Assembly: GCA_001780985.1 (NCBI GenBank)
Contig: MFJV01000001.1
Span: 428,049 to 492,048 of the forward strand
Source: Candidatus Gottesmanbacteria bacterium RIFCSPLOWO2_01_FULL_43_11b
Lineage (GTDB): Bacteria; Patescibacteriota; Microgenomatia; UBA10105; UBA927
Direction of reading: 5' to 3'
Length of the DNA: 64,000 bases
Shown here: piece by piece, positions 1 through 64,000 of the stretch
Layout of the letters: each line of letters starts with the position of its first letter
How positions within the stretch are numbered: the stretch's first letter is position 1
Made by a program: the position numbers and the translations under genes
The notes under the pieces: generated by a model
What the model was told of the DNA's origin: nothing
What the model saw: only the letters and a program-made list of their open reading frames with translations
Databases searched by the model: none

Positions 1-532
1 GCTGATTCCAGAAAAGAAGTTGATGCCTGTGTGCTTTGCCCTCGTTGATATAATCTAAGAGGCGATTCCGCTGCCGCAATCCTCTTTCATAGGAAAGTAG
101 ATTTCTTCTATACTCTCTGTCTGCCTGAACAAGGACACTGTCAAGGTATCGCCGCCGCAAACTTGGGCTATCGGTAACTAGTTCCAAATCCTCAGGCCAA
201 AATAGAACTGCACGAAGGTTTCCTACAAAATCAATTTGCCGGCGCGCCACGCCATTGACGAAATATTTTTTTATTGTAGGAGTAATAATAAATTCAAGTT
301 TCGTTTCATCGATTGTTCCTTTTATTCTTGCAATATCAGATCCCCACCGGATAACTTCACGGTCATAATCTGCACGAAAACTTTTGCCCGTTGCCATAAG
401 CATAATCGCTTCAACAATATTAGTTTTCCCTGCTGCATTGGGACCAAGGATGAGTGTTGTTTTAGGAGAAAATGTAAATGATTTTTTCTCGTAGCTCCGG
501 AAGTTTTGAAGTGTGAGATTCGTCAATATCAT
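1..532 (-). CDS. recF: DNA replication and repair protein RecF, N-terminal portion (C-terminus lies beyond window start)
   Basis: Own minus-strand translation from ATG (revcomp 530-532): MILTNLTLQNFRSYEK...LILGPNAAGKTNIVEAIMLMATGKSFRA (RecF Walker A). Absent from ORF track because it runs off the window edge. ATGA overlap with the pyrH stop. Confidence 0.75.
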   Translation of the reverse strand, partial: MILTNLTLQNFRSYEKKSFTFSPKTTLILGPNAAGKTNIVEAIMLMATGKSFRADYDREVIRWGSDIARIKGTIDETKLEFIITPTIKKYFVNGVARRQIDFVGNLRAVLFWPEDLELVTDSPSLRRRYLDSVLVQADREYRRNLLSYERGLRQRNRLLDYINEGKAHRHQLLFWNQ

Positions 533-1230
533 TTTATGGTCGTTCCGATGAAGGATTTATTGTCGAGGGCGAGGCCGAGGTTTTTGAGGTTTTTTCCGTT
601 GAGAATTTTGACTGTAATGCCGAGGTCTTGCGCAAGTTTACTCGCAATTGGATCAAATGGTGCGTGCATGCCTGGCGTCCATTTGTCTCCGATCATTTGT
701 CTATACTTTTTCCAGGAAATGTTGGTGAGGGGTTTTGCGTCGGGGAATTTTTTGGGGTCTTTCTCGTAGACATGGTCAATATTAGTCATATTAATAACAC
801 TCTTAATGCCGTAGTCCTGGCATAGCGTCACGGCACAGTAATCAGTGCTCCATCCCGGTTTCCATCCTCCGGCGATGGCGACAGGCTTGTCAATTTTGAG
901 AATAATTTCGTAGTGTTTAATCACCCGTGGATCGGCAATGTCCCTAAAAATAGTCCTAATCATTTGGGCGTTAAGACGTGTTGCGTGAATGCCCAACCAA
1001 TCGCGGTCAACGTCATCCAATTCCTCTCCGCGAACCTGACTTGCTGCTTGCTGGTAGTGCCGCGTGGTTCCCCCTCCCCCCACCGTAATAAAAAATCTCC
1101 TCTGCTTTGAGGAGACTTGGTTTCTTATAAACGTATTGAACTGTGAGAGAAAATTGGTGTCAACACCACCATTGGGGACGACGAGTGATCCCCCAAGAGA
1201 AAGTATGTATGCATTCTTGCCGTATATCAT
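529..1230 (-). CDS. pyrH: UMP kinase, archaeal-type (amino-acid kinase fold)
   Basis: LSLGGSLV and ITVGGGG glycine loops; GWKPGWSTD; VYEKDPKKFPDAKPL. Start taken at MIYGKN; the ORF track allows extension to 1260. Confidence 0.65.
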   Translation of the reverse strand: MIYGKNAYILSLGGSLVVPNGGVDTNFLSQFNTFIRNQVSSKQRRFFITVGGGGTTRHYQQAASQVRGEELDDVDRDWLGIHATRLNAQMIRTIFRDIADPRVIKHYEIILKIDKPVAIAGGWKPGWSTDYCAVTLCQDYGIKSVINMTNIDHVYEKDPKKFPDAKPLTNISWKKYRQMIGDKWTPGMHAPFDPIASKLAQDLGITVKILNGKNLKNLGLALDNKSFIGTTIK

Positions 1231-1323
1231 CCTAACCCCTAAAAAACACGCCGCGCACACTTTTGGCGTGTTATTTTTGTATCTTAACCCAGGTATGCGT
1301 GAACTGTCAAACAGCCGTCTTCT

Positions 1324-2115
1324 TTAAGTTAATTTCACAAGTCTTCCGTATTCACGTGCTTTTTCAAACATAATGGAAAAAAACCAAATCGAAAAAACGA
1401 GATATACGGTGTTTAGTAACAGAGCAAACACGAGATTAGTTGAAATTACATTACTCTCAAACATGAATCTTCTCATTTCCTCAAACACGTACGTTGTAGG
1501 CAATACGATGGCTATTTTTTGCGCCCATGGGGGGATAAAAGACAGGGGGTAAAGGACACAAGAAAATGGTTGAACGATAACGACGATAGCCCAGGCAATT
1601 TCCTGCATTGACAAGCCATACCGAAGGATAAGCCCATTGACAATGAACCCCAAAGAAATTCCAAACAAGAGTAAGTTTATGAAAAAAATTGGTATCAACG
1701 GACCGAAAGAAGAAAAAATATTAAAATTGTAGAGCACCATTGATCCTATCGTTAAACTGAGCGCGGTTGCAAACATTTTTATTATCCCAATAACCACTAA
1801 AGCAGTTAAATATTCTGTTTTTGTTAACGGCGAGGCAAAAAGATTTAAAATATTTTTGTTCCACAACTCGTCGATGAAATTGATTGAAACTTCCCGCTGC
1901 GGCTGAACGACAATTTCCCAAAAAATAATGGCGCCAATAATTACAGTGATAAAAGAAAAAGTGCTTGAAGAACTACTTTGAAGAAAAGAGATCGCCAGTC
2001 CCCAGATGAGGAGTCCAAAAAACGGCCACCCGAACGTCCACATGAATCGCTCCGGCGATCTAGGCCAGATATACAAATGTCTCAGAATGATTGCCGCTAT
2101 TCTATGTGTACTCAT
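1324..2115 (-). CDS. ABC-2 type transporter permease
   Basis: 263-aa polytopic hydrophobic protein. Overlaps the upstream ABC ATPase gene. Confidence 0.55.
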   Translation of the reverse strand: MSTHRIAAIILRHLYIWPRSPERFMWTFGWPFFGLLIWGLAISFLQSSSSSTFSFITVIIGAIIFWEIVVQPQREVSINFIDELWNKNILNLFASPLTKTEYLTALVVIGIIKMFATALSLTIGSMVLYNFNIFSSFGPLIPIFFINLLLFGISLGFIVNGLILRYGLSMQEIAWAIVVIVQPFSCVLYPLSFIPPWAQKIAIVLPTTYVFEEMRRFMFESNVISTNLVFALLLNTVYLVFSIWFFSIMFEKAREYGRLVKLT

Positions 2116-3025
2116 ACCTACCCCTCATAGCGTGTAAGAAAAAATCTTCCAGCGTCGGTTTTTCAATGGTGATTTGAGAATATTTAAGACGCGCTAAGGA
2201 CAATCTCCCTAACAACTGACCGACGTTTTCTTCCTCTGTGTCAACCTGAACCTCTTTCTCGTCGAAAGAAAATGTATACTGATAATTCTTCAGTAACGTT
2301 ACTGCTTTCGTTCTCTGGACATCAAAGAGAAGAAGCACTCGACAAAACTTTACTCTCTTTGCCAAGCCAGTAGGAGTATCTTCGGCAATAATGTTTCCTC
2401 TGTTGAGAAAGATGACCCGGTCACATATTTCGGTAACTTCTGCCATGTTGTGAGACGTAAAAAGAACTGACATATTATCTGTCTTAACCTTCTTCTTAAT
2501 ATATTTCCTGATAAGATCGGCTACATCAGGGTCCAAAAATGCTGTCGGTTCATCAAGGAGCAAAAGCCGCGGATCGTTAATAAATGCCTTACAGAGATAG
2601 AGACTCGTCAATTGACCGGAAGACAACGTGTCGGTTATTGCATCTTTCAATGCGGTAAGTCTGAACTCTGTTATCAATGTATCAATCTTCTGTTTATACT
2701 CTTCGACTTCGTACAGTCTGCCAAAAATATGCAAATTTTCCCAAACTTTAAGCCGCCATGGTAAGTTGACGTACGCTGCTGAAAAGTTCATTTGTTTCAA
2801 AATCTTGACCCGATGTTCCTCAAACGGCAATCCAAAAACGTTGATCGTGCCCAAGGTCGGCGTTGTTAACCCAAGCAGCATATCTATAGTCGTCGTTTTT
2901 CCCGCTCCGTTTGGACCTAATAATCCCACGATCTCCCCTTCCTTGACCGAAAAGGAAATATTATCAACGGCTGTGAAGTCACCAAATTGTTTGGTTAAAT
3001 TTTTAACCTCTAAAATATGCTCCAT
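2102..3025 (-). CDS. ABC transporter ATP-binding protein
   Basis: Walker A GPNGAGKTTT, signature LSSGQ, Walker B LLLLDEPT. Confidence 0.85.
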   Translation of the reverse strand: MEHILEVKNLTKQFGDFTAVDNISFSVKEGEIVGLLGPNGAGKTTTIDMLLGLTTPTLGTINVFGLPFEEHRVKILKQMNFSAAYVNLPWRLKVWENLHIFGRLYEVEEYKQKIDTLITEFRLTALKDAITDTLSSGQLTSLYLCKAFINDPRLLLLDEPTAFLDPDVADLIRKYIKKKVKTDNMSVLFTSHNMAEVTEICDRVIFLNRGNIIAEDTPTGLAKRVKFCRVLLLFDVQRTKAVTLLKNYQYTFSFDEKEVQVDTEEENVGQLLGRLSLARLKYSQITIEKPTLEDFFLHAMRGRYEYT

Positions 3026-3042
3026 GAGGCTAAGTATACGCG

Positions 3043-4128
3043 CTACCCAGGCTGTTTTGAAGATACAAACCGGGTAAGTTCCTTTTTAAACCGTTCTTTG
3101 CTGAATTTTTTTGCTTGGTTGATGCAGTCCTCCGTGCGAAATTTCATTTTCTCAAATTTCCGTACTGCGGAGGTGAAGTTCTGTTTAAAAAATATTCCCG
3201 TTTTACCCTCAATGACTGATTCTGTATAGCCCCCGCCCGCGTATGCGATAACGGGAGTGCCCATTGCCATCGCCTCAACCGGTGTCATACCAAAGTCTTC
3301 ATCCATAGAAAGTGCAAGAAATGCTTTGGCGCCCGCATATAATCTATGCAACTCTTCATCGCCCACATGTCCCAAAAATTCTACAGTTTTACCGGCAATT
3401 GCTTTCAATCGCTCCTGATCCGGACCGGTGCCCACAATCTTGAGTGGTAATTTTTCCTTGTTGGCCATCCGAATGGCAATCTCAACATTCTTCGGCTGTG
3501 CAAGTCTGCTTACCACCAAATAGTACCCCTTCAAGTACCCCTTCAAGGAGACTCCTTGAAGTTGCATTTGGTTTTCGATAGGAGGGTAAATTACTTTAGA
3601 GTCCCGCCTATAAAATTTTTTTATGCGAGAGGCTGTTTCTTTTGAATTAGCAATAAAATAATCAACCCGTTGTGCAGCATCATAGTCGTAGTGACGCATG
3701 AAAAAGCCGACAATTATCCCATAAATTTTGGCAAGTATACTCTGTTTTGATGTCGTATATCCGTATAACCACCTGGGAGGTGTGTGGCAGTAGCAAATTT
3801 CGATCGCTTTGCCTTTCTTGGCAAACCCTTTTGTTATGTACCAGCTTGATGACCCAATAATCACGTCATAACCAGAAAAGTCGAATGAGTTCCAAATCGC
3901 CGAAGCCAAAAATCGCAGAGGGCTGTGGAGTTTTGTCGAAAATCCAGGAATATGGTGCGCCCATGATACACGCACGTCCTTATCCTTGAATCGTTCCCAT
4001 GCTGGGGAGCCAGGATTGTAAAATGCTGTATAAATCGGCGCATCCGGCCATATTTCACTCATGGCAAGTAAAACTCTTTCTGCGCCGCCAAACTCTGCCA
4101 ATTGGTCATGAACCAATGCTATTTTCAT
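3043..4128 (-). CDS. Glycosyltransferase family 4 (GT-B fold)
   Basis: C-terminal motif EDFGMTPVEAMAMGTPVIA typical of GT4. Confidence 0.75.
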   Translation of the reverse strand: MKIALVHDQLAEFGGAERVLLAMSEIWPDAPIYTAFYNPGSPAWERFKDKDVRVSWAHHIPGFSTKLHSPLRFLASAIWNSFDFSGYDVIIGSSSWYITKGFAKKGKAIEICYCHTPPRWLYGYTTSKQSILAKIYGIIVGFFMRHYDYDAAQRVDYFIANSKETASRIKKFYRRDSKVIYPPIENQMQLQGVSLKGYLKGYYLVVSRLAQPKNVEIAIRMANKEKLPLKIVGTGPDQERLKAIAGKTVEFLGHVGDEELHRLYAGAKAFLALSMDEDFGMTPVEAMAMGTPVIAYAGGGYTESVIEGKTGIFFKQNFTSAVRKFEKMKFRTEDCINQAKKFSKERFKKELTRFVSSKQPG

Positions 4129-4985
4129 ACAAGCGAAAGTTGTGAATTTGTCGGTTTTTTCTCGAATAATTTTAAACGTTTCAGAAGTGAGGGAAAGTGG
4201 AAATCTTCGAGTGCTTTGCGAGCGCTCGGCGTATCCAAAGTTGTTAATCGGGCTTTGTCTAAATCAATTTTAACTGGTGCGTCGGTACGGATTGTAGCGA
4301 GTTTTTGGCTCAAAAGTGCGCTTTCTTGATCTTTCTTTGTAAGCGTTGCAAGAACTTTTTGAAACGTTTTGTGTTTTTCTAAGAGTCTTACCGCAGTCTT
4401 TGGGCCGATACCAGAAACTCCGGGATAGTTATCCGAAGGATCGCCGGCAAGCGCTTTAAAATTGGGAACTTGAGACGGTTTTACTCCCATCCTTTCAACG
4501 ACTTCTTTCTCCCCATACAATTTCCCTTCGGATAATCCTTTTGTCGGCATAAAAACAAATACTTTTTCATCATCAACTAACTGCAAAATATCCCGATCTC
4601 CTGTCACAATAATTACTTGATTCTTCGATTGTTTAGTAATTGTGCCGATAACGTCGTCTGCCTCAAACCCGTCAACTTCATAAATTGGTATACCAAAAGA
4701 AGTAACCACGTCATGCACTTTGTCTACCTGGCCGACAAGATTATCTTCCATTTTCGGCCGCTGTGCCTGATATTCCTTAAATAACTCCTGGCGAAACGTT
4801 GGCGCTGCCCGGTCAAACGCAACGGCAATATGCGTCGGCTTTAGGTCATTATAAATTTTTATGAGCATTGAGATAAATCCGTAGACAGCTCCTGCTGGTG
4901 ATCCGTCAGAAAAAGTGAATGGAGGGATGGCGTGGTAGGCGCGGTGGAGAATGGCATTGCCGTCAATGAGAACGAGGCGATTCAT
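4125..4985 (-). CDS. Stand-alone 5'-3' exonuclease (Pol I N-terminal FEN-like domain)
   Basis: LVLIDGNAILHRAYHA, IIVTGDRDILQL, PGVSGIGPKTA (H3TH). Confidence 0.85.
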   Translation of the reverse strand: MNRLVLIDGNAILHRAYHAIPPFTFSDGSPAGAVYGFISMLIKIYNDLKPTHIAVAFDRAAPTFRQELFKEYQAQRPKMEDNLVGQVDKVHDVVTSFGIPIYEVDGFEADDVIGTITKQSKNQVIIVTGDRDILQLVDDEKVFVFMPTKGLSEGKLYGEKEVVERMGVKPSQVPNFKALAGDPSDNYPGVSGIGPKTAVRLLEKHKTFQKVLATLTKKDQESALLSQKLATIRTDAPVKIDLDKARLTTLDTPSARKALEDFHFPSLLKRLKLFEKKPTNSQLSLV

Positions 4986-6877
4986 GATTCAGAAACATTG
5001 ATTTTTTTCTTCGGGCCACCCATCAATTTCTCAAATTCTTCTCCTTCCAAGGTTTCCTTTTTCACTAACTCTGCAGCAATAAGATCGAGTTTTTTTCGAT
5101 TTTTTCGTATTACCTCAAGCGCGCGTTTGTACCCTTCATCGAGAATCTTTTTCATCTCACGGTCAATTGCGCCAAGCATATCAGGCGACACGTTTTGCTG
5201 CTCATAAAACGCTTTCCCCCATTCCGTCACGTCCGAGTGTGGTCCAAAATTGATAGGCCCCAAATCACTCATTCCAAATTCCGCAACCATGTAACGGGCG
5301 ATACGGGTTGCTTGATTGATGTCGTTAGCAGCTCCGCTTGTCATTTCGTTAAATACTATTTGTTCAGCAGCCCTCCCTCCCATCGTCATTGCAATTTCGT
5401 CAATTAAGCGTGAACGGGTCTCATGCAATCGATCTTTCTCCGGCGGGGCCATGGTAAACCCGAGCGCCATACCGCGGGAAACAATACTAATCCGGTGCAC
5501 TGGATCAAGATGCGGGCTATAGTAATTAACAACCCCATGCCCAGCCTCGTGGTAGGCAGTCATTTTACGATCAAGGTCAGTTTGAAGTCTCTTTTTCTCA
5601 GGACCGAGTTTCACTTTTGTTGCTGCCTCTTCAATATCAGTCATATCGATTTCTTTTTTGTTTTCTCGGGCTGCAAGAATTGCTGATTCATTGAGCATAT
5701 TCTCAAGATCCGCTCCGGAAAATCCGACGGTCCTCTTGGCAACTTTTTCCCAATTGACTACCTTTGCATATGGTTTTCCTTTGGCATGAATCGAAAGAAT
5801 TGCTTTCCGTCCTTCCAAATCAGGGAGATCAAGACTCACTCTGCGATCAAATCTGCCGGGGCGAAGCAGAGCTGAATCAAGGAGGTCGCCACGATTCGTT
5901 GCTGCTATAACCATAACAGCAGTATTGGGCTCAAATCCATCCATTTCGACGAGAATTTGATTAAGCGTTTGCTCGCGTTCGTCGTGGCCGCCCATTATCC
6001 CGACACTTCGCATTCTCCCGATGGCATCGATTTCATCAATAAAGATAATTGCAGGTGCACTTTTTTTGGCTTGGGCAAAAAGGTCGCGGACACGGGCAGC
6101 ACCGACGCCGACAAGCATTTCCATAAACTCGCTTCCGGCAATTGAGAAAAACGGTACTTTCGCCTCTCCTGCCACAGCTTTGGCAAGGAGGGTTTTCCCT
6201 GTTCCGCTTGGACCGATGAGGATTACCCCTTTCGGTGTTCTTGCACCAAGCGCACGGTATTTTGCAGGATTTTTGAGAAAATCGACAACTTCCTCAAGCT
6301 CTTTTTTCGCTTCATCGACTCCGGCAACATCGGCAAACGTCACTTTGGGTAAATCTTTACTAAATACACGTGCGCGGGATTGTCCGAATGAAAATACGCT
6401 ATCCTGAGCGCCACGTGCTTGACGGAAAAGAAAGAGGAAAAAAACAACAGTCAAAACAAGCGGCAAAACGTTGCCAATGATACCCATCCAGATTTGCGCC
6501 ATAGATAAATCTTTCACTTTAATCTCCACTGTATTTGAGGCAACGCCTGCTGATTCGAGGAGTTTATAGAGTGATTCCTGAGGTTCTTTATGAGAAATAA
6601 ATTTCGTGCCGTCTTTATAAGAAACCGTAAGCCTGCTTTCCTCCACTTCAATCGTAGTTACTTTACCGTCTTTAACGTCAGCAATCACCGTTGATAGCGG
6701 CTTTTCAACGAGAGACGACACTTGACTGCCGAGACTACCCAGAGCCGAGAAAATGAGGAAGGCGATAAAAAGGGCAATGAAGATGTTTTTGAAATTAAAG
6801 TTCATCCGCATCTCAAAAACTTTTTTTCCCTTTTTCCCATTTCCGTTTTTCTTTTTAAGGCTATTTTTTTCTGCCAT
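4982..6877 (-). CDS. ftsH: ATP-dependent zinc metalloprotease FtsH
   Basis: N-terminal TM; AAA Walker [19 protein letters not shown]; HEAGHGVV zinc site. Confidence 0.9.
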
Positions 6878-7050
6878 ATCAGGTAGTGAAATTTCGACCT
6901 TTGCTTTTTACGCTTTCGAAATTCCAGTGTTATTTTCTTTCAATACATTATACGATACGCAAACCCCAGGTAATCGTGCATTTCGAGCAAAGTATGAGAA
7001 AGCGTGTCGAAATTCTACTACCTGGATACGAGGCTCAAGTATACCACGAT

Positions 7051-7314
7051 TTAACGTAAAACGTTTTTAAGAAGTTTGTAGACTTCTCTGCGATGCGCAA
7101 TGGTGACGATATCTATTGATGTTTTTGATTTTCTGTATACAATGCGATATGTCCCCACCCGCACTCGGTATGCGTTAGGAAATCCAGAAAGTTTTTCTTC
7201 ATGAGATATAGGCGGCCGAGAAAATAATTTAATTTTTTGTGCTACTGCAATTTGATCAAATTTTGGGAGATTACGGAGATCTTTCTCTGCACGAGGCAAA
7301 AAAGTGACATTCAT
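7051..7314 (-). CDS. RelE/ParE family toxin
   Basis: 87 aa; YRIVYRK...IDIVTIAHRREVYK. 4-nt overlap with the upstream antitoxin gene. Confidence 0.55.
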   Translation of the reverse strand: MNVTFLPRAEKDLRNLPKFDQIAVAQKIKLFSRPPISHEEKLSGFPNAYRVRVGTYRIVYRKSKTSIDIVTIAHRREVYKLLKNVLR

Positions 7315-7550
7315 AATCCAAGATCTCTAAACACGTCTTCTGCTTTACGTCGCTTGGAAAAATCTGCATTCTTGAATGCCCGCTTATCGATGTAATCTTC
7401 AATAAAAGTCACCATTGCTTCATATAAATTTTTACCAAGAACATATCCTTGTACTTTATTTCTATTTTCCACCGCCACAGGATAATCCGCTGCTTGCGAA
7501 ATCACGGCAGAAGGGTTCATTTTAAGCTGAGAAATAGACGTTGTGGTCAT
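7311..7550 (-). CDS. Phd/YefM-type antitoxin
   Basis: 79 aa, upstream of and overlapping the RelE-like toxin. Confidence 0.5.
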   Translation of the reverse strand: MTTTSISQLKMNPSAVISQAADYPVAVENRNKVQGYVLGKNLYEAMVTFIEDYIDKRAFKNADFSKRRKAEDVFRDLGL

Positions 7551-7661
7551 GTCAGGATATAATACCTATTAACAGGTCTCTTGTCAAGACCAATAAACTG
7601 GTCTTATCGAATTTTTGCTCCTACTGGCATACCCTCGGCGGAGATAAAAAGGAGCTTGGAT

Positions 7662-8714
7662 TTATCGCTGAAAACTATATTTTGTCACTAATCCAATCGC
7701 CTCCCTCACTTCTTTCATTGTTTGTCCCGCAACGATAAGTGCTCGTTCTTGTCCCTTTTTAAGAATATCCGTAACTACATTCGGATTTGCCTTAAGTTCT
7801 TCGTATGCTTTCCTTGCCGGAGCAAAATAATTCATTAACGTCTGAAATAAATATTCTTTAACCTCAACGTCTGCAATTTTCCCTGCTTTGTAGCGTTCTT
7901 TAAGAGCTGATAACTCGCTTGCCCCGCGAAGCCTTGGCGAAGTGGGGCCAAAAAAATCCAAGTAGGTAAAGACCATATTCCCTTCTATGTGTCCCGGGTC
8001 TGTCGCGTGCTTTCTGGTTGGATCCGTGTAGGTTCCCATTACCTGTTTTTTAATCGCTTCTTCCGAATCAAACATTGCAATAACATTTCCCAATGTTTTA
8101 CTCATTTTCCGTTTGCCGTCAGTTCCTAAAACGACTGCGACTTCCTCCGGAATATACGGCTCTGGCAATGTAAATACTTGTTTCTTAAAAATTTTATTGA
8201 AGCGCTCGGCAATATCTCTCGTAATTTCTATATGCTGTTTTTGATCTTTGCCCACCGGCACCAAATCCGCTTGGTACAAAAGAATGTCTGCAGCCATGAG
8301 CATGGGATAGGAAAACAATCCCACATTGATATCTTCCTCCATTGCGTTACCGGCAAGCTTATCTTTGTATGCATGGGCGCGCTTGAGAAGCCCCAGTGGA
8401 GTCACGTTATTGAGAATTGATTGGCACTCAGTATGCATCGGCACATCTGACTGGCGGAAAAACACAATTTTTTCAAATTCATCTTTACTCAAAAATCCGC
8501 GCAGAAGCGCGAGTTCATTGAGAATTAATATTTCTATATTATTCTGCAGTTGTTTCTTGTCCTGAATAGTCGTGAGCCCATGCAAATCCGCGACCATTAA
8601 AAAGGTCTCATTCGACTTGGCTAATTCGATAAACTGCCGCACGGCGCCTAGGTAATTACCGATATGCAAACTCCCGTCGCCGCTTGGTGTAATCCCAGAC
8701 AAAAATCGTTTCAT
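7662..8714 (-). CDS. trpS: Tryptophanyl-tRNA synthetase
   Basis: ITPSGDGSLHIGNYLG (HIGH region) and KMSKT (KMSKS). Confidence 0.9.
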   Translation of the reverse strand: MKRFLSGITPSGDGSLHIGNYLGAVRQFIELAKSNETFLMVADLHGLTTIQDKKQLQNNIEILILNELALLRGFLSKDEFEKIVFFRQSDVPMHTECQSILNNVTPLGLLKRAHAYKDKLAGNAMEEDINVGLFSYPMLMAADILLYQADLVPVGKDQKQHIEITRDIAERFNKIFKKQVFTLPEPYIPEEVAVVLGTDGKRKMSKTLGNVIAMFDSEEAIKKQVMGTYTDPTRKHATDPGHIEGNMVFTYLDFFGPTSPRLRGASELSALKERYKAGKIADVEVKEYLFQTLMNYFAPARKAYEELKANPNVVTDILKKGQERALIVAGQTMKEVREAIGLVTKYSFQR

Positions 8715-8723
8715 AGATTCTCC

Positions 8724-9044
8724 TTATTGTAACAAATATACAAACTTGCTTCGTTTACGTCGAATTTTTTTTATCGCTCTTCCAATCGCTCGACGCTCAT
8801 GAACACTAAGATTTTCATAATGTTGTCCAAATCTTGCAAGACTTTCTGTATTACTCAGAGCCTTAGTAATTCGCATTAAATATGCCGTATTACTTTCTTT
8901 ATATTCATCATAGTAAATTCCATGATTATAAAATCGGCGACGAAAACCGAGTTTTGGACCAAGAGTAATAAGTCCGGCCTTGTTAAGTTCACCACTATGT
9001 ACGAGTTTATTGAGTCCATTTACTAACGATTCAACTTTAGACAT
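8724..9044 (-). CDS. Hypothetical basic protein
   Basis: 106-aa ORF directly upstream of trpS; no recognisable motif. Confidence 0.35.
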   Translation of the reverse strand: MSKVESLVNGLNKLVHSGELNKAGLITLGPKLGFRRRFYNHGIYYDEYKESNTAYLMRITKALSNTESLARFGQHYENLSVHERRAIGRAIKKIRRKRSKFVYLLQ

Positions 9045-9080
9045 ATTTTTTCACCTCCCTTCAAAATAATTTACTTTGTA

Positions 9081-9329
9081 TTAAATGCGGTACGTACGCT
9101 TCGTTTTACATTCGCTACAATTCAAGTAATACGATCGCACTCCTATGCTTCCCACCCGCGGATCTCCACTACTAACCATTACTATTTCACTCTCTGTAGT
9201 TAGTGTCCCTTTTCCACTGCATCCTTTTGCATGCGGAAATCTCAACTTCAGTTCATACATCGTCGGTAACAATGCAAACGTTTCACGCGCATATCTCAAT
9301 AAATTACTGAGCTCTTTCATGTGTATCAC
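9081..9329 (-). CDS. Hypothetical small protein
   Basis: 82-aa ORF with Cys pairs (CSGKG...CSEC). Coding status uncertain. Confidence 0.25.
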   Translation of the reverse strand: MIHMKELSNLLRYARETFALLPTMYELKLRFPHAKGCSGKGTLTTESEIVMVSSGDPRVGSIGVRSYYLNCSECKTKRTYRI

Positions 9330-9978
9330 CTCCTTTCAAAATAATTTCCCGCGCTATTAGGCCATAAAATCCTTGTTTTATGTACGCTTTCTCTCCGTAC
9401 AAAACCGGAATTATGCCATCCTGCGCACGAACAAAATTTTGGTAATTTCCTGGTTCCTCAATCTTTCCAAAAACTTCATAAACACGAACTGATTGAGGTT
9501 TAATTCCATTGTTTTTCAACTTCATGACAATTTGCTGTGCTAAGTCAAATGACCTCTGATCTTTATGTGCACCGACCTCAACTGAAACACCATCTCTAAA
9601 ATTTATGAGCGCATGTCCCTTTTTAATGTTGTGACGCATATGAACAACGTGTTCGACCCCAAGAGAACTCGCCAATGGGATCATTGACTCGTCAACGACA
9701 ATAGCAAACGGTGGTGAATCACACGAAAACGTATGAAAATCGATAACCAAACCGTGGCTATTCAATTTTTTAAGCACTTGGGGTGCTCGCAACTGTTCAT
9801 ACAAAACTCCTCTCACTCCAAATGATGCGTTTAAATCGAGATTTATAAAGCGCCTATTCAAAAGCAACGCGAGCGGATTGCCAATTACGTGCTTCTCCCC
9901 TATCTGTCGGAGTGCACGATGTGGCATCGTCTCATTGCCGTGAATCGCTGTAACAAATTGAAATTCATGATTCATATT
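9304..9978 (-). CDS. AstE/AspA family zinc hydrolase (succinylglutamate desuccinylase/aspartoacylase-like)
   Basis: AIHGNE motif close to the internal Met (MNHEFQFVTAIHGNE). The ORF-track GTG start at 10071 would add 31 aa. Confidence 0.55.
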   Translation of the reverse strand, partial: NMNHEFQFVTAIHGNETMPHRALRQIGEKHVIGNPLALLLNRRFINLDLNASFGVRGVLYEQLRAPQVLKKLNSHGLVIDFHTFSCDSPPFAIVVDESMIPLASSLGVEHVVHMRHNIKKGHALINFRDGVSVEVGAHKDQRSFDLAQQIVMKLKNNGIKPQSVRVYEVFGKIEEPGNYQNFVRAQDGIIPVLYGEKAYIKQGFYGLIAREIILKGGDTHERAQ

Positions 9979-10231
9979 TTTCTCTTTTCTTCGACCAATA
10001 AAAAACCGCCCGTGCAAATCCTCTAGCTCTGCTAGAAAATTTACAAGGACGGTCCCATTCCGTTGTGCCACCTTGCCTGCCCTTCGTAGTTTTAACGAAG
10101 GAGGGTTTTACTTTAGACACAAATCCTACACAAGCTTACTTCTCGCCTTTTGGTACTATTCGTACACGGCTCGAAGAGCGCTTTGGCGGGATTGATGGTT
10201 AGTAAATTCGTTTACTTATTAACTAACCATC

Positions 10232-10410
10232 AAAAAACCGACCAGAGGTCGGTTAGCCTAAAGCCTCATTCTTGACGAACTCCTCTTCGCACTTGCACTG
10301 AGCTTTGCGAAGTGACATTCGTTGACGATCTTTTTACGGTTTTGCCTCCGTACTTGATTAGAGTCAGCTCTGAGGTTCCATCCACACCTCATCAACGCTT
10401 TTATTCAATT
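10232..10410 (-). ncRNA. Candidate small RNA (minus strand) between a sigma70-like promoter and an intrinsic terminator
   Basis: Minus-strand TTGACA-16-TATACT (plus coords 10418-10445). Intrinsic terminator with stem AACCGACC/GGTCGGTT plus T6 (10232-10254). A 47-aa internal ORF lacks an RBS. Confidence 0.3.
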
Positions 10411-10417
10411 AAGGAGT

Positions 10418-10459
10418 AGTATACCAAACTATTGACATTTGTCAAATTTACGTTATAAT
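10418..10459. promoter_or_regulatory. Divergent promoter pair sharing the palindrome TTGACAtTTGTCAA
   Basis: Plus strand: TTGACA (10432-10437), 16-nt spacer, TATAAT (10454-10459), AGGAG RBS, ATG at 10483. Minus strand: TTGACA (revcomp 10440-10445), 16-nt spacer, TATACT (revcomp 10418-10423). Confidence 0.4.
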
Positions 10460-10482
10460 TTTGTTATAACAGGAGAAATATT

Positions 10483-10728
10483 ATGAAACAAAAAATTACT
10501 CGCGTTGGCAATTCTGCTGCTGTCATCATCCCAAAATCAGTTTTAAAGGAAAACGGACTGAAAATTGGTTCCATGGTGAATATTACTCTCGAAAAACCAC
10601 GAAAGAAAACGTCGACTCCGGTTGTTGATAGGGAGATTTACGCGGTGGGGAATGATCTGTTAAAGCGGTATTTGCCGGCATTTATCAAACTCGCTAAACC
10701 CCACCATGATCAAGTATCTCACTACTGA
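10483..10728 (+). CDS. AbrB/MazE-fold antitoxin, Phd-like partner of Doc
   Basis: VGNSAAVIIPK swapped-hairpin motif. Overlaps the downstream doc gene. Confidence 0.65.
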   Translation: MKQKITRVGNSAAVIIPKSVLKENGLKIGSMVNITLEKPRKKTSTPVVDREIYAVGNDLLKRYLPAFIKLAKPHHDQVSHY

Positions 10729-11092
10729 AGATATCCTCCTTCTCCATTATCTATCAATACAAAAAAGCGGCGGTTCTCATGGATTGAGAGACGCAGGATT
10801 ATTGGACGCTGCCGTCCATCGTCCGCAAGCAACATTTGCCGGAGAAGATTTATATCCGACCGTGTTTGATAAAGCGGGAGCCTTGTGCCATTCACTCATC
10901 AAAAATCATGCGTTTGTCGACGGAAATAAACGAACGTCACTCCTTTCTGCTATGACATTTTTAGAATTAAACGGCTATCGTTTTGAGTGTGAACAAGAAG
11001 AACTCGTCACGTTTGGCCTCAAAATCGATAACGAAAATATCTCGTACGAAGGAATCGCCGAGTGGTTTAAGTCACATTCTCGTAGTGTGTGA
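10706..11092 (+). CDS. doc: Doc (death-on-curing) toxin, Fic/Doc family
   Basis: Fido motif HAFVDGNKRT. Confidence 0.8.
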   Translation: MIKYLTTEDILLLHYLSIQKSGGSHGLRDAGLLDAAVHRPQATFAGEDLYPTVFDKAGALCHSLIKNHAFVDGNKRTSLLSAMTFLELNGYRFECEQEELVTFGLKIDNENISYEGIAEWFKSHSRSV

Positions 11093-11420
11093 GGCGAACG
11101 ACATCGTTATTTTCATCTAAAACAATAGCAACCACGTCAATTCGGCAGGGGATATTCTCTCCATTCATATACACGGTTGCCATGTTGCGGATTTTTTGTA
11201 ATTTCCCTCTGCCCACCATTTCCTCAGGAAGTCCAAAATCCGTGCCTATTTTTGCTTTCACCTCAACAAAAACCAACGTCTCTCCGTCTTTCGCGATGAT
11301 ATCTATCTCACCAAATTTATTTCTGAAATTCCGCTCAAGAATTCTATAGTGCTTCTTTTTTAAAAATTCTGCCGCACGATCTTCCGCGAGTTTTCCCGTT
11401 TGACGATTGAACTGTTTCAT
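11067..11420 (-). CDS. yraN: YraN family (UPF0102) endonuclease-like protein
   Basis: GEIDIIAKDGETLVFVEVKA core. Confidence 0.75.
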   Translation of the reverse strand: MKQFNRQTGKLAEDRAAEFLKKKHYRILERNFRNKFGEIDIIAKDGETLVFVEVKAKIGTDFGLPEEMVGRGKLQKIRNMATVYMNGENIPCRIDVVAIVLDENNDVVRLTHYENVT

Positions 11421-12943
11421 ACAAGCTGCTTATACTGGAGCGCTTCGGCCATGTGGATAGGAAGGATTGGCTCGGATTTTCCAAGATCGGCGATTGTTCT
11501 TGCAACTTTAATGAGCCGCATGTAGCTTCTGGCTGAAAAATCGTACTTTTCCGCTGCAATTTTAAGAAAGTTTTCCGCTTCAGGCGTTAATTTGGCAAAA
11601 TTTTTTACATCTTTATTGCGCATTTGAGAATTCGTGTAGAGCGGGGTTCCCTTAAAGCGTTTTTCCGCAATCTTCCGCGCTCCGACAACTGCCTTTTTTG
11701 CTTCTTGAGAGGTAAGTGAATCCTGTTTCATCTCCCGCGTTATCGAAAGTTTTTCAACCTCGACAGGAGCAACCATAACAGTGAGATCAATCCTGTCTAA
11801 AATAGGTCCTGAAATACGGTGACGATACTTTGCAATCTGTTTCTCCGTGCATTTACATTCACGCCTTGGGTGCCCTAAATAGCCACACGGGCACGGATTA
11901 ATTGCAGCAATCAGTGTAAAACTTGCCGGGTAGCGGACATGCCCCGAGACTCTGACAATCTCAACAAACCCATCCTCCATCGGCTGACGTAAACCCTCCA
12001 AAACGCTCCGCGGAAACTCCGGCATTTCATCCATAAAAAGTACTCCCAGATGCGCAAGACTCACTTCACCTGGTAAAGGACTCGTTCCGCCGCCGATAAG
12101 TCCCGCGGCAGAGACTCCGTGGTGGGGAGAGCGGAACGACCGCCGTCTGATGAGCGCCGTGCCTGGAGATAGTAATCCCGAAATAGAATAAATACGGGTA
12201 ACCTCGAGCGCCTCTTTTGAGCTAAGTGGCGGAAGTATGCCGGGAAGAGCCCTTGCAAGCATGGTTTTTCCCGTTCCGGGCGGCCCCCACATTAAGAGAT
12301 TGTGGCCGCCGGCAGCTGCAATAACGAGAGCACGCTTGGCTTGCTCTTGGCCAGCGATTTCCTTTAAGTCAAAATCAATAACTGCTTCATCATCGCTACT
12401 TCCTTTGCTATGCGGAAGCGGTGCGATTTCTTTGGCGCCGGAAATGTGGCGGACTAAATCCGAAAGATTCAAAACCGGAATAACCTTCACGCCGGAAACA
12501 ACTGTAGCCTCAGCGGCAGATGGCCGGGGAACAAAAATCGTTACATCTTTGGAGCGCGCTGCATGGAGGGCAAGGAGCAAAATTCCCCGCGTTGGCCGCA
12601 GTGTCCCATCAAGAGAAAGTTCACCGTAAAAATACTTATTTCCTTCGGGTAACATAACCTGACCGCCCGCAACCAGAACCCCAACAGCTATGGGCAAATC
12701 ATAGGCAGCGCTATCTTTGGGAAGATCAGCTGGCGCCAGATTGACCGTTATTTTTTTCGGCGGGAAATCAAACCCGGAGTTGATGATTGCTGTTTTTACC
12801 CGTTCCCTCGCCTCCTCTACTGCCTTACTCGCAAGCCCCACAATCGTAAATCCGGGAAAGCCCTGTGAGGCAACATCAACCTCAACATCGACCGGAACGG
12901 TTTCAAGGCCAATGGTTGCAATGGAACTAATTTTGACTAGTAT
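11417..12943 (-). CDS. comM: Competence protein ComM / YifB (Mg-chelatase-like AAA+ ATPase)
   Basis: LLMWGPPGTGKTMLARALPGILPPL. The conserved N-terminus ILVKISSIATIGLETVPVDVEVDVASQGFPGFTIVGL continues in frame upstream of the GTG at 12841. GAGGAGG lies 8 nt before an ATA codon (12941-12943), so the start is non-canonical or uncertain. Confidence 0.8.
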   Translation of the reverse strand: MLVKISSIATIGLETVPVDVEVDVASQGFPGFTIVGLASKAVEEARERVKTAIINSGFDFPPKKITVNLAPADLPKDSAAYDLPIAVGVLVAGGQVMLPEGNKYFYGELSLDGTLRPTRGILLLALHAARSKDVTIFVPRPSAAEATVVSGVKVIPVLNLSDLVRHISGAKEIAPLPHSKGSSDDEAVIDFDLKEIAGQEQAKRALVIAAAGGHNLLMWGPPGTGKTMLARALPGILPPLSSKEALEVTRIYSISGLLSPGTALIRRRSFRSPHHGVSAAGLIGGGTSPLPGEVSLAHLGVLFMDEMPEFPRSVLEGLRQPMEDGFVEIVRVSGHVRYPASFTLIAAINPCPCGYLGHPRRECKCTEKQIAKYRHRISGPILDRIDLTVMVAPVEVEKLSITREMKQDSLTSQEAKKAVVGARKIAEKRFKGTPLYTNSQMRNKDVKNFAKLTPEAENFLKIAAEKYDFSARSYMRLIKVARTIADLGKSEPILPIHMAEALQYKQLV

Positions 12944-13742
12944 AGTATTTTCCTCCTCGTTCGATAAGTTGGCCTGTGAGAGTCAGAAGCGAGAGTTGCG
13001 CGCCAATTTCCGACACAGGTTTGTCAAGCTTCCGGGCTAGTTCACTGGCGGTAAGCGATTCATCAATAAGCGCGGAGATAATTGGGTCATCGGTTTTAAC
13101 GGTTTTTTGCACGACGTCTGCTACCCACATGCGGGCAGCGCCCGATGCAATCAGCGCGTTGGTTCCGGCTGATAAATTACTCGTAATCGGTCCTGGGACT
13201 GCCCAGAGGTTTCTTTTGAGCTTACGGGCAATGGCAGCCGTAATGAGTGATCCGCTCTTTTGGGCAGCTTCAACGACAATAATATCGCTCGATAGTGCCG
13301 CTACGATGCGATTTCTTACAGGGAAAGTCCACAATGTTGGCTTCTGATCTTCCCATTCGCTGATAATAAGCCCGCCGGAGTCGATAATTCGCTCTGCTAG
13401 TTTTTTATCTCCCCCATCTAACTCTCTTTTGATTCCCCAGCCTAAAACTGCAATTGTTTTGCCGCCATTTTCAATGCACACTTTGTGTGCGTATTGATCG
13501 ACTCCGTACATAAATCCCGAGACAATCGTTTTTTTCTCAAACACAAGTTGCGGGACAATTTTTTCAATAACCATGCGACCGTACTCTGTCATTCTTCGGC
13601 TGCCGATAATTGCGGTGCACTGGTTAAATACATGAGCGTTCCACCGACCGCTGTAGAAGAGTTGTTTTGGAGGGTCGTGAAGATCTCCGAGCCGGAAAAG
13701 TTCGTTGTGTGTGCGCCAATTGGGAAGAGGCAGGTAGCGCAT
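12927..13742 (-). CDS. dprA: DNA processing protein DprA (Smf)
   Basis: GIDQYAHKVCIENGGKTIAVLGWGI, SGSLITAAIA, C-terminal wHTH. Confidence 0.85.
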   Translation of the reverse strand: MRYLPLPNWRTHNELFRLGDLHDPPKQLFYSGRWNAHVFNQCTAIIGSRRMTEYGRMVIEKIVPQLVFEKKTIVSGFMYGVDQYAHKVCIENGGKTIAVLGWGIKRELDGGDKKLAERIIDSGGLIISEWEDQKPTLWTFPVRNRIVAALSSDIIVVEAAQKSGSLITAAIARKLKRNLWAVPGPITSNLSAGTNALIASGAARMWVADVVQKTVKTDDPIISALIDESLTASELARKLDKPVSEIGAQLSLLTLTGQLIERGGKYYTSQN

Positions 13743-13763
13743 GCTCTAAGAATAGCATAGAAT

Positions 13764-14027
13764 ATGTTCATGAATATAGGAAAATTTTCATATTACTGCC
13801 GAAAAATTCACCGGTGGAGTCTCTGGTTTGTCGTTATTCTCGGACTTATCCAAATGACTACGGGGCTTACAATGAAGTATCCAAATTTCTTTTCATTTTT
13901 TAATCCGAGTAGCGCACGGGCACTCCATTCTCAAACGGCAACCTACTTCGTCATCGCTTTTTCAATCCAAATGTTCACCGGCCTGGTTATGTACATAACC
14001 CCGTGGATTCTACGGTTTCGTCAGTAA
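13764..14027 (+). CDS. Hypothetical small membrane protein (2 TM)
   Basis: 87-aa ORF in an intergenic gap with two hydrophobic helices. Confidence 0.3.
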   Translation: MFMNIGKFSYYCRKIHRWSLWFVVILGLIQMTTGLTMKYPNFFSFFNPSSARALHSQTATYFVIAFSIQMFTGLVMYITPWILRFRQ

Positions 14028-14042
14028 GTGTTTCCTGTATTT

Positions 14043-14516
14043 TTACGGGTCCTTGGAATATCGTTCTGTCGTGCCAACCGAGACGAGAGCAGCAAATAAT
14101 CTTCCAAGAGTCCATTTGCCTGCATTATTATCCCCTGCCTGAATTCTTGCTAATCGCTCAACGCTCTCTAGTGAGTCCAAAAAAGCGCCTGGTGCTACTA
14201 TATCTAATGATGCCAAACGAGAGTTCTCAAATAAATCATCTACCTTATCTTGAATTAAATACGCAATGAATTTTCTTGTCGTTCTCCAGCGACCGTCTCT
14301 GTCAAAAATTACTCCCGCTTTCTCCGTTCCAAGCACTACTCCATTAAAGGTTATTTGATCTCCATCAATAATTTCCACTGCAATGTCTCGCCCTCCAACC
14401 TTTCCACGGACAAGATTTCCGGGTTCTAAAAGTTTAAAATCGCGCTTCCAAAAACCTGATGTTATCTCAACAAAAGGCATGAACGTGATTCTATCAAATA
14501 GATAGTGGTATATCAA
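14043..14516 (-). CDS. Hypothetical protein
   Basis: 157-aa ORF with 4-nt overlap to the upstream gene; no motif recognised. Confidence 0.4.
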   Translation of the reverse strand: MIYHYLFDRITFMPFVEITSGFWKRDFKLLEPGNLVRGKVGGRDIAVEIIDGDQITFNGVVLGTEKAGVIFDRDGRWRTTRKFIAYLIQDKVDDLFENSRLASLDIVAPGAFLDSLESVERLARIQAGDNNAGKWTLGRLFAALVSVGTTERYSKDP

Positions 14517-15106
14517 AATGGACCATTCAAACGCCTTTCGTATTTTAACTCACCTCTGTCTTTATACTGCTCGGTTGACGCTAATCCTTTTTGTACAAGC
14601 AACTCATTTACGAGCGCTCCGTCGTTGCACCCCTCTGGATTTTCCATTAATCCCTCCCGGGAAGAATTGTATGTAAGATGCATGTAATTTGCCGGCAAAA
14701 ACGTTGGTTCATTTTCACATGCAATCCAAACCCACGCGAGAACCCGACCGTATTTGTCATCCTGATATCGGTCATATTCAAGATATACACGTTTGTCATT
14801 GACGATTGAAGTAAGGGTATCCCGCGCTTCCACCCAGCGTTTTTCGCCGCGATTGGGAGCATCAATACCGATCATTCGCACTTCCACACCGCTTTGGAGG
14901 CGAAACGTGTCTCCGTCATAGATTTCTCGCGCCACTCCGGTTTTGGGAAAAAGCGATTTAACGGCATAAAAGTCACGAGTATTTTGAAAAACATCAGGTT
15001 TCCAACCCAAAACCAGTGCGGTGAGAATTCCGGGAATCAGAACCGCCGGAATACCAAGCTTTAATAACCTCTTTCTCGTCCACCTTGCATTTTTATTCTT
15101 CGCCAT
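14513..15106 (-). CDS. Membrane-anchored thermonuclease (SNase-like)
   Basis: N-terminal TM; YDGDTFRL...IGIDAPNRGE catalytic region; VNELLVQKGLA. Confidence 0.6.
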   Translation of the reverse strand: MAKNKNARWTRKRLLKLGIPAVLIPGILTALVLGWKPDVFQNTRDFYAVKSLFPKTGVAREIYDGDTFRLQSGVEVRMIGIDAPNRGEKRWVEARDTLTSIVNDKRVYLEYDRYQDDKYGRVLAWVWIACENEPTFLPANYMHLTYNSSREGLMENPEGCNDGALVNELLVQKGLASTEQYKDRGELKYERRLNGPF

Positions 15107-15129
15107 GAATCAAGTATATAAAAGGGCTG

Positions 15130-15801
15130 TTAATTATATAATCCAGCAATCCATCCGTGTATTTTTCGAAGCAAATCAGTGCTTTTACTAACTCGAATTC
15201 GTAAAACACCGTGATAATTTTCTGGGTTATCGTATATTTTTTGCCATTTTACCTTCTGAAAAAAAGGTTTTTGAAATTGTTGGTCACTCACACGCAGTAT
15301 TTTTTGCCAATACTTTTGAATAGGTTGAACCTTATCTTTATATGTTTCGTTTAGCCCTAATCGAAATCGCAACCGATCAATGCTAATATTACAAGCCTCT
15401 TTTAACCAACGAACCATAAAACGGATCATATTGGGATCAGAATTGGAAAATCCCATCAGATTATCCTTCTTAAATCCCTCTGCCCAATATAAAGCAATAC
15501 CAGCAATAAATAATTCACGAGGCGTAAGTTCTGCCACTTCAATGATACCCCTTTGAAACAATTGTCTTATCTTGTCTTCTTTTAATTGTTTTTGCCTTTC
15601 AATATATACTTTTCTCTTGCCATAATAAGGATCGTGTGCGTTTTTTCCTAATACTTGGATTTGTTGAGGAGACAAAACAATATCTCGACACCATAGGCTT
15701 GCGGTGCTTGAAGAAACTCCAAGTTTTTTCGCAATGGTTTTAATTCCTAATCCGCTCTTGCGTAAATCGCGAGCTATTAGCCGAAGTTGAGATTTAGCCA
15801 T
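15130..15801 (-). CDS. HTH-domain DNA-binding protein of unknown function; LAGLIDADG-like resemblance is weak
   Basis: N-terminal HTH (IKTIAKKLGVSSSTASLWCRDI). Central FIAGIALYWAEGFKK. Sits next to the intron-containing tRNA. Confidence 0.45.
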   Translation of the reverse strand: MAKSQLRLIARDLRKSGLGIKTIAKKLGVSSSTASLWCRDIVLSPQQIQVLGKNAHDPYYGKRKVYIERQKQLKEDKIRQLFQRGIIEVAELTPRELFIAGIALYWAEGFKKDNLMGFSNSDPNMIRFMVRWLKEACNISIDRLRFRLGLNETYKDKVQPIQKYWQKILRVSDQQFQKPFFQKVKWQKIYDNPENYHGVLRIRVSKSTDLLRKIHGWIAGLYN

Positions 15802-15840
15802 ATGGTAAAATTATCTTCTAACCAGGGTTCGATTTCAAGA

Positions 15841-15869
15841 TTGACGCTAATTTCAAATAAAGTTATAAT
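15841..15869 (+). promoter_or_regulatory. sigma70-like promoter for the split tRNA gene
   Basis: TTGACG (15841-15846), 17-nt spacer, TATAAT (15864-15869). Confidence 0.5.
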
Positions 15870-15889
15870 AGACAATGTTGTTAGTCCAG

Positions 15890-16154
15890 CGCGGGGTAGT
15901 GTAAAGCAGCACAGAAGGCTCACAATATGGGCTCATCGAGAGGAAACTTTCGCGTGATAATTCGGCTATATCGGTGGAATCCCGCTTAGCGGGACAATAC
16001 CGAGGGAAGATCCGCCAGCGGAGGAAACCCGTAGAGACTACACGCCGAACCCCGCCCTACGCGAAGGGCGGGGATGATATAGTCCGACACTCCGAGCAAT
16101 CGGAGAAACAGTAAGCATAATCTTCTAGACCTGGTGCGACTCCAGGCCCCGCAA
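15890..16154 (+). tRNA. tRNA-Met(CAU), initiator-like, interrupted by a group I intron (exons 15890-15920 and 16116-16154; 70 nt mature, no encoded CCA)
   Basis: Acceptor stem CGCGGGG/CCCCGCA plus discriminator A is identical to E. coli tRNA-fMet, including C1xA72. D stem GTGT/GCAC; anticodon stem GAAGG/UCUUC; reconstituted loop CU|CAUAA; T arm CCUGG-UGCGACU-CCAGG. Atypical 6-nt D loop and G55. Confidence 0.55.
15921..16115 (+). ncRNA. Group I self-splicing intron in the tRNA anticodon loop (between U33 and C34)
   Basis: P7 strands GUAGAGACUACACG (16031-16044) and GAUAUAGUCCG (16075-16085). P3 UUCGGC/GCCGAA. Q-like GAUCCGCCAGCGG. P8 CCCCGCCC-uacgcgaa-GGGCGGGG. P9 CUCCGA-GCAA-UCGGAG. Terminal G at 16115; exon U at the 5' splice site. 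Confidence 0.6.
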
Positions 16155-17855
16155 CAAGGTAGGAATGGAGGCATATTTTGCCTCCATTTTTCTTATTCTG
16201 TCGCTCTCCTTATTAGGTGCGAACATTTCTCCGATAATAGGTGCCTCACTTTTCATCTTTTTGAGGGTAAACAAGTACGGCGGGCTGTCCAAACGCAATG
16301 TTCTATCGGTAAGCGTTAGGTGCGAACCTAAGTCCATGAGGATACGCCGCTTTAACTTCGCGTCTCCATTTGCAAATCGCTCCCGTACTTTGGTAGCGAA
16401 GGTAAACGCCTCGTTAATGTCCTCTGCCGCCTGCACCATGCGGTTGTCTATAGTACCCAACTGTTGCTCCAAGCCTTTTAGCTCGGTTTCAATGGCTGAT
16501 TTTTGGCTTCTGTACTGCTCATCGGAAAGCAGGCTTCCGTCAGTATTCTGCGGCGAGATTTTGAGCTGAATGAGGTTATTGAGCTTTGCCCTGCACGCAT
16601 CGTGTGCCCCTTTGATAGAAGCAACAGTATCCTCTTGGAAGTCTTTTTCCGACTCGTTCATGGCCGCTATCTGCCTCAGTGCCCAGTCCATAAAGACTGG
16701 TGAAATCTCTATTTCTGCCAGTTTTGCGTCTATCTGTTGTTCAAGCCTATCCAGCCTTACCCCTTTTTGATGACATAATCGACTTGTACGCCGTTTACAA
16801 CGGTAGTAGGTGTAGTGCAGGATGGTCGGGTTACGCATGTTCTCAATCTTCGTGTCGCATCGTGTGCAGGTGTCTTTATTCTTCTTGGTAATGGAAAACT
16901 TCCATTTGCACGCCGTACAAATCACCTGATGTTTTTCCTCAGCAGTGATGGTGGCACCGCAAAAACCGCATTTGAGAAGCGAAGTGAAGGCGTATTCATG
17001 GTGTTGCAGCGTGTATTTACCTCTCCTGCCGAGAAGTACCTGTACCTCGTTAAACAACTCCTCGCTTATGGCGGGTTCGTGGCTCCCTTTCCACCACACC
17101 CCGCTTTTTTCTGGATACTCAAACTTGCCGTAGTAGAAAGGGTTAGAGAGGATTTTATAGATCATACTCAACGACAAAGGCCCACCGCCAGAACGCCGCT
17201 TTTGTCTTGACCGATACCCCCATTCATTCTTTGCCATGAGGTAAAGCTCCATAACTGTTGTACCCTCACGAAACAACTCAAACATTTTTCTGATAAACGG
17301 AAGTCTTTCTGGATCTGGTAACACCTTCCGAAAGCCACTTTCTGTTTGTCTGTCATTAAAGTACCCTTGTGGTGCCACTCCTGGTCGCCATCCGTCACGA
17401 CACTTCTTTTCCAAACCTCGACTTACCACTTCGCTTTTGTCGTCGCTATCTTTCTTTGAGATTCCAAACTCAAGGCTAAGCATAAACTTATCCGTTGGAG
17501 TGTTATAAAATGAACGAGCTGGCGTCTTAACTTCAATCAACTTGCCTTCATCCATGAGGTAAATAACCCAACCAGCGTCAATAGGATTCCTTGCCAAACG
17601 ATTTGGGTGCCACACAATAATCGCATTTGCCTCTCCGCTTTCTATCCTTTTTAACATCGCCCCAAAAATTTCTCTCCCTGGTTTGTGAGCCGTTTTTGAC
17701 TCTTGAAGCACCTCAACGAGATGTAAATTTTCCTTAGTTTTTAATCTCTCAATCTCATATAACTGTTCGGGGAGCGACGCCGCCTGTCGCTCTTTGTTGT
17801 CCTCGGAGCTTTTTCTAGCGTAGCCAATGTATTTGAGAGAAATATTAGTATCCAT
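16125..17855 (-). CDS. Large serine recombinase (resolvase-domain integrase with recombinase, zinc-ribbon and coiled-coil regions)
   Basis: YARKSSEDNKERQAASLPEQ catalytic region with Ser; CxxC pairs. Start taken at MDTNISLKYIGYARKSS; the ORF track extends to 17885. C-terminal codons overlap the tRNA 3' exon and attL. Confidence 0.85.
   Translation of the reverse strand: MDTNISLKYIGYARKSSEDNKERQAASLPEQLYEIERLKTKENLHLVEVLQESKTAHKPGREIFGAMLKRIESGEANAIIVWHPNRLARNPIDAGWVIYLMDEGKLIEVKTPARSFYNTPTDKFMLSLEFGISKKDSDDKSEVVSRGLEKKCRDGWRPGVAPQGYFNDRQTESGFRKVLPDPERLPFIRKMFELFREGTTVMELYLMAKNEWGYRSRQKRRSGGGPLSLSMIYKILSNPFYYGKFEYPEKSGVWWKGSHEPAISEELFNEVQVLLGRRGKYTLQHHEYAFTSLLKCGFCGATITAEEKHQVICTACKWKFSITKKNKDTCTRCDTKIENMRNPTILHYTYYRCKRRTSRLCHQKGVRLDRLEQQIDAKLAEIEISPVFMDWALRQIAAMNESEKDFQEDTVASIKGAHDACRAKLNNLIQLKISPQNTDGSLLSDEQYRSQKSAIETELKGLEQQLGTIDNRMVQAAEDINEAFTFATKVRERFANGDAKLKRRILMDLGSHLTLTDRTLRLDSPPYLFTLKKMKSEAPIIGEMFAPNKESDRIRKMEAKYASIPTLLRGLESHQV
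16144..16156. repeat. attL core direct repeat (tRNA positions 63-73 plus 2 nt)
   Basis: AGGCCCCGCAACA, identical to 22371-22383. Confidence 0.6.
16167..16192 (+). terminator. Intrinsic terminator 13 nt after the tRNA 3' end
   Basis: Stem GGAGGCA/UGCCUCC, loop UAUUU, then AUUUUUCUU. Lies antisense within the last codons of the recombinase gene. Confidence 0.5.
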
Positions 17856-17867
17856 AATCACAATTAA

Positions 17868-17911
17868 GGGCAACGGTGGACACAACCTTTTGACGGGTTG
17901 AACCGTTGCCC
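17868..17911. promoter_or_regulatory. Perfect 10-bp inverted repeat in the recombinase 5' leader
   Basis: GGGCAACGGT-24 nt-ACCGTTGCCC, 13 nt upstream of the recombinase ATG. Confidence 0.3.
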
Positions 17912-18135
17912 ATAAAAGAACCCGTCGTATTCAGCTGTGTCCATATTTATCGTATCCTCTCTACTTCCTTCTGTCAAGCAATTTTGGTACACGATTGCCA
18001 TACACGAATTTTACGAGATCAATGAGCTTCGTGCCATAATCAATAGCCTGTTCTCGGCTTATTATTACGCCATATTCTTTCTGGTAGATCAGTTGAAATT
18101 CGTTGATGGCTTTTTCGCTTAATTGCATAGTCAAT

Positions 18136-18324
18136 TTAAGATTTATCCTCCACTGCGAGAAGCTCCGCTAAATACTCCTCCAGAAGCCCCTTAATGGTTG
18201 TAGAAGACTTTGCAGCTTTCACCTTGAGGAGTTGATGCAGGCTGGCGTCTATACGGACTTGTTTTGTCGTTTTTTTGTCACTTTGTCGACTTTGCATATT
18301 CTTTTCTCCCTCTTCTCTCTCCAT
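18136..18324 (-). CDS. Ribbon-helix-helix (CopG/Arc-like) DNA-binding protein
   Basis: 62 aa; VRIDASLHQLLKVKAAKSSTTIKGLLEEYL. Confidence 0.5.
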   Translation of the reverse strand: MEREEGEKNMQSRQSDKKTTKQVRIDASLHQLLKVKAAKSSTTIKGLLEEYLAELLAVEDKS

Positions 18325-18410
18325 AAACCTCTTTCTTCGTTCTAGGTAAGTACTTCACCAGAGCATTGAAGGTTTTGTAAACGGCGCAGAGGACTTGATA
18401 TAATCTCACT

Positions 18411-18616
18411 TCATGTTGCCGTTCCTTCTTGCGATCTTCATCGGGACGGGAAACCGCTTGTTTCGCCCTCAGATCGTCGCTCTTGCGGTAGGTCGCGTTT
18501 GCTCTACGCTACTCTATCCCGTTAGGCATCAAAAATGCCTTACTCGTTTCTCTTCTGGGGGCACCAGGAGAGAAACCAATAAGGCATCTCAACTCCTGTG
18601 TGCCCCCATTTTTTTC
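18411..18616 (+). ncRNA. Candidate ~200-nt sRNA inside the element
   Basis: TTGTAA-18-TATAAT (18375-18404) upstream. Ends at a strong terminator: GGGGGCAC...GUGCCCCC (18557-18607) plus T7. The overlapping 122-aa ORF has no RBS and reads through the terminator. Confidence 0.25.
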
Positions 18617-18619
18617 CAC

Positions 18620-18651
18620 AAAAAAACCGACGAAGAGAGAATCTTCGTCGG
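18620..18651 (-). terminator. Intrinsic terminator for the XRE gene transcript, back-to-back with the plus-strand terminator
   Basis: Minus-strand stem CCGACGAAGA/UCUUCGUCGG followed by U7. Confidence 0.5.
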
Positions 18652-18783
18652 CAAATCTAATAATTTACCCTATTGTGAGTGTAGACCAAAAAAAATATTT
18701 GTCAAGAGGGATTTTATTGTCAGAACAATCTATATTATGGTATTCACAACAGTATTATTTTTACTTTTGCCTTCGGTTTGAAT

Positions 18784-19026
18784 CTAAAATGGGAGAATTT
18801 GAGAGGATTTTATGTGAAGCGAACGGCAAATTGCATAAATCTTTTCAAGTGTTGGTCGCGCCATTCCGTTTTCAATTTTACTGAAATAGGAGGGTTCAAT
18901 CCCTGCTTCAACTGCAACGTCAAGTGATTTTCTCTTTTGAGCCTTCCTCAAGCGTTTTACATTGACACCAATTGCCTTGAGCATTTGTCGCGACAGTCGG
19001 TACGCCATATGGCAAGATTGTCGCAA
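18784..19026 (-). CDS. XRE-family (Cro/CI-type) HTH transcriptional regulator
   Basis: LRKAQKRKSLDVAVEAGIEPSYFSKIENGMARPTLEKIYAICRSL. Confidence 0.7.
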   Translation of the reverse strand: MRQSCHMAYRLSRQMLKAIGVNVKRLRKAQKRKSLDVAVEAGIEPSYFSKIENGMARPTLEKIYAICRSLHIKSSQILPF

Positions 19027-19119
19027 AAGTTGTTCTATTAAACTTGTGATTTACAACCATTTTGAAGCTATGTTTGAGCTTGATTATTTTTCCAATTTGA
19101 TGTAGGTTCATGGAAGGAT

Positions 19120-19761
19120 ATGGCCGAAGATCAGAGAGATCCAATTGTTGTAATGCAACGGTATAAAACTCCAACAGCAATTATTATTTTCCTTATTTTG
19201 GGAATTTGGCTTTTTGCTAGAATAATTCAATACTCTTTTCAAGCGAGAGGTGCAACAGAGAAAAAAGCTACAAACAACAATACTTTTTTACCCATGCCGT
19301 CTTCCACAATCATGCCTTCAACCACCTCAATGGGGGAAGTTACTATCGAGCCAGAAAAAACGATTACAACAAGGAGAATTGTCAAAGGTAGTACTCCAAA
19401 AGGAATTGAGTTCTATGAAAAAGTTGATACATTACGGAAACAGGGGAGGGTTAACGGAGAACTTTGCACAGAATTCGAGTCTGATGCGATCGTTGATGTG
19501 AACCCAAAGATGCAATCGGTCCAGATGAGCCTGATGTATCCCTCAATTATCGAAAATGTTGACGATTCAGACAAAGCACTTATATTGAATGACTTTAATG
19601 TGATAAAAGCTCTAGCAGAGCAAGATCCGAGCCTTATTCTTTCGGATTACGGGACATTGCGATTGTTCGTATTAACCTTCCACGACAGCTCATGTATAGC
19701 TAAAGGAGAATTACAGAAAATGATGATTGATGCAGAGCCTCAATGGATTGATTGGAAGTAG
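19120..19761 (+). CDS. Hypothetical membrane-anchored protein (element cargo)
   Basis: N-terminal TM, Ser/Thr-rich linker, globular C-terminal domain; no motif recognised. Confidence 0.4.
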   Translation: MAEDQRDPIVVMQRYKTPTAIIIFLILGIWLFARIIQYSFQARGATEKKATNNNTFLPMPSSTIMPSTTSMGEVTIEPEKTITTRRIVKGSTPKGIEFYEKVDTLRKQGRVNGELCTEFESDAIVDVNPKMQSVQMSLMYPSIIENVDDSDKALILNDFNVIKALAEQDPSLILSDYGTLRLFVLTFHDSSCIAKGELQKMMIDAEPQWIDWK

Positions 19762-19949
19762 GAGGTACGATGTTTCTCTTCAAGAAAAAATGTCCTCGCT
19801 GTGATAGCACAAATATAAATAGAGTTAACCCTAGTCTATGGAGAAAATTTATGGACTTACAATATCAAGCATTAACTTGGGGCATCAGGAAGCCTTCTAA
19901 AGCACTCAACGTATGTCGCGATTGCGGATTCTCATGGGAAGATAGATAA
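19752..19949 (+). CDS. Small zinc-ribbon protein (element cargo)
   Basis: CPRC...CRDC. Overlaps the upstream gene by 10 nt. Confidence 0.4.
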   Translation: MEVGGTMFLFKKKCPRCDSTNINRVNPSLWRKFMDLQYQALTWGIRKPSKALNVCRDCGFSWEDR

Positions 19950-20339
19950 AGAATTTTGAGATTGTACCCCATGTTTTTGAGGCGCCCTCCGTACCATTCT
20001 CTGGTTACTCTTACAGAGTTTAAAAACCAGGGGGAATGGTAACCGAAAAGCTCATGTTTTTCTTTTATCCTATTACTTAAATCACACTATGTTTCGTGAA
20101 TAGATTCATAGACGTCAAGTATTTTTCAGCGAAATAACCGCTTGAAAGCGAGCTGCTCTGGTCAAAATGCCTCCTTTTGAGAGCAAAGGATACAAATAAG
20201 ACCTCATGTCAAATCTATAGTCAAGTCTTTTTTGGAGCATTCTATGACAAGTCATCGTCCTTACATAAAAAGTTAAAGACCTGTAGAAATTTCTAAATCA
20301 GAAGAATTATTGAAGCTCAAGTAAGTCTTTCGTGTTTTT

Positions 20340-21626
20340 CTAAGGATCATACTCAAACATTTCAAAAAAAGGGCTTCCCCAGTCCTCACCGTAAATCTCT
20401 TTGACTTTCTCCAAATGTTTTTTTGAAGCGCTTCGTTCTATTTTGTCCAAGTAGTTCAAAAAAACATTGATGTCTAGCTGTGAGAAGAACTGAGTATGTA
20501 ACCCCAAGCGTGTTTTGACGGGTTCCTCTTTCAGATATGTGTGGCATTCCTTATCGACAAACATCGCGTCACAATACGGGGCAAGCGAAGCGATTGTTTT
20601 AACGTCGTTTACAAAACCTCGTGTCGGTGGCTTTTTCTTCCCTGAAGCAGCTTTTCTTGCCACCGCTGCAAATAACATTGCAGAAATACGACCATATGAC
20701 ACCTCTTTTATATCTTCTGATTTGAAGTACTCCGTAGTTTTTAGTAATAATTGGTCTTCAGGTGTGCCTTTTTCTTTTAACTCATCTTGGATCTCCGATA
20801 CCAACGTGACCGTCGATGAAGGCAATAACCAATCTAACCTTGCGTTTGGATCTCCCATAGCAGCACTGTAGTGTCGCTGGAGACTTTGAAGATATGATTT
20901 GAGTATCATAATTCCAAACTGACCAACCTCTTCTTCGTACCAGTCATTGAAAACCTTACCTTTTTCTGACTGCCACCGTTTGAATACTGTTTGCATATAC
21001 GAATCTATCTGATCACGATCGCTTCGTATTCGCTCTGGTAGATCTTTATCTTGGCCAAACATATCTACTGAAATTCGTATTCTATCCTGCCAACCATCAA
21101 TGTCATCTCCATGCAAAACCGAATATAAATCTATCTCTTGAGTTTTTTTACCTAACCACTTCCTAAAATTCACAATAATTTGAAATCTTTTGATTGTTTC
21201 TTCGTCGTAAAACGACACACCATTTGAAAGGTGTTCATACATCCGACGAAGAAGTTGGTAGTGAGGCGTTACCAAGGACTCGTGTAGATGTGTAGTAGAG
21301 TCTGGACATATGATTAGTTGCAGTTTTACTAATCGATCAAGTTTAGCGAAAACCTCTTTCCACACACCTTTGACTCTTACTCTCCTTGTGATCTCTGTGG
21401 TAGGATGGAGGAGTTTCATCATCTCGCTAATGACCATTTGGTCTAGATAAATGACTTTTTTCTTGAGTTTGGGTAGCGAATACGATTCCGTATGCCAACA
21501 AGCTCGACACCTACGCGTATAACTAAAACTATGAATTGATATTACTCCATAGTCGGGTTTTTTACATTTTGGACATTCTACGTAGGGTGGGCTAATAAAT
21601 ATTCTTGGATCTATTGTAATTCTCAT
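20340..21626 (-). CDS. Hypothetical protein with N-terminal zinc ribbon (element cargo)
   Basis: CPKC...CRAC near the N-terminus, remainder unassignable. Start taken at MRITIDP, preceded by GAGGGAAGG; the track start at 21701 would overlap the divergent gene. Confidence 0.5.
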   Translation of the reverse strand: MRITIDPRIFISPPYVECPKCKKPDYGVISIHSFSYTRRCRACWHTESYSLPKLKKKVIYLDQMVISEMMKLLHPTTEITRRVRVKGVWKEVFAKLDRLVKLQLIICPDSTTHLHESLVTPHYQLLRRMYEHLSNGVSFYDEETIKRFQIIVNFRKWLGKKTQEIDLYSVLHGDDIDGWQDRIRISVDMFGQDKDLPERIRSDRDQIDSYMQTVFKRWQSEKGKVFNDWYEEEVGQFGIMILKSYLQSLQRHYSAAMGDPNARLDWLLPSSTVTLVSEIQDELKEKGTPEDQLLLKTTEYFKSEDIKEVSYGRISAMLFAAVARKAASGKKKPPTRGFVNDVKTIASLAPYCDAMFVDKECHTYLKEEPVKTRLGLHTQFFSQLDINVFLNYLDKIERSASKKHLEKVKEIYGEDWGSPFFEMFEYDP

Positions 21627-21690
21627 TCCTTCCCTCTGTTTGTTCTCATGGCAGTCATTATATACCCAATGGTGATATAATTTAGCAAGT

Positions 21691-22302
21691 ATGGAAACCA
21701 CGCCTAGCGGAAATTTTTTCCTTCAATATGGTAGCTTAATCGGAACGATTATTGCGTCCATTACTGCATTGGGAATAGCAATATGGGGTAGATGGTTAAG
21801 AAGTTTACCGTTCAGACCAGAATTGAAGATTGTTGACCTGATAAGCCGAAATCAAACGCCAAGTCTTAATCTTTGGAGATTAGTCATCAAAAACATCGGA
21901 AACGATACGGCAAAAAATGTACAAGTAGATATCATAGAGGTTGTCGACGATGGTAAAAAATTAAGGAAAAATTTCCTTCCGCTTCCCTTACGCTGGACGC
22001 ATTTAGATAAAGAGTGTCGAGATATCCTTCCTGATCAGACGGTCTATCTCGATCTTTTTGAACATATTAACCGAGGGCCGTTGGGGAACATGCAGCATTT
22101 CGTTCGTTTTGGGACAAGATACGCACAAGAGATTCAACATTTTTGCTTCTTAAATCCTGGGAAATCCAAGGTAAAAATCAAGTTATTCCAAGAAAATGGA
22201 GTATCCTTTGAAACAACTGTAGACACGGATTGGGACGGAACACTCTTGTTTGACGCTAAGCGGAAAGGTGGCAATTGGCTTTGGAGGAATAAGAACGAGT
22301 AG
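21691..22302 (+). CDS. Hypothetical membrane protein (element cargo)
   Basis: N-terminal TM. TATAAT (21676-21681) ends 9 nt before the ATG, suggesting a near-leaderless transcript. Confidence 0.4.
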   Translation: METTPSGNFFLQYGSLIGTIIASITALGIAIWGRWLRSLPFRPELKIVDLISRNQTPSLNLWRLVIKNIGNDTAKNVQVDIIEVVDDGKKLRKNFLPLPLRWTHLDKECRDILPDQTVYLDLFEHINRGPLGNMQHFVRFGTRYAQEIQHFCFLNPGKSKVKIKLFQENGVSFETTVDTDWDGTLLFDAKRKGGNWLWRNKNE

Positions 22303-22370
22303 ACATCTAAGTCACGAGCCCAAATGAGGCGGTTCTGTCAGGCGAGAGGAAATAGGTTCTGATTTCTTGG

Positions 22371-22383
22371 AGGCCCCGCAACA
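22371..22383. repeat. attR core direct repeat
   Basis: AGGCCCCGCAACA, identical to 16144-16156. A 13-mer match is unlikely by chance in 64 kb. Confidence 0.6.
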
Positions 22384-22423
22384 CATTCGACTCGCATCGC
22401 CCACTCAGTGCGAGCCAATACAC

Positions 22424-22452
22424 AAAAAAGCGACCACGAGGGTCGCTTTTTT
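22424..22452. terminator. Bidirectional intrinsic terminator
   Basis: A6-GCGACC-acgag-GGTCGC-T6. Terminates the minus-strand RRM gene and plus-strand element transcripts. Confidence 0.6.
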
Positions 22453-22469
22453 ATTTGTATATAAATATA

Positions 22470-22805
22470 TTACCAAGTGCGTCCGCCTCGATCATTTCGT
22501 CCCCTGTCTCCTCCTCTTCTGTCAAACCCTCCACCACCTCCTCGATTTTCTCTTGGGGCCAAAGGTTTGGCTTCATTGACCACTATCGTCCGGCCATCTA
22601 ATTGTTTCCCATTTAACTCTGCTATCGCTTTGCGCGCCTCGTCATCAGTGCTCATTTCAACAAATCCGAATCCCCGTGATTTTCCGGAAAATTTATCGGT
22701 AATAATAGTTGCTGATGTCACTGAGCCTACTCCGCCAAAAAAAGAGCGGAGCGAATCTTCAGTCGTATCCCAACTGAGTCCCCCAACAAATAATTTAACT
22801 GCCAT
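22470..22805 (-). CDS. RRM-type RNA-binding protein with Gly/Arg-rich tail
   Basis: RNP2 LFVGGL and RNP1 RGFGFVEM; C-terminal RGG/RGD repeats. Confidence 0.85.
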   Translation of the reverse strand: MAVKLFVGGLSWDTTEDSLRSFFGGVGSVTSATIITDKFSGKSRGFGFVEMSTDDEARKAIAELNGKQLDGRTIVVNEAKPLAPRENRGGGGGFDRRGGDRGRNDRGGRTW

Positions 22806-22923
22806 ATATTTTCACCTCCAGACTTTCCCTCTCTGCTTCGTACGTGTCCTTTATGGGGAACCGTCTACGAACTGAATGGGTAGAATAGCCCTATTGTACC
22901 GCATCTGATAAAATAGAGGAAAT

Positions 22924-22995
22924 GTCAGGGTAGCTCAGTGGTAGAGCACCAGTATCATAAACTGGTCGTCGAGAGTTCGATCCTCTCCCCTGACA
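22924..22995 (+). tRNA. tRNA-Met(CAU), elongator-type (G1-C72); could also be tRNA-Ile2 (lysidine). Intron-less.
   Basis: Manual fold: acceptor GTCAGGG/CCCTGAC; D arm GCTC-AGTGGTA-GAGC; anticodon arm CCAGT-ATCATAA-ACTGG; T arm GAGAG-TTCGATC-CTCTC; discriminator A. Confidence 0.85.
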
Positions 22996-23089
22996 CAAGA
23001 GTTTTGTTTTGAGGCCGCCACGCGGCCGAAATCCCGCCACGCGGGACGATCCATGCCGCTGGCACTTCGTTTACTCAGTGCAAGCACTT

Positions 23090-23455
23090 TTAGAAAAACA
23101 ACTTCCACCACTTCTTCCAATTTGGCAATTCTTCTGGTTTTTCCGTTTCTTGTTTACTATTTTCTAACATCGGTACCAACACAATCGCTTCCCCCTCTTT
23201 AATTAGTCCTAAATCCTCCCGTGCGGATTTCTCAATAAATTCAGGACTTTGCGCCTGATTCAGTTTCTTTTTGAGCTCCTCCTGTTTCTTCTCAAGATCC
23301 AGTAATACTTCTCTTCTTTCATTTACGATGTCTCTTTTTTGCCACAGTGAGTACATACTCCGAATAACGCCGACTATCACAAAAATGCTAACGAGCGTTC
23401 CGACCAATCGGAAGAGTCGACTTTTGAAAAATTTTACGATCTTGTATCCCATCAT
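23090..23455 (-). CDS. Septum formation initiator (FtsB/DivIC-like)
   Basis: N-terminal TM followed by a coiled coil (EVLLDLEKKQEELKKKLNQAQ). Confidence 0.55.
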   Translation of the reverse strand: MMGYKIVKFFKSRLFRLVGTLVSIFVIVGVIRSMYSLWQKRDIVNERREVLLDLEKKQEELKKKLNQAQSPEFIEKSAREDLGLIKEGEAIVLVPMLENSKQETEKPEELPNWKKWWKLFF

Positions 23456-23513
23456 TTTCTATGATATTATAGGCCCTTGCTTACGCAAACAAGCTCTCAA
23501 TCCTGCTTTTTAT

Positions 23514-24374
23514 ATGGCTCTTGATCTTAAGACCGCTCATAAACAGTTCTTGGAGTACCTCGGTTCCCGAAGACGCGCGCGTGCAACTATCGTAGCATAC
23601 GGAAAAGATATCGAACAGCTCACGAGCTTCCTCGGGAACATGGGCAAAAAAGATATTACCGAAGTAAAACGGGAAGAGCTCGAGGCATTCCTTAAAAAAC
23701 TCTCGGCCGATAACTACACACCCAAATCAATCTCGCGAAAAATTAACTCCATGAAAACTTTTTACCGGTTCCTTAAGGCAAGTAGTGCAGTGACTGTTGA
23801 CCCAAGTCTTGATATTGAACACCCCAAATATGAGGTCAAACCGCCCCGCGTTCTCTCGAAACTCGAATACAGGGCGCTTCGCGATGCATGCCGGGGAGAT
23901 ATAAGAATCCATGCAATCGTAGAACTCTTTCTCCAAACAGGTATTCGGATCGGCGAACTAGCCAATCTCACCCTTGAAGACATTCTAGATAGCGAACTCC
24001 ACGTTGCTTCCCAAGAAGGCCATGAGGAGCGAAACGTTCCCTTAAATCGTGCGGCAAAAGAAGCTGTGGGAAACTATATTAGAATCCGCGATAAAGCAGC
24101 CAAATCCAAAGCCTTATTTATCACAAAAACAGGTCGGGCGCTTCTTATAAGAAATATCCGAACCGCAATTGACCGATACTTTCGCATTGCAGGAATTGAA
24201 GACGCAAAGGTCAACGATCTTCGCCATACCTTTATCGCCCATCATTTAATGGCCGGCACACCGATCACAACACTGTCTAAGTTTGTCGGCCACAAGCGCC
24301 TCTCGACAACCGAAAAATACCTCGACTTGATAAAAGACAAACAAGTCGAAAACGTCAAACTGGAAGAGCTGTAA
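23514..24374 (+). CDS. Tyrosine recombinase, XerC/XerD-like
   Basis: N-terminal SAM-like domain. Catalytic region LRHTFIAHHLMAGTPITTLSKFVGHKRLSTTEKYLDL (R...HxxR...Y). Start taken at MALDLK; the track extension overlaps ftsB. Confidence 0.8.
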   Translation: MALDLKTAHKQFLEYLGSRRRARATIVAYGKDIEQLTSFLGNMGKKDITEVKREELEAFLKKLSADNYTPKSISRKINSMKTFYRFLKASSAVTVDPSLDIEHPKYEVKPPRVLSKLEYRALRDACRGDIRIHAIVELFLQTGIRIGELANLTLEDILDSELHVASQEGHEERNVPLNRAAKEAVGNYIRIRDKAAKSKALFITKTGRALLIRNIRTAIDRYFRIAGIEDAKVNDLRHTFIAHHLMAGTPITTLSKFVGHKRLSTTEKYLDLIKDKQVENVKLEEL

Positions 24375-24395
24375 AGACTACGATACAATTGCCTC

Positions 24396-26483
24396 ATGGA
24401 TAAAGCGTATGATTCCAAGTTAGTCGAAGGAAAAATCTACAGGATGTGGGAAAAGGGCGGTTACTTTAAACCGAAGATCGATAAAAAGAAAAAACCATTC
24501 ACTATTATTCTCCCTCCTCCTAATGCCAACGCAGATTTACATCTTGGCCACGCGATGTATGTTATTGAGGATATCATGACCCGCTACCACAGAATGATTG
24601 GCGATCCGACACTTTGGCTTCCGGGCGCAGACCACGCAGGATTTGAGACACAGTATGTCTTTGAAAAAGAGCTTGCTAAAAAAGACAAAAGCCGTTTTGA
24701 TTTTCCGCGGGATGTGCTTTACAAAATGATTTGGGATTTTGTCCATGAAAACCGAGGAAAAATGGAAAATCAGCTTCGACGGCTTGGGTTTTCACTCGAC
24801 TGGAGCAGGAATGTCTTCACCCTTGATCAAACAGTCGTTACAACGGTTTACACGACCTTTAAACGGCTCTTTGATGAGGGCTTGGTATATCGGGGATTAC
24901 GATTAGTGAATTATTGCACAAAAGATGGTACTGGGTTTTCTGATCTTGAAGTAAAACATGTCGAGCGAGCTGATCCTTTGTATTACATGAAATACGGCCC
25001 GTTTATTTTGGCAACCGTGCGGCCGGAAACCAAATTCGGCGATACTGCAGTTGCAGTAAACCCCAAAGACAAACGCTATAAAAAATGGATAGGCAAAGAA
25101 ATTGAAGTCGAGGGTTTGCTTAGAAAATTCAAAATGAAAGTTGTTGGAGACGATGCGATTGACCCTTCTTTTGGAACCGGTGTAGCAAAAGTCACCCCCA
25201 GCCATGACTTTACGGATTATGAAATTGCCAAGCGCCACAACCTCCCAATGAAGCAGGTTATCGGATTTGATGGCCGTCTTACAGATATTGCCGGCCCGTA
25301 TGCGGGGCTCAAAGTAAAAACAGCGCGGGAAAAAGTTGTTGAGGAGATGAAAACGAGGGGCATGATCGACCACATCGATGAAAACTACACCCACACTGTG
25401 GCGACATGCTACAAATGCGGCACTGTCATTGAGCCGCTACCTTTGGAACAGTGGTATGTAAAAATCAAACCGTTAGCAACGCAAGCAACAAAAGCAATTA
25501 AAGAGAAAAAAATTGCCGTTGTGCCGAGGCGATTTGAAAAACACATGATCCAGTGGTTAACAAATTTTGCGGACTGGAACATAAGCCGTCAGCTTGTTTG
25601 GGGTATGAGAATACCTGCATGGAAATGCCAATCTTGTAACGAGTGGACTGTAACCGAAGGTGAAGAACCGAATCAATGTTCAAAATGTCATAAAACGAAA
25701 TTGCAACAAGATACGGATACTTTTGATACGTGGTTTAGCAGTGGTCAATGGCCCTTCGCCACGCTTCGCGTGGCTCAGGGTAAACTCTCAGATTTCCGTA
25801 GTAATGACTTCAATTATTTTTATCCAACATCTGTGATGGAAACGGCGTATGATATTTTGCCGTGGTGGGTATGCCGGATGATTATGCTTGGTCTCTATGT
25901 TACCAACGATGTCCCATTTCGAACTGTCTACTACCACGGTCTCATTCGAGATAGTAAAGGCCAGAAAATGAGTAAAAGTAAAGGTAACGTGCTCAATCCG
26001 CTCAGGCTCATTGATCAGTACGGGGCTGATGCGCTCCGTTTCTCGCTTGTTTTCGGTACTGCTGCAGGCAACGATCAATCTATCTCTGAAGACAAAATCC
26101 GTGGCATGCGTAATTTTGCAAATAAGCTGTGGAATGCAGCCCGTTTTGTGACTCTTTTGCAATCAGAAACAAAAAAAGGCCAACAAGATATTACGTTTAA
26201 AAAAGAAATGGACAGAATCATACATAAAGTTACAAGCTATATGGATAAATTCAACTTTAATGCAGCGTCTGAACTTCTCTACGAGAGTTTCTGGCATTGG
26301 TATTGTGACCAAATAATAGAACAAGCAAAAAATGGAAAAATTTCTAAAACGGTTTTACACGAAGGACTCCTTAGCTATCTCAAACTCCTTCACCCCTTCA
26401 TGCCCTTTGTGACAGAAGAGCTCTACCAAAAAATGCCGGGCTGGAACGGTACACCCCTTATTGTGTCAAGTTGGCCAGTGTAG
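24396..26483 (+). CDS. valS: Valyl-tRNA synthetase (short form lacking C-terminal coiled-coil)
   Basis: PPPNANADLHLGHA, PGADHAGFETQ, DTFDTWFSSGQWPF, KMSKSKGNV. Ends just after SSWPV. Confidence 0.8.
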   Translation: MDKAYDSKLVEGKIYRMWEKGGYFKPKIDKKKKPFTIILPPPNANADLHLGHAMYVIEDIMTRYHRMIGDPTLWLPGADHAGFETQYVFEKELAKKDKSRFDFPRDVLYKMIWDFVHENRGKMENQLRRLGFSLDWSRNVFTLDQTVVTTVYTTFKRLFDEGLVYRGLRLVNYCTKDGTGFSDLEVKHVERADPLYYMKYGPFILATVRPETKFGDTAVAVNPKDKRYKKWIGKEIEVEGLLRKFKMKVVGDDAIDPSFGTGVAKVTPSHDFTDYEIAKRHNLPMKQVIGFDGRLTDIAGPYAGLKVKTAREKVVEEMKTRGMIDHIDENYTHTVATCYKCGTVIEPLPLEQWYVKIKPLATQATKAIKEKKIAVVPRRFEKHMIQWLTNFADWNISRQLVWGMRIPAWKCQSCNEWTVTEGEEPNQCSKCHKTKLQQDTDTFDTWFSSGQWPFATLRVAQGKLSDFRSNDFNYFYPTSVMETAYDILPWWVCRMIMLGLYVTNDVPFRTVYYHGLIRDSKGQKMSKSKGNVLNPLRLIDQYGADALRFSLVFGTAAGNDQSISEDKIRGMRNFANKLWNAARFVTLLQSETKKGQQDITFKKEMDRIIHKVTSYMDKFNFNAASELLYESFWHWYCDQIIEQAKNGKISKTVLHEGLLSYLKLLHPFMPFVTEELYQKMPGWNGTPLIVSSWPV

Positions 26484-26486
26484 GGT

Positions 26487-27014
26487 ATGTCAGAGCAGCA
26501 AACAAATTGGTACATAAATAGAGATCCCCGAAATCGGATCAATTATGGTGACCCACGAGCGCTTTATTGGCATCAGTATAGAACCGCATATGAAGCAGTT
26601 CGTTCGAGATTGTCACCAGGACAACCGATACCACCGGACCTACCTGTTTTATTCCTTGGCAACAACACCCTGAATGGTTTTAACTTTGACATTAGGAAAA
26701 AAGATAGAGCGCCAATTATGGGATTTAATTTCCCAGGAAAATCAGTAAGTATCGGTTTTAGCAATGATATTCATGTTGTTTCAGGAGCAATATTAGATAA
26801 AGATGCCAAACGGCAAGATCATTTGTTTATTGTCCCACGAGCTGATCTATTCCAAGAGTTAGGATATGCGGTAGTCTATCTTCCAACTCCAAATCAACCC
26901 CTGCATTGTCGAATCGTTCATTCGATGCACATTCAAAATCCTTCAATGCATCTTCCTCCCTTTCGAGACAGAGTAGCTCTCGCGAAATTATTTCAACAAC
27001 ACAAAGTAGCCTAA
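26487..27014 (+). CDS. Hypothetical protein
   Basis: 175-aa ORF 4 nt after valS; no motif recognised. Confidence 0.4.
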   Translation: MSEQQTNWYINRDPRNRINYGDPRALYWHQYRTAYEAVRSRLSPGQPIPPDLPVLFLGNNTLNGFNFDIRKKDRAPIMGFNFPGKSVSIGFSNDIHVVSGAILDKDAKRQDHLFIVPRADLFQELGYAVVYLPTPNQPLHCRIVHSMHIQNPSMHLPPFRDRVALAKLFQQHKVA

Positions 27015-27026
27015 CTCACCTGTATT

Positions 27027-27809
27027 TCAGGGATTTGCGGCTGATGGGGTAGAATTTGAGGTCTGTAACTCTATAGTTTCAAGAATCTGATCAAAAAGGA
27101 GATCGTCGTCTGCAAAATCCGAAGTTATCCCGGCCGGAGCGAAATGGTTGAATTCGACGGTCTGCGTATCGCCTGCTCCTACCATAAATCCGCGCATTTG
27201 CGTGAATGTGTAGCCTCCGGTTGTTGATCCGCGAAAATTACCGCTATATTCAATTGCAGGGCTTCCTGAAACCGTTGCTTCGTGGCTTGTAAACGGCCGA
27301 CCAGCGCTGTCTGTGATAATTGCGGTTTGCATATACGAAAGACTTGTTTGCCGGACTGATGTCGTAAACCGCGTGCCTCCAGGAAGATACGTGCCCATAG
27401 ACGCACAGCTGGCTCCGTCACAGACAGGCGCAAGCACCTCGGGCGGGAGTTTATAAGAAAGACCACCGATCGTGTATAAAGTCCACAGTGCTGTCGGATC
27501 TTTTGGAGTTGGCGTCGGAATTTCAATAACTTCCTGCTCTGTCACTGGTTCCTGTTCAATTCCCGTGGGTAAAAACTGACGAAGAATGGTGCTTAGCCAC
27601 ATTCCAAGAACAAAAAGGGTTGCGAAAAAAATTAAATTACCGATAAAACCGAAAAATTTCTTAAAAAAAGACGGTTTTTTGGGAGGAGGCGGTGCTTGTG
27701 GTGTCGGTGGTGCCGGTGTTACTGGAGGTGTTTTGGGAGCCTCAGCAATCGGCTCAATCAAAGGCGTTTCTTCATACTCTAAAGATTTTTGGGCAGATGG
27801 GTCATCCAT
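27027..27809 (-). CDS. Proline-rich membrane-anchored protein
   Basis: PPVTPAPPTPQAPPPPKKP, then TM, then a Ser/Thr/Gly-rich extracellular domain. Confidence 0.45.
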   Translation of the reverse strand: MDDPSAQKSLEYEETPLIEPIAEAPKTPPVTPAPPTPQAPPPPKKPSFFKKFFGFIGNLIFFATLFVLGMWLSTILRQFLPTGIEQEPVTEQEVIEIPTPTPKDPTALWTLYTIGGLSYKLPPEVLAPVCDGASCASMGTYLPGGTRFTTSVRQTSLSYMQTAIITDSAGRPFTSHEATVSGSPAIEYSGNFRGSTTGGYTFTQMRGFMVGAGDTQTVEFNHFAPAGITSDFADDDLLFDQILETIELQTSNSTPSAANP

Positions 27810-27899
27810 AACACTAGTATTGTTTCATGGAAAATAAAGTATTGTCAAACCACAAAACTAGACAGAATACCGAACTCATGTGTAGAATCCAAAGGCAAT

Positions 27900-29087
27900 A
27901 TGATGAAATCTCCCAATAAAGAATCTATAAGCTTTGTTCAGTTTAGTGACAAGCTTCTTACTCCTGATTCCATAATGAGAGATTACTATCGAAAAACCTA
28001 CTCAAAAATGGATGGATACTACTTTCCCGAACACTACATGGAGATCCCGTTCTGGATTCCTACTATTGCAGGAGTACTTCCGTCAGATAGATATGAAAAA
28101 TCTCTTCACATCATAGAAGATCTGGATGCTTCAGTGAGTTTATTAACTCAAACACCACAGTCAGAACGAATTCTCTTTTCTGTGATGGATGCAAATGTGC
28201 AACAGGTTCACCATCTCGCCCAAAGTGTCGATCGCAACATGATATTAGGAGGGTATACAGATCCAGCTGACTTTTCAGGTTACCGTCATGTGCGATATTT
28301 GAATGGTCTGGGTAAATTGACAGAGGTTCTTGAAGTACAACTTGATTCTCCTCCCGACTATACTTTATTCAGAGGAGAAAAATGTATTCCGAGGCTCATG
28401 CTCAGCGACGGATGTTTATTTGTGTGTTCTTTTTGTACCGTCCCAACGACATTAACTATTGCAAGTCCCGGGAAAATAAAAGAACAGGTAGAGGCACTCA
28501 AGCCGCTTGATTTTAAGCTTATTTTTATCAATGATAAATCCTTTGGGCAAGCTAAAAATTGGCATGCTATCAGAGAAGTCTCCGAACAAGTACAGCAATA
28601 CAATCAAGATTTTTTAGGATTTATTGTTCAAACACCTCCAAGTTTGGCTTTAAAAGACGGCTTGATGGAAGAAGCTGTTGGTTTGGGAGTAAAATATATG
28701 GAATTCGGTGTAGAAACGGTGAACGATCAGCATCTTGCGTTATTGAATAAGCCATATAGAGTAAAACATTTAGAGGAAGTATGCGAACGGGCAAGAAGAT
28801 TGGGATTAAAAATAATCCCTAATTTTATCCTTGGCATACCGGGAGATGATTATAAAGCGACCATCGAATGGGTGATCCGGAATAGAGATATAATTCCGGT
28901 AGTAAATATTAATTTTCTGGCAATTCATTACGGTAATGAGCGCGGTAAACTTCCATGGGAAGCGCAGACAGTGGGAGATCGAGACCAAAATGTCGCGGAA
29001 AAATCCTGGCTTTCCCAGGATGACCTTGCGCGCATGAAAGAGGCCATGGAAACAATTTATGAAATCACTGTAGGGAGCAATTCATGA
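27900..29087 (+). CDS. Radical SAM domain protein
   Basis: CLFVCSFC (CxxxCxxC) after a ~200-aa N-terminal domain. Start taken at MMKSPNKE; the track extension overlaps the minus-strand gene. Confidence 0.7.
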   Translation: MMKSPNKESISFVQFSDKLLTPDSIMRDYYRKTYSKMDGYYFPEHYMEIPFWIPTIAGVLPSDRYEKSLHIIEDLDASVSLLTQTPQSERILFSVMDANVQQVHHLAQSVDRNMILGGYTDPADFSGYRHVRYLNGLGKLTEVLEVQLDSPPDYTLFRGEKCIPRLMLSDGCLFVCSFCTVPTTLTIASPGKIKEQVEALKPLDFKLIFINDKSFGQAKNWHAIREVSEQVQQYNQDFLGFIVQTPPSLALKDGLMEEAVGLGVKYMEFGVETVNDQHLALLNKPYRVKHLEEVCERARRLGLKIIPNFILGIPGDDYKATIEWVIRNRDIIPVVNINFLAIHYGNERGKLPWEAQTVGDRDQNVAEKSWLSQDDLARMKEAMETIYEITVGSNS

Positions 29088-29749
29088 ATATATTTGATTT
29101 CGGATTCGTTATACCTCTGCTTGCAGAAGCAAAACCCCTGTTACAACAGATAACACATCGCAAGCGGCACAAGAGTGCCTCATGGGAGATGTATACTGGA
29201 ATTCTTTTTGACAAAAAAATAAGTCTCATTATTTCCGGATCCGGAAAAATTAAATCCGCCGCAGCAACACAATTTCTTATTGATGCATTTCCTGCAAAAC
29301 AATATATCCATTATGGGACTGCAGGAGCTATCTCTAGTAAACTCAATATAGGTGACATTGTCGTCGCAACACGAGTCATAGAGCACGATGTCATAGAATT
29401 ATTTCCTCACAAGATCCCTCCACCGCACCATAAAATTACACCTCCAAATTTAAAAAATATTATGCTAAATAATGACTTTTCTCTCGTCTGGGGAACAATA
29501 TTATCAGGCAATGAAGACGTTATAAGCACAAAAAGAAAACATCAATTGCATCGGTTGCATAAAGGGCTTTCTGTTGACTGGGAATCTGCAGGATTCGCCT
29601 TAACGTGTGAGCTAAATGGTGTAGTGGGGTATATTTTTCGAGGTATTAGCGATAATGCCTATGAACATACTGCCTCTGAATATGGAAAAAACCAGAATCT
29701 AGTAGTTACTAATATTATGCACCTACTGAAGGGCTTTTTTACTGTCTAA
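29084..29749 (+). CDS. MTA/SAH nucleosidase family protein (PNP/UDP phosphorylase fold; Pfs/MqnB-like)
   Basis: IISGSGKIKSAAATQFLIDAF, GTAGAISSKLNIGDIVVATRVIEHD, VDWESAGFA. ATGA overlap with the radical SAM gene. Confidence 0.7.
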   Translation: MNIFDFGFVIPLLAEAKPLLQQITHRKRHKSASWEMYTGILFDKKISLIISGSGKIKSAAATQFLIDAFPAKQYIHYGTAGAISSKLNIGDIVVATRVIEHDVIELFPHKIPPPHHKITPPNLKNIMLNNDFSLVWGTILSGNEDVISTKRKHQLHRLHKGLSVDWESAGFALTCELNGVVGYIFRGISDNAYEHTASEYGKNQNLVVTNIMHLLKGFFTV

Positions 29750-29853
29750 ACTCTTCTACCCTTTTATAGGCGATTGATAATGTCGCTGTTGCTTTTTCAC
29801 CCACAAGCTTAGTTAAACCGGTAGTTTCATCTCTTGCAATTACAGGATAAAAA

Positions 29854-31026
29854 CTACTTCCCCACAAAAAGAATGACGTTGGGAAGATTCCTGCCTGGGC
29901 CGACTTTGTAGCCCCCGGACCAAAGTGCTGTCGATCCCCCATCATCAAGATTCAAAGCATTTTCCATTCCGAGAGCTTGGAGGACGCGGGCAGATTCTGC
30001 AACAGTTGCGCTATGCACCACGCCGATATACGCTGTTGCTCCGCGGTTTGCAACAAAACTCCTATTTCCTTTACTCCCTTTTTTGGGGTCATCGTCACCA
30101 CCAAAGACAACATTTCCTCCTGAAACGAGAAGTGGTTGATTGGCAATTACTCCGTCAGGACTTGTATCTCTCCCCCAATCAAGTGATTTTCCTACAAACC
30201 GCATTGAGCCGGAAAGGAAGATAACCGCAGGCACCGTGCTATAGACGTTATTATCTGAATTAAAATAGACTTTGTTTTTATTCATAAGAAGTGTATCAAA
30301 GGAATTTTTCCGATCAGCACAACTTGGATAATCTGCTGGACAAAAGTAGGAACCGTTAACTCCTGCAAACGCACCGTTTCGAGAAACATAATCAGCAAGT
30401 GAAAGTACAGGACAATCGTTTGTACACGTATTATCTGATGCTGTATCGACAATAACCCGCGTGCTACCCATATCAGCAGCAACCATGCTCACCAAATATG
30501 TTCCAATATCCAAACTTACGCTCTGCCTGCTATAGCCAGATCCGGGAGGAGTATTGCTTTGAGGAACATTAACCGGAATTGTGAAGCTCGAAGCGACTTT
30601 TGTTAACTCATCGGTAATCGATTGCCTGAGTGAACTAAGATCGGCCGATGCTGAGGCATAATTCCGTTTGGACAAAAATGACAGAATCGTGGCAAAAAGG
30701 CTATCTTGTTTACCCGTATCTTTTGTTTGCTCCCGCAGTTTTACCAGTTCTTCGTATGCAGTAGCTGCGTTTGAAAATGTCGACTGTATATTTTTTATTT
30801 CTTCTTCAAGCGTATTATTTCGCACTATCTGATCTTCGCTTTGAAGCTTCGTCAGTTGCCTTACTGCTTCAGATTTTTCAATTTCCACCCGATTGATTTC
30901 TCCCCGAAGAAATACAATTGCAATTGTTGCAAGAATCGCTATAACCGTCGTACCGATAAGTTCAATAACCAGATGTTTGCGGGGAGGAATAAAATTAGCA
31001 AGTTGCGGCGGCAGCGAAAATTTCAT
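29854..31026 (-). CDS. Phosphodiester glycosidase family protein (NAGPA-like), membrane-anchored
   Basis: N-terminal TM, coiled coil, C-terminal ALNLDDGGSTALW motif. Confidence 0.55.
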   Translation of the reverse strand: MKFSLPPQLANFIPPRKHLVIELIGTTVIAILATIAIVFLRGEINRVEIEKSEAVRQLTKLQSEDQIVRNNTLEEEIKNIQSTFSNAATAYEELVKLREQTKDTGKQDSLFATILSFLSKRNYASASADLSSLRQSITDELTKVASSFTIPVNVPQSNTPPGSGYSRQSVSLDIGTYLVSMVAADMGSTRVIVDTASDNTCTNDCPVLSLADYVSRNGAFAGVNGSYFCPADYPSCADRKNSFDTLLMNKNKVYFNSDNNVYSTVPAVIFLSGSMRFVGKSLDWGRDTSPDGVIANQPLLVSGGNVVFGGDDDPKKGSKGNRSFVANRGATAYIGVVHSATVAESARVLQALGMENALNLDDGGSTALWSGGYKVGPGRNLPNVILFVGK

Positions 31027-31589
31027 GCTCTTTCCAAATACTCTCCTGTTTCGGGGTCAATTGCAACTGTGTCGCCGGATTTGATAAAGAGAGGAACAGA
31101 AATCTTAAGACCTGTTTCAACCGTAACAAGTTTCGTCCCTCCACCTGAAACAGTATTGCCTCGTGCGCCTTCTTCTGCCTCGGTTACTTTGAGGTACACT
31201 TTTTTGGGAAATCGAATGCCGATCGCATCATCACCGTGAATAAGGACTTGGTATACGTCGTTTGGTTTGAGGAATGAGATAAAATCGCCGAGCATGGGCT
31301 TGGGGATTTGATACTGCTCATAACTTCGATTATCCATAAAAACATATGATTCCCCCTCTTTGTAGAGGTATTGCATCTCATGTGTCTCAACCATCACTTC
31401 TACAGCCGATTCTCCTGATTTAAACGTAAAATCCTGTACTCGTCCGCTTTTGACACTTTTAAGTTTCGTACGGATAAACGCTCCGCCTTTGCCGGGATTG
31501 ACAAACTGCATGTCCACAATTTGGTGCGGTTCATCTTTAAACTCAATAAAAATACCTTTTCTGAACTGTGCGGTGGTAATAGTGGCCAT
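31023..31589 (-). CDS. efp: Elongation factor P
   Basis: MATITTAQFRKGIFIEFKDEPHQIVDMQFVNPGKGGAFIRTKLK. Confidence 0.9.
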   Translation of the reverse strand: MATITTAQFRKGIFIEFKDEPHQIVDMQFVNPGKGGAFIRTKLKSVKSGRVQDFTFKSGESAVEVMVETHEMQYLYKEGESYVFMDNRSYEQYQIPKPMLGDFISFLKPNDVYQVLIHGDDAIGIRFPKKVYLKVTEAEEGARGNTVSGGGTKLVTVETGLKISVPLFIKSGDTVAIDPETGEYLERA

Positions 31590-31630
31590 AAATGAGGCAT
31601 TATTATCTCATGAATGGGCCAACCGTTCAA

Positions 31631-32695
31631 TTATTTCTCAAACAGATCAGCGGCTGGAAAAAAGAGCGTGTCGGCGATGTTACTAACATCGGCAAACAGC
31701 ATGATCAAGCGATCGACGCCGACCGCAATCCCACCAGTTTCAGGCATACCAACTTTTAACGCATCGATAAAGTCCGTATCGATCGGGTGAGAAATTTTCC
31801 CAAGCTGTATTCGCTCCCGCTCTTCGCTTTCAAACCGTTCTTTTTGCTCTTTCCAGTCAGTCAGTTCACTATATGCATCACCTAACTCCAGCCCTTCGAT
31901 GTAAAATTCAAATCGTTCTGCAAGCCGGGGATCACTCTTTTTCTTTTTTGATAAAGCTGCAAGTATTACGGGGTAATCATAGACAATCGTGGGCTTCCCC
32001 CGACCCAAATGAGGCTCAACTTCATTTAAGAAAATCTGTAAAAACACTTCTTCCCAGTTATCGTTTTTTCCAATGGCATATCCTTTTTCCTTCGCAATCG
32101 GAAGCAGCTTTTCTTCGGTTAACGCAAACTCCAAATTTAGCTTCGCGTATTTCTTAAACGCTTGTGTAATCGTCATCCGTTCCCATGGGGAAGAAAGACT
32201 CACTTTCTTCCCCTGATACATTAGTGTTTTTGTATCAATAACTCCTTTTGCTGCCTTGGAACGAAGTAAGTACGTGTTAATAAACAAAAGGAGTTCTTCG
32301 CAGTCTTTCATAATGTCTGTATAGGTTGCTCCAACCCTGTACCACTCAAGAATCGTAAATTCAGGATTATGTGTTTTACTCTGACTCTCTGTATTTCTGA
32401 AGCTTTTGGTTATTGAAAAGCAGTTGCCGATACCTGCAACGAGGAGTTTTTTTAAGAAAGGTTCCGGAGAAGTCGGAAGAAACGCACGTGTAGGTTTTCT
32501 ATGGCGGTCTAAAAGTGTGGTTTCAAAAACGTCAACGTAAGATTCCGGCGGCAGGCTTCCTGTTAAAAGCGGTGTTTCCACTTCATGGAACCCTTGGTTT
32601 CCAAAAAACGTGCGGATTGCGGTAATGACTTTTTCGCGGATAAAATAACGATCCCAGAGATCTGGATTCTTGCGAAGCTTCTGCCAGGTCTTCAC
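31631..32695 (-). CDS. epmA: EF-P lysyltransferase EpmA (class II LysRS paralogue)
   Basis: Class II aaRS core (FHEVETPLL). Adjacent to efp. Confidence 0.75.
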   Translation of the reverse strand: MKTWQKLRKNPDLWDRYFIREKVITAIRTFFGNQGFHEVETPLLTGSLPPESYVDVFETTLLDRHRKPTRAFLPTSPEPFLKKLLVAGIGNCFSITKSFRNTESQSKTHNPEFTILEWYRVGATYTDIMKDCEELLLFINTYLLRSKAAKGVIDTKTLMYQGKKVSLSSPWERMTITQAFKKYAKLNLEFALTEEKLLPIAKEKGYAIGKNDNWEEVFLQIFLNEVEPHLGRGKPTIVYDYPVILAALSKKKKSDPRLAERFEFYIEGLELGDAYSELTDWKEQKERFESEERERIQLGKISHPIDTDFIDALKVGMPETGGIAVGVDRLIMLFADVSNIADTLFFPAADLFEK

Positions 32696-32701
32696 GATGA
32701 G

Positions 32702-33283
32702 TTAGAGGAATTTAAACACTTTTGCTTTCTCTTTTATTTCCAAAAACCACGGTTGGAGCTTTTCACTTATCTTCTGACTCATGATTGTGTTTCTCGCTTC
32801 TTCACGGAGCTTTGCCGGTTCTGTTGCAGTGAGCGTCGCGCTATTTGTTGCAATAAAATTATCAATATCTGCTTCTGTAATTTGAATATCGCGGCCTAAA
32901 AGTTTTTCAACGGTAAGTTGCAAGCGAATCTGGTTTTCAAAATCAGTCTTCGTCATTCCCTGGAATTGAAGGAGTTCTTCGAGCTTGACATCCTCACCAA
33001 GTCCTTTCACTACCTCATCAATTTTACTATCTACTTCAGTTTTTCCCACTTCCACACCCTCACTTCTTGCTGCGTCGGCAATAATACGCTCAGATATGAT
33101 CCCCTCGAGTGTCTGCTCTCCAAAGCGGGACATAAGGGTATTGTTGAGTTCCCAACGGAAAACCGGCTTTCCGTTAACTATAGCTGCAACCAACAATCCT
33201 TTATTGGTAAGAAAAAGTGCAATCAGGGCAACTAGGAGTACGATAAAAATCCATCGCGCGGTTATTTTTTTATTTTGGGGCAT
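32702..33283 (-). CDS. SurA N-terminal domain / PpiD-like periplasmic chaperone
   Basis: N-terminal TM followed by a SurA_N-like helical domain. Confidence 0.45.
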   Translation of the reverse strand: MPQNKKITARWIFIVLLVALIALFLTNKGLLVAAIVNGKPVFRWELNNTLMSRFGEQTLEGIISERIIADAARSEGVEVGKTEVDSKIDEVVKGLGEDVKLEELLQFQGMTKTDFENQIRLQLTVEKLLGRDIQITEADIDNFIATNSATLTATEPAKLREEARNTIMSQKISEKLQPWFLEIKEKAKVFKFL

Positions 33284-33310
33284 GAAGGCAGAATACCATG
33301 AGAGTAGTAT

Positions 33311-33988
33311 CTATGCAATAGCCCTTGAGGAAGGGCAGAGTTTATTGAGTATACACGCGCTGCATTTTGGATTTTGTGCTTTACAAATAGCCCTACCGTG
33401 GTCGATTAAGAGATACGTCGTTTTGAACCAGTCTGATTTTGGAATTGCCCCCATAAGTTCTCTCTCAATTTTCACCGGATCAGCGTCTTTCTTAAAATCG
33501 ATGAGCATATTTTTCCCACCGATTTTATCCAAATCCACAAGCCTAAGACGTTGAGAAACACGGGCAACGTGAGTATCAACAGCAATCCCTTCAACCACCT
33601 CAAACGCATTGCCGAGAATAACATTGGCAGTTTTTCTTGCAACTCCGGGAAGGGTCAACAGTTCTTCCATTGTCCCCGGAACTTTCCCGCCGTATTTATC
33701 TTTTACAAGGCGAGCCGTGGCAAGAATATTTTTCGCTTTATTGCGAAAGAAACCGGTAGACTTAATATCTTTTTCAAATTCACTTCTGTCTGCCTTCACG
33801 TAATCATCGAAAGTTTTATACTTCGCAAAGAGCTTCTCTGTGACCTTATTGACCAATACGTCTGTACACTGAGCTGACAAAACAACTGATACGAGAAGCT
33901 CCCACGGTGTTTTGTATTTGAGAATTATTTTAGCGTTAGGGTAGGTTTTTTTAAGAAGCTCAATTATCCCTCTTGTATTGGTTGTCAT
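33311..33988 (-). CDS. nth: Endonuclease III
   Basis: HhH-GPD (LPGVARKTANVIL) and 4Fe-4S cluster CKAQNPKCSACILNKLC. Confidence 0.9.
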   Translation of the reverse strand: MTTNTRGIIELLKKTYPNAKIILKYKTPWELLVSVVLSAQCTDVLVNKVTEKLFAKYKTFDDYVKADRSEFEKDIKSTGFFRNKAKNILATARLVKDKYGGKVPGTMEELLTLPGVARKTANVILGNAFEVVEGIAVDTHVARVSQRLRLVDLDKIGGKNMLIDFKKDADPVKIERELMGAIPKSDWFKTTYLLIDHGRAICKAQNPKCSACILNKLCPSSRAIA

Positions 33989-34024
33989 ATGTGTCTACAG
34001 TAACTATACTGCCACACTAATCGT

Positions 34025-34378
34025 ATGAGCAAGCTTAATTTTTTCCCGCATTTTAGCCGAATATTCTCCGCAGCCATCTTTTGGCTAGGCTTAATTCTCC
34101 TCATTTCCGTCAATCTAATCAATTCGCCGATAATCCCCACAAATGTCTTGGGAGCAGTTGCGGAACTTGAGGAGGAGAAAGAAAATACAGAGGTTAAGTA
34201 TGCTTTTTGGCAAAATGTCGTGAAGAATAAACCTGACTATCGCGATGCATACATTCAGCTCGCGGCTCTTTCCTATCAACTGTCAAAATTAGAAGAAGGG
34301 AAAAATTATCTTACCGAAGTAGAAACACTCGATCCAAATAATCCTTTTATTTCTTCTCTTCTTGAGGTTTTTCCGTAG
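34025..34378 (+). CDS. Hypothetical small membrane protein with TPR-like tail
   Basis: 117-aa ORF in an intergenic gap. Confidence 0.35.
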   Translation: MSKLNFFPHFSRIFSAAIFWLGLILLISVNLINSPIIPTNVLGAVAELEEEKENTEVKYAFWQNVVKNKPDYRDAYIQLAALSYQLSKLEEGKNYLTEVETLDPNNPFISSLLEVFP

Positions 34379-35093
34379 GTGGCTGCAATTCTTCTTTCTT
34401 TGCTTCTTCTGGTTTTGTTTCTGCACCTTCAGCCGGTGCTCCCTCAGCCGGAGCTGCCTCTGCTGCTGCTGCTGCAGCCGCCTCCTCGGCGGCTTTGGCT
34501 TCAGCTTCCGCTTCTTTCGTAACCAATGAGCCGACTTTAACAATACCAATAGCTGCATCTGTTAACACAGTCACCTCACCGGGAACCTTTAGGTCGCTCA
34601 CTTTGAATTCCTGGTCAACTGCAGATAGCCCCGAAACATCAACTGAGATTTTTTCAGGGAGATCTGTAGGAAGTGCTTCAACTTCAATTTCGTCAAGCAA
34701 GGTAAGGAGTACTCCCTGTTTTTGCGAAACTGCTGGTGATTCGCCGATAAATACGACGGGCACTTTCGCTTTAACCTTTTCTTTAAGATCTACTTGGAAA
34801 AATTCAACGTGGACAGGGGTATCTGAAACCGGATCGAGTTGCACGTTGTGGATAAGCACCTGCCTGCCGGCAGGCAGGCCGGTCGATTTCTTTTCAAAAA
34901 CGAGCTCCACGAGCCCGGTCTCCCCTGCTTCGTTATAAACCTTGAAAAATTCGTCTGCCACAACCTGCACTGAAGAGCTTTTTACTTTCTTCCCATAAAT
35001 AGTTGCAGGCAACAGTCCTTGTGTGCGTAGATTTTTTACTTTACGGCCAAGAGCGGTTCGCGGCTGAGCTTTAAGCGTATACTTTTTCATCAT
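34347..35093 (-). CDS. rplY: 50S ribosomal protein L25 (Ctc form) with Ala/Glu-rich C-terminal extension
   Basis: YTLKAQPRTALGRKVKNLRTQGLLPATIYGK; low-complexity EAEAEAKAAEEAAAAAAAEAAPAEG tail. Confidence 0.8.
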   Translation of the reverse strand: MMKKYTLKAQPRTALGRKVKNLRTQGLLPATIYGKKVKSSSVQVVADEFFKVYNEAGETGLVELVFEKKSTGLPAGRQVLIHNVQLDPVSDTPVHVEFFQVDLKEKVKAKVPVVFIGESPAVSQKQGVLLTLLDEIEVEALPTDLPEKISVDVSGLSAVDQEFKVSDLKVPGEVTVLTDAAIGIVKVGSLVTKEAEAEAKAAEEAAAAAAAEAAPAEGAPAEGAETKPEEAKKEELQPPTEKPQEEKK

Positions 35094-37489
35094 TTTATAA
35101 ACGTAAACCGCAGGAGTGAATCCTGCGTCACCGTGGTATTGTACTCGAGATGCCCTCCTTTTGCAAGAAATTCTTGCTCCCCTTTAATTTCCCAAAATGG
35201 CGGATATTCGAGAGTAACCACCATAGAAACGTCACTTATTCCCGGTTGCTTCTGAAAAAACATTTCGTAATCTGCTTTGCCGTCTTGGAACTGAAGGTTT
35301 AATCCGGGCTTATACGAAATAGCTAACTGTCCGGTGGATCCGGGCATAATATCAACCGCAACTCCAACCACACCTGATGCCTGATCAAACTCCACAGGTA
35401 CCCCGTTAAAAAGAACGTCTTCTATTTCACTCTTATCTGGGACCATGTTTCGGATGTAGAGTCGATATATGCCACCGCTGTCTTCTGGTTTACCGGAAGA
35501 TTTATTTTCAAAACTCACGGTCACTTTCTCTGAAACTACTCCATTTGAAGCAATGGAAACCCCTCGAGAAATCTGGCGCGTGACAAAGTAGTTAGCTTTG
35601 TTAACACCAAGATTTGCCTCAACCGTCATCAACGGATCGAACGTACACCCGCCTGAGACTCCCTCACATCCTAGCCTTGCAAATACTTCCCCCGACCACC
35701 CAAGCCCAGTAACTACACTCTCAAGTTCCGGATCTGGGAAGTATACTAAAAGATCCCGTCGAGTCAGTCCGTTCGTCATTGCCCGAAACACCCCGGCAGG
35801 ATTAATGTTACGTGAAACAGTGAGTTCATTAATGAGTGTACGGGTCAAACTTCCCAAAAAATCTTTTTTCTGAGTTGATCCGGGAAAGAAATCGGATTGG
35901 GTGTAAAAAAGCGTCTTCCCATAGAAATTCTGGGCTGTAATTCTGTCATTATAATCGACCAACGTCAGCGGTCCCAAAGCAGAAAGGAGGTCAACGATAA
36001 ATGGCGTACTTATTGCTACCACTCCATCAACGGTAACACCGGTTTCCTTTTCGTAAAACCATAAAGCTTGACTACCAGTGTTTCGAAAGTCCGGGTCCCA
36101 GTTGCTGTCACGGAGATACCAGTGAATTTCACCAAGGATATCTCGTATTGGGTCGGGCGGATCGATGTGCCCCTTGAGTTGTCCGTCGAGTTCATATACA
36201 TCGCGAACCTCAATATTTGTTATCCTCCCATCCTCGGTTGTCAGAAGAGCAACACTCCCAATGAAACCGCCGGTAGGACGAATCTCTAAGCTGTTTTGGA
36301 GAAGTACTAAAAAGTGTTGTTGCTGTCGGAATCCGGCAACCGATGGGTAAAGCAGGAGAAGAGCATCGAGTGAAGAAATGGTTTGGCGGTAGTGGGAAAG
36401 CTCACCCGCTCCTCTATTTCCGATTTTTTTAAGAGCTGAGGTTACAAACGGGAATGACGATTCAGAAAGAAGTGCGTTGAGTTGTGACTCTGCAAGGCCG
36501 AGTCCGCTATGAACTGAAAAGAGTTCTGTTCGTAATTTTTCTACTTCATGCGCTGGTGAACCTGCTTTATTTGTATCGGAAGCAAGAGAAAAAAGGGTCG
36601 TTGCTAAAAATCTTCCTCTGGTAAATACGTCATTTGCACCCCCAATGGTGAGGGCCATGCTGTCAATCAATGAAAGAAACCGCTCTTGCCCATAGACGAT
36701 ATCCTCATTTATTAATGAAACCGGGACTTTCACAATGTCGAGTATTCCGGCACTTTGACGGATCCAGAATCTGCTCATTGGTGTAAGTTGAGATATAAAA
36801 GTCACTTTGCCAGACCGAAGCCAAAGCCCGCTTACAACAACAGTAAGGGTTGCAAACGAAAGTGCTATCCAATACCACAAAAATGGAAGGAGAATAAGAA
36901 GTGGGATGACTATCTTCCAATGGATAGTACGTTTTACTTTTTTTCGAGAATGCTTACTGTTTCCGTCTTTGGTAAAGATTGATTGCACTATACGATTTAT
37001 TCTCTCCGTATCGCTTTCATCACCAATCTCCATAACGTGAGCCGCTTGCTCACTGGTTGAAGGTACGTACGCTTCTCGGTGATTTTTGGGATTTTTTCTC
37101 AAATCAAGTAGTTTTTTACGGGAAGTGAAGAAAAATCCAAGCATGTCGGATACTAATTCTCTTGTTAGTACGGGTTCATCCATAATGACTACTTTTGCCT
37201 TACGCTCAAATTTGTCGACATTTTCATCATCTCCGTCCGATAAGATTGCCAGGCGCTTTCCCACATCATCGCCGGATGAAGAAAGAATTTGTTGCACGAA
37301 GGATGAATGACCGCAGATGATATGGTACTGAGGGAGAATTTTAGAATGTTGATTGACGACAACGTGATACCCAAATGAGAGAAAAAAATCCCGCAACGGT
37401 TCTATGAAGCTTTTCTCCTGAGCGTCAATACGGACAATTTGCTCGTTCTCCGATTGATCGCCCTCAGTGTGTGATTTGGCAGGTGTCAT
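35090..37489 (-). CDS. Large membrane-anchored protein of unknown function
   Basis: 799 aa. Cytoplasmic N-domain, one TM (IVIPLLILLPFLWYWIALSFATLTVVV), large extracytoplasmic domain. Confidence 0.5.
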   Translation of the reverse strand: MTPAKSHTEGDQSENEQIVRIDAQEKSFIEPLRDFFLSFGYHVVVNQHSKILPQYHIICGHSSFVQQILSSSGDDVGKRLAILSDGDDENVDKFERKAKVVIMDEPVLTRELVSDMLGFFFTSRKKLLDLRKNPKNHREAYVPSTSEQAAHVMEIGDESDTERINRIVQSIFTKDGNSKHSRKKVKRTIHWKIVIPLLILLPFLWYWIALSFATLTVVVSGLWLRSGKVTFISQLTPMSRFWIRQSAGILDIVKVPVSLINEDIVYGQERFLSLIDSMALTIGGANDVFTRGRFLATTLFSLASDTNKAGSPAHEVEKLRTELFSVHSGLGLAESQLNALLSESSFPFVTSALKKIGNRGAGELSHYRQTISSLDALLLLYPSVAGFRQQQHFLVLLQNSLEIRPTGGFIGSVALLTTEDGRITNIEVRDVYELDGQLKGHIDPPDPIRDILGEIHWYLRDSNWDPDFRNTGSQALWFYEKETGVTVDGVVAISTPFIVDLLSALGPLTLVDYNDRITAQNFYGKTLFYTQSDFFPGSTQKKDFLGSLTRTLINELTVSRNINPAGVFRAMTNGLTRRDLLVYFPDPELESVVTGLGWSGEVFARLGCEGVSGGCTFDPLMTVEANLGVNKANYFVTRQISRGVSIASNGVVSEKVTVSFENKSSGKPEDSGGIYRLYIRNMVPDKSEIEDVLFNGVPVEFDQASGVVGVAVDIMPGSTGQLAISYKPGLNLQFQDGKADYEMFFQKQPGISDVSMVVTLEYPPFWEIKGEQEFLAKGGHLEYNTTVTQDSLLRFTFIK

Positions 37490-37578
37490 AGATGTTCGTA
37501 AAATTTATGCCCGTATTATGACAAAGAGACCGACCGAAAACAACAGAAATTTTCATAGTGCACTCTTACGATACTTTC

Positions 37579-37992
37579 TCACTGTAACATGAGAGCATCG
37601 AGGGTTTGATTAACGAGGTGATCAGCACGGGTATTTTGTTCTCGGGGAATGTGATGGTAGAAAATCTTTCCGCCAACTTCAACCTCAAGTATTCGAATTT
37701 TTGTAAGCAACTCCCGCAGCGTCGGTTCTTTCACTTTAAATTTGCCATTAAGCTGATTAACAACCAAAGTGGAATCAATGAAAAATTGTATTTCGTTATT
37801 TTTCTTATCTGAATTTTTCAAATATCGCAACGCTTCCAACACCGCAGTATATTCTGCCACATTATTCGTCGCCTCCCCTATCTTTTTACCAAATTCCGCG
37901 GTTTTTTTTCCGTCTGCATCAATGACAATACCAATGGCAGCAGGACCTGGATTACCCCTCGCTCCCCCATCGGTATGAATAGTAATGTTCAT
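37579..37992 (-). CDS. rnhA: Ribonuclease HI
   Basis: IHTDGGARGNPGPAAIG, NNVAEYTAVLEALRYL, TRADHLVNQ. Start taken at MNITIH (ATGA overlap); the track extends to 38076. Confidence 0.8.
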   Translation of the reverse strand: MNITIHTDGGARGNPGPAAIGIVIDADGKKTAEFGKKIGEATNNVAEYTAVLEALRYLKNSDKKNNEIQFFIDSTLVVNQLNGKFKVKEPTLRELLTKIRILEVEVGGKIFYHHIPREQNTRADHLVNQTLDALMLQ

Positions 37993-39224
37993 GACAATTT
38001 TTTTGAAAACAATTCTTTCCTCAAAACAAATCCGGACAAAAGTAAAACTAATCCTTCCGAAATTATGGTAATCCATGCTGCGGCCATGTAGCCATAGTTA
38101 GGAATAAACCACAGGTTAAGCGCAATATTGAGAAGCATAGAGAATCCGTAGATAGCAACAAGCACTCCTTGTTTTCTCTGGGCGATCAATGCCCACATTG
38201 CTCCTGATGAAAGGAAAAAGAAAGGAAAACCCAGAATCAAAACGCGAAGAGCGGCAACACTCCCCGCAAAATCAGATCGTATGAGGGCGAGAAGAGGAGC
38301 AGCAAACCAAAAAACAAGGACGCTTGCAAGCGATGCTAAAAAAAGTACACTGCCTGTTTTTCTCAAAAAATTTATAAACGCGGGCGTTCCCACTTTTTGC
38401 ACAAGCAATGGGTACGTAGCGTTCATAAAAAATGTTGGCGCGACCAACACTGTTTCAAAAATTTTGTACGCCAATCCATAGATGCCAACTTCACTCGTTG
38501 GCCGGGTCAGAATGAGAATAAAATTATCTATCCGAAAGTAAATGAGGTTAAAAATAAGAGTCAAAGCCAACGGAATACTTTGAGACAAGAGTGTCAGCAT
38601 TTCTTTTGCGTTAAGGAATATAACGAAGGTTCCTTTTAATTTTTTTGCTGCGACGATAGCAGATATACCCGTAATAATCGTTCCGATAAGGAGAGCACTA
38701 ACAATCCCGGTTATGCCGACCGTATAACTTGTCTGTCGAAGAGCAATAAGACTTAATAAAAGAAAAACCGTAGATCCGGCAATAAGTGCGACAGTTGAAA
38801 GATCATAGCGTAACTTTTGTTGGAAGAACGCATTGGCTGATGTCAGAAGTCCCTGAAAAATAATTGCCGGAAGAAATATAACAATGCCGAAGCGTACAAA
38901 CTGTGTGTAGCCAGACATTGTTCCCTGTGGGAGAAAATTAAGAAGCGCGAGTGCAAAAAAGGTAATGAGTAGACTCAAAAAAAGTCGTAAAAATACGAGC
39001 GATTCCCACGGATATTTCTTTTGAAGAAAAACTGCATTCAGGCCAAAATCAGAAAGTAAGTAAAACGGCGCAATGTACGTTAGAATTTTTGTAAATTCAC
39101 CATATGCTGCTACGCCATACAACCGTGCAACAAAGATGTTTACCAGAAATATACTTCCCGTTGTTGCAATTTTTCCTACGATTTGGCTTCCCGTATTCCA
39201 CACGATGACACTACGCGTCGACAT
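37989..39224 (-). CDS. Polysaccharide biosynthesis protein / MOP-superfamily flippase (Wzx-like)
   Basis: 411 aa with ~12 TM helices. Confidence 0.5.
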   Translation of the reverse strand: MSTRSVIVWNTGSQIVGKIATTGSIFLVNIFVARLYGVAAYGEFTKILTYIAPFYLLSDFGLNAVFLQKKYPWESLVFLRLFLSLLITFFALALLNFLPQGTMSGYTQFVRFGIVIFLPAIIFQGLLTSANAFFQQKLRYDLSTVALIAGSTVFLLLSLIALRQTSYTVGITGIVSALLIGTIITGISAIVAAKKLKGTFVIFLNAKEMLTLLSQSIPLALTLIFNLIYFRIDNFILILTRPTSEVGIYGLAYKIFETVLVAPTFFMNATYPLLVQKVGTPAFINFLRKTGSVLFLASLASVLVFWFAAPLLALIRSDFAGSVAALRVLILGFPFFFLSSGAMWALIAQRKQGVLVAIYGFSMLLNIALNLWFIPNYGYMAAAWITIISEGLVLLLSGFVLRKELFSKKLS

Positions 39225-39229
39225 GGGAA

Positions 39230-40354
39230 TTATTGTAGCACAAGGAGAATCGTTAAAAGGAGTTGCCCTTGCTCAAGTGTAATAGGGTAGTGGTCAACGA
39301 AACCCAATAACAAAATCATGAATAATGAGATACGGATAATGAATGAGTTTTTCTTTTTAACAAAAGAATAGATTATCCAAATAAATAAACTCAAACCAAT
39401 AATACCTGTCTCGGTAAGAATAAGGAGGTAAATATTGTGCACGGGTTGGAGAAAATAAACCTCGCGGGATACTAAAAATTTCGGCAGTTCCACTAAAAAA
39501 TTTCCGAGTCCTACACCAAAAATTGGTGACGTTTTCCACATGGAGATTGCACTTGTATTGAGTTGTTGCCGAATTACGACCGATTCTTCATGCACATTAA
39601 ACTTAAAAGACAGAAAAAAAATAAAGATGAGTATGGGAAATAAAAACTTTCGTTTCATTATGCCAAAACCGACGAATGCGGCTATCCATGCACTCCGACT
39701 AAACGATAAAAAAAGGGCTGCTATACCGAGAATTAACGTTATATTTTTAAATGTTGAAGATCGAAGTTTGAAAAAAATGAAAAGGAGAGATGCTGCCAAA
39801 AATCCTCCCAGAACATTCGGATGGGGGAATGTAGCATAAGGTCGAAGAAATTCCCGTCCCCAACTAAATCTTGCAATTCCGGGTGTATCGGCGGCAAACG
39901 TTCGTTCACCCAAAATCCACAGTCCAATGGAGTGCTGAAAAATAAATTGAAAAATTGCAATTGTCGAACTATACAAAACACCGATCGAAAGAGGGTAGAT
40001 AATCGATGGCAACTTTGGTTTTGTTTTTATGACGTACCATCCCAAGCCAACAAATTCCAAAACCTTAATCCATTTGTAAATCGCAACCGGCTTACTTTGT
40101 GCAAAATAAATATTTACGATACTAAACAAAATGAAAACAATAAAAATTTTATTGATTTTCATTTTTTTTTGTTTTGTCTCAATAAACCAAAAGAATAAAA
40201 CAAGAAAAACCAAAATATCTGTCAAAAAAATAGTAGGGGAGAGGTAATCAACTCTTCTTCCTAAAACTATCGACCATTCAGGCCAAAAGTGGAAGCCGAG
40301 CTGTGTGGGCAGAAGTGTTAAAACTAAGAAGAATAACTTTTGATGAAACGCCAT
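39230..40354 (-). CDS. O-antigen ligase/polymerase-like polytopic membrane protein
   Basis: 374 aa, multi-TM with a large loop. Neighbours the flippase. Confidence 0.4.
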   Translation of the reverse strand: MAFHQKLFFLVLTLLPTQLGFHFWPEWSIVLGRRVDYLSPTIFLTDILVFLVLFFWFIETKQKKMKINKIFIVFILFSIVNIYFAQSKPVAIYKWIKVLEFVGLGWYVIKTKPKLPSIIYPLSIGVLYSSTIAIFQFIFQHSIGLWILGERTFAADTPGIARFSWGREFLRPYATFPHPNVLGGFLAASLLFIFFKLRSSTFKNITLILGIAALFLSFSRSAWIAAFVGFGIMKRKFLFPILIFIFFLSFKFNVHEESVVIRQQLNTSAISMWKTSPIFGVGLGNFLVELPKFLVSREVYFLQPVHNIYLLILTETGIIGLSLFIWIIYSFVKKKNSFIIRISLFMILLLGFVDHYPITLEQGQLLLTILLVLQ

Positions 40355-40803
40355 TACTTTGGTTTTACCACAAGTACGCGACTGTCGCCTTCACCGATAG
40401 ATTCTGTTGCAACACGATCGTCACCGGATAGCGTAAGATGGATAACCCGGCGCTCCGCTGCAGAGAGGCGAGTGAGCTCGACTGGTCGGCCGGAAGCAAG
40501 CGCTCGCTCCGCTGCCCGCTGGGCCATATACATCAAAGCTTCTTCTCGTTTTTCACGATAGTCACCAACGTTAACATAAACTTTCACCCACTCCTCAAGT
40601 TTTTTTGAAACCATAATGCTTAAGATTATTTGAAAGCTTTCGAGCGTTTTTCCGTGAAATCCAATGAGGAGTCCCGTTTCTTCCGTTTCGATATGTACGC
40701 GGTAAGCGCCAGTCTCGTCGATATCAACGCTTAGTGATCCAGAAATTTCCAGTTTCGAAAGCAATTCTTCTGTAATTTGTTTCACTTGATCAGTTTTTTC
40801 CAT
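40354..40803 (-). CDS. jag: Jag/KhpB RNA-binding protein (KH plus R3H)
   Basis: C-terminal R3H (ELTRLSAAERRVIHLTLSGDDRV). Conserved position next to yidC. Confidence 0.75.
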   Translation of the reverse strand: MEKTDQVKQITEELLSKLEISGSLSVDIDETGAYRVHIETEETGLLIGFHGKTLESFQIILSIMVSKKLEEWVKVYVNVGDYREKREEALMYMAQRAAERALASGRPVELTRLSAAERRVIHLTLSGDDRVATESIGEGDSRVLVVKPK

Positions 40804-40804
40804 A

Positions 40805-41620
40805 TTATTTCTCTCTATTTATTGAGAGTTGCTGTAGCATTCCCATGATACCAAAGATATTCCAGTAGAGAGCCAACCCTAATGGAAATTGATACGCAAA
40901 AAATCCAAACATAATAGGTGTCATAATCGCCATCTGTTTTTGCATCTCCGCTGCTGTATCCGTCTTTTTTTCTTCTTTGTTGTTTGTTGTGAGCCTGCCT
41001 GCCGGCGAGGCAGGTTGTTTGTTGTGAGTTGGCGAAGTCGGCATCATGAGCTTGGTCTGATACCACTGCAAAAGCCCGGTGAGAAGAGGGATAGAAAGCA
41101 GCCACCAACCATGCGTGGTCCATTGGCTGGGGCGGATACCTAAATTGATTCCGAAAAATGTGAGGTCGAGGGTTTGAAGTTTGAGAACCGGGTGGTAAAC
41201 GATTGTATTGATATCAGCAAGAAGTTTTTGGAGATCTCCGTTTTGGAGTACCTGGTAAAAAACGTTATAGAGCGCAATGAGAAACGGAAATTGAACAAGG
41301 AGCGGAAGGCACCCCGCCGCAGGATTGACGCCGTGTTGTTTGTAAAGCTCAAGTTGAGCTTTCTGAAGAGTTGTTTTGTCGTTTTTGTGTTTAACTGAAA
41401 GGGCGTCGAGGTGAGGTTTGAGGTTTTGCATTTTTTTGGCTGACCGAAGTTGGGCGCGCATGAGAGGGGAGAGAAGAAGACGAATGCTAATGGTCAATGC
41501 AATCACGGCAAAACCCAATGGCCCCGGCACGTGCAATGCTTCAAATGCCTTATAAAAGACAAGGAGAAGGTTAACAATCGGCCAGACAAGAAACTGGTTC
41601 CAAAATGTCGGATTCGTCAT
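40805..41620 (-). CDS. yidC: Membrane protein insertase YidC
   Basis: 60-kDa inner-membrane protein fold ([13 protein letters not shown]...[10 protein letters not shown]). Confidence 0.85.
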
Positions 41621-41877
41621 AAATTTGGCACTGGGTCAAAACCGCCTTTACTTAAGGGGTGACAACGGAGAATTCGCCTCAACCCCAAAATTGATCCTCT
41701 GATTATACCATAGCGCTCAATCGCTTGGTACGAATATTCGCTGCACGTGGGCTTAAACCGACACGCACTATCAACAAGCCACAGTGTTTTGAGAATACCG
41801 GTGCTAGGTGTCAGATAACGCTGATAGAAGCGTATTGTTTTGAGAATAAAATTTTTCATCTTTTTTTCGAGCGACAA
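41617..41877 (-). CDS. yidD: Membrane protein insertion efficiency factor YidD
   Basis: [13 protein letters not shown]...[19 protein letters not shown]. Confidence 0.8.
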
Positions 41878-42124
41878 TAATAATGTCTTTTCCCGATTGC
41901 AGTTGAGGCAATAAATTTCTTACCTTTTCGCGTAAGATTCTTTTTATTCTATTTCGCACTGTTGCACGTTTGTCGATTTTTGTTGAGACGATAAATCCAA
42001 AACGCGATACGTTCATATTATTTTCCAGAGTTATGATTTGCAACTCCTGTGTATGTAATCTTTTTCCTTTTTTAAACACTTCTTTGAACGCCTGAGTGGG
42101 TAAACGATGTGGTCGGGGGAGCAT
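41804..42124 (-). CDS. rnpA: RNase P protein component
   Basis: [14 protein letters not shown]...[28 protein letters not shown]. Confidence 0.8.
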
Positions 42125-42126
42125 GA

Positions 42127-42264
42127 TTAAATCGCGAGTTTTCGGCGGCCAATAAACCGTCTATTTTTCAAAACTTTTCGTCCATCATGAGATTTCATTC
42201 GCCTGCGGAAACCGTGTGTCCGTATTCGCTTTTTCTTTTTAGGTTGATATGTTCGCTTTGGCAT
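42127..42264 (-). CDS. rpmH: 50S ribosomal protein L34
   Basis: [32 protein letters not shown]. The track ORF carries a spurious N-terminal extension. Confidence 0.85.
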
Positions 42265-42295
42265 ATGGGTAAGTATATCATATAATACCGACCGT

Positions 42296-43090
42296 ATGGA
42301 CAAAACAACGAGAGTTGCCATTGAAGCAGCAACCCAAGCGGGGAAACTTCTTCGTCGATTAGTTAAACAATCTCATCAAGAAAAAACTAAAGGACACGCG
42401 CATGATATCGTAACCGAAGCTGACATAGCCTCAAACAACCTCATTGCTCATATCATTCACCGTTCGTTTCCGAATCACACGATTTTATCTGAAGAGTCAA
42501 GTCCTACAATTGATCCCAAAAAACATGGACATCTCTGGATTGTTGACCCAATCGACGGCACGATTTCATTCGCTGCTGGTCTACCGTTTTACACAGTGTC
42601 GATCGCGTACGCTCACGACGGAGAAGTCGTCTCAAGCGCTTTATTTATGGCAGATACGAACGAAGTGCTGTGGGCCCAGAAGGGGGAGGGTGCATACGCT
42701 AATAAAAAACCGATTCACGTCAAAGACCTTCCGTGGGAAAAGTCTGTCGTCGGATTTGACCAAAGCATACGGAAGCGAAAAATTGCCATGGAGAAGCTTG
42801 CTCCGCCGCTCTCCCTCGAGGTTCGGTTTCTCCACATGAGCGCCGGTCAAGCATATATGACCGGCCAGGTGGCGAAGGGAAATTTCCAGGGAATGCTCTC
42901 TGTCTTTCCGTCCGTCTGGGACTTTGCTGCGGGAGTTCACCTTGTTCGTGAAGCCGGAGGGGTGGTCACAGACTTCCTGGGCCGCGACTATCCGCTGTTT
43001 ACCGAAGCCGGCCACATTGCCTGCACCCCCAGCGTCCTCCCGCACATCCTCAAACACACGAAAAAAGTAGCGAGATATTTCTTACATTAA
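42296..43090 (+). CDS. Inositol monophosphatase family protein (SuhB-like)
   Basis: WIVDPIDGT and WDFAAG motifs. Confidence 0.8.
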
Positions 43091-43774
43091 AAACTCCAGA
43101 ACTTTTTTATCCTCCAGAGATGAAACTATCAGATTTGGTGTGACGTCTTTAGGGACTTCGCTGTTTTGCCCTCCGGTTAAAATGAGGATGCTTTTGAGGC
43201 CGTTTTCCTTGGCGCTGCGCACATCGTGGACCGTATCGCCGATGATAACGATGTTATCGGGCAAAAATGCTGTACCAAAATGGCGTTTCGCTTTCTCAAA
43301 TACATAACTGGCTAACTCCACTCGATCGTTTGCTTCCCCTCCAAAAAGACCGAAAGAAAAATAATTTCTGATTCCTACATTATCAAGCTTCCACCATGCT
43401 CCTTCTTCAACATTTCCCGTAATAACGCCAAGATTAACACCCCGCTCGTAAAGGTTTTGGAGAAGTTCTTTTGCGCCCGGCGCAGTCGTATACGTAGGTT
43501 TGTGAAACTTGAAATACTCTAAAACTATCTCTCCGAATTTTGGAAATTTTTTCTCATATTCGTCTCTACTGACTCCTTTAGTCTTGACCATCTCCCACAC
43601 CTGGGCTTTATCTATCCAACCGTTGAAACTCATATAATCGTCAACCGTAAGGTTGAGGTCAACGTTGAAAAGCTTTTTTACTGCATACGGAAAACGCCAG
43701 AGAGACTCTTTGAGATTCCCAACTCTGTTTGTAAGCGTACCGTCAATATCGAAAAGAACGAGTAACTTTTTCAT
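43082..43774 (-). CDS. HAD-superfamily hydrolase
   Basis: LVLFDIDGTL motif I; IIGDTVHD motif IV. Confidence 0.7.
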   Translation of the reverse strand: MKKLLVLFDIDGTLTNRVGNLKESLWRFPYAVKKLFNVDLNLTVDDYMSFNGWIDKAQVWEMVKTKGVSRDEYEKKFPKFGEIVLEYFKFHKPTYTTAPGAKELLQNLYERGVNLGVITGNVEEGAWWKLDNVGIRNYFSFGLFGGEANDRVELASYVFEKAKRHFGTAFLPDNIVIIGDTVHDVRSAKENGLKSILILTGGQNSEVPKDVTPNLIVSSLEDKKVLEFLM

Positions 43775-44976
43775 CTTGCCAGTTTCCTCACCCAGTCTTT
43801 AAACTGATTCCCTCTATCTTCGTAGTCTTTAAAAAGATTGAAACTTGCTGAAGCAGGGGAGAGGAGACAAATTTTATTCTTCGGCGTATGCTTGTATGCT
43901 AATTTCACTGCTTCTTCCATACTCCGAACGAAAAATTTTTGTATAGACACATCTCTGCCAATTTTTTCACCGGTATCCGGAAATAAAATAAGTGTTTTGA
44001 CTGGATGTTTATTGAGATAATCTCTTAGTATTGTGTAATCCAATCCCCGGTCAAAACCACCGGCAATCAATGTCTCGACATCGCTTCCTAATGCACGAAG
44101 TGCATGAATTGTTGCTTCTGGAATAGTTGCCAAAGAATCATTAAAAAAACGAATTTTTTTATATTCGCCCACAAATTCTAATCGGTGAGGAAGTGGATGA
44201 AATGTACCAAGAGATTTTTTGATGGTATCACCAGAAATATCAAAATATTTCGCAACCGTAACTGCCGCCTGAATATTTGTGGTGTTTCCACGAAGCGTTG
44301 GCGCGGAAAATTTTGAATCAACAATAGGAATTTCTTTACCAAGGCTGGTTTCTGCGATTTTTTTAACAGTGGAGTGAAAAATAACAACATCTTTTTTTGT
44401 CTGAAAACGAATGATGTTGGTTTTAGCCCGTACGTATGCGTCGTAACTTGCGTAATAATCGAGGTGTTCGGGAACAATCGGGAGAAGAATGGCGATGTGC
44501 GGGCTATAGCGAATGTCTTCAAGTTGATGACTAGAAAGTTCAATAACAAATATTGTTTTGTTTGTTACTCCATCAAGGTGATCCAACATTGGGCTGCCAA
44601 TATTACCTACAAGCCGAACATCAGAAAATTTTTGTTTCAGTATGTGAGCAGTCAGGCTTGCAGTCGTGCTTTTACCTTTTGTTCCTGTAACTCCCATCGT
44701 TATTCCTTTACGCTGTGAGAAAAATATATTCGTCGCTGTGGTTATCCACCCACTGTTTTTTTTATAGTCTACAAGCTCCTGTAGTCTACTAGGAATCCCC
44801 GGAGAGCGGATAACGGTGTCATACTCATTGAGATGTTTAAGGTAATCTTTTCCGTCTTTTTGATCAGCGGTGTTGATTATAATATTTGGATAGTGCGCAG
44901 CGAGAAATCTCTTCACGCTCTGGCCTTCGCGTCCAAATCCAAGAATAAGAATCTTTTTGCCTCGAATTTCGTTCAT
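43771..44976 (-). CDS. murD: UDP-N-acetylmuramoylalanine--D-glutamate ligase
   Basis: KKILILGFGREGQS Rossmann N-domain; GVTGTKGKSTTASL P-loop. Confidence 0.8.
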   Translation of the reverse strand: MNEIRGKKILILGFGREGQSVKRFLAAHYPNIIINTADQKDGKDYLKHLNEYDTVIRSPGIPSRLQELVDYKKNSGWITTATNIFFSQRKGITMGVTGTKGKSTTASLTAHILKQKFSDVRLVGNIGSPMLDHLDGVTNKTIFVIELSSHQLEDIRYSPHIAILLPIVPEHLDYYASYDAYVRAKTNIIRFQTKKDVVIFHSTVKKIAETSLGKEIPIVDSKFSAPTLRGNTTNIQAAVTVAKYFDISGDTIKKSLGTFHPLPHRLEFVGEYKKIRFFNDSLATIPEATIHALRALGSDVETLIAGGFDRGLDYTILRDYLNKHPVKTLILFPDTGEKIGRDVSIQKFFVRSMEEAVKLAYKHTPKNKICLLSPASASFNLFKDYEDRGNQFKDWVRKLAR

Positions 44977-46289
44977 AAAATTTTTAGATATGCTTCCGGG
45001 ACGAAATGGTTGTTGTTTCGGGCAGAAAGAACCCTCTCATCAACCACCCCTATTTCTTTTTCGATATTAAGGAGATCTCTCGGCGGTTCTTTCCCCAAAC
45101 TTTGGTAACGCTTGATACTAAGCGTAACAGCAAGCTTTGCTTCATCAGTCGTCACGACACATTCAAATGGCTTATGTGAACCTAATCCGACAAGTTCTCT
45201 CACGAACCCAATAATTTCCGGCTTTGTGAAAAGGTCTCCACCAAAAATTGAAATCACCTGCTCATACGCAACAAAAGGAAAGAGCATGAGAAAGGTAGAA
45301 GCACACTTTGCGCACTTACCGCACCAGCTGTCGGTTTTTGATCCTACGTTACAACTTCGAAAAGAAGAAAAATACTGTGGAAACTCAGAAAACATTTTAC
45401 TAATCTGCAATTCGTTGAGTGGGCGAAGCAAGCTAAAATACTGGTATTTATCTGTTAAATATTTTTGCGCGTACTCGCGAAACATTTTTTCAAAGCGATA
45501 ACTTTTTGAATATTGGTGGTTAACTTCAACGCCATGAAACATCACGTTTCCCTCACTAGCGCTCGCTTCATTACTTACGATCACGTTTTCATATCCGTGA
45601 AGAACCGCGACGAACAATCCAAGAAAAGCTAAGTAAGCTGAGAATGGCGTGTGGCCGTTGAGGTACCCCATGTTATTAAGCTCCAAAAGTTTCGGGTCGA
45701 TGGTGCGCTTAACAATGATTGGATTGGTGAGACCCGCAATTTTTATAGCATCCAACGCCGCTCGTGTTGGATTGAGGACAAGTGGGCGGGTGGGGTGACC
45801 CGATTTTTTGAGGAGCTCCAGTGTAAGAGCCGAATCTTTTCCCCCGCCGACGAGGACGAGATCACGGGATAAAGGAGCTGGTATTACGTATTTCGTATTA
45901 GGGTTTAAAGACGAAGAAATACGAAGGAAATCTTTTTGCGTAAAATCAATGTTATTTTTGTAAAAAAATTCGCCTAGCCCGTTTAAAAATAAATCGTGCC
46001 AAAAGGTTATTTGTTCTTGATTCAGACTACCAGCCCTGACAACAAGCTCAACCGGGCACGCTGCTTTCCAGTAGCTAATGCATTCAACCATCCCCAGGTG
46101 GAACGCAAACAAATCAATAATTGACTTGTCTATTTTTGTTTCAATCGGAATTGTGAGTGTCGGGTGAAATATGATATCTGGTTCAAGCGTCAGCGAAAAC
46201 TGAATGCTCAGCTTACCACCCTCCTCTTTGACCTCAAACGATTCGTAGATAAAGCGGGGGTGCTTCCTTCGCAGCTCTGTGAAAGTCAT
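44973..46289 (-). CDS. PP-loop superfamily ATP pyrophosphatase with zinc ribbon; specificity unknown, possibly N-acetyl-sugar amidotransferase-like
   Basis: LVGGGKDS (SGGxDS-type PP-loop) near residue 150; CGKCAKC. Confidence 0.45.
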   Translation of the reverse strand: MTFTELRRKHPRFIYESFEVKEEGGKLSIQFSLTLEPDIIFHPTLTIPIETKIDKSIIDLFAFHLGMVECISYWKAACPVELVVRAGSLNQEQITFWHDLFLNGLGEFFYKNNIDFTQKDFLRISSSLNPNTKYVIPAPLSRDLVLVGGGKDSALTLELLKKSGHPTRPLVLNPTRAALDAIKIAGLTNPIIVKRTIDPKLLELNNMGYLNGHTPFSAYLAFLGLFVAVLHGYENVIVSNEASASEGNVMFHGVEVNHQYSKSYRFEKMFREYAQKYLTDKYQYFSLLRPLNELQISKMFSEFPQYFSSFRSCNVGSKTDSWCGKCAKCASTFLMLFPFVAYEQVISIFGGDLFTKPEIIGFVRELVGLGSHKPFECVVTTDEAKLAVTLSIKRYQSLGKEPPRDLLNIEKEIGVVDERVLSARNNNHFVPEAYLKIL

Positions 46290-46328
46290 AGGTCTATTGT
46301 AGCAGAAGAGCGTATCCTGAAGCTATAT

Positions 46329-46550
46329 TTATCGTTTTGATAAAAACGATTTTGGAGTTAAGGCTGACTGCTTGATGATTGAACGGAGCGTTCCTCGAGT
46401 TATTGTTTTCCCTGCGTGGTATGGTACGGTCACGTATCTGGTTCCTTTTCGTAACCGAATATGACTTCCTGAAGTACGAATTTTCTCAAATCCATGAGCA
46501 AAAAGAATGGTCAAAACCTCATGTGATCTAAGCGAAGGTAGCTTTGACAT
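46329..46550 (-). CDS. hicA: HicA mRNA interferase toxin
   Basis: GFEKIRTSGSHIRLRK...VTVPYHAGKTITRGTLRSIIKQ. Confidence 0.7.
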   Translation of the reverse strand: MSKLPSLRSHEVLTILFAHGFEKIRTSGSHIRLRKGTRYVTVPYHAGKTITRGTLRSIIKQSALTPKSFLSKR

Positions 46551-46836
46551 CTGGAGTAAGGGGAGAAGATTTTACTTCATGGGCGACGGTTATGAGAATT
46601 TCTTCAACAACAGCGCCCTTCGGCACTCGACGAGGTTTTTTATCCGAAGGAATAGATTCCCCTTCTTCCAATCGGGAAAGTACAACGAGCTCGAGAGCGT
46701 CCTGGGCCATAAATCGGGCTTCAGCAAGAGAATCGCCGCCAGTCGCCACCTCCGGAAGTGCCGGTACATCAACATAATAAGCATCCGGCTCATCACCTTC
46801 TGGAATAAACACTGTAGTAAACTTATAGAGTTTCAT
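46528..46836 (-). CDS. hicB: HicB antitoxin (UPF0150)
   Basis: MKLYKFTTVFIPEGDEPDAYYVDVPALP. Overlaps hicA. Confidence 0.65.
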   Translation of the reverse strand: MKLYKFTTVFIPEGDEPDAYYVDVPALPEVATGGDSLAEARFMAQDALELVVLSRLEEGESIPSDKKPRRVPKGAVVEEILITVAHEVKSSPLTPDVKATFA

Positions 46837-46972
46837 GTGCTCATAGTATACCACAATGGGTCTACATGGGCTTATTCTATTTTCATACGATTTTTTACTT
46901 TGACAACGAGCTTGGGGTCGTCTGCGATGCGTTTTTTGAAATGATTCTTAAATATCGGATGACGGTCAATAA

Positions 46973-47257
46973 TCATGAATGGAGATCTTTCATGAGCGCA
47001 TCGATCGAAGTAAAAGATTTTGTTTTAACACGTCCTGATTTTATGTCTTGAATCATCTTCTCATACCTACGCGCGGCGCGAGGGGAGAGTTGGGTGGGGG
47101 GTTCTTCAAATGTAATGTTAAGCTTGCTTGCGGCAAACTTATGAAGAAAAAGACGAATCGGTTCTTGAAGCGACGAAAAGCCAAGTTTTACCGCCATGGC
47201 AGCAGCTCGATTGCGGAGAGTTTTGTCAATAGGAACCTGGAGTATTGTCTTAGACAT
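46973..47257 (-). CDS. Orphan RelB/DinJ-like antitoxin
   Basis: 94 aa with no cognate toxin ORF downstream. Tandem 11-mer ATAATGGTTTG x2 (47267-47288) directly upstream. Confidence 0.4.
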   Translation of the reverse strand: MSKTILQVPIDKTLRNRAAAMAVKLGFSSLQEPIRLFLHKFAASKLNITFEEPPTQLSPRAARRYEKMIQDIKSGRVKTKSFTSIDALMKDLHS

Positions 47258-47421
47258 ATTATGATAATAATGGTTTGATAATGGTTTGTCAAATAATCAC
47301 TTTGTTCGATGCGTGACGAAACTCGCGGGTGAACAAACGGAAAAGCAATGCGATTGCTTGGAAAAACAACTGGATATCACCGATAACTTTTTTTGTCTGC
47401 GCATACGTAATTGAACACGCG

Positions 47422-48066
47422 TTAGATTGGGAGGACTGTTTTCAAATATGCGGTGACTTGTTTTTCCAAATATGATTTGATTTCTTCGGGGATATACGAC
47501 TCCTTCAAAAATACTGTCGGCACAATGGAAACATCGTCAAAATAAACCAATTGCCCCGTAAAAAGTCTGCTATTAAACTCGCTGCCGTATTTTTTTTCTG
47601 CGAGCGTTATGATCGCCCGCAAATCATAATAGCCCCATTTCATGAGAAAAAAGAGATCCACATAATCCCGCCATACGTTTCGCCGACCCAGAGTATGCGC
47701 CTTGTTTGCCGCAAGGTCATCAAGATGAAAAAGAGGAAGGCTACCGGTTGCAATTGGAGGGCGAAGCGGCACGTAGGGATAGGCGATGAACGTTATCTCC
47801 ACAGACTGGGGCGTGACGACGGTAAGCATGTCAGGTGTCTCCATCTTTTTTTGGGTATTCCGGCCGAATATACGGGCCGCAGTCCTGTAAAGCGACGCAG
47901 GAAGCTCCCTTTGGGTAAAGCAGTCGAAGTCGTAGGACTCACGATGGCCGATCTGAAGCATGATAGCGGTGCCACCCGCCAAGACAAACGGCGGGTGGAG
48001 AGCGGACAGTTTAGACCAAACTGTTTTGCGCGCGTTGTCGAATCGGTCCAAAAAAAGTTGTGACAT
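47422..48066 (-). CDS. AbiEii/AbiGii family nucleotidyltransferase toxin
   Basis: FVLAGGTAIMLQIGHRESYDFDCF N-terminal motif. Start uncertain; the track start at 48120 overlaps the upstream ORF. Confidence 0.6.
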   Translation of the reverse strand: MSQLFLDRFDNARKTVWSKLSALHPPFVLAGGTAIMLQIGHRESYDFDCFTQRELPASLYRTAARIFGRNTQKKMETPDMLTVVTPQSVEITFIAYPYVPLRPPIATGSLPLFHLDDLAANKAHTLGRRNVWRDYVDLFFLMKWGYYDLRAIITLAEKKYGSEFNSRLFTGQLVYFDDVSIVPTVFLKESYIPEEIKSYLEKQVTAYLKTVLPI

Positions 48067-48343
48067 ACGCTTCCTCATCGAGACTCCGGTCGTTAAGCGA
48101 CAGGAGCATGTTTTTGACAAAATAGTAGTCCCTTCTCGGATATTCTTTTGCCGGTTTGTGGATAAATGTATGGATAATGTCCTGTTTTCCGTAAGTGCGA
48201 AATAACCACCGAAGAGCAGAGAAGTCTCCTAAGCGCAATACTTGGTGGATGATATACTGTTTATCGCGGGCAAGATCTAATCGGTTGACATCAGTCGACC
48301 AGAGGATCGATTTGAGAAACTGGGGAACTGCCTGCATACACAT
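48011..48343 (-). CDS. Hypothetical protein, possible short AbiEi-like partner
   Basis: 110-aa ORF immediately upstream of and overlapping AbiEii; no motif recognised. Confidence 0.3.
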   Translation of the reverse strand: MCMQAVPQFLKSILWSTDVNRLDLARDKQYIIHQVLRLGDFSALRWLFRTYGKQDIIHTFIHKPAKEYPRRDYYFVKNMLLSLNDRSLDEEAYVTTFFGPIRQRAQNSLV

Positions 48344-48347
48344 TCTA

Positions 48348-48611
48348 TTATACCATTACCCCGATCTCCCGCGCTAATAAGCGAAGCAGAAATAGTAGAG
48401 TCCTGCCAACTATGTACAAATCATACCCCACGCTTTTCTCTTTGAGGTAAGCCACGTCACTTTTCATCCACGCATCAAAATCACTGTGATAGCTTCCTGT
48501 AAGAATTGCGGGGGAGATAATGCCGGGGAGCACCGCGTGACGCTTTTGCATCCATGGTTTGAGTTTTTTTGCCTCTGCAACCGGGAGCGGTCGCGGACCA
48601 ATGAGTGCCAT
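48348..48611 (-). pseudogene. Fragment of a bacterial sugar transferase (polyprenyl-phosphate hexose-1-phosphate transferase C-terminal catalytic region)
   Basis: MALIGPRPLP...PGIISPAILTG is only the last ~85 aa of an enzyme normally at least 200 aa; N-terminal part missing. Confidence 0.5.
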
Positions 48612-48664
48612 CTCGCCCCGGAGGACATTCCACAGCTGCGGAAGCTCATCTAAGCCAGTATGAC

Positions 48665-50152
48665 TTAAGAATTCCCCAACCGGTGTAAACCGCGGATCAC
48701 GTTTTTATAAAATCCTATAGGCGGGAATTCGTCTTTATCAAAATAATACAGCGCTTCACGACAATGAGATCCTGCATATGTGTCTTTCTGACAGATTTGT
48801 AGCAACTGGCGCGCTTCTTGTCTCTGACCAACAGCAAGAAGTAAGCTTGCATATTCTATCCACATATGTCCCCAAGAAGGTGATAGGGACGCAGCTGCCT
48901 GCCAAAACGGAACTGCTTTCTCCAAGTTTCCCTTATTAATATACTCAAGTCCAATTATGTAAAACTTTGGAGTCCACTCTTCATTTAATCCGCTGCTACC
49001 CAGCAAGACTAATTCGTCCCTTATCTCGTTTATCATTTGGTGTGTCAAAAGAAATTCAAAAAACGTGTTTTTTATATCTTTATTCTTTGGGTCCGATTGG
49101 ACAGCTTTTTCATAGAGACGTGCTGCGTTTTGCAATTGGTCTATTCCTGCGTAATTTTTTGCAAGCTCATATAACACATCTGGATCTCTTTTATTAAAAT
49201 ACAGTATCGCCCGTTTAATTCGCTCGTCCTGTAACGAGGGTGGGGTAATAACAAGATATGCCTTGGCGCGGACGATATCAAACGGCGCTATAAGAAGAGG
49301 CAGGTCGTGGCGATCGGTAAGCAACGCGACGACGTTGCTACTTGTCCAGAGAAGATAAAAAAGACAAATAATACCAATTGATATACCAAGAGAATACTCT
49401 GTGCTTTTTTTCTTTAATTCTGGAACGAAACGGGAAAGACAGACCCCAAGTGCTGCCCAAAACAACAACCATATAACAAAATAGGAAAGAACAAATTCAA
49501 AAAAGGAATAAATAAAAATGAGAACAAGTCCCCAAAACAACGGCGTTGTCCACTGGTCCGAAGAAAAATGTTTTTTGTGTAGTGCTCTCAACATAATTCT
49601 AACGTAACATACCGCTAACCACCCAAATGCCAAAAGTCCAAGGATACCCATCTCTACTGCAATCTCAAGGGGCTGGCTGTGCGCAAACCAGGAGGAAAAT
49701 TGAGAAGATATTTGAAGGCGTTTTGAAACGAGAGAAAATGTTCCCGGACCACTCCCAAACATCGGTTTTTCCTTAACAGCCTCAAGCGCCTGTCGCCAGT
49801 ATTCAAGTCTGCTCTCAGTAGAATAGGGACGAAAAAGCGATCCTTTATTTATAAAAAATGGCGCCAGCGCAACAACAAAAAGACTGACAGATGTAGCCAT
49901 GTATAAAACTTTTGTTAATTTCGTGTTGTTTTGAATAAGAGAGAAAATCGCAATATATGCTCCCACCACTATCCATGCTCCCCGTGCACCAGTAAAAATT
50001 AGCAATAGCAAAAAGCACAAGGCAACTAAAATATTTATGGGTCGACGAACTTTCTGAAGCAAGACAGTGACGAGCGGGGTGATAAAAACGAGAATATTAG
50101 CTAGGTGATTGTAACCACCGTACTTTGCCAAAAGGTTCATCGACGGCAACAT
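48665..50152 (-). CDS. O-antigen ligase family membrane protein with C-terminal TPR repeats
   Basis: Polytopic N-terminal half; TPR-like C-terminal half (YELAKNYAGIDQLQNAARLYEKAVQSDPKN). Confidence 0.5.
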   Translation of the reverse strand: MLPSMNLLAKYGGYNHLANILVFITPLVTVLLQKVRRPINILVALCFLLLLIFTGARGAWIVVGAYIAIFSLIQNNTKLTKVLYMATSVSLFVVALAPFFINKGSLFRPYSTESRLEYWRQALEAVKEKPMFGSGPGTFSLVSKRLQISSQFSSWFAHSQPLEIAVEMGILGLLAFGWLAVCYVRIMLRALHKKHFSSDQWTTPLFWGLVLIFIYSFFEFVLSYFVIWLLFWAALGVCLSRFVPELKKKSTEYSLGISIGIICLFYLLWTSSNVVALLTDRHDLPLLIAPFDIVRAKAYLVITPPSLQDERIKRAILYFNKRDPDVLYELAKNYAGIDQLQNAARLYEKAVQSDPKNKDIKNTFFEFLLTHQMINEIRDELVLLGSSGLNEEWTPKFYIIGLEYINKGNLEKAVPFWQAAASLSPSWGHMWIEYASLLLAVGQRQEARQLLQICQKDTYAGSHCREALYYFDKDEFPPIGFYKNVIRGLHRLGNS

Positions 50153-50181
50153 TGATCTAAACTACGGAAACGCAAATGATG

Positions 50182-50556
50182 CTAAAGAGATAAGTGCAGC
50201 CCACACCGTAAAAAAAGGAGACCAAATGAAAAAACTTTCGCTGAGTTGTCTGAGGCGATAGTATAAAATAGCCGAAACACGAGATATCCACTCGCAAGAC
50301 GAACGATCCAGGACACCGAATAACCAATGCTGTCAGAAAAAACGGTTGATACTATTGCAACAACACCAATTGCTATCCATGGAAAAAGAAAAGGGTGAGG
50401 TAGCGGGCGAGCCACAAATCCTAACCAGCGGTGCAAAACCCACAAGAGGATGACCAATATTGCCCCATATATTTCAACGACTGGTTGTTTTCCATCTCCC
50501 AAAAGGATTCCTATCCCCAACAAAACAAAAAAAAGCGAAATTATTTTTTTGGCCAT
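50182..50556 (-). CDS. Small polytopic membrane protein, possibly a detached N-terminal piece of the downstream ligase
   Basis: 124 aa, 4 TM; separated by 30 nt from the next membrane-protein gene. Confidence 0.35.
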   Translation of the reverse strand: MAKKIISLFFVLLGIGILLGDGKQPVVEIYGAILVILLWVLHRWLGFVARPLPHPFLFPWIAIGVVAIVSTVFSDSIGYSVSWIVRLASGYLVFRLFYTIASDNSAKVFSFGLLFLRCGLHLSL

Positions 50557-50597
50557 CTTAATTTCATACTATACCACAAGGATTTTTTAACAAGCCC

Positions 50598-50644
50598 TTG
50601 ACAACGGTGGATAACTTTTCTAGTATGTGGACAACTTGTCCACC
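50598..50644 (+). promoter_or_regulatory. dnaA promoter with DnaA boxes
   Basis: TTGACA (50598-50603), 17-nt spacer, TAGTAT (50621-50626). GGTGGATAA lies in the spacer (50606-50614). Palindromic pair TGTGGACAA-C-TTGTCCACC (50626-50644) sits just before the dnaA ATG. Confidence 0.5.
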
Positions 50645-50658
50645 TCGCCCCCCTTCTT

Positions 50659-52029
50659 ATGGATATCGAAAAACTTTGGAAAACAATCCTTGCCGAAATA
50701 GAGCTTTCTGTAAGTAAGCCAACCTTCCACACGCACTTTGCGCAAACGAAACTTGTCAATCTCAAAGACGGAGTCGCTACTATTGGTTGCACAAGTCCGC
50801 TCATGCGGACTCTTATTGAGACAAAGTATTACAGCTTAGTAAAAAGCCTCCTTGATGCACATACAAAATTAAATACCAGCCTGGTTTTTGTAGTGCTGCC
50901 AAAACAACTCACAGAAAAAGAGGCAGGACCACTTTTTGCTCAGGCCTTATCGTCTCCTTCAACCGACTTTATTGCGCTTGCTAAAAATCTTCGTATTAAT
51001 CCAAGCTATACGTTTGAAAATTTTGCCGTATCTACGACCAACCAGCTCGCTTACGCTGCCGCAACCGCGGTGGCCAAAACCCCCGGAGATGCGTACAATC
51101 CTCTGATTATTTATGGCGGGGTGGGGGTCGGAAAAACGCATCTCATGCATGCGGTTGCCAACCGGCTCATAAATAAAAAGCCGGGGACGCGCGTCGTGTG
51201 TTCTATGGGTGAAGAATTCCTTAATGAAATTATTGCCGCCATTCAAACGAAGTCCACACAAGCGTTTAAGAGGCGCTATCGGAGCGCGCAACTCCTCCTT
51301 ATCGACGACGTACAGTTTATCGCAGGAAAAGTCACGGCCCAGGAAGAGTTTTTTCACACGTTCAATGCGGTTGTGCGGGAGGGGGGGCAGCTTATTCTTA
51401 CCAGCGACCGGCCACCGGGAGAAATTGCGCGGCTTGAAGATAGGCTCCGTAGTCGTTTTGAGGGGGGACTTGCTGTGGATATTTCTCCGCCGGACTTTGA
51501 ACTTCGCGCCGCAATTGTCAACATTAAAGCAGTCTCTTTAGGAGTGGTCGTTCCTGCTGACGTAGGCCAGTTGATTGCTGCAAATATCACTGATACGCGT
51601 GCAATCGAGGGGTTTTTGAGAAGACTAGCAACCGAGGCAGCAACGCGCGGAACGCCTCCCTCAATTGAGCTAGTTTCTTCTCTGCTTCGCATTAAAGATG
51701 AGGGTGGTGCGGGTGAAGGGTCTCACCGCGTTTCTCCCCAAGAGCTTCTGGAGGCCGTAGCAAACCACTTCGGCATTAAACAAACAACGCTCAAGGGGCC
51801 CAAACGGGACCGGCCCATTGCCCGTCCGCGCCAGGTGTTTATGTACCTTGCCAGGGTTGAGTTGGGTCTTACACACGATGACATCGGTGGACTTTTGGGC
51901 GGCCGGGATCACACAACTGTTATGCACGGCGTTTCCACAATAACGCAAGAACTTTCCACAAACGTTGCGCTTCGACAGGGGGTTGAGGGGATAAAAAACA
52001 ATCTTTTCCACTTATCCACAAAGTCGTAG
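50659..52029 (+). CDS. dnaA: Chromosomal replication initiator DnaA
   Basis: AAA+ GGVGVGKTHLMHAV, DDVQF, C-terminal DNA-binding domain RDRPIARPRQVFMYLAR...GGRDHTTVMHG. Confidence 0.95.
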   Translation: MDIEKLWKTILAEIELSVSKPTFHTHFAQTKLVNLKDGVATIGCTSPLMRTLIETKYYSLVKSLLDAHTKLNTSLVFVVLPKQLTEKEAGPLFAQALSSPSTDFIALAKNLRINPSYTFENFAVSTTNQLAYAAATAVAKTPGDAYNPLIIYGGVGVGKTHLMHAVANRLINKKPGTRVVCSMGEEFLNEIIAAIQTKSTQAFKRRYRSAQLLLIDDVQFIAGKVTAQEEFFHTFNAVVREGGQLILTSDRPPGEIARLEDRLRSRFEGGLAVDISPPDFELRAAIVNIKAVSLGVVVPADVGQLIAANITDTRAIEGFLRRLATEAATRGTPPSIELVSSLLRIKDEGGAGEGSHRVSPQELLEAVANHFGIKQTTLKGPKRDRPIARPRQVFMYLARVELGLTHDDIGGLLGGRDHTTVMHGVSTITQELSTNVALRQGVEGIKNNLFHLSTKS

Positions 52030-52170
52030 AATTTATCCACATAAATTTCCCCTCGCTCCGCTCGGGGTAAACCCCCTTGTTTGTGTTGATTTTTTCCGGC
52101 CGTTGACACCCAAAGCAAAAAAGCATACACTTTTCCACACGTATTATTACTAACTACTACTATTTAATTT
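52030..52170. promoter_or_regulatory. Candidate oriC (dnaA-dnaN intergenic)
   Basis: Perfect DnaA box TTATCCACA (52033-52041). TTTTCCACA (52131-52139). 30-bp AT-rich stretch 52141-52170 as a DNA unwinding element. Confidence 0.5.
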
Positions 52171-53280
52171 ATGATTATTAGTATCCTGCAAGAAAACCTG
52201 CTTAAGGCTCTTACAAGAACGGGGAGAATACTCTCGTCAAAACCGCAGCTTCCCATAACGCAAAGCGTTTTATTAACAACCAAAGAGGGGCGCCTGTGTG
52301 CGGTTACTACCAACCTTGAAACAACAGAGCGCGTGTGGGTTGGAGCAAAAGTAGAAAAAGAAGGGGGAGCGTGTGTTTCCTCGCGTCTTCTAACCGAGCT
52401 TGTTTTGACGCTACCAACAGAAACCGCCCGGCTGCAGGGGGTTGACGGAGGGCTCTCCGTTTCCTGTGCAGGATTTAAAGCGAGCCTTCCCGGGGTTCCC
52501 ACACAAGAGTTTCCTCCAACCCCGGAGATTAAGGAAAAAGACAGAGAAAAAACAAACAAAGACACGTTCGCTTCCGCTCTGTCTCTTGTTCTGTTTGCAG
52601 CAGCAACCGACGAAGGAAGGCCGATGTTAACCGGCGCGCGGTTTTTAACAGAAGGGAAAACGACAACAATTGCAGCAACCGATGGGTACAGATTGTCACT
52701 CAAAAAGATTCCTGCGATGAGTCGAGAGGATCTTGACATGGTTGTTCCTGCAAGAGCGCTCCTCGAGGTTGTGAAGTCAAGCTCCGAAGAAAAAGAGGCA
52801 CAGGAAATTTTCTTTTCGAAAACCGACGGAAGCCAGCTTGCGTTTTCCGTTGGGGACACGGACATTATTACCAGAATTATTGACGGCGAATATCCGAACA
52901 TTGCAAAAATAGTTCCGACAAGCTTTACGACAAGAGCCCTCTTTGACAAGGAACAACTTTCCCGCGCGGTTAAGTCTGCGGCCGTGTTTGCGCGCGACAA
53001 CGCAAACATTATCCGATTCACCCTTGAAAACCAAGCGGTGACAATCTCAGCAGAATCTGCTCAGGTTGGGAAGAATGAGGTTGAGGTTTCGAGTAAAATT
53101 GATGGAGACGGCGGGGAGATTGCCTTTAATAGCAGGTTCCTTTTAGAGTTTTTAGCAAATTTCCCCGAACCAGAGGTTCTCTTTGAAATGACCGGAAGTC
53201 TCAACCCCGGCGTTTTTCGCCAGGTCAAGGACGACTCGTTTCTCCACATCATCATGCCCGTTCGGACCACCTCAGGGTAA
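52171..53280 (+). CDS. dnaN: DNA polymerase III beta sliding clamp
   Basis: 369 aa, three-domain clamp. Adjacent to dnaA. Confidence 0.9.
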   Translation: MIISILQENLLKALTRTGRILSSKPQLPITQSVLLTTKEGRLCAVTTNLETTERVWVGAKVEKEGGACVSSRLLTELVLTLPTETARLQGVDGGLSVSCAGFKASLPGVPTQEFPPTPEIKEKDREKTNKDTFASALSLVLFAAATDEGRPMLTGARFLTEGKTTTIAATDGYRLSLKKIPAMSREDLDMVVPARALLEVVKSSSEEKEAQEIFFSKTDGSQLAFSVGDTDIITRIIDGEYPNIAKIVPTSFTTRALFDKEQLSRAVKSAAVFARDNANIIRFTLENQAVTISAESAQVGKNEVEVSSKIDGDGGEIAFNSRFLLEFLANFPEPEVLFEMTGSLNPGVFRQVKDDSFLHIIMPVRTTSG

Positions 53281-53292
53281 ACCGGTTCGGGT

Positions 53293-54291
53293 TCAAGGGT
53301 GAGCAGACGCCATAACAACCGCAATAAATTGTTGAGTCGCTCCAGAAGCCGTAGTTCCCGCCCCCTCAAAGAAATATGCCGGATGAAGCGCACTCCCTAA
53401 AACAAGGTAGTATAAGGCGGCGTTCAAGATTTTTGCATTGACAAAGGCAGGAGTTGTTCCGTAGCCGAGCGCCTCTCCTTGCGTAACTCCGACCAGTGCA
53501 CCACGACCTGCATTTAGGTTTGCCACAGCGTCCGTAAGAGAAATAACTGCGGTTGTGCCCTGCAGGGCAAGTTTCGTTGGAGGAATGACGTACGACATAG
53601 AGCGAATTACCCCTCGTTCATCAACGACGGACTGTATCCAATCGGGTGAATATTCCTGGGTTAGCAAACCGTATCCACCAACAGAGAAACCCCATGTGTA
53701 TCCAAACAGGCCCGGAACCGGCCGCTCAAGAACAACCAAGCCATCAAAGCCGTCATCGAAAGCCCCCAGGTTTTTTAGAGAAATTTCTTGAGGCAAAGAA
53801 AACACAGAGTGCACGAAGGCGTTTGCGGACAGCTCTGGAGGAGAGAGCGATATGCCCGCAGGAGCGCGAAGTTGTTGGTAAGAGAACGCAATAATGTTTT
53901 TTGTTTTTGAGAGGACAAAACTTTTTTCTTTCTCGTTGCGAAGATATGAAAAAGTGTCTCCACTAATTACTGCCGAGGGAGAAGCGGCAAAACCAAGCCG
54001 TGTTGACAAGCTTTCTGCAAGAGACATGAGAGCATTGATAGAAACATCTTGAGTTACGGCATAGAGGGGAAGGGTTGTTGGTATTTGAATTTCTGACCCG
54101 ACGTATTCAAAGATTGTCCCAGAAGGGGTTATTGGAAAGTCTATAGACCGCGGCGGGGGCTCGACATACACAGTAGGCAGCGGAAGCTTTTGAGAAAAAG
54201 ACGGTTTTTCTCTCGTTCTGCTTTCAAACCACGCACCAACAGCCACGGTGATGATTATTAAGAAAAAGATGAATAGGTAACGTAGTTTCAT
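53293..54291 (-). CDS. Hypothetical secreted/membrane-anchored protein (T4SS-like cluster)
   Basis: Signal/TM MKLRYLFIFFLIIITVAVGAW; no motif recognised. Confidence 0.4.
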   Translation of the reverse strand: MKLRYLFIFFLIIITVAVGAWFESRTREKPSFSQKLPLPTVYVEPPPRSIDFPITPSGTIFEYVGSEIQIPTTLPLYAVTQDVSINALMSLAESLSTRLGFAASPSAVISGDTFSYLRNEKEKSFVLSKTKNIIAFSYQQLRAPAGISLSPPELSANAFVHSVFSLPQEISLKNLGAFDDGFDGLVVLERPVPGLFGYTWGFSVGGYGLLTQEYSPDWIQSVVDERGVIRSMSYVIPPTKLALQGTTAVISLTDAVANLNAGRGALVGVTQGEALGYGTTPAFVNAKILNAALYYLVLGSALHPAYFFEGAGTTASGATQQFIAVVMASAHP

Positions 54292-54299
54292 TGTTTTTA

Positions 54300-56411
54300 T
54301 TATGATCCTGTTTGAATAACGGGACAATCGAGACACCCGCGCGTGTTATTTGAACACCCTAGTACCTCCTGCGCTTGCGATGGTGTCAACGGTAAAAGAT
54401 CAAGAATGTTTCCTGGACCACTTTGAATGCCAACGTGAAGGTGGTTGCTGGTTGATGAGCCGTTATTATCAACTTTTCCAATTTGGGTTACCCCCTTTGT
54501 TACAGATTGTCCTTTGGAAACCAAATTAATGGTTGTTAAAGAAAGATGTGCGTAGCGTATAATTGCTCCGTTCGGCGTTTCAATGTCAACATAATTTCCC
54601 CACCCCTGATTACAGCGGGATGTTCTGGATGGTCCTACCGCAGTGTCAGCGCATCTACCTCGTACGTCTGAAATTGTTCCATCCGTTATGCTGTAAACTT
54701 CTGTGCCATAATTAGCCCCAATGTCAACGGCATTCATACTTGCATGGGAAGATCTACACGTTGCGTACGGTCCTTGTGTAATGTAGCCGTTTGTAGGCCA
54801 GAGACAGTCTCCTGTTGAGCACGGGGTAAGCGTACAGCGGGGATCCTCGGGTGTTTGCGAGCAGTTAATGATTGGTCCGCCGCTGCCATAACCACCGCCT
54901 ACGCGTTCCCCTTGAAACGGTCCAAATTCTGAAACTGTTTTGAAAAAGAAAAGTATCGGAAAACCGATGACGACGAAAAGAAGAGAGGCAATGACGATCC
55001 ACTCAGCCGAAGCCCAAAAACTTTGTGGTTTTCCGGGCCCTCTCCTGCCGAAAAACGATGCAAAAACGCTTCCCCCAAGCCAGCCGAGAATCACTCCGGG
55101 AAGCCCACCAATGGCTCCAACAAGTCCGCCAAACCAGCGACCAACCGTTCCGCTACCAGCTTTTGCAACAACAGCACTCGTTGCTTTTCGAATCCCCCAA
55201 CCGGAAGCTTCGTTAAAAAACAGATGGAATAGTCCGGGAGAACGACTGTGGGAGTCAGCAACCCTGACTTGATTAACTGTGTATGATTCCGGCGCAAGCC
55301 CTAAGACTTCTAAAACAAATACATCTACAGCAACAGGAGGCCCGGCAATAGAACTGGCGAGATCCCAGATGAATGAGCGCGCCCGACCGCCGCCTTTCCC
55401 AAAAACTTTATTTCCCCGTTCTATAGCATTCTGAAAAACAGGCGATTCAACAATCAGGCTCCCCACTCTCTCCTGAGTTTTTTCAATCGCTCCCTCAATT
55501 TTTCCTAACCAGACAGACCGTACGATATCATCGCGGACGTTTTTGGGATAGATAGAAAGAAGCGCATCGGCAACGCCTTGAACAGGCTGCCGGAGCCCCG
55601 AAACTCCAATCTTTGAGAAAACCCCGGGTTTGATTTCAATATCCGATGAAGGGGTTGCCTCGAGCGCTTCGGCAACACGGGCAAGTCGATCCACAACCTC
55701 AAACGAAGGCGCTGGATCAACGCTCGCTAGAGTAGCGTACGTTTCAAGCCATCGTGCTTTGTCGGTGCCCGACCACTCAAACATTTTTTGAGTTATTTCT
55801 TCTTCCGAAGGAAGTGGGGCAGCAAGGACTCGAATTGTCTTATCGGCTTTTTCTAAAACAATTTCTGCAATCGGTTTAACCCGCTTTCCAAATTCTTCAG
55901 ATCGGGCGCTTGTTGCGGCAATTCGAACTAAAGCCAACCCCATTTCCTCGCGGAGCTTCCGGGGGTCCCTCGTTTCTTTTGCGAGTTTTGAAAGTTCATC
56001 AACAAGGCGTTGTTGAAGCGCTGGCTCATTCGGGAAACGGGCAAGAGCGCGTAGTTCATCTACATATGCTCCGGCGATGCGCCCGATGTTTTGACGCCGC
56101 GACCCCTCGATCTTGTCGGTAATGTGGGGAAGATTTTCAGAAATTGACTCAACGAGAACTCCTGGAGCGATCTGCTCAAATTCCGCCTGTTGCTCGGGCG
56201 GTGTGTTTTCTTTGAGAAACAATACAAATTCTGTTGAAAATTGCTCGAGAATCTCTAAAAATTGGGTGTTTGTAAAGACAAATGGAACTCCGGAGAGAGC
56301 GAGGTTTTTTTTAAATTGCTCGTATTTTCCCGGATAAAACTCGTGGGCAATGAGGAGGTTTTTGAGTCCCTGCGTAAATTTTTGTTCGTCTGCCATAGGA
56401 TCATTTCTCAT
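54300..56411 (-). CDS. Membrane protein with C-terminal M23 (LytM) peptidase domain
   Basis: Large cytoplasmic N-domain, TM segments, then Cys-rich M23 domain (GWGNYVDIETPNGAIIRYAHLS...HLHVGIQ). Confidence 0.65.
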   Translation of the reverse strand: MRNDPMADEQKFTQGLKNLLIAHEFYPGKYEQFKKNLALSGVPFVFTNTQFLEILEQFSTEFVLFLKENTPPEQQAEFEQIAPGVLVESISENLPHITDKIEGSRRQNIGRIAGAYVDELRALARFPNEPALQQRLVDELSKLAKETRDPRKLREEMGLALVRIAATSARSEEFGKRVKPIAEIVLEKADKTIRVLAAPLPSEEEITQKMFEWSGTDKARWLETYATLASVDPAPSFEVVDRLARVAEALEATPSSDIEIKPGVFSKIGVSGLRQPVQGVADALLSIYPKNVRDDIVRSVWLGKIEGAIEKTQERVGSLIVESPVFQNAIERGNKVFGKGGGRARSFIWDLASSIAGPPVAVDVFVLEVLGLAPESYTVNQVRVADSHSRSPGLFHLFFNEASGWGIRKATSAVVAKAGSGTVGRWFGGLVGAIGGLPGVILGWLGGSVFASFFGRRGPGKPQSFWASAEWIVIASLLFVVIGFPILFFFKTVSEFGPFQGERVGGGYGSGGPIINCSQTPEDPRCTLTPCSTGDCLWPTNGYITQGPYATCRSSHASMNAVDIGANYGTEVYSITDGTISDVRGRCADTAVGPSRTSRCNQGWGNYVDIETPNGAIIRYAHLSLTTINLVSKGQSVTKGVTQIGKVDNNGSSTSNHLHVGIQSGPGNILDLLPLTPSQAQEVLGCSNNTRGCLDCPVIQTGS

Positions 56412-59400
56412 TTACCGGCTCAACGGTAAATATGGGTCGTGCTGGCATGTTTGGTTGAGGTGAGGGTGTCGGTTGTGCCGGTTGTTTTTGCGCTCTTGAC
56501 TCTAATTCCTGCGGTTTTGTGGTGGCAAGCGCATGTTCTTCAGGGCTTGCAATAACGCGCATTGCCGCATGAGCAGGTCCGGCAAAAAGCAAACCCTCGC
56601 CGATGTCTGCAGCCAGCAATAAATGTTTTTCTCCCTCAGACAGGTAAAAAATCTCTGCGACCTTATCAATTGCAGCTGAGGACTGTTTGAGAAGAATTTG
56701 CATGGAACTATTCTGAATAATTGCTTTCCCCAACTCCACCGCAAGGAAATCTTCAACATCTTGAGTAATCGTCGTGACCCCAAGGTAGTATTTCCGTGCG
56801 CGCTTGGCAATCGAATTTAGAAATGTTGCCGAATCCGGGTATTTCATCATGTACCACGCCTCATCGACGATTAAAAGTCTTCTTTTTGTGTCTTTTCTGA
56901 TTTTGGTCCAGATAAAATCAAGAATAAGATACATGGCAATGGGGCGCAGTTCCTCCTCAAGATCGCGGATGGAAAATACGGTGAGCGGATTTCTAATTTC
57001 CACATTGGTTTGCGCATCAAAAATTCCCACCATGCTGCCTTTGACAAACTTTTCTATGCGGTCAGCTAAGCCCTTGGCCAAAGGCTCCTCCATACCCACA
57101 AGTGTTTTATAGAGATCTTCCATCAGAGGAGGTTCAGTCGATTGAGACGCTGGATCTGGGGTAATTCCCTTTTGCTTGTACGTTAAGACCAACGCTCGGT
57201 CAAGGAGCGCGTCTTCGCTCGGAGTAAGTTTGCCCATAACAACCCGGAAGAAACCGTGAAGGGAGAGAATTTTTTGGTTCAACTCGCTCTCTTTTTCTCC
57301 CTTATGCTGTAAAAGAGCTAAGTCAAAGGGATTTATTTTTGTATTTGTGCCAAACTGGAATCGAATATACTCGCCCCCCAATGCATGGGTAAGCGCTTCA
57401 TATTCACTCTCTGGGTCGATAATAATAACTTCTGTGTCAAACATAAGCGAACGCATCACTTCAAGTTTCACCATGTAGCTTTTTCCGGAACCGGAATTAT
57501 GAACAAATACCCCCCCAGAACCACCCAGAAAGACTTCATTGTCTACTGTTAAATCATAGACAAAGGACTCATTGTGCTTGATTTGTTCAATATTTACGAC
57601 TGGATCCCAGAAAAGATCCGACCGAGCGAGTTGACGTAGATGATGGAGTTTTTTTTCGGCGTGGCGCAAGGTCAATTGTAGCGAACGGTATCGTTTGGAA
57701 AGGACGGACACCGCATTTTGAATTGGCGGATAGGCGGTATCGCCGGGGCGCCTCGCCTCATTTCGGATAGTTGTCCAAAGCGAATTGTCATATCTCTGAA
57801 GAGAAATGCCGATTTCTTGAAATACATCATAGAGCTCGTGTTTGATTTCGGGGAGGGAGATTGTTTCACCAGAGACGGTTTTCCAGGCGCGAAAGACAGT
57901 GGTTGCCTTGGGAATGACCGCACGGTGTTTCATAAGTTTCCATGTGTGTCCTAACTCTTTCCAAAGAGCTCTGTGAAGCTGTTTGTGTTTGATGCCACGG
58001 GAAATAATGGCGTCAACGGAGGGAAGGTTCTTCAGTTGCATGACGCGGCCACGAAGCGACCGAAGTTCGATAATGCGATTTTCCATGAGAGTAATAATCT
58101 CAATGAGTTGTTCCCGTGACGGAGAAAAAACGCCTCTTTTAAGCGGAGAAAGGTTATATGGTGCTCGTATGTCATCACCCTGATATAACTGCGCATGGAG
58201 TTTTTGTAGCGTGCGCGATAACGTGGGAATCGTATCCACGTTCGTATTGGGATGTTTTCCCAACAACCCTAAAAGTTTTTGCTGTTTTCTGAGAGTGAGA
58301 AAACCAATGGAGCTTGCAAACCTCGTAAGATGATCTCCTCCAGAAATTACCAGCTCATAATAGGTATCGCCGGTGTGTTTGCTATTGGTAGCTCTCTTCC
58401 ATTTTGTTCGGATTCTCCCTACGATTCCAAATCGAAGAAGTAAATAACAAATGTCTGATATTAAGTCACGAGATTTTGACATACAAGCAACTTCCCACCC
58501 CGACACGGTTCCGTCGCCCTCGTAGTATGCTCGCAGATACGCGGCAATCTGTGTGTTTGACAAAGAGAAAATAATGGACGGAACGCGCTTTTGACCTGAT
58601 CTTCCGCCCGCGCCCAGAGCAGAAAACAGCTTGGCATACGCATTTGGTTGAATATTGTACCCACAAAGAATACGACCAGAAGCATATCGGGGTGCTGTTT
58701 TAGCGCCGATTCCGCTGGTTGCGTTCTGAATGGCGGAAAGCACAAAGGGATCTCTGTTGTAAATGGTAAGCGTTGACGGGGAAAGGTACCCTTCGCTTGT
58801 CGTAAGCCCCAGAATCGTTAGAAGATTTGATTCCAAAGGAATAGTTTGAGGTAATCCCATTGGCCACGAAGGCACGAATGTTTTTGGATAGATAGGGCTC
58901 GTCAACCCGATTGACTCTGGGAGAAATCGTGGAACAGGCACGGCTTCTCCTACGCGCACCGCCTCACCTCGCACCGATCGCACGCGGCCATCTCTCAAAA
59001 CAACCAAGCTGTGGTCAGCAGTAACGGTAATGTGTCGTCCGCTTTTTGTGGTAATTTTATAAAGTTTTTCGCGTTTTGAAAGTGGCTTGCGCGCAGCAGT
59101 AGCGACTTGGGCCCAGCGTCCTTTGAGCTCATTGTTGTAAGCGTAGACCTCAATACCCGGAAGCCTTACTCCCTCCATCTCTTCTTCTCGGTGGGTAATA
59201 CCATGTTTGTTAATGAGAGATTCTACAAGGTTGCCGATCGTTTCCATTTTTGTTTGACCGTTTTGCCGCACGAGAACCGGTTCCCACCTTGCTATCGATT
59301 TCCCAAAAACAACCGTGTTAGCGTTTTCTAAAGTGAACCTATCAAAAACAATGAGACTGTCGTTTCCTTCGTTAATCCCGTAGAGGATGCCTTCATTGGC

Positions 59401-60072
59401 GGTAAGCTCACTCGTTGTAAACGGGAAGGTGGTGGCAAGTGAAGTTGTGTCCATATTTCGTAAGATAACGAGTTTATCCTGGCTCATGGGGAGGGTGGTT
59501 TTGAGCCCCTCTTCCATCTGAAGGATTGCTTTTTTAGTGACAATGAGAAGCGATCCCAGGGTTGCCTCGACTTGCTTCGTTGTTCGGTCGAGGTCGTCGA
59601 GGCTTTTTGCCGGAATGGTGACGTAGAGGCCAAATTGGAAAAACCGCTCAGATCCTTTTGCAAGTTCTTGTTGAAGAGCAAGCGCATCCTCGAGCGCTAC
59701 CTGAATAGAAGGTTCAATGACTCTGCCGCGTTTCATATCGGATTGGATCGTTGCCTCCATTTCTCCGACTTTTCTCTTAAGATTTTCCAGAACCTCCTCG
59801 CTCCTGGTCGGATAAACGTACATGGCAATATCGAGGGTATGTGAGAAAGAGATGAGCGGTTCGAGCCAGTTAGCTGATACATAGCGCGGGTAGCCGGCCA
59901 CGAAGAGGGTGCGGAAGTATCGGTCGCCGATTTTGAGGTGGTCAAAATCAACCTCTATTGCAGGTGGTGCAATCAGATCCCGCACGGAAAGGGGCTCGCC
60001 GGTATCAGCATTCGGCCTGTTATCCTCAGGCATGGGATTTATGAATTTTTTAACAAGCGTTGTTATATTCAT
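56401..60072 (-). CDS. VirB4/TraC-like type IV secretion ATPase interrupted by an intein
   Basis: Split Walker A: NTVVFGK then intein then SGSGKS. Walker B LLIVDEAWYMM. 622-aa extein after removing the intein. Confidence 0.75.
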   Translation of the reverse strand: MNITTLVKKFINPMPEDNRPNADTGEPLSVRDLIAPPAIEVDFDHLKIGDRYFRTLFVAGYPRYVSANWLEPLISFSHTLDIAMYVYPTRSEEVLENLKRKVGEMEATIQSDMKRGRVIEPSIQVALEDALALQQELAKGSERFFQFGLYVTIPAKSLDDLDRTTKQVEATLGSLLIVTKKAILQMEEGLKTTLPMSQDKLVILRNMDTTSLATTFPFTTSELTANEGILYGINEGNDSLIVFDRFTLENANTVVFGKSIARWEPVLVRQNGQTKMETIGNLVESLINKHGITHREEEMEGVRLPGIEVYAYNNELKGRWAQVATAARKPLSKREKLYKITTKSGRHITVTADHSLVVLRDGRVRSVRGEAVRVGEAVPVPRFLPESIGLTSPIYPKTFVPSWPMGLPQTIPLESNLLTILGLTTSEGYLSPSTLTIYNRDPFVLSAIQNATSGIGAKTAPRYASGRILCGYNIQPNAYAKLFSALGAGGRSGQKRVPSIIFSLSNTQIAAYLRAYYEGDGTVSGWEVACMSKSRDLISDICYLLLRFGIVGRIRTKWKRATNSKHTGDTYYELVISGGDHLTRFASSIGFLTLRKQQKLLGLLGKHPNTNVDTIPTLSRTLQKLHAQLYQGDDIRAPYNLSPLKRGVFSPSREQLIEIITLMENRIIELRSLRGRVMQLKNLPSVDAIISRGIKHKQLHRALWKELGHTWKLMKHRAVIPKATTVFRAWKTVSGETISLPEIKHELYDVFQEIGISLQRYDNSLWTTIRNEARRPGDTAYPPIQNAVSVLSKRYRSLQLTLRHAEKKLHHLRQLARSDLFWDPVVNIEQIKHNESFVYDLTVDNEVFLGGSGGVFVHNSGSGKSYMVKLEVMRSLMFDTEVIIIDPESEYEALTHALGGEYIRFQFGTNTKINPFDLALLQHKGEKESELNQKILSLHGFFRVVMGKLTPSEDALLDRALVLTYKQKGITPDPASQSTEPPLMEDLYKTLVGMEEPLAKGLADRIEKFVKGSMVGIFDAQTNVEIRNPLTVFSIRDLEEELRPIAMYLILDFIWTKIRKDTKRRLLIVDEAWYMMKYPDSATFLNSIAKRARKYYLGVTTITQDVEDFLAVELGKAIIQNSSMQILLKQSSAAIDKVAEIFYLSEGEKHLLLAADIGEGLLFAGPAHAAMRVIASPEEHALATTKPQELESRAQKQPAQPTPSPQPNMPARPIFTVEPVNEK
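57496..59298 (-). other. Intein (~601 aa) with LAGLIDADG homing-endonuclease domain, inserted in the VirB4 P-loop
   Basis: N-terminal Ser (SIARWEPVLV...GNLVE, block A). TVTADH (block B). ILGLTTSEG and AYLRAYYEGDG (LAGLIDADG-like). C-terminal VYDLTVDNE...GVFVHN followed by +1 Ser. Confidence 0.6.
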
Positions 60073-60716
60073 GGTTTTATAAATTTACTAACATCAGGTG
60101 CCGGTTGACCAGGATTGTAGATTGAGAAAAAAAACTTTATGAGCTGCTCACTTGTCATCTGCGTTGCCCGGAGTCCGATTCTTCCCAATAACCTCACGAC
60201 ATGGTCCCGCTTTGGGTAAAGTACCATTGTCGAACGGTCAAAAATGTACTCTTTGGGATAGGGGAGGCCGGGCTTTCCACCCCCGAAAAGAATTTTAGGA
60301 GCAGATCCAAGTTCAAGTCGAGAAAAAGGAATAATAATGTAGAAGTTTTTATCCAGCACTTCTTTTTCTTTCACTGTTGCCTCAACAAACAGTCTATAGG
60401 AATGGATGCTTTGGGCAAGTTTCGGGCTTTTTTGCAGCTTTTCCTGTTCTTCAAGAAGTTTTAAGTATGCCGTGACATCCTTATGTTGAGATCGAATAAG
60501 AATTTGGATGGGGAAGGAGAGCGAATTGAGAAGCCCTGCGTAGGCATGGATAATTGCTTCCTGTTCCCGTTCAGAGAGTAAACCGAAATTAACAGCAGTT
60601 GTCGTAATAACAAGCGAAACTGACCCGTCAGTAAAAAGCACTAAATCATTTTCGATATCTTCTATCTGCGTAAATTCCTGCGTTGTGGACCTAATTGGGA
60701 CGACTGGTTGTTTCAT
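60069..60716 (-). CDS. Hypothetical protein (T4SS-like cluster)
   Basis: 215 aa, no TM. ATGA overlap with the VirB4 gene. Confidence 0.4.
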   Translation of the reverse strand: MKQPVVPIRSTTQEFTQIEDIENDLVLFTDGSVSLVITTTAVNFGLLSEREQEAIIHAYAGLLNSLSFPIQILIRSQHKDVTAYLKLLEEQEKLQKSPKLAQSIHSYRLFVEATVKEKEVLDKNFYIIIPFSRLELGSAPKILFGGGKPGLPYPKEYIFDRSTMVLYPKRDHVVRLLGRIGLRATQMTSEQLIKFFFSIYNPGQPAPDVSKFIKP

Positions 60717-61984
60717 TGTGTGTTTCCAAATATTTGCTGAGCAAGTTTTTGTCTCTCGAGCTCTTTTTGACTTTTTGCCAGTATTTCAATTGTCGGGAGC
60801 ACCGCGTTGTTGACAACAATTTGCGCTCTATCAAAAACGTAGCGTTCGCGCGGATCCTCAACCTCGACAAGGTACGTTCCGGGGGAGAGCGCAGTGCTCG
60901 CTGCAAACTGGCCGAGTCTGTTTGTTTTAAGCGCCCGAAGCGGCACTCCTTCTTTATCCCGCACGGTAACTAAAACCGAGGGGAGGAAGTTGCCTGCTGT
61001 GTCTTTCACAATGCCCGTGACGACATTGGGATAGGTGGTTAAGCGCGGGAGGCCTGCTTTTGCAGCTGCTGACGGGTCGATAATTTTAATTGTTGGTTCT
61101 GTTGGTTTCTCTTCGGAAATAACAGTGGCGGTTTTGGTCGGCTGACTTTGTGTCGGCGCACTTGTTGTTTTGCGTCGTAGGGCAACAACCTCTTCTTCAA
61201 GTTTTCGTTTGTCGGAAAGTAAGTCAGTCAATTGTTTTTGAAGCTCCAAGACCCGAGAGTCCGAAACGTTCTTTTGGGTAAGTTCTGTCTCGAGTTCCTC
61301 AACTTTTTGGCTAAGTACTGCGCTTTTTTCATCAGGAGCTGGAGAAACAACCTCTTTTATCTCCGGTTGTGGCGTAACCTCAGGCTGGGGCCGTTTCCCA
61401 ACGACTGTCGGGGGCAGCGTAAATGCCGGTTGAGCCAGGGGTTGGGTTTTTGGTTTGAAGGTAAAAAGATTTTTTAGCCAAACGAGAAAACCACCCGGAG
61501 GGTTCATTGTAAGGATGCGTAGACCAGAGAACATATCAGCGGGCGACCGAGGAGTTGGTTCTTTTGGTGTTACCGGAGGTTTAGTAGCAACATGATGGGC
61601 TTGAGCAGCCGGTTTTTGCTTGGGCCTCCTTGACCAGACGTATTGGGTTGGGTTGTAGATACTTTTAAAAAATGACATAACCCATACATCCATGGGTCGC
61701 TCTTCGACAGGAACAAACGCAAAACCAATACCTAAAAGTGCAAAGAACACCGTCAGTGGCCAGGTAAAAAAGAACGGAAGAGGAAGTTTGTAGGATATAT
61801 ACGCCAGAACTCCTCCGATACAAAGATATCCGAATTGTTTGAGCGTCATGTCGCCGATTAAACGGAATTGGAAGGTAGTAACATTCTGTGGCACAGGGTG
61901 CTGTTCCATATACAAATTATTGTAAAGGTATGACGATAGGTCGCGCAATAGTACAAAGCGCATCAGAACCGTGAAAACTGGCAT
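60713..61984 (-). CDS. Membrane protein with Pro-rich linker, coiled coil and C-terminal carboxypeptidase-regulatory-like beta-sandwich
   Basis: Two N-terminal TMs; PKEPTPRSP linker; ELETELTQKNVSDSRVLELQKQL; C-terminal VTGIVKDTAGNFLPSVLVTVRDKEG. Confidence 0.4.
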   Translation of the reverse strand: MPVFTVLMRFVLLRDLSSYLYNNLYMEQHPVPQNVTTFQFRLIGDMTLKQFGYLCIGGVLAYISYKLPLPFFFTWPLTVFFALLGIGFAFVPVEERPMDVWVMSFFKSIYNPTQYVWSRRPKQKPAAQAHHVATKPPVTPKEPTPRSPADMFSGLRILTMNPPGGFLVWLKNLFTFKPKTQPLAQPAFTLPPTVVGKRPQPEVTPQPEIKEVVSPAPDEKSAVLSQKVEELETELTQKNVSDSRVLELQKQLTDLLSDKRKLEEEVVALRRKTTSAPTQSQPTKTATVISEEKPTEPTIKIIDPSAAAKAGLPRLTTYPNVVTGIVKDTAGNFLPSVLVTVRDKEGVPLRALKTNRLGQFAASTALSPGTYLVEVEDPRERYVFDRAQIVVNNAVLPTIEILAKSQKELERQKLAQQIFGNTQ

Positions 61985-62017
61985 TTTTAGTTTTCACGAA
62001 ATATAATAATCTTCTCT

Positions 62018-62578
62018 ATGAAAATCGGACTTCTTGGCGGTGCGTTTAACCCGCCGCATCTTGCCCACCTCCATATGGCTGCTCAATCTATTGATTTTGC
62101 AGGATTTGATGAAATTTGGTTTTTGCCAAACTTCGGCCAGCAACCGCCTAAGCCTGATGTGGCATCTGTAAAGGACCGGCTCGCAATGACCAAAATGCTA
62201 AGTCTCCCTAAAACAAAAATCTCAACACTTGAGATAGATAACAAACTTTCAGGCAATACCATTGAGCTTCTTCCGTATTTACCAAAAGAACATTCGTATA
62301 CATTTATTATGGGCGTTGACTGGCTCCCGTCATTTACCCAGTGGGGGAGTTGGCAGGAACTTATTAAAAAACTTCCGTTCCTCGTTTTTCCACGGTCGGG
62401 ATTTCCCAATGAACCGCTCTACGAGAATATGACAGTTCTTTCGCATCCCTTACTTATGATAAACGACATTTCCGCGACAAAAATTCGAGAGAGAGTTAAA
62501 CAAGGGCTCCCAATCGATCAGTTTGTCCCGTCCGGCGTGGCGGAGTATATTAAAACCCATGAACTCTATAAATCCTGA
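62018..62578 (+). CDS. nadD: Nicotinate-nucleotide adenylyltransferase
   Basis: MKIGLLGGAFNPPHLAHL (HxGH-type). Confidence 0.85.
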   Translation: MKIGLLGGAFNPPHLAHLHMAAQSIDFAGFDEIWFLPNFGQQPPKPDVASVKDRLAMTKMLSLPKTKISTLEIDNKLSGNTIELLPYLPKEHSYTFIMGVDWLPSFTQWGSWQELIKKLPFLVFPRSGFPNEPLYENMTVLSHPLLMINDISATKIRERVKQGLPIDQFVPSGVAEYIKTHELYKS

Positions 62579-63242
62579 AAAAACCGCGGCTGAATTAACA
62601 AGTTTTATAAAAAATGCTTTTGACAAAGCAGGATTTACAAAAGCAGTTATCGGGGTTTCCGGGGGGGTGGATTCGGCGACAAGCCATGAGCTGACAAAGC
62701 GTGCATTGGGCGAAAAAAACGTCTTCCCGTATTTTTTACCCTACGAGAAGATTAAACCTATTGTTGATCAGGTTGTTTCTCTTGATCCTGGAATGGACAG
62801 GCTGCGGCAGGGAAATATCATGGCCAGAGTCAGAATGACAATTTTATTTGACCAAGCCAAGAAAAGACAGGCCCTCGTAGTAGGCACGGAGAACAAAACT
62901 GAACACATTTTGGGGTACTACACAAGATTCGGCGATAGCGCTTCTGACATCGAACCTTTGAGAAATTTATACAAAACGCAGGTCTATCAACTCGCAAAAT
63001 ACCTCGGAATTCCGGATAAGATTTTAAACAAAGCGCCGACCGCAGGACTTTGGGAAGGACAGACGGATGAAGGAGAGTTTGGTTTTACCTATAAAGATGC
63101 AGACGAAGTTCTTTTTCAGCTCTATGATCTTAAAAAGGACAATGTTGAAGGCGTCGACCCAGGCGTTGTTGAGAAGGTGAAATCACGGGTCTCTCGTAAT
63201 GCCTTCAAACACAGTCTTCCGATCTTGCCTTTCGACTATTAA
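62559..63242 (+). CDS. nadE: NH3-dependent NAD+ synthetase
   Basis: PP-loop VIGVSGGVDSA. Start taken at MNSINPEK; the track start at 62523 overlaps nadD. Confidence 0.8.
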   Translation: MNSINPEKTAAELTSFIKNAFDKAGFTKAVIGVSGGVDSATSHELTKRALGEKNVFPYFLPYEKIKPIVDQVVSLDPGMDRLRQGNIMARVRMTILFDQAKKRQALVVGTENKTEHILGYYTRFGDSASDIEPLRNLYKTQVYQLAKYLGIPDKILNKAPTAGLWEGQTDEGEFGFTYKDADEVLFQLYDLKKDNVEGVDPGVVEKVKSRVSRNAFKHSLPILPFDY

Positions 63243-63263
63243 TCGACTATAATTCGACTATAT

Positions 63264-64000
63264 ATGCTTGAGCCAAAATATGCCATTACAGACCATCTCC
63301 TTGCCAATATCAAACGAATCAACACCCTGATCCATACGCTCAACAACAGACGATTTCCCAATGTTATTCTTTTAGCGTTAGAGCGGTCTGCAAGAGAGGT
63401 TTCAGTGCACGCTTCGACAAGCATTGAAGGCAATCCACTTCCTCTCACTGAAGTAAAAAAAATCCTCAAATCAATGCCGGATCATCTTCGGGAAACCGAA
63501 AGGGAAGTGGTCAACTATAATCAAGCACTTCAGAATCTAAACAGACAGCTTGAAAAAGGAGAAGTTCTATTGTCTCTTGATCTTATTTTACATATCCAGG
63601 AACAGATTATGAATGGTTTATTACCATACACAGAGATAGGGAATCTGAGAAAAAATCCTGTCGTCGTCAATGACCCCAGAAGTGGGCAACCCGTGTATCT
63701 TCCTCCCGATAGCAAGGATGTTCGTCCACTTATGGTGGATCTTGTCGAGTTTGTGAATAAAAAAAGAGAAAAGATAGATCCGCTTATTGTCGCCGGTATA
63801 TTTCATAAGCAAATGGTTATTATTCACCCGTTTATGGATGGCAACGGAAGGACAACCCGGCTGGCCACGAAAGTATTGCTTGCCCAGATGGGGCTCAACA
63901 CTTTTAATCTTTTTAGTTTCGAAAACTATTACAACCAAAATGTTACACAGTATTTTCAAACAGTTGGAGAGTTTGGAAATTATTATGAACTCGTACGTAA
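63264..64000 (+). CDS. Fic family protein (partial, runs off window end)
   Basis: Own translation from ATG 63264: MLEPKYAITDHLLANI...HPFMDGNGRTTRL (Fic motif HPFx[DE]GNGR). Not in ORF track because no stop lies within the window. Confidence 0.75.
   Translation, partial: MLEPKYAITDHLLANIKRINTLIHTLNNRRFPNVILLALERSAREVSVHASTSIEGNPLPLTEVKKILKSMPDHLRETEREVVNYNQALQNLNRQLEKGEVLLSLDLILHIQEQIMNGLLPYTEIGNLRKNPVVVNDPRSGQPVYLPPDSKDVRPLMVDLVEFVNKKREKIDPLIVAGIFHKQMVIIHPFMDGNGRTTRLATKVLLAQMGLNTFNLFSFENYYNQNVTQYFQTVGEFGNYYELVR

Follow-up and report, generated by a model that had tools for sequence, protein, structure and literature searches.

The junction between positions 33 and 34 of the anticodon loop is the classical insertion site of group I introns in tRNA-fMet genes (Williams 2020; PMC13011429). 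The classical intron at this site, fMet.2Ug of subgroup IC3, is found in cyanobacteria and Bacteroidota, and some copies encode a PD-(D/E)XK endonuclease. This endonuclease of some tRNA-fMet introns is I-Ssp6803I. The Azoarcus pre-tRNA-Ile(CAU) intron, of about 205 nt and also of subgroup IC3, sits at 36/37 of a proteobacterial tRNA-Ile2, and we know of no endonuclease associated with it. For the Patescibacteria, a survey of 95 complete genomes described "Met(CAU) 33/34" introns, homologous to the one analyzed here, in two Microgenomatia genomes (GCA_001029755.1 and GCA_013426185.1), assigned none of the Patescibacteria tRNA introns to subgroup IC, and considered intron mobility limited because the introns carry no endonuclease genes (Nakagawa 2026, PMC13011429); the published in vitro splicing concerns different tRNA introns of Patescibacteria (Asn and Asp, 35/36). 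Finally, collaborative (trans) homing is described from phages, where F-CphI lies beside the psbA intron of cyanophage S-PM2 and mobE of T4 is paired with the I-TevIII intron (PMC3984707, PMC6083498, PMC2790892).

Here we analyzed a tRNA(CAU) gene at positions 15890 to 16154 (plus strand) of a 64,000-nt stretch of DNA, the window, from a Gottesmanbacteria genome; a sequence-only reading of the same DNA had correctly taken the host for a member of the Patescibacteria. Between U33 and C34 this tRNA gene, which is of the Microgenomatia type, contains a 195-nt group I intron that has no ORF. The features of the locus are as follows.

15130 to 15801, minus strand: free-standing gene of 223 aa, N-terminal HTH and C-terminal LAGLIDADG-like domain, divergent from the tRNA
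15810 to 15838, minus strand: promoter-like site for the 223-aa ORF, TTGAAA-17-GATAAT; an ATAATA-like element is conserved there in homologous loci
15841 to 15869, plus strand: sigma-70-type promoter of the tRNA unit, TTGACG-17-TATAAT, 11/12 matches
15890 to 15920, plus strand: 5' exon, tRNA positions 1 to 33; acceptor CGCGGGG, D arm GUGU/AAAGCA/GCAC, anticodon stem GAAGG, C32 U33
15921 to 16115, plus strand: group I intron, 195 nt, no ORF; Rfam RF00028, covariation in homologues, minimum-free-energy fold
16116 to 16154, plus strand: 3' exon, tRNA positions 34 to 73; CAU anticodon, T arm CCUGG/UGCGACU/CCAGG, acceptor CCCCGCA, discriminator A
16125 to 17885, minus strand: large serine recombinase, 586 aa; Pfam Resolvase, Recombinase and Zn_ribbon_recom, PHROG integrase E 1.5e-58
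16161 to 16199, plus strand: intrinsic-terminator-like hairpin (16161 to 16191) followed by a T run, 7 nt past the discriminator
22924 to 22995, plus strand: canonical intron-less tRNA-Met(CAU), G1-C72; ARAGORN, and Rfam tRNA at 66.7 bits

The published Microgenomatia Met(CAU) 33/34 introns share with the present one the exons bar a few bases, the site, the intron family, the class, and the lack of an intron ORF (PMC13011429), and a family HMM (nhmmer) scores the two at 139 and 103 bits. The present copy differs from them in its Gottesmanbacteria host, which lies outside the surveyed set, in having C1·A72 in place of U1-A72, and in a flanking LAGLIDADG-like gene that is not mentioned in PMC13011429. 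The split tRNA-Met(CAU) 33/34 is accordingly not new as a kind but a member of a published family. The sequence-only reading had noted that group I introns in tRNA-fMet are known from cyanobacteria, which is correct, but they are not confined there, near-identical Microgenomatia Met(CAU) 33/34 genes having been published (PMC13011429). The classical fMet.2Ug intron shares with the present one a CAU anticodon host, the U33/C34 insertion, and the U(-1)/omega-G pair of splice-site nucleotides; its endonuclease is intron-internal in some copies, whereas the candidate here lies outside the intron and belongs to another family (LAGLIDADG). The sequence relation is distant, with two Bacteroidota fMet introns reaching only 41 and 30 bits with the family HMM, which is closer to an Arg(UCU) 34/35 intron (63 bits) and a Microgenomatia Asp 35/36 intron (54 bits); these scores do not bear out the fMet 33/34 lineage as the closest intron sequence. 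The Azoarcus intron (cf. PMC13168695) is likewise a group I intron of small size and without an ORF that interrupts the anticodon loop of a CAU tRNA in a bacterium, although at 36/37 of a proteobacterial tRNA-Ile2 rather than at 33/34. As proposed for this locus, the group I intron of the phage trans-homing pairs is ORF-less or has a defunct ORF, the endonuclease gene stands free beside the host gene of the intron, and the intron would protect the donor; however, their host genes are protein coding, their enzymes are Endo VII-like or HNH, and experiments have demonstrated cleavage at the intron site, whereas here a putative LAGLIDADG-type protein is encoded beside a tRNA gene on a bacterial chromosome.

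Several lines of evidence establish the intron. Rfam Intron_gpI (RF00028), the model by which the sequence-only reading proposed to check its claim of a tRNA(CAU) split by a group I intron of about 195 nt, matches positions 15911 to 16106 of the plus strand over the full model (1 to 253; 62.4 bits, E 1.3e-15) in a scan restricted to 15800 to 16250, above the gathering score of 50 bits. A gathering scan of the whole window did not find the intron and returned only the tRNA at 22924; as the restricted scan exceeds the gathering score, we attribute this miss to speed filters. ARAGORN found no tRNA at the split locus in the genomic sequence, and again none with its own intron option, a second miss that may reflect that option expecting another intron position. 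Once the exons are joined (15920|16116), ARAGORN calls a 71-nt tRNA-Met(CAT) with the cloverleaf proposed earlier. Default annotation can thus miss the split tRNA, as both ARAGORN and the whole-window Rfam scan did, and a genome can therefore seem to be without it. Readable directly in the sequence are P1 with its U·G pair, P3 (UUCGGC/GCCGAA), the P7 strands, a GC-rich P8, and the GCAA tetraloop of P9, and the exons, P3, P7, P8, P9, omega-G, and 5'-splice-site U named by the sequence-only reading were all found where it had placed them. The elements of the intron, all on the plus strand, are as follows.

15917 to 15922 with 15928 to 15933, plus strand: P1, with the U15920·G15930 wobble
15934 to 15942 with 15947 to 15956, plus strand: P2, GAAA loop
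15961 to 15966 with 16044 to 16049, plus strand: P3
15971 to 15976 with 15998 to 16003, plus strand: P4
15980 to 15985 with 15989 to 15994, plus strand: P5
16004 to 16006 with 16028 to 16030, plus strand: P6
16011 to 16014 with 16019 to 16022, plus strand: P6a
16036 to 16040 with 16080 to 16084, plus strand: P7
16050 to 16058 with 16065 to 16073, plus strand: P8
16090 to 16095 with 16100 to 16105, plus strand: P9, GCAA loop
16115, plus strand: omega-G

The intron bears all the hallmarks of a self-splicing ribozyme, namely the P1 U·G pair, the P3-P7 pseudoknot core, P4-P6, P8, P9, and omega-G; U(-1) lies at 15920 and omega-G at 16115, and the pre-tRNA has a minimum free energy of -111.5 kcal/mol (z = -5.9). 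The same exon pattern recurs in at least 120 Microgenomatia loci listed in our sample, among which 89 have no intron and 28 further alleles have one at the identical site, and the intron family is present in about a quarter (~24%) of the Microgenomatia species sampled among these loci. Homologous introns score 51 to 89 bits with RF00028, and U(-1), the P1 U·G partner, and omega-G are invariant in 29 aligned pre-tRNAs. In a MAFFT alignment of 23 homologues, standard pairs occupy 93.9% of cells, with compensatory changes at 27 of 41 pairs; none of 500 shuffles reached the observed pairing, and slid controls gave 34 to 46%. The intron had been called unusually small, which does not hold, as homologous introns at 36 loci measure 181 to 266 nt and published bacterial tRNA introns 184 to 894 nt (PMC13011429). 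The tRNA(CAU) gene at 15890 to 16154 (plus strand) almost certainly contains a genuine group I intron. By analogy with established group I chemistry, exogenous guanosine would attack after U15920, omega-G16115 would dock next, and the exons would be ligated into a 70-nt tRNA, which RNase P and the CCA-adding enzyme would complete; the 3' exon at 16116 to 16154 does not encode CCA.

What the locus adds is the neighboring ORF, the split tRNA alone being one more member of the published family. This 223-aa ORF is unannotated and lies 88 nt from the 5' end of the tRNA. Its HTH is of the resolvase/transposase type, and its single LAGLIDADG-like domain carries the motif FIAGIALYWAEGFK, in a family of 20 sequences in which E108, G109, and K111 do not vary, even where identity falls to 24%. 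A profile of the 20 members against PDB sequences has I-DmoI as its top match (E 1.9e-4), which is reached significantly only by the profile that includes distant paralogues; the family 'LYwaEGfK' aligns on I-DmoI 'LYVAEGDK', with an acidic residue followed by Gly at the end of the LAGLIDADG helix. The shared 'LY.AEG.K' covers the catalytic E117 and K120 of I-DmoI. Other searches returned less: when built from close homologues, a profile found only noise among PDB sequences, Pfam gave HTH matches and no LAGLIDADG model at threshold (Hom_end reached two distant paralogues below threshold, E 0.09 and 0.15), PHROGs gave HTH-type matches only, and Foldseek of the AlphaFold2 model (mean pLDDT 89.9) gave no match in the PDB. 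With approximate sequences of the two enzymes, hhalign gave a probability of 0.2% against I-CreI and a weak 89-column alignment against I-DmoI (E 0.008, probability 5%). The motif and the profile match suggest that the protein is probably of the LAGLIDADG type. I-DmoI, the best sequence match of the family, is an archaeal, rRNA-intron-encoded two-domain monomer, whereas the 223-aa protein is free-standing with one LAGLIDADG domain and an N-terminal HTH; the single domain presumably acts as a dimer. Because the -10 element of its promoter-like site ends 8 nt before the ATG, the ORF mRNA may be leaderless. A GGTTCGATT motif is conserved in the spacer common to the ORF and the tRNA.

The ORF and the intron are linked across loci. 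Where at least 900 nt are available on both sides, the ORF is present in 10 of 19 intron-containing loci versus 2 of 56 intron-less loci (Fisher p 5.6e-6), and a Cochran-Mantel-Haenszel test stratified by tRNA sequence class retains the association (p 1e-4, odds ratio about 42), these tests correcting for shared ancestry only crudely. All 19 ORFs that are at least 47% identical lie 56 to 150 nt from an intron-containing tRNA allele; one is that of the window, 10 come from loci sampled by tRNA, and 8 from loci sampled by protein. They occur in two arrangements (upstream divergent or downstream co-oriented) and are spread over several candidate orders and 13 classes of tRNA sequence. Close ORFs never occur without the intron, while the intron occurs without the ORF in 9 of 19 loci, a one-way dependence such as target-site immunity predicts. 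Among more distant ORFs, an intron-less allele lies alongside in 5 of 7 loci at 39 to 44% identity, and those at 24 to 37% identity lie directly upstream of an intron-less tRNA-Ile(UAU) or of the canonical second tRNA-Met(CAU), so that the wider ORF family is tied to tRNA genes and not strictly to introns.

The best reading of these data, and one that we moderately favor, is that an ORF-less self-splicing intron is mobilized in trans by a free-standing homing endonuclease. The layout of collaborative homing, an ORF-less intron and a free-standing candidate endonuclease gene at the same host gene, is found at every one of the 19 close-homologue loci. The 223-aa protein, predicted to be a homing endonuclease that combines one LAGLIDADG domain with an HTH, would cut the intron-less tRNA allele at or near the anticodon-loop site; repair from a donor with both intron and ORF would copy both elements, and the intron, by splitting the target, would protect its own chromosome. 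Whether the ORF mobilizes the intron or depends on it, fold, motif, and linkage make the odds of such a tie about even, and we propose only tentatively that the introns of initiator-type tRNAs in Microgenomatia spread and persist because an endonuclease gene 56 to 150 nt away cuts intron-less alleles.

Alternatively, the intron may be real but immobile and vertically inherited, and the 223-aa protein a DNA-binding factor on a LAGLIDADG scaffold, like WhiA, that regulates the tRNA(CAU)/tRNA-Ile(UAU) cluster or is a domesticated former endonuclease, with shared ancestry behind the ORF-intron link. An N-terminal HTH of this type occurs in regulators and transposases, the ORFs are intact in all loci seen, as host function would have it, paralogues located 0 to 160 nt upstream of intron-less tRNA-Ile(UAU) or tRNA-Met lie on the same strand and are apparently co-transcribed with it, and the conserved GGTTCGATT of the common spacer could be an operator. 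WhiA, however, has lost its catalytic acids, whereas E108 and K111, which align with I-DmoI 'AEGDK', are invariant in the ORF family. Between tRNA genes that otherwise adjoin, the ORF is present in some loci and absent from others, and it occurs in two orientations, a pattern that also resembles mobile insertion, and 19 of 19 with the intron against a background of ~24%, together with the association within classes, is hard to obtain from ancestry alone; we therefore judge the immobile intron unlikely.

The sequence-only reading had pointed to an initiator-type acceptor with C1·A72, and C1·A72, the acceptor stem GCGGGG/CCCCGC (with G2-C71 and C3-G70), and A73 are indeed present; E. coli tRNA-fMet has the same bases at positions 2 to 7/66 to 71 and the same A73. 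In 126 homologues, U (91), C (31), or A (4) occupies position 1, never G, opposite a fixed A72, and A73 is fixed as well. A second CAU tRNA with the canonical G1 (83 copies) and a tRNA-Ile(UAU) (41 copies) share the same related loci, which leaves the odd tRNA as the initiator candidate. From these features the split tRNA is probably the initiator, an assignment that is plausible rather than proven. It departs in other respects from what is expected of one: bacterial initiators have A11:U24 in the D stem, where this tRNA has U11-A24, and its anticodon stem is A29-U41, G30-C40, and G31·U39, so that the three consecutive G-C pairs at 29-31:39-41 are absent. Both points are elongator-like, and U1-A72 in most homologues is a formal Watson-Crick pair, as would suit an elongator tRNA-Met or a lysidine-modified tRNA-Ile2. 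In PMC13011429 the homologues are labeled Met, not fMet, having been assigned Met(CAU) by their best intron-less match; however, the au/GC/gu stem is a natural initiator variant of some mycoplasmas and alpha-proteobacteria (PMC5389676). Together with the constancy at positions 1, 72, and 73 and the separate canonical tRNAs in the same clusters, this makes a non-initiator identity distinctly unlikely. The acceptor stem at 2 to 7, identical to that of E. coli tRNA-fMet, argues in the same direction. The features earlier singled out as odd (a D loop of 6 nt, G55, and no three G-C pairs) are present but not peculiar: the D loop, G55, and the A-U/G-C/G·U stem recur across the 126 homologous sequences tabulated as the norm of the lineage, and G55 covaries with a D-loop A in all 126. 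The conventional intron-less tRNA-Met reported to coexist at 22924 to 22995 was recovered and is presumably the elongator; its equivalent adjoins the odd tRNA in many related loci.

LAGLIDADG maturases are an established class, intron-encoded in fungal mitochondria, and close ORF homologues are tightly linked to intron-containing alleles, as would suit a 223-aa protein that aids the folding and splicing of the neighboring intron. However, about half of the intron-containing alleles (9 of 19) have no ORF in the locus, and these introns thus do without it. The dependence runs in the opposite direction, from ORF to intron, the HTH is of a DNA type, and the paralogues adjoin intron-less tRNA genes, leaving a maturase very improbable.

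The split tRNA appears to be a transcription unit of its own, as had been proposed from a promoter and a terminator that frame it, both of which were found. The -10 element ends 20 nt ahead of tRNA position 1, most of 15 homologous loci keep a recognizable TTGAC and TATAAT/TATACT around a divergent spacer, and the unit would be transcribed from this promoter. The terminator-like hairpin at 16161 to 16191 falls inside the 3' end of the opposite-strand recombinase ORF, whose last 10 codons plus stop are the complement of the tRNA 3' exon (a 30-nt overlap). Homologues of the recombinase occupy the same convergent position, with 3' ends reaching the tRNA 3' end, at three loci (L003, L004, and L123), but most homologous loci have none, and the recombinase is a neighbor that the intron account does not need. 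The recombinase, an Arc/omega-type repressor, and unknown ORFs lie directly downstream. As marks of a tRNA-integrated island, a second copy of the tRNA 3' half was not found within 3 mismatches, and direct repeats between 12 and 24 kb were short and at chance level only, although serine integrases need no long repeat. A phage origin of the window was rejected, as DnaA, FtsH, aminoacyl-tRNA synthetases, DprA, and ComM are present. That the split tRNA is a decaying or silent pseudogene on an integrated element, with a relic intron signature, as this downstream neighborhood and the noncanonical tRNA body might suggest, is extremely improbable given exons, splice-site nucleotides, and helices all kept with compensatory changes across 23 to 29 species, a perfectly covarying tRNA elbow, a conserved promoter, and the absence of the recombinase from most homologous loci.

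If the 223-aa ORF is an active endonuclease on the intron-less allele, as trans mobilization would have it, this would explain the patchiness of the introns across Microgenomatia, their persistence in very small genomes, and their movement despite the lack of an endonuclease gene inside them. The range of trans homing would then reach beyond phages to tRNA genes of bacterial chromosomes, and this would overturn the published view that, for want of an endonuclease gene, the tRNA introns of Patescibacteria are largely immobile. The sister subfamilies beside tRNA-Ile(UAU) and elongator tRNA-Met would in that case make up a broader class of endonucleases directed at tRNA genes.

The window carries a tRNA(CAU) gene split by a group I intron, and this core of the sequence-only reading stands on the Rfam score, the tRNA formed by the joined exons and covariation among related genes. 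The elements of the transcription unit, as read from the sequence, are as follows.

Elements of the split tRNA(CAU) unit
15841-15869 (+), promoter-like motif TTGACG-17-TATAAT
From 15890 (+), 5' exon, 31 nt, CGCGGGGUAGUGUAAAGCAGCACAGAAGGCU
15903-15908 and 16135-16141, D-loop side and T-loop side of a covarying elbow
Between the exons, within 15890-16154 (+), intervening sequence, 195 nt
To 16154 (+), 3' exon, 39 nt, CAUAAUCUUCUAGACCUGGUGCGACUCCAGGCCCCGCAA
16161-16191 (+), terminator-like hairpin and T run

At the predicted splice junction, 15920 would be joined to 16116 to read GAAGGCU followed by CAUAAUCUUC; ARAGORN called the joined exons as a 71-nt tRNA-Met(CAT), recovering the cloverleaf that had been drawn by eye. 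The promoter and terminator claimed around the unit are likewise represented by promoter-like and terminator-like elements, and the promoter hexamers are recognizable in most of 15 aligned loci. Folded whole, the pre-tRNA reaches -111.5 kcal/mol (z = -5.9 relative to shuffles); its acceptor, D, anticodon, and T helices are retained, and the intron helices branch off the anticodon loop. On the genomic sequence, ARAGORN did not call the split tRNA and reported only a tRNA-Met at 22924-22996; its intron mode returned no match in the split-tRNA region, and a whole-window Rfam scan at gathering thresholds reported the tRNA at 22924 alone and no Intron_gpI. Scanning 15800-16250 with laxer filters recovered Intron_gpI across the full model at 15911-16106 (62.4 bits, E 1.3e-15), a significant match 12 bits above the gathering score of 50 when this short stretch is scanned, and we attribute the earlier miss to speed filters rather than to an absent signal. 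Default annotation would leave the genome seemingly without this tRNA(CAU) altogether.

The intron helices, assigned by reading the sequence, include the P3-P7 pseudoknot and a GC-rich P8.

Helices and splice-site features of the intron
15917-15922 with 15928-15933, P1, in which exon GGCU and intron CA pair with UGGGCU, with a U15920.G15930 wobble at the 5' splice site
15934-15942 with 15947-15956, P2, GAAA loop
15961-15966 with 16044-16049, P3, UUCGGC/GCCGAA
15971-15976 with 15998-16003, P4
15980-15985 with 15989-15994, P5
16004-16006 with 16028-16030, P6
16011-16014 with 16019-16022, P6a
16036-16040 with 16080-16084, P7, GACUA/UAGUC, pseudoknot with P3
16050-16058 with 16065-16073, P8, 9 bp
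16090-16095 with 16100-16105, P9, GCAA loop
16115, omega-G

In an alignment of 29 split genes, U(-1) and omega-G are invariant and the cores are conserved. Standard pairs occupy 93.9% of cells in 23 of these genes, and 27 of 41 pairs show changes on both sides; the observed values were reached by 0 of 500 shuffles, and sliding the partners by 1 to 3 columns as a control lowered pairing to 34-46%. Compensatory changes fall mostly in P2, P3, P8, and P9, with a single one in P7 (A-U to G-C, in the related locus L097). These patterns show that the intron is a member of a covarying group I family. Its 195 nt hold no ORF, and a length first described as unusually small is unexceptional, because surveyed bacterial tRNA introns range from 184 to 894 nt (PMC13011429).

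Insertion after U33 (fMet.2Ug) is one of four classical bacterial tRNA intron types (Williams, bioRxiv 10.1101/2020.01.27.920355), and a survey of 95 complete Patescibacteria genomes by Nakagawa et al. 2026 found "Met (CAU) 33/34" in two Microgenomatia genomes, with both gene sequences in its supplementary table (PMC13011429). The exons of these published genes differ from those of the window by a few bases (PMC13011429), and their introns score 139 and 103 bits against our family HMM; the split tRNA adds one member to a tRNA intron family already published and is not a new kind. The classical fMet intron has the 33/34 site in common with this family. With the same HMM, however, two of its Bacteroidota representatives score just 41 and 30 bits, less than the 63 bits of an Arg(UCU) 34/35 intron or the 54 bits of a Microgenomatia Asp 35/36 intron, and on these scores we see no evidence for one shared intron lineage. 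No Patescibacteria tRNA intron was placed in subgroup IC in the published survey (PMC13011429).

A scan with GCGGGGTAGTGTANNGCNGCACNNNAGGCT, restricted to one genome per species, returned at least 120 loci. Among the matches listed, where a title names a lineage it is almost always that of a Microgenomates-group MAG (Woese-, Shapiro-, Levy-, Gottesman-, Ames-, Roizman-, and Daviesbacteria); many other titles read "uncultured Gammaproteobacteria," which we took as default labels. In 89 of these listed matches the tRNA is complete, with CATAA... directly after the exon; 28 carry an insertion of 184 to 266 nt at the identical place, and 3 are interrupted by contig ends. The guess of a Patescibacteria-like genome was right, as the product of a 223-aa ORF beside the tRNA is identical to an NCBI protein from Candidatus Gottesmanbacteria, and the window is cellular DNA that encodes DnaA, FtsH, two class I aminoacyl-tRNA synthetases, DprA, a ComM-like Mg chelatase, and DUF4012, among others. 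Judged by the homologous loci listed, the tRNA body that had been considered odd is the standard form in the class, and several of its claimed peculiarities are lineage norms. Across 126 homologous sequences listed, the base at position 1, facing A72 throughout, is U (91), C (31), or A (4), and the elbow covaries without exception: a G as third D-loop base accompanies U or C at position 55 (87 sequences), and an A there accompanies G55 (39 sequences). Given this perfect covariation, G55 is a compensated elbow variant rather than a sign of decay, and in part of the Microgenomatia an A:G contact appears to stand in for one of G18:U55 type.

The split tRNA is probably the initiator. Its acceptor stem (2-7/66-71) and discriminator are those of E. 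coli tRNA-fMet, and a strong 1:72 pair is absent from every one of the 126 homologues listed. The other 83 tRNA(CAU) genes in roughly 1 Mb of related loci listed are all canonical with G1. These loci (L001-L120) also contain 41 tRNA-Ile(UAU) genes, often clustered with the two tRNA(CAU) genes (e.g., L045 4182-4255), which suggests that in Microgenomatia a UAU anticodon, not a lysidine-modified CAU tRNA, reads AUA; if so, the two CAU classes, as compared across the window and related loci, are most simply an initiator and an elongator. The anticodon stem is A-U/G-C/G.U, and au/GC/gu is a natural initiator variant in some mycoplasmas and alpha-proteobacteria (PMC5389676). Counting against the initiator reading are U11-A24 where A11-U24 is the initiator feature, a lower anticodon stem with a single G-C pair, and the published label of the homologues, Met (PMC13011429).

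The 223-aa ORF (15130-15801, minus strand) is divergent from the tRNA and lies 88 nt off its 5' end, and tblastn against the fetched loci placed its homologues beside this tRNA in many of them. Among listed loci flanked on each side by 900 nt or more, an ORF occurs within 700 nt in 10 of 19 that contain the intron versus 2 of 56 that lack it (Fisher p 5.6e-6); with stratification by tRNA sequence class, a rough ancestry control, p is 1e-4 and the odds ratio about 42. Sampling from the protein side on long contigs, all 8 homologues adjoin an intron-containing allele. The ORFs at least 47% identical to that of the window (the window itself, ten tRNA-sampled loci, and eight protein-sampled ones) all lie 56 to 150 nt from an intron-containing tRNA (19/19), either divergent on its upstream side or co-oriented on its downstream side, and are spread over 13 tRNA sequence classes and several candidate orders. 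At 39-44% identity, only 2 of 7 loci have the intron-containing allele adjoining, and paralogues at 24-37% each precede an intron-less tRNA-Ile(UAU) or elongator tRNA-Met(CAU) gene by 0 to 160 nt. Taken together, the distant paralogues (24-44%) share the strand of the tRNA gene that they precede.

Distant paralogues of the 223-aa ORF in related loci
L045 3483-4166
L062 117-854
L077 4456-5136
L097 1966-2649
L050 1620-2303
L021 3607-4290
L070 1849-2568

Judging from these positions, linkage in the wider ORF family is to AUN-codon-box tRNA genes generally. In ORF-free genomes the split tRNA's counterpart and the elongator tRNA-Met can be about 60 nt apart (L045, L062), so the ORF behaves like a segment inserted between tRNA genes. 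Its -10-like GATAAT ends 8 nt before the ATG with no visible Shine-Dalgarno sequence (15802-15815, minus strand), and the mRNA may be leaderless. The spacer common to the tRNA and the divergent ORF also holds a conserved GGTTCGATT motif (15826-15834, plus strand), just upstream of the tRNA -35 and identical to the consensus 5' half of a tRNA T arm, which could be an operator, a piece of the ORF promoter, or a relic tRNA fragment.

Pfam assigned the 223-aa protein a weak N-terminal HTH and nothing else, and the database names are all "hypothetical." The AlphaFold2 model, which is confident (mean pLDDT 89.9), had no Foldseek match in the PDB, nor did a profile of close homologues match PDB sequences; with nine distant paralogues added, the profile recovered I-DmoI as the best PDB sequence (E 1.9e-4, 24 bits), aligning positions 47-136 to I-DmoI 60-146 with LYwaEGfK over LYVAEGDK. 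E108, G109, and K111 are invariant in the family down to 24% identity, and the aligned I-DmoI residues E117 and K120 are active-site residues. Pfam Hom_end gave sub-threshold matches to the same stretch in two paralogues. On this evidence the protein likely consists of an N-terminal HTH and, after it, one LAGLIDADG domain that retains the catalytic acid.

Other elements lie nearby. A large serine recombinase of 586 aa (16125-17885, minus strand; PHROG integrase) overlaps the tRNA at 16125-16154, its last 10 codons and stop being the complement of the tRNA 3' exon and variable loop, and homologues in the same convergent position, with 3' ends running into the tRNA 3' end, occur in L003, L004, and L123, with and without the intron. 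Beyond it lie two further genes.

Genes beyond the recombinase
17961-18134, small conserved ORF
18136-18324, Arc/omega-type repressor

The recombinase and these genes may belong to an integrative element for which the tRNA 3' end serves as the site; the window yielded no repeat of the tRNA 3' half. A staphylococcal-nuclease-like gene (14513-15106) comes after the LAGLIDADG-like ORF, and in one related genome (L121) the intron-containing tRNA is immediately followed by a gene for an 86-aa GIY-YIG protein (1860-2120, minus strand); this tRNA seems to attract small nuclease genes to its surroundings. Farther off, a 1,223-aa TraG/VirB4-like P-loop ATPase (56401-60072, minus strand) is interrupted by an intein with a LAGLIDADG_3 endonuclease domain (called from Pfam Intein_splicing and LAGLIDADG_3), a second selfish element in the window.

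The counts and profiles together show that the close ORF family, LAGLIDADG-like in sequence, is tightly linked to intron-containing alleles. Among close homologues the ORF never occurs without the intron, and the intron often occurs without the ORF, a one-way dependence that fits target-site immunity and argues against an obligate maturase. A regulatory role is an alternative, as HTH-LAGLIDADG proteins such as WhiA can serve as regulators. In the homing model that we propose, the intron would self-splice by the standard two-step guanosine pathway, the ORF product would cut the intron-less allele, repair would copy intron and ORF together, and the intron would protect the donor. We place the homing step at even odds, since the case is computational, the phylogenetic correction is rough, the family is linked to tRNA genes generally, and the WhiA precedent exists. 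Its model is the collaborative or trans homing of phage introns (PMC3984707, PMC6083498, PMC2790892). The published survey sought endonuclease genes inside introns only and inferred limited mobility for Patescibacteria tRNA introns (PMC13011429), and our full-text literature search found nothing else relevant on free-standing LAGLIDADG genes at tRNA genes in Patescibacteria. The linkage of the intron to a free-standing LAGLIDADG-like gene is unreported, and it is the part of these findings that merits follow-up.

Follow-up and report, generated by a model that had tools for sequence, protein, structure and literature searches.

Sie2009, Ltp and SieA are superinfection-exclusion membrane proteins of temperate phages, and the exclusion proteins of such phages are often small, membrane-anchored and encoded beside the repressor. 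Among nuclease systems, Payne et al. (2024, bioRxiv 10.1101/2024.01.29.577857) have described the candidate HEC-09, in which a weak IF2B/5 N-terminus is combined with a PIN-like domain. The locus described here was found in a window of 64,000 nucleotides from the genome of a member of Candidatus Gottesmanbacteria (contig MFJV01000001.1, positions 428,049 to 492,048). An earlier note on this DNA had proposed that four adjacent genes, here called A to D, form one accessory or defence module inside a mobile element. The best overall explanation, to which we give about an even chance, is that of an element integrated in a tRNA-Met gene and carrying three independent units, of which gene C would be a defence nuclease.

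Borders and Integration Target of the Element

The location inside a mobile element is now delimited by repeats, a tRNA gene and a recombinase. All four ORFs are contained in a 6.2-kb serine-recombinase integrative element (approximately 16157–22383) flanked by an exact 13-bp direct repeat, AGGCCCCGCAACA, at 16144–16156 (attL core) and 22371–22383 (attR core). The attL core spans the last bases of a tRNA-Met(CAT) gene on the forward strand (15890–16155), which is the integration target of the element. The anticodon loop of this tRNA is split by a group I intron (approximately 15921–16115; Rfam RF00028 match at 15911–16106 with 62.4 bits, above the gathering score of 50). The tRNA was recognised by ARAGORN only once the intron was removed, and a metagenome contig (L104) carries the identical tRNA, intron-less and with no insertion, as the unoccupied target in a relative; on these two grounds attL is placed at the 3' end of the tRNA. 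The attR core lies after gene D and is preceded by a conserved element arm. Sibling element L103 keeps about 45 nt of this element-side right arm together with the core at approximately 80%.

The large serine recombinase is encoded on the reverse strand (16125–17885; likely start ATG 17855), matches Pfam Resolvase, Recombinase and Zn_ribbon_recom, and is 51% identical to that of sibling element L101. Its gene abuts attL at one end of the element and the ORF crosses attL into the tRNA DNA; the C-terminal tail of the protein is not the same in the integrated and circular forms. The locus has the features of a large-serine-recombinase integrative element, namely a three-domain recombinase, direct repeats and an unoccupied target in a relative. 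A metagenome search found no same-species circular junction (predicted TTCTTGGAGGCCCCGCAACAAGGTAGGA) or exact empty site (predicted CTCCAGGCCCCGCAACACATTCGA). The recombinase would have inserted the element into the 3' end of the intron-containing tRNA-Met gene. A LAGLIDADG protein was suspected for the ORF at 15130–15801 and was not supported by Pfam or PDB sequence searches.

Three small genes on the reverse strand follow the recombinase. The first encodes a 57-aa backbone protein (17961–18134) with a 47% identical homologue adjoining the recombinase in L101. The second encodes a ribbon-helix-helix (Arc/Omega-like) protein (18136–18324) with weak Pfam and PHROG matches to RHH proteins and a 52% identical homologue in a tyrosine-integrase element (L013). 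The third, divergent from gene A, encodes an XRE/Cro-type HTH regulator (18784–19026; Pfam HTH_3, 1.4e-8) whose counterpart at the equivalent place in sibling element L102 is 55% identical. Neither a primase nor a packaging gene was found in this element among its ORFs or by Pfam and PHROGs, and a search of the gap at 18325–18783 did not detect any leftover of the replication gene that the siblings have. The element, which does not have that replication gene, may be a decaying remnant. The intergenic region at 19950–20339 gave no Rfam match, and its folding was not unusual (z = -0.84).

Backbone and Cargo Genes of the Element

An ORF check recovered the 213-aa, small zinc-ribbon, 428-aa and 203-aa ORFs where they had been reported, and all four are real genes, since each has conserved homologues elsewhere. 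The earlier description of the proteins as having no recognisable domains was borne out, as Pfam, PADLOC, PHROGs and NCBIfam gave no significant match and only weak zinc-ribbon matches. The scan against PADLOC-DB v2.0.0 returned no system HMM match for A, C and D and only chance-level zinc-ribbon matches for B. Membrane anchoring of the 213-aa and 203-aa proteins was likewise confirmed, with a single strongly hydrophobic N-terminal segment in A (residues 18–36) and D (residues 15–33) and none in B or C. Profile searches of PDB and Pfam with A and D found nothing.

Gene A (19120–19761, forward strand; 213 aa) encodes a membrane-anchored protein whose linker is rich in Ser, Thr and Pro and whose C-terminal alpha+beta domain of about 130 aa is highly conserved (AF2 pLDDT 86–95). 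The fold search against PDB gave no significant match; the best, to the CamS lipoprotein domain, had E=0.024 and was rejected. All 14 homologues of gene A are on Patescibacteria-type contigs, and those in L101 and L102 adjoin an XRE gene, as here. Gene B was first placed at 19752–19949 on the forward strand, which would make it a 65-aa ORF overlapping gene A by 10 nt. Because its homologues begin MFFFKKKCPKC, the start is more likely ATG 19770, which gives a protein of 59 aa (19770–19949) with a CPRC...CRDC zinc ribbon. This ATG lies 8 nt past the gene A stop and is preceded by a Shine–Dalgarno sequence, GGAGG, at 19762–19766. The tight coupling of the two genes thus stands, but the overlap and the length of 65 aa are probably wrong.

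The A-B pair recurs with the XRE gene in L101, which carries the 51% identical recombinase, and in L102, the only sibling with a D5_N primase. Homologues of gene B lie directly downstream of gene A in both (40% identity in L101 and 61% in L102). Gene A also recurs in L103, with the gene B homologue (55%) 729 nt downstream, past a 216-aa ORF, and with no XRE-A adjacency. The cargo of the siblings matches PADLOC models for type IV restriction (Mrr-type)/PDC-S02 and SIR2, and these Mrr-type restriction or SIR2 genes occupy the same slot as gene C. On this comparison A and B are to be regarded as a backbone pair of the element and not as cargo; the siblings appear to keep the pair and to swap the genes behind it. 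The proposal of accessory or defence cargo accordingly fails for A and B and remains plausible, from context, for gene C. The pair, transcribed divergently from the XRE regulator and including a predicted extracytoplasmic domain in A, may have an exclusion role or a function in the life cycle of the element.

The product of gene D (21691–22302, forward strand; 203 aa) has an N-terminal TM helix with basic residues behind it and ends in a conserved domain. The near-leaderless start reported earlier holds: TATAAT (21676–21681, forward strand) stands 9 nt ahead of the ATG, and a TG in front of it makes an extended -10 box (TGaTATAAT). The spacing is kept in the homologous loci L013 and L016, with the box 8–9 nt ahead of the ATG, and the transcript is probably leaderless. 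The eight homologues of gene D are found only in mobile elements of Candidate Phyla Radiation (CPR) bacteria, among them L013, the tyrosine-integrase element, and L016, a type IV secretion element. Gene D is, judging from this distribution, independent cargo limited to such elements. It would have been acquired separately, would circulate among CPR mobile elements and possibly serves in exclusion or immunity.

Sequence, Structure and Distribution of the Gene C Family

Gene C (20340–21626, reverse strand; 428 aa) is the remaining cargo gene and appears independent of the others. Its ATG sits within a longer GTG ORF. The protein consists of an N-terminal four-Cys zinc ribbon (CPKC at C18/C21 and CRAC at C40/C43), an alpha/beta core and a helical insert of about 135 residues. 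Searches recovered 539 homologues with approximately 45% identity across phyla, and the family comprises 1,827 cluster representatives. It is present in at least 117 species and more than 20 phyla, with one copy per genome in the scan, and its carriers include viral contigs, a prophage and a conjugative rhizobial plasmid. This family, which extends from CPR to Bacillus and Rhizobium, is missed entirely by Pfam, NCBIfam, PHROGs and PADLOC.

In an alignment of 251 family members, D62, E116, D341 and D358 are at least 97% conserved, and the acidic residues and zinc-binding cysteines together are at least 90–97% conserved, including in a phage homologue of 24% identity. These four residues are located at strand ends and helix starts of the predicted alpha/beta core. 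The helical region is also conserved, including W218 and E233. The AF2 model of gene C is confident (pLDDT 92.4), and the structure search that had been suggested for it matched the zinc ribbon alone by Foldseek against PDB and BFVD. Pfam searches with 47 members at E<=10 found zinc ribbons only and no PIN family, and the match of gene C to an IF2B/IF5 zinc ribbon was weak. HMM searches of PDB sequences with gene C were negative, as was a core-only profile (A3) from which the ribbon and insert had been removed. Comparison of the core by hhalign gave a probability of <1% both with an NYN protein and with three PIN proteins confirmed by Pfam and taken from the loci compared, a PIN set too small for a fair test. 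Two other identities were rejected. R398-x5-H404 looks like a HEPN motif, yet the family does not conserve its Arg. A transposase or IS protein is contradicted by the single copy and by a predicted core without the initial three-stranded sheet of RNase H. The near-invariant D62, E116, D341 and D358 suggest a PIN-like metal-dependent nuclease, which the profile tests did not confirm.

Genomic Context and Proposed Function of Gene C

Across 86 gene C loci no neighbour family is conserved and the gene usually stands alone; a conserved adjacent small antitoxin, as in VapBC-like type II toxin-antitoxin pairs, was found at none of them. R-M genes of types I, IIG and III are among the neighbours of individual homologues, as are PLD-helicase, ResIII, recombinase and phage portal genes; ParE and RloB/AAA_21 occur beside others. 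A Bacillus homologue has a resolvase, a fragment of an integrase and an HNH protein on its flanks. In two loci (L004 and L105) a HEPN_AbiU2 gene is located upstream of the gene C homologue and is translationally coupled to it. One of these two is the closest homologue (73% identity), and L105 also carries a type IIG R-M system. Approximately 97% of the examined gene C loci are without AbiU2, and none is found beside gene C here. The neighbourhood comparison recommended by the earlier note gave a divided answer: gene C is beside defence or mobile genes in some genomes, but the distant half of the family has mostly housekeeping neighbours. For this reason the defence-island signal, as read from lists of neighbours, is moderate. 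The context makes a defence role for gene C plausible.

The proposed mechanism can be outlined as follows. Gene C would occupy the variable cargo slot of the element as a member of a large and horizontally mobile family. Its product would be a stand-alone protein in which a zinc ribbon is joined to a metal-dependent nuclease with a PIN-like Asp/Glu/Asp/Asp centre. A phage or foreign element may be needed to release the protein from an inactive state, upon which it would cut nucleic acid, leading to defence or abortive infection. The stronger form of this reading, that gene C founds an unrecognised and widespread family of single-protein immune nucleases with an N-terminal zinc ribbon, an alpha/beta DEDD core containing a helical insert, and a fold without a Foldseek-detectable counterpart in PDB, is put forward tentatively and at clearly less than an even chance. 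On that reading, integrative elements, prophages and plasmids would carry the family from one bacterial phylum to another, across more than 20 of them.

Among the alternatives, gene C may be a selfish or competitive nuclease or toxin (homing-type, addiction or anti-rival weapon) that spreads without protecting its host from phages. In many genomes it is a lone gene between housekeeping genes, on prophage contigs it lies between terminase-like and portal genes, recombinases or transposases often adjoin it, and it has no cognate antitoxin, all of which would fit such a gene. We nevertheless consider this unlikely, as the scan showed just one copy per genome, no flanking repeats or disruption of target genes were noticed around it, and the siblings hold defence genes in its slot. 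Its fusion into an operon with the abortive-infection gene HEPN_AbiU2 and its adjacency to R-M systems also argue against this reading.

Any protection could instead come from A (with or without B) or D as superinfection or entry exclusion factors, with gene C unrelated to immunity. Both A and D are small and membrane-anchored and are encoded beside XRE-type regulators in several mobile elements. However, neither A nor D shows homology to a known exclusion protein, their families are tiny and confined to CPR, and both are absent from IMG/VR viral contigs, so that this explanation is rather improbable. A still slimmer chance is given to gene C as a non-catalytic zinc-ribbon protein with a nucleic-acid-binding or regulatory function, in which the acidic residues bind a ligand or a structural metal. 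Such a protein would agree with the lack of detectable similarity to any nuclease and with the retention of the large helical region, but the near-invariant D, E, D and D are placed as in metal-dependent nucleases, and a patchy, horizontally transferred distribution would be unusual for a partnerless regulator.

A single accessory or defence module in which all four genes cooperate, the effector being a zinc-ribbon protein and its partners membrane proteins, fits their adjacency within one element and the presence of two membrane proteins and two zinc ribbons, but has hardly any chance of being correct, as the roughly 90 loci with a gene C homologue are free of homologues of A, B and D, A-B or D loci occur without C, neither C nor D ever co-occurs with A or B at the other loci compared, and the genes form three transcription units on alternating strands. 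The absent co-occurrence leaves the pairing of the large zinc-ribbon protein with membrane partners without comparative support and largely refutes the module; the four genes are best described as three independent units, A-B, C and D.

If the gene C family does consist of defence nucleases, bacterial immunity would gain a new single-gene system; otherwise the locus would be an ordinary integrative element with orphan cargo. The hypothesis is directly testable in cultured carriers of gene C, including Bacillus sp. 1P10SD (NZ_CP154847.1, within 198789–220063), Cohnella sp. SGD-V74 and R. leguminosarum (pRL10; QIJ44775.1).

Comparison with Known Systems

By alignment and predicted structure, gene C has the acidic-residue placement expected for the PIN-like superfamily. 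As in PIN-like nucleases (VapC and NYN/MARF1-type), its alpha/beta core carries one Asp where the first strand ends (IYLDQ..IS), another where a helix begins (ND..I.S) and a third directly behind a later strand (F.D.E), and the helix that comes after strand 2 contains a Glu. What separates it from the PIN, NYN and FEN families is that neither sequence and profile comparisons nor Foldseek showed a significant similarity to them. Compared with VapC it is three times as large, contains the helical insert and has no antitoxin partner. The linkage to a zinc ribbon and the weak IF2B/IF5 match recall HEC-09; identity with that system was rejected, as the supplement of Payne et al. (2024) shows a 206-aa Pfam NYN protein unrelated in sequence. 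The lactococcal AbiU-type systems (HEPN_AbiU2, PF18734) are linked to the family through the two homologues coupled to an upstream HEPN_AbiU2 gene, whereas gene C itself has no HEPN motif and no AbiU2 partner here.

Proteins A and D resemble Sie2009, Ltp and SieA in being small, N-terminally anchored and encoded beside the regulatory switch of a mobile element. They have no homology to these proteins, and the domain of D is cytoplasmic by predicted topology. The element as a whole is most readily compared with P4-/PICI-like hotspots and tRNA-integrating islands. It differs from them in using a large serine recombinase in place of a tyrosine integrase, in its CPR host, in having neither capsid- or packaging-interference genes nor a replication gene, and in a backbone that includes A and B. 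A primase and genes for hijacking helper packaging, which define a phage satellite, are absent from this element. The similarities are an integrase gene by the 3' end of a tRNA, a short direct repeat, an XRE switch, a primase in a sibling, and a variable slot with restriction, SIR2 or unassigned genes. As this element shows, CPR bacteria are hosts to small serine-recombinase elements that integrate in tRNA genes, have a defence slot with exchangeable content and can be compared with the satellite hotspots of model bacteria.

Composition of the four-gene region

All four open reading frames that the earlier note had placed inside a mobile element were recovered at the same coordinates, namely gene A (19120-19761, forward strand, 213 aa), the zinc-ribbon gene B (19752 or 19770 to 19949, forward strand), gene C (20340-21626, reverse strand, 428 aa, with CPKC...CRAC) and gene D (21691-22302, forward strand, 203 aa). 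All are regarded as real genes because conserved homologues of each exist elsewhere. The reported lack of recognizable domains was borne out by scans of genes A-D against Pfam, PADLOC, PHROGs and NCBIfam, which returned only chance-level zinc-ribbon matches, and the description of genes A and D as encoding membrane proteins agrees with the single strongly hydrophobic N-terminal segment found in each. The reading of the four genes as one accessory or defence module did not hold, as no homologues of genes A, B or D occur at the gene C loci examined. The region is made up of the backbone pair A-B, the widely travelling stand-alone gene C and the CPR-restricted membrane gene D.

The integrative element and its target

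It is concluded that a 6.2-kb serine-recombinase element, at about 16157-22383, holds all four genes. The proposed mobile-element location has thereby gained borders, set by a direct repeat at a tRNA end, the recombinase and a conserved right arm. The repeat, AGGCCCCGCAACA, comprises at 16144-16156 the last 12 nt of tRNA-Met and one further base, and has an exact second copy at 22371-22383, 69 nt past gene D; a 13-mer repeated within 8 kb is not unusual taken alone. The left copy sits exactly at the tRNA 3' end and abuts the recombinase gene, and on the right arm about 45 nt of element-side sequence together with the core are about 80% conserved in a sibling element (L103). The recombinase contains the Pfam domains Resolvase, Recombinase and Zn_ribbon_recom. 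Its reading frame runs across attL (16125-16160, reverse strand) into the host tRNA DNA, so that its last codons differ between the integrated and circular forms: the integrated protein, 586 aa from a TTG start, ends in ...LLRGLESHQV, and in the predicted excised circle it would end in ...LLRGLQEIRTYFLSPDRTASFGLVT at 601 aa. The exact empty-site junction had no match in metagenomes.

A group I intron about 195 nt long splits the target tRNA-Met(CAT) gene within its anticodon loop; Rfam places it at 15911-16106 on the forward strand (62.4 bits, gathering score 50). ARAGORN missed the tRNA while the intron was left in and recognized it, spanning 15890-16155 (forward strand), once about 195 nt were removed. 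A metagenome contig (L104) carries an identical tRNA-Met with neither the intron nor an insertion behind it. A second tRNA-Met in the window, at 22924-22996, is uninterrupted. The motif CTCAGTGC(A/G)AGC lies about 30-75 nt downstream of tRNA-Met genes, at 22403-22428 and 23073-23098 in the window and also in L104. Just upstream of the intron-bearing tRNA is an open reading frame of 223 aa (15130-15801, reverse strand) with an N-terminal HTH and a LAGLIDADG-like stretch, 'IAGIALYWAEGFK'. Judged by these sequence features, it may encode a free-standing homing endonuclease, for which Pfam and PDB sequence searches gave no support.

Genes A and B

Genes A and B are part of the element backbone and are not cargo. 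Only 14 homologues of gene A were found. In one sibling element (L101), the homologue is divergent from an XRE gene, beyond which are genes for a 585-aa protein, for an orf57 homologue and for a recombinase that shares 51% identity with that of the window. In another (L102), it is divergent from a 55%-identical XRE gene that adjoins a D5_N primase. A gene B homologue follows directly in both L101 (40% identity) and L102 (61%), and in L103 it (55%) lies 729 nt downstream of the gene A homologue, with a 216-aa open reading frame between. The content behind the pair varies, being an Mrr_cat protein in L101, which matches the PADLOC type IV restriction and PDC-S02 models, a SIR2 protein in L102 and gene C in the window. 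The gap between the RHH and XRE genes of the window (18325-18783) is 459 bp long and non-coding, where the siblings carry the 585-aa protein or the D5_N primase. No remnant of these genes was detectable in the gap, and the window's element may have lost its replication module.

The close coupling of genes A and B described in the earlier note stands, and the 10-nt overlap does not, as ATG 19770 is the more likely start of gene B. Its homologues begin with MFFFKKKCPKC, so that gene B most likely encodes 59 aa from this ATG, behind a GGAGG at 19762-19766. The gene A family combines a variable Ser/Thr/Pro-rich linker with a very conserved C-terminal domain that contains two nearly invariant cysteines and is alpha+beta in the AF2 model (pLDDT 86-95). 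The linker, the cysteines and the charge pattern of two-helix homologues suggest that this domain is extracytoplasmic. Foldseek comparison of gene A with the PDB gave nothing significant, the top match being a CamS lipoprotein domain (E=0.024).

Gene D

Gene D is separate cargo. Eight homologues were found. Their settings include a tyrosine-integrase element (L013, from a Levybacteria genome), which also contains a 52%-identical RHH homologue, and a type IV secretion element (L016), in which an XRE gene lies next to the homologue. The near-leaderless start, with TGaTATAAT ending 9 nt upstream of the ATG, was found again in both, where a -10 box (TATAAT or TAAAAT) is kept 8-9 nt upstream of the ATG (L013, 7987-8003; L016, 7986-8003); leaderless expression therefore seems, at the level of promoter sequence, to be a conserved feature of the family. 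To judge from the basic residues that follow the membrane helix, the conserved domain would be cytoplasmic. Profile searches of gene D against PDB and Pfam were empty, and neither gene A nor gene D occurs on IMG/VR contigs. In Patescibacteria, the L013 element (3096-12087) and a gene A homologue at another locus (L011, 7378-9339) both lie just downstream of ftsA-ftsZ, a site that may be an insertion hot spot in these two genomes.

Distribution and predicted structure of gene C

The gene C product has an exact match (100% identity) in hypothetical protein A3A79_02495 of Candidatus Gottesmanbacteria bacterium RIFCSPLOWO2_01_FULL_43, which places the window in a CPR/Microgenomates genome. A word-indexed search gave 539 homologues; these span very different phyla and typically align over 99% of the length at 43-50% identity. 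Counted as representatives of 50%-identity clusters, the family has 1,827 members at E<=1e-3, 687 of them at E<=1e-30. It occurs in at least 117 GTDB species, including Patescibacteria, Planctomycetota, Firmicutes (among them the isolates Bacillus sp. 1P10SD and Cohnella sp. SGD-V74), Acidobacteriota, Verrucomicrobiota, Gemmatimonadota, Cyanobacteria, Atribacterota, Nitrospirota and Proteobacteria. Homologues are also present on a conjugative Rhizobium leguminosarum plasmid, near transfer genes, and on four IMG/VR contigs, on one of which the homologue (24% identical) lies beside terminase and lysis-like genes.

Gene C was confidently modelled with AF2 (pLDDT 92.4, pTM 0.89), and Foldseek detected no counterpart of the model in the PDB. 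In the model, a zinc ribbon of four strands at the N-terminus precedes an alpha/beta core with strands near 57-61, 105-109, 137-139, 171-173, 354-356 and 379-381, and the core is interrupted by an all-helical stretch at about 195-327. Among 251 aligned sequences, the most distant ones included, C40, C43, L51, Y60, D62, Q63, S67, P108, S110, E116, W179, D341, D358, L393, Y412 and G413 are at least 97% conserved, and C18, C21, H113, S117 and D353, among others, 90-97%. D62 ends strand 1, E116 belongs to the helix that follows strand 2, D341 lies where a helix starts and D358 just past a later strand. By motif and topology, IYLDQ..IS and ND..I.S....CDA.F.D.E appear similar to PIN-like metal-dependent nucleases. 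Gene C is not filed as a member of the PIN family because every homology test run for a PIN-like nuclease (sequence and profile comparisons) was negative; 47 family members compared with Pfam, even at E<=10, matched only zinc ribbons. HEC-09, described as a weak IF2B/5 N-terminus with a PIN-like domain (Payne et al., 2024), was considered as a relative and proved to be an unrelated 206-aa NYN protein.

Genomic context and proposed function of gene C

Clustering of four neighbours per side at 86 loci revealed no conserved partner of gene C, the commonest neighbour family being serine recombinases (8 loci). The 148 neighbours of closer homologues include ResIII (5), several restriction or methyltransferase genes of types I, IIG and III, PLD-helicase, resolvases and genes for phage portal and scaffold proteins. 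ParE and RloB/AAA_21 lie near a Planctomycetes homologue, a type III R-M system and an HD protein near one from Peptococcaceae, and in Bacillus sp. 1P10SD the homologue is found amid a resolvase, a CapR-homology/HNH protein and an integrase fragment. At two loci, L004 (7351-9293) and L105 (1910-3852), the gene C homologue is translationally coupled to an upstream HEPN_AbiU2 gene that overlaps its start, an arrangement that may represent a two-gene variant of the system; L105 holds the closest homologue (73% identity) and has a type IIG R-M gene directly upstream. Anantharaman et al. (2013; PMC3710099) have listed other AbiU2 partners in their HEPN survey, not the gene C family. Around more distant homologues (102 neighbours), housekeeping functions make up most of the recognizable families, beside a few recombinases, Mutator transposases, LexA-like proteins and a C5 methylase. 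Given this mixed content, the defence-island signal appears real for part of the family and moderate overall.

The best-supported mechanism is that gene C would encode a metal-dependent nuclease, guided by its zinc ribbon, that works as a single-gene effector of defence or abortive infection. In favour of this, gene C takes the slot that restriction and SIR2 genes fill in sibling elements, family members are linked to AbiU2 and R-M genes, the distribution across phyla is patchy and the set of acidic residues is invariant. The chief alternative is a selfish or inter-element nuclease of no benefit to the host.

The valuable lead is the 428-aa gene C family, which is large, unannotated and present in cultivable bacteria, with a function that is so far a proposal; many such candidate families exist. 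Small integrative elements that carry defence-type cargo are already known, and one in a CPR genome that uses a serine recombinase and targets an intron-bearing tRNA-Met adds modestly to them.

Follow-up and report, generated by a model that had tools for sequence, protein, structure and literature searches.

An interrupted secretion ATPase gene

What splits the ATP-binding loop of the VirB4-like ATPase encoded in this 64-kb window (the whole stretch of DNA analysed), and can the insert be expected both to remove itself and to move? The gene (56401..60072; like every feature below, on the minus strand) encodes a 1223-residue precursor, plus stop codon, of a type IV secretion system (T4SS) ATPase in a 3.67 kb reading frame that is open throughout. 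The N-extein, residues 1-258 (59299..60072), ends in ...NTVVFGK, its last two codons (GGG AAA, 59299..59304) supplying the first two Walker A residues; the C-extein, residues 860-1223 (56401..57495), begins with Ser+1, supplies the remaining SGSGKS (57478..57495) and contains the ATPase domain (P-loop_TraG / AAA_10), including the Walker B motif LLIVDEAW. Between them lie the 601 residues of the insert, Ser1 to Asn601 (precursor residues 259-859; 57496..59298), whose excision completes Walker A as GKSGSGKS. We consider it very probable that this insert is a two-function class-1 intein in the chromosomal virB4-like gene of a Gottesmanbacteria-type Patescibacterium, one that splices, homes and belongs to a lineage with a history of shifting its insertion site.

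The precursor frame shares 4 nt with the gene upstream of it and 11 nt with the one downstream, overlaps that point to an operon. Upstream lie a conserved 215-aa protein without known family (60069..60716) and then a 423-aa PrgI/VirB3-like T4SS protein (60713..61984), which matches Pfam PrgI at 29.1 bits (cut-off 27); directly downstream is a 703-aa membrane protein with a C-terminal Peptidase_M23 domain (Pfam; 54300..56411), by its sequence the predicted cell-wall hydrolase of the T4SS cluster. This PrgI / VirB4 / M23-hydrolase cluster adjoins dnaA-dnaN, and its gene order is identical in an intein-free locus, L081. An arrangement with PrgI upstream and M23 downstream agrees with the Patescibacteria T4SS described in a survey of 2,474 virB4 genes, in which inteins appear unmentioned, most clusters are without a relaxase, and the cluster is reported to be essential for epibiotic growth of a cultivated relative (PMC12102498). 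Neither a relaxase nor a coupling protein was found among the open reading frames scanned, which cover part of the 64-kb window.

Excision and the empty allele

An earlier note, made from the sequence alone, had read this frame as a VirB4-like ATPase whose Walker A motif is interrupted by a LAGLIDADG intein, and Pfam and NCBIfam scores, fold matches, excision and an empty allele all bear that reading out; the 1223-aa frame, the insert at 259-859 and the motifs it quoted are all found in the translation, well past anything that chance would give. Removal of the insert restores VVFGKSGSGKS, as it had proposed, and leaves a spliced protein of 622 aa that matches NCBIfam NF045971 (VirB4-like, CD1110) in one piece at 402.1 bits (curated equivalog cut-off 325; residues 27-566 against profile positions 184-730), whereas the unspliced precursor scores 378.9 bits, split in two pieces. 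The first ~183 profile positions are uncovered, so the protein is N-terminally shorter than the model. The exteins likewise align unbroken to intein-free homologues: with intein-free Gottesmanbacteria proteins of 616-620 aa, which read VFGKSGSGKSYMVKLE, the spliced protein shares 90% identity at 100% coverage. At the syntenic intein-free locus L081 the empty site is TTT GGC AAA / TCC GGT TCT GGA AAA AGC, the counterpart in the window being TTT GGG AAA / (1803 nt) / TCC GGT TCC GGA AAA AGC, and the intein boundaries match this empty allele to the codon.

Splicing blocks and predicted splicing

In translation the junctions read ...ENANTVVFGK / SIARWEPV...VFVHN / SGSGKSYMVK.... The insert is recognised by Pfam Intein_splicing (PF14890; 58.9 bits, cut-off 35.8) and by the NCBIfam models intein_Nterm (TIGR01445; 43.2 bits, cut-off 24.5) and intein_Cterm (TIGR01443; 18.0 bits, cut-off 15.6). 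Its N-terminal splicing (Hint) part, residues 1-130 (58909..59298), contains Ser1 of block A and T93-A-D-H96 of block B, and aligns with PI-PkoII and TFIIB mini-inteins in PDB sequence matches; the C-terminal splicing part, residues 561-601 (57496..57618; TIGR01443), contains block F (DLFWDP...VYD582L) and block G (FVH600N601), followed by S+1. T93, D95, H96, D582, H600 and N601 are invariant in 56 of 56 relatives, the first residue is Ser in 52 of these (Cys in 3, Thr in 1), and the +1 residue is Ser at every junction read. Similarity to Hint and LAGLIDADG domains holds by fold as well as by sequence: Foldseek matches of the AF2 intein model to TliVMA (7e-16), PI-PkoII, PI-PfuI and PI-SceI have E-values from 7e-16 to 5e-8, the model being poor (pLDDT <50) at residues 95-132 of the N-terminal Hint part. 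Class-3 inteins have a Cys nucleophile in block F, a WCT triplet and no N-terminal nucleophile; here Ser1 is present and block F (VYDLTVD) is without Cys, and a class-3 assignment was rejected. By these features we identify the insert as a class-1 intein inside the Walker A motif of a VirB4-like ATPase, and one that carries a LAGLIDADG endonuclease with two motifs.

With Walker A interrupted after G-K, the 1223-aa precursor would be unable to bind ATP. The conserved residues suggest that it splices, through an N-O acyl shift at Ser1, attack of Ser+1 on the ester, cyclisation of Asn601 aided by His600, which would release the intein, and an O-N shift that would ligate the exteins. The product, joined as VVFGK-SGSGKS, would be an ordinary VirB4-like ATPase of 622 aa, serving the secretion cluster of PrgI, VirB4 and M23 hydrolase.

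The putative homing endonuclease

Nested within the splicing parts is a two-motif LAGLIDADG homing endonuclease domain, residues 140-345 (58264..58881), matched by Pfam LAGLIDADG_3 (PF14528) at 62-64 bits (cut-off 22.5). Its motifs, LGLTTSE169G and YYEGD262G, terminate helices 157-169 and 248-262 in the AF2 model (pLDDT ~90 for the domain), and K275 is also present; among the 56 relatives E169 is kept in 54, D262 in all 56 and K275 in 55. Foldseek matches of the domain are to TliVMA, PI-PkoII, the PI-PfuI nuclease domain, I-DmoI and I-Tsp061I. The Hint part, the nuclease and the helical part are all under purifying selection (dN/dS 0.05-0.24 in unsaturated pairs), with values of 0.09-0.23 for the endonuclease domain itself. 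Once released, the 601-aa intein would act as a single-chain LAGLIDADG homing endonuclease that cuts intein-free alleles at the P-loop codons, and repair of the break would copy the intein in. The patchy distribution of the intein and the silent-site comparisons given below lend such cleavage and homing indirect support.

A basic helical domain

Hint fold and two-motif LAGLIDADG endonuclease are shared with the inteins of known structure TliVMA (7qss/7qsu), PI-PkoII (2cw7; sequence match 7.5e-20), PI-PfuI (1dq3) and PI-SceI (1vde). The earlier note had called the insert unusually long: it does exceed the solved endonuclease-inteins (601 against 432-537 aa), but within its own family (522-668 aa) it is mid-range. 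The extra length is due to a ~215-aa basic, all-helical accessory domain that follows the nuclease and precedes the C-terminal splicing blocks, residues 346-560 (57619..58263; AF2 pLDDT 88-92), which has a pI of 10.5, a dN/dS of 0.09-0.16 and no match in Pfam, PDB or BFVD. The domain starts with a conserved NTNVD motif followed by a degenerate XRE-type helix-turn-helix (HTH), and the best hhalign match of this start to HTH_31/HTH_3 of HerA/UvrB inteins has a probability of 94% (E 9e-8), a remote homology that covers the first ~65 residues of the domain. On this alignment the start of the domain appears to be derived from an XRE-type HTH.

The HerA/UvrB inteins (P0332, P0341, P0009, P0010) resemble the window family in having NTNVD and then an HTH after the nuclease, at the same position, with hhalign probabilities of 62-94% (82% for P0009, 80% for P0010). 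They differ in that Pfam sees their HTH_3 or HTH_31, whereas the HTH of the window family escapes Pfam, has a six-residue deletion and is followed by ~150 more helical residues. The DNA-recognition region of PI-SceI and the stirrup of PI-PfuI are accessory DNA-binding parts of other structure. From its charge and the remote homology of its first ~65 residues, the helical domain probably gives extra DNA contacts; fold-orphan, HTH-derived and basic, it may represent a kind of DNA-recognition module new to LAGLIDADG enzymes. As a conserved candidate DNA-binding module it is of possible interest for meganuclease engineering.

The family and its two insertion sites

Public Patescibacteria data contain 107 distinct sequences of this family, full-length tblastn matches of the precursor reaching 55 GTDB species genomes and 79 metagenome loci; outside Patescibacteria the family was found in a few DPANN archaea. 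Alignment-based scans were needed to recover relatives, a single query sequence giving no match in genome or metagenome contigs. No member occurs in 72,556 plasmids (tblastn of the intein) and none was found in viral contigs; these searches thus give no sign of a plasmid or phage as vector.

The literature searched on inteins in Patescibacteria, the candidate phyla radiation and VirB4 does not describe this family, which we conclude is common in Patescibacteria VirB4 and previously unreported in that literature. The statement that inteins in T4SS ATPases are rarely described does not stand, given these 107 sequences and a published catalogue (Novikova et al. 2016, Table 3; PMC4760082) of 5 VirB4 inteins and 21 inteins of archaeal VirB11. 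The hosts of these VirB4 (COG3451) and VirB11 inteins, like the window's, are P-loop NTPases of T4SS or related systems. The five VirB4 inteins are from Firmicutes and Proteobacteria and were compared here by host, insertion points not being given in the text of that paper; the window family, unlike these cases, occupies chromosomal clusters of Patescibacteria and a few DPANN archaea, in which a relaxase was not seen.

The junctions themselves show two insertion sites. The window clade occupies site a (FGK/S..HN/SGxGKS), and the usual site of the family is site b, which separates the K from the S or T of the Walker A GK[ST] (GxGK/S..HN/S[YF]xxK), with 13 sequences at site a against 94 at site b. 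Site a lies five codons (15 nt) upstream of site b and is available only where the loop reads F-G-K-S-G-x-G-K-S. Site-b inteins (L006, L011 and P0003) have family, domain order and host protein in common with the window intein, are 36-50% identical to it over the full length and keep the same -2/-1/+1 context, G-K/S; lying five codons downstream, they are therefore non-allelic with it. Two non-allelic sites 15 nt apart with the same GK/S amount to a natural experiment on tolerance of target change, by homing endonucleases and splicing domains alike.

Movement among hosts and the age of the window copy

Three pairs of sister lineages in the site-a clade have inteins far more alike at four-fold degenerate sites than the exteins around them: identity is 0.76 in the intein against 0.41 in the extein for L004-L087 (p 8e-16), 0.68 against 0.38 for L001-L005 (p 2e-8) and 0.69 against 0.46 for L084-L085 (p 9e-7). 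Intein transfer is demonstrable only in these sister lineages. Hosts of site-a inteins are scattered among 120 intein-free alleles, and the window extein itself is 93% identical to intein-free alleles and at most 88% identical to any intein-bearing allele. Divergence of intein and extein is not significantly correlated across site-a pairs (Spearman 0.19, p 0.12), which fits transfer but is weak alone. Taken from these sequence comparisons, the site-a clade seems to have passed from one host lineage to another, with a patchy pattern of presence and absence as the result.

The window's own copy must be judged separately. The earlier note took a probably intact endonuclease to imply recent mobility; the catalytic residues are indeed present, but recency is unsupported for this copy, which gives no signal of recent transfer in silent sites or G+C. 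No close relative was found in any collection searched, the closest, L082, being 76% identical; silent-site identity to it is 0.35 in the intein and 0.34 in the extein (p 0.92), both saturated. Compositional anomaly as a mark of recent arrival was likewise rejected, G+C (0.473 in the intein, 0.466 in the exteins) and GC3 (0.448 and 0.483) being near those of the exteins. The distant best relative, the saturated silent sites and a composition indistinguishable from the host gene would suit a domesticated or relic intein that kept splicing, lost homing and was passed on vertically for a long time in the window's lineage. Though it has something to be said for it, we regard this as unlikely: the window copy keeps K275 and the acidic residue of each LAGLIDADG motif, the nuclease and helical domains of sister lineages are under purifying selection, the intein has by all appearances moved between hosts, and the nearest extein relatives are intein-free, implying continuing gain or loss.

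A proposed shift from site b to site a

Site a is occupied by one clade only, which falls within the site-b inteins and is monophyletic in 100/100 and 50/50 neighbour-joining (NJ) bootstraps, and site b is occupied in all classes sampled as well as in archaeal relatives; inteins of the two sites align in register from residue 1. This pattern suggests that the site-a clade arose by one ectopic shift from b to a, the direction following from archaeal rooting of the NJ trees and from parsimony (13 against 94). Under the homing model, one shift from site b to the look-alike GK/S would have been followed by movement among host lineages.

The two sites could also have come about without a move, if site a were ancestral, if each site had been colonised independently, or if the extein had re-registered around a fixed intein. 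The trees are distance-based with an assumed root, and G-K/S alone is common to both sites, which leaves some room for such histories. We judge them improbable, given the breadth of site b across classes and archaea, the single, fully supported site-a clade inside it and the shared register from residue 1; re-registering would in addition take a 15-nt deletion on one side and a 15-nt insertion on the other, presumably by way of a P-loop-less intermediate of a gene on which the cell depends.

We lean, by a little more than even chances, towards a 15-nt hop to the upstream GK/S in which the splice context was kept and homing continued, accompanied by a possible new HTH-derived module. Cutting or repair at a pseudo-site, through micro-homology of GGN AAA/TCN, is our conjecture for the mechanism. 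The idea that AGC, as codon of the Walker A Ser, shields site b and turns the nuclease towards the upstream TCC finds no support, the codons of site-a hosts at that position being mixed (AGC, AGT, TCG, TCA). Flanking similarity in ectopic intein movement was sought and not found by Goodwin et al. 2006; if true, the shift would be a rare ectopic movement tied to recognisable flanking similarity.

Predicted splicing in the P-loop and the host

Taken alone, the window intein is another P-loop ATPase intein, as known biology would lead one to expect. DnaB inteins of site b, like the site-a inteins of MCM and RFC-S, are also inserted in Walker A, with hosts inactive until spliced, as predicted here, and DnaB inteins are the commonest remote matches of the window intein. 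They differ from it in host, share 25-31% identity over about half the intein and are without the C-terminal helical domain. What the family adds is that in a minority of Patescibacteria lineages the signature T4SS ATPase must, on this prediction, splice before working.

This dependence invites the thought that the intein is selfish DNA and post-translational switch in one, its conditional splicing gating the secretion ATPase, a role already proposed for P-loop inteins at large. An insertion in the ATP-binding loop means that the precursor must be inactive, and the clustering of inteins at such sites has been taken to suggest function (Novikova et al., PMC4760082). The family is, moreover, kept across many Patescibacteria classes. 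Against this, the best 120 extein matches are all intein-free, a pattern that resembles a parasite's rather than a regulator's, and we know of no obvious redox control of Ser1/Ser+1 splicing chemistry; a switch is accordingly quite improbable in our view, and we keep to an intein that splices and homes.

Bacterial intein-like (BIL) domains typically lack a C-terminal HN with Ser+1 and a nested endonuclease. That the insert is a BIL domain or fails to splice, virB4 being a pseudogene, has in its favour that the nucleophile is Ser and not the commoner Cys, but is extremely improbable: the C-terminal HN, Ser+1 and nested endonuclease are what sets a true intein apart, the class-1 catalytic residues are all present and invariant in 56 relatives, the frame of 3.67 kb stays open throughout, dN/dS lies far below 1, the boundaries are codon-exact against the empty allele, and the T4SS cluster is reported essential in the cultivated relative (PMC12102498). 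The BIL and pseudogene readings were rejected, like the class-3 assignment.

Automatic annotation labels genes of this kind wrongly, as "LAGLIDADG endonuclease" or "ATP-binding protein".

Restoration of the host protein

The minus-strand ORF at 56401..60072 encodes a 1223 aa VirB4-like protein in which residues 259-859 (57496..59298, minus strand) form a 601 aa insert; the translation runs ...ENANTVVFGK, then SIARWEPVLV ... GGVFVHN, then SGSGKSYMVKLE.... Pfam Intein_splicing matches across the entire insert (58.9 bits, cut-off 35.8) with LAGLIDADG_3 nested inside it (62.1 bits, cut-off 22.5), both NCBIfam intein models, N- and C-terminal, score above their cut-offs, and many equivalog models of intein-containing proteins match the insert with their intein portions. 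The nearest solved structures by sequence are PI-PkoII (7.5e-20) and TFIIB mini-inteins, in alignments that span blocks A-B and F-G. The Pfam search proposed in the earlier note thus returns both domains it had predicted, and the insert is a LAGLIDADG intein as claimed there.

Excision of the insert restores the host protein with codon precision. Against NCBIfam NF045971 (VirB4-like conjugal transfer ATPase, CD1110 family) the match of the precursor is split in two; the spliced 622 aa sequence gives a single continuous match (residues 27-566, profile positions 184-730, 402 bits, cut-off 325) and aligns over its full length with 616-620 aa proteins at 90% identity. All 120 best matches of the spliced sequence (596-757 aa), several of them named Candidatus Gottesmanbacteria, lack intein domains, and the loop VFGKSG[SGA]GKS is present in 16 of 16 inspected. 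One of these intein-free proteins, P0121, lies on a 49.8-kb contig (locus L081) whose genes are ordered as in the window: nadE, nadD, prgI, a 215-aa gene, virB4, an M23-peptidase gene, a 335-aa gene, dnaN, dnaA. Its empty site reads TTT GGC AAA/TCC GGT TCT GGA AAA AGC, and the occupied site of the window TTT GGG AAA/[1803 nt]/TCC GGT TCC GGA AAA AGC. The contiguous extein alignment that the earlier note had asked for is therefore obtained at both protein and codon level, the host is a VirB4-like ATPase with its P-loop restored, and that interpretation of the intein is correct.

Genomic setting

The host cluster (PrgI/VirB3-like protein, 215-aa protein, VirB4-like ATPase, M23 hydrolase) adjoins dnaN (52171..53280, +) and dnaA (50659..52029, +), which places the intein-bearing virB4 close to a probable replication origin; the arrangement is the same in L081. 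It matches, origin-proximal placement included, the type IV secretion systems (T4SS) of Patescibacteria, which are related to MPF-FATA, chromosomal, often near dnaA, usually without a relaxase and, in Ca. Southlakia, indispensable for epibiotic growth (Quinonero-Coronel et al. 2025, PMC12102498). Beside the conserved cluster there is local flux in gene content: nadD (62018..62578, +) and nadE (62523..63242, +) overlap in the window, and in the corresponding stretch of L081 (2535..4238) they are separated by a 23S_rRNA_IVP-family gene and followed by several toxin-antitoxin-like genes (HepT/MNT, HicA).

A full-text literature search (intein and Patescibacteria) suggests that PMC12102498 does not mention inteins, and no description of VirB4 inteins from Patescibacteria turned up in the papers searched. 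The earlier remark that inteins in T4SS ATPases are rarely described needs correcting: Novikova et al. 2016 catalogued 21 inteins in archaeal VirB11 and five in VirB4 of Firmicutes and Proteobacteria, as well as P-loop sites in DnaB, MCM and RFC (PMC4760082).

Intein anatomy and family

The intein consists of an N-terminal Hint part (residues 1-130; Ser1, T93-x-x-H96), a LAGLIDADG nuclease (about 140-345) with LGLTTSE169G and YYEGD262G ending model helices 157-169 and 248-262, an all-helical basic domain (346-560, pI 10.5), and a C-terminal Hint part (561-601; DLFWDP...VYD582L...FVH600N601, then Ser+1). Its AF2 model has a mean pLDDT of 77.7, with about 90 in the nuclease and the helical domain and poor confidence at residues 95-132; in the PDB it matches endonuclease-containing inteins best (TliVMA 7e-16, PI-PkoII 3e-14, PI-PfuI 6e-13, PI-SceI), with free LAGLIDADG enzymes ranking after them. 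Among 56 aligned relatives T93, D95, H96, D582, H600 and N601 are each present in 56/56, and position 1 is Ser in 52, Cys in 3 and Thr in 1. Inteins are classed by their N-terminal nucleophile and by a block-F cysteine; because Ser1 is present and the block-F cysteine absent, the sequence assigns this one to class 1. As a kind of element it is ordinary, a P-loop ATPase intein of class 1 equipped with a LAGLIDADG endonuclease; what lifts it above the routine is a fold-orphan, apparently HTH-derived accessory domain, a clade-specific five-codon shift of insertion site with the GK/S context kept, and clear silent-site evidence of exchange among hosts.

The intein belongs to a sizeable, apparently undescribed family. 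A search with the intein only returned Patescibacteria entries named "ATP-binding protein" or "LAGLIDADG endonuclease" at 35-57% identity over full length. An intein alignment run against GTDB genomes, one per species, yielded 55 VirB4-like loci (L001-L054, L060) along which the window precursor aligns in full, intein included, in genomes labelled as Microgenomates-type (Gottesman-, Ames-, Collier-, Woese- and Curtissbacteria), Parcubacteria-type (Kaiser-, Uhr-, Magasanik-, Yanofsky-, Taylor- and Zambryskiibacteria) and Saccharibacteria; a further 79 loci came from JGI metagenomes. Five Micrarchaeota loci (L055-L059) carry a related 522-538-aa intein in HerA/VirB4-superfamily ATPases, so that the lineage spans ultra-small bacteria and ultra-small archaea. 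These DPANN hosts have Pfam DUF87, AAA_10 and P-loop_TraG, and the insertion is at the same Walker A GK/S (GITGSGK/S...HN/SY). No family members were found in plasmids or viral contigs.

Four members (L049, L133, L152, L153) have Thr at position 1, with junctions GK/TVEKNEPV, GK/TVHGDESV and GK/TIRGSERV, to our knowledge a very unusual nucleophile among inteins; L012, L014, L025 and several metagenome loci have Cys. In the site-b relative P0006 (902 aa, on a 10.4-kb JGI contig) the C-extein ends 14 residues past the intein (HN/SYFVIYFIFFQFRI*); the gene could be disrupted or frameshifted, or the assembly could be wrong here.

The basic helical domain

Modelled alone, the helical domain is well predicted (pLDDT 88, pTM 0.79) and strongly basic (pI 10.5, 36 K+R against 18 D+E), with no match in Pfam and, by Foldseek, nothing significant in the PDB (best E 0.44, TM about 0.2) or BFVD. 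Related inteins of HerA-type (P0332, P0341) and UvrB-type hosts (P0009, P0010) carry at its exact position, directly after the LAGLIDADG domain, a Pfam-recognisable XRE-type helix-turn-helix (HTH_3, HTH_31). The window-family domain profile aligns to these regions (hhalign; P0332, probability 94%, E 9e-8) from a common NTNVD motif through "LSPLKRGVFSPSREQL"; within this stretch the window family has lost six residues. From the shared position, the profile match and the basic charge we infer an HTH-derived DNA-binding accessory, lengthened by about 150 helical residues; accessories of the HTH type may be general in this intein lineage. The extra length of the intein is this domain. "Unusually long", as the earlier note put it, holds against the solved endonuclease-inteins matched (601 versus 432-537 aa) but not within the family, where lengths range from 522 to 668 aa.

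Two insertion sites

Nearly all family members, the archaeal ones included, use a site between Lys and Ser of the Walker A GK[ST] (site b; ...[FL][GA][KT][SA]GxGK / S...HN / S[YF]xxKLE). The window, L001-L005, L028, L082-L089, L112, L138 and P0002 use a site five codons upstream (site a; ...VVFGK / S...HN / SG[SG]GKS[YF]..). In MAFFT alignments the inteins are in register from residue 1 and the five-residue gap falls in the exteins; both sites have G, K and S at positions -2, -1 and +1. Site-a inteins are monophyletic in neighbour-joining trees (100/100 bootstraps for 56 sequences; 50/50 for 107 distinct ones, 13 of them site a) and nest among site-b inteins of Microgenomates-type hosts. On the simplest reading, a single ectopic move took the intein from b to a, the host loop FGKSGxGKS having offered a second GK/S as insertion point; pseudo-site cleavage or micro-homology repair are conjectural mechanisms. 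Goodwin et al. 2006 argued that ectopic moves are very rare, flanking homology being missing, and found no flank similarity for their own candidates (PMC1635734); at the Patescibacteria VirB4 sites, in contrast, such similarity is visible, though short.

Mobility and selection

Identity of the window extein is 90-93% with intein-free alleles but only 67-88% with exteins of the compared site-a hosts, which are scattered among 120 intein-free alleles in the extein tree; across site-a pairs, intein and extein identity are not correlated (Spearman 0.19, p 0.12). At four-fold degenerate sites the inteins are much more alike than their host genes, as homing predicts, in L004-L087 (0.76 versus 0.41, p 8e-16), L001-L005 (0.68 versus 0.38, p 2e-8) and L084-L085 (0.69 versus 0.46, p 9e-7). 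In these pairs the intein has evidently entered, or been exchanged between, host alleles after the alleles diverged, and the comparisons indicate that the site-a clade is mobile. The recent mobility proposed for the window's own copy is not supported: every silent-site comparison is saturated, including that with L082, the nearest relative of its intein (76% aa identity; intein 0.35, extein 0.34, p 0.92), and its G+C equals that of its exteins. In unsaturated pairs dN/dS is 0.08-0.24 for the Hint part, 0.09-0.23 for the nuclease and 0.09-0.16 for the helical domain, hence purifying selection on all three. Together with conservation of E169 (54/56), D262 (56/56) and K275 (55/56), this favours the earlier suggestion of an intact homing endonuclease, which is probably functional.

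Elsewhere in the window

For two ORFs of 438-453 aa (20340..21701 and 44973..46289, both minus) Pfam gives no match at E <= 1e-5; the sole domain of a 799-aa protein (35090..37489, minus) is DUF4012. The single tRNA gene found in the 64 kb is tRNA-Met (22924..22996, +). A large serine recombinase of 586 aa (16125..17885, minus), with Resolvase and Recombinase domains, may mark an integrated mobile element.
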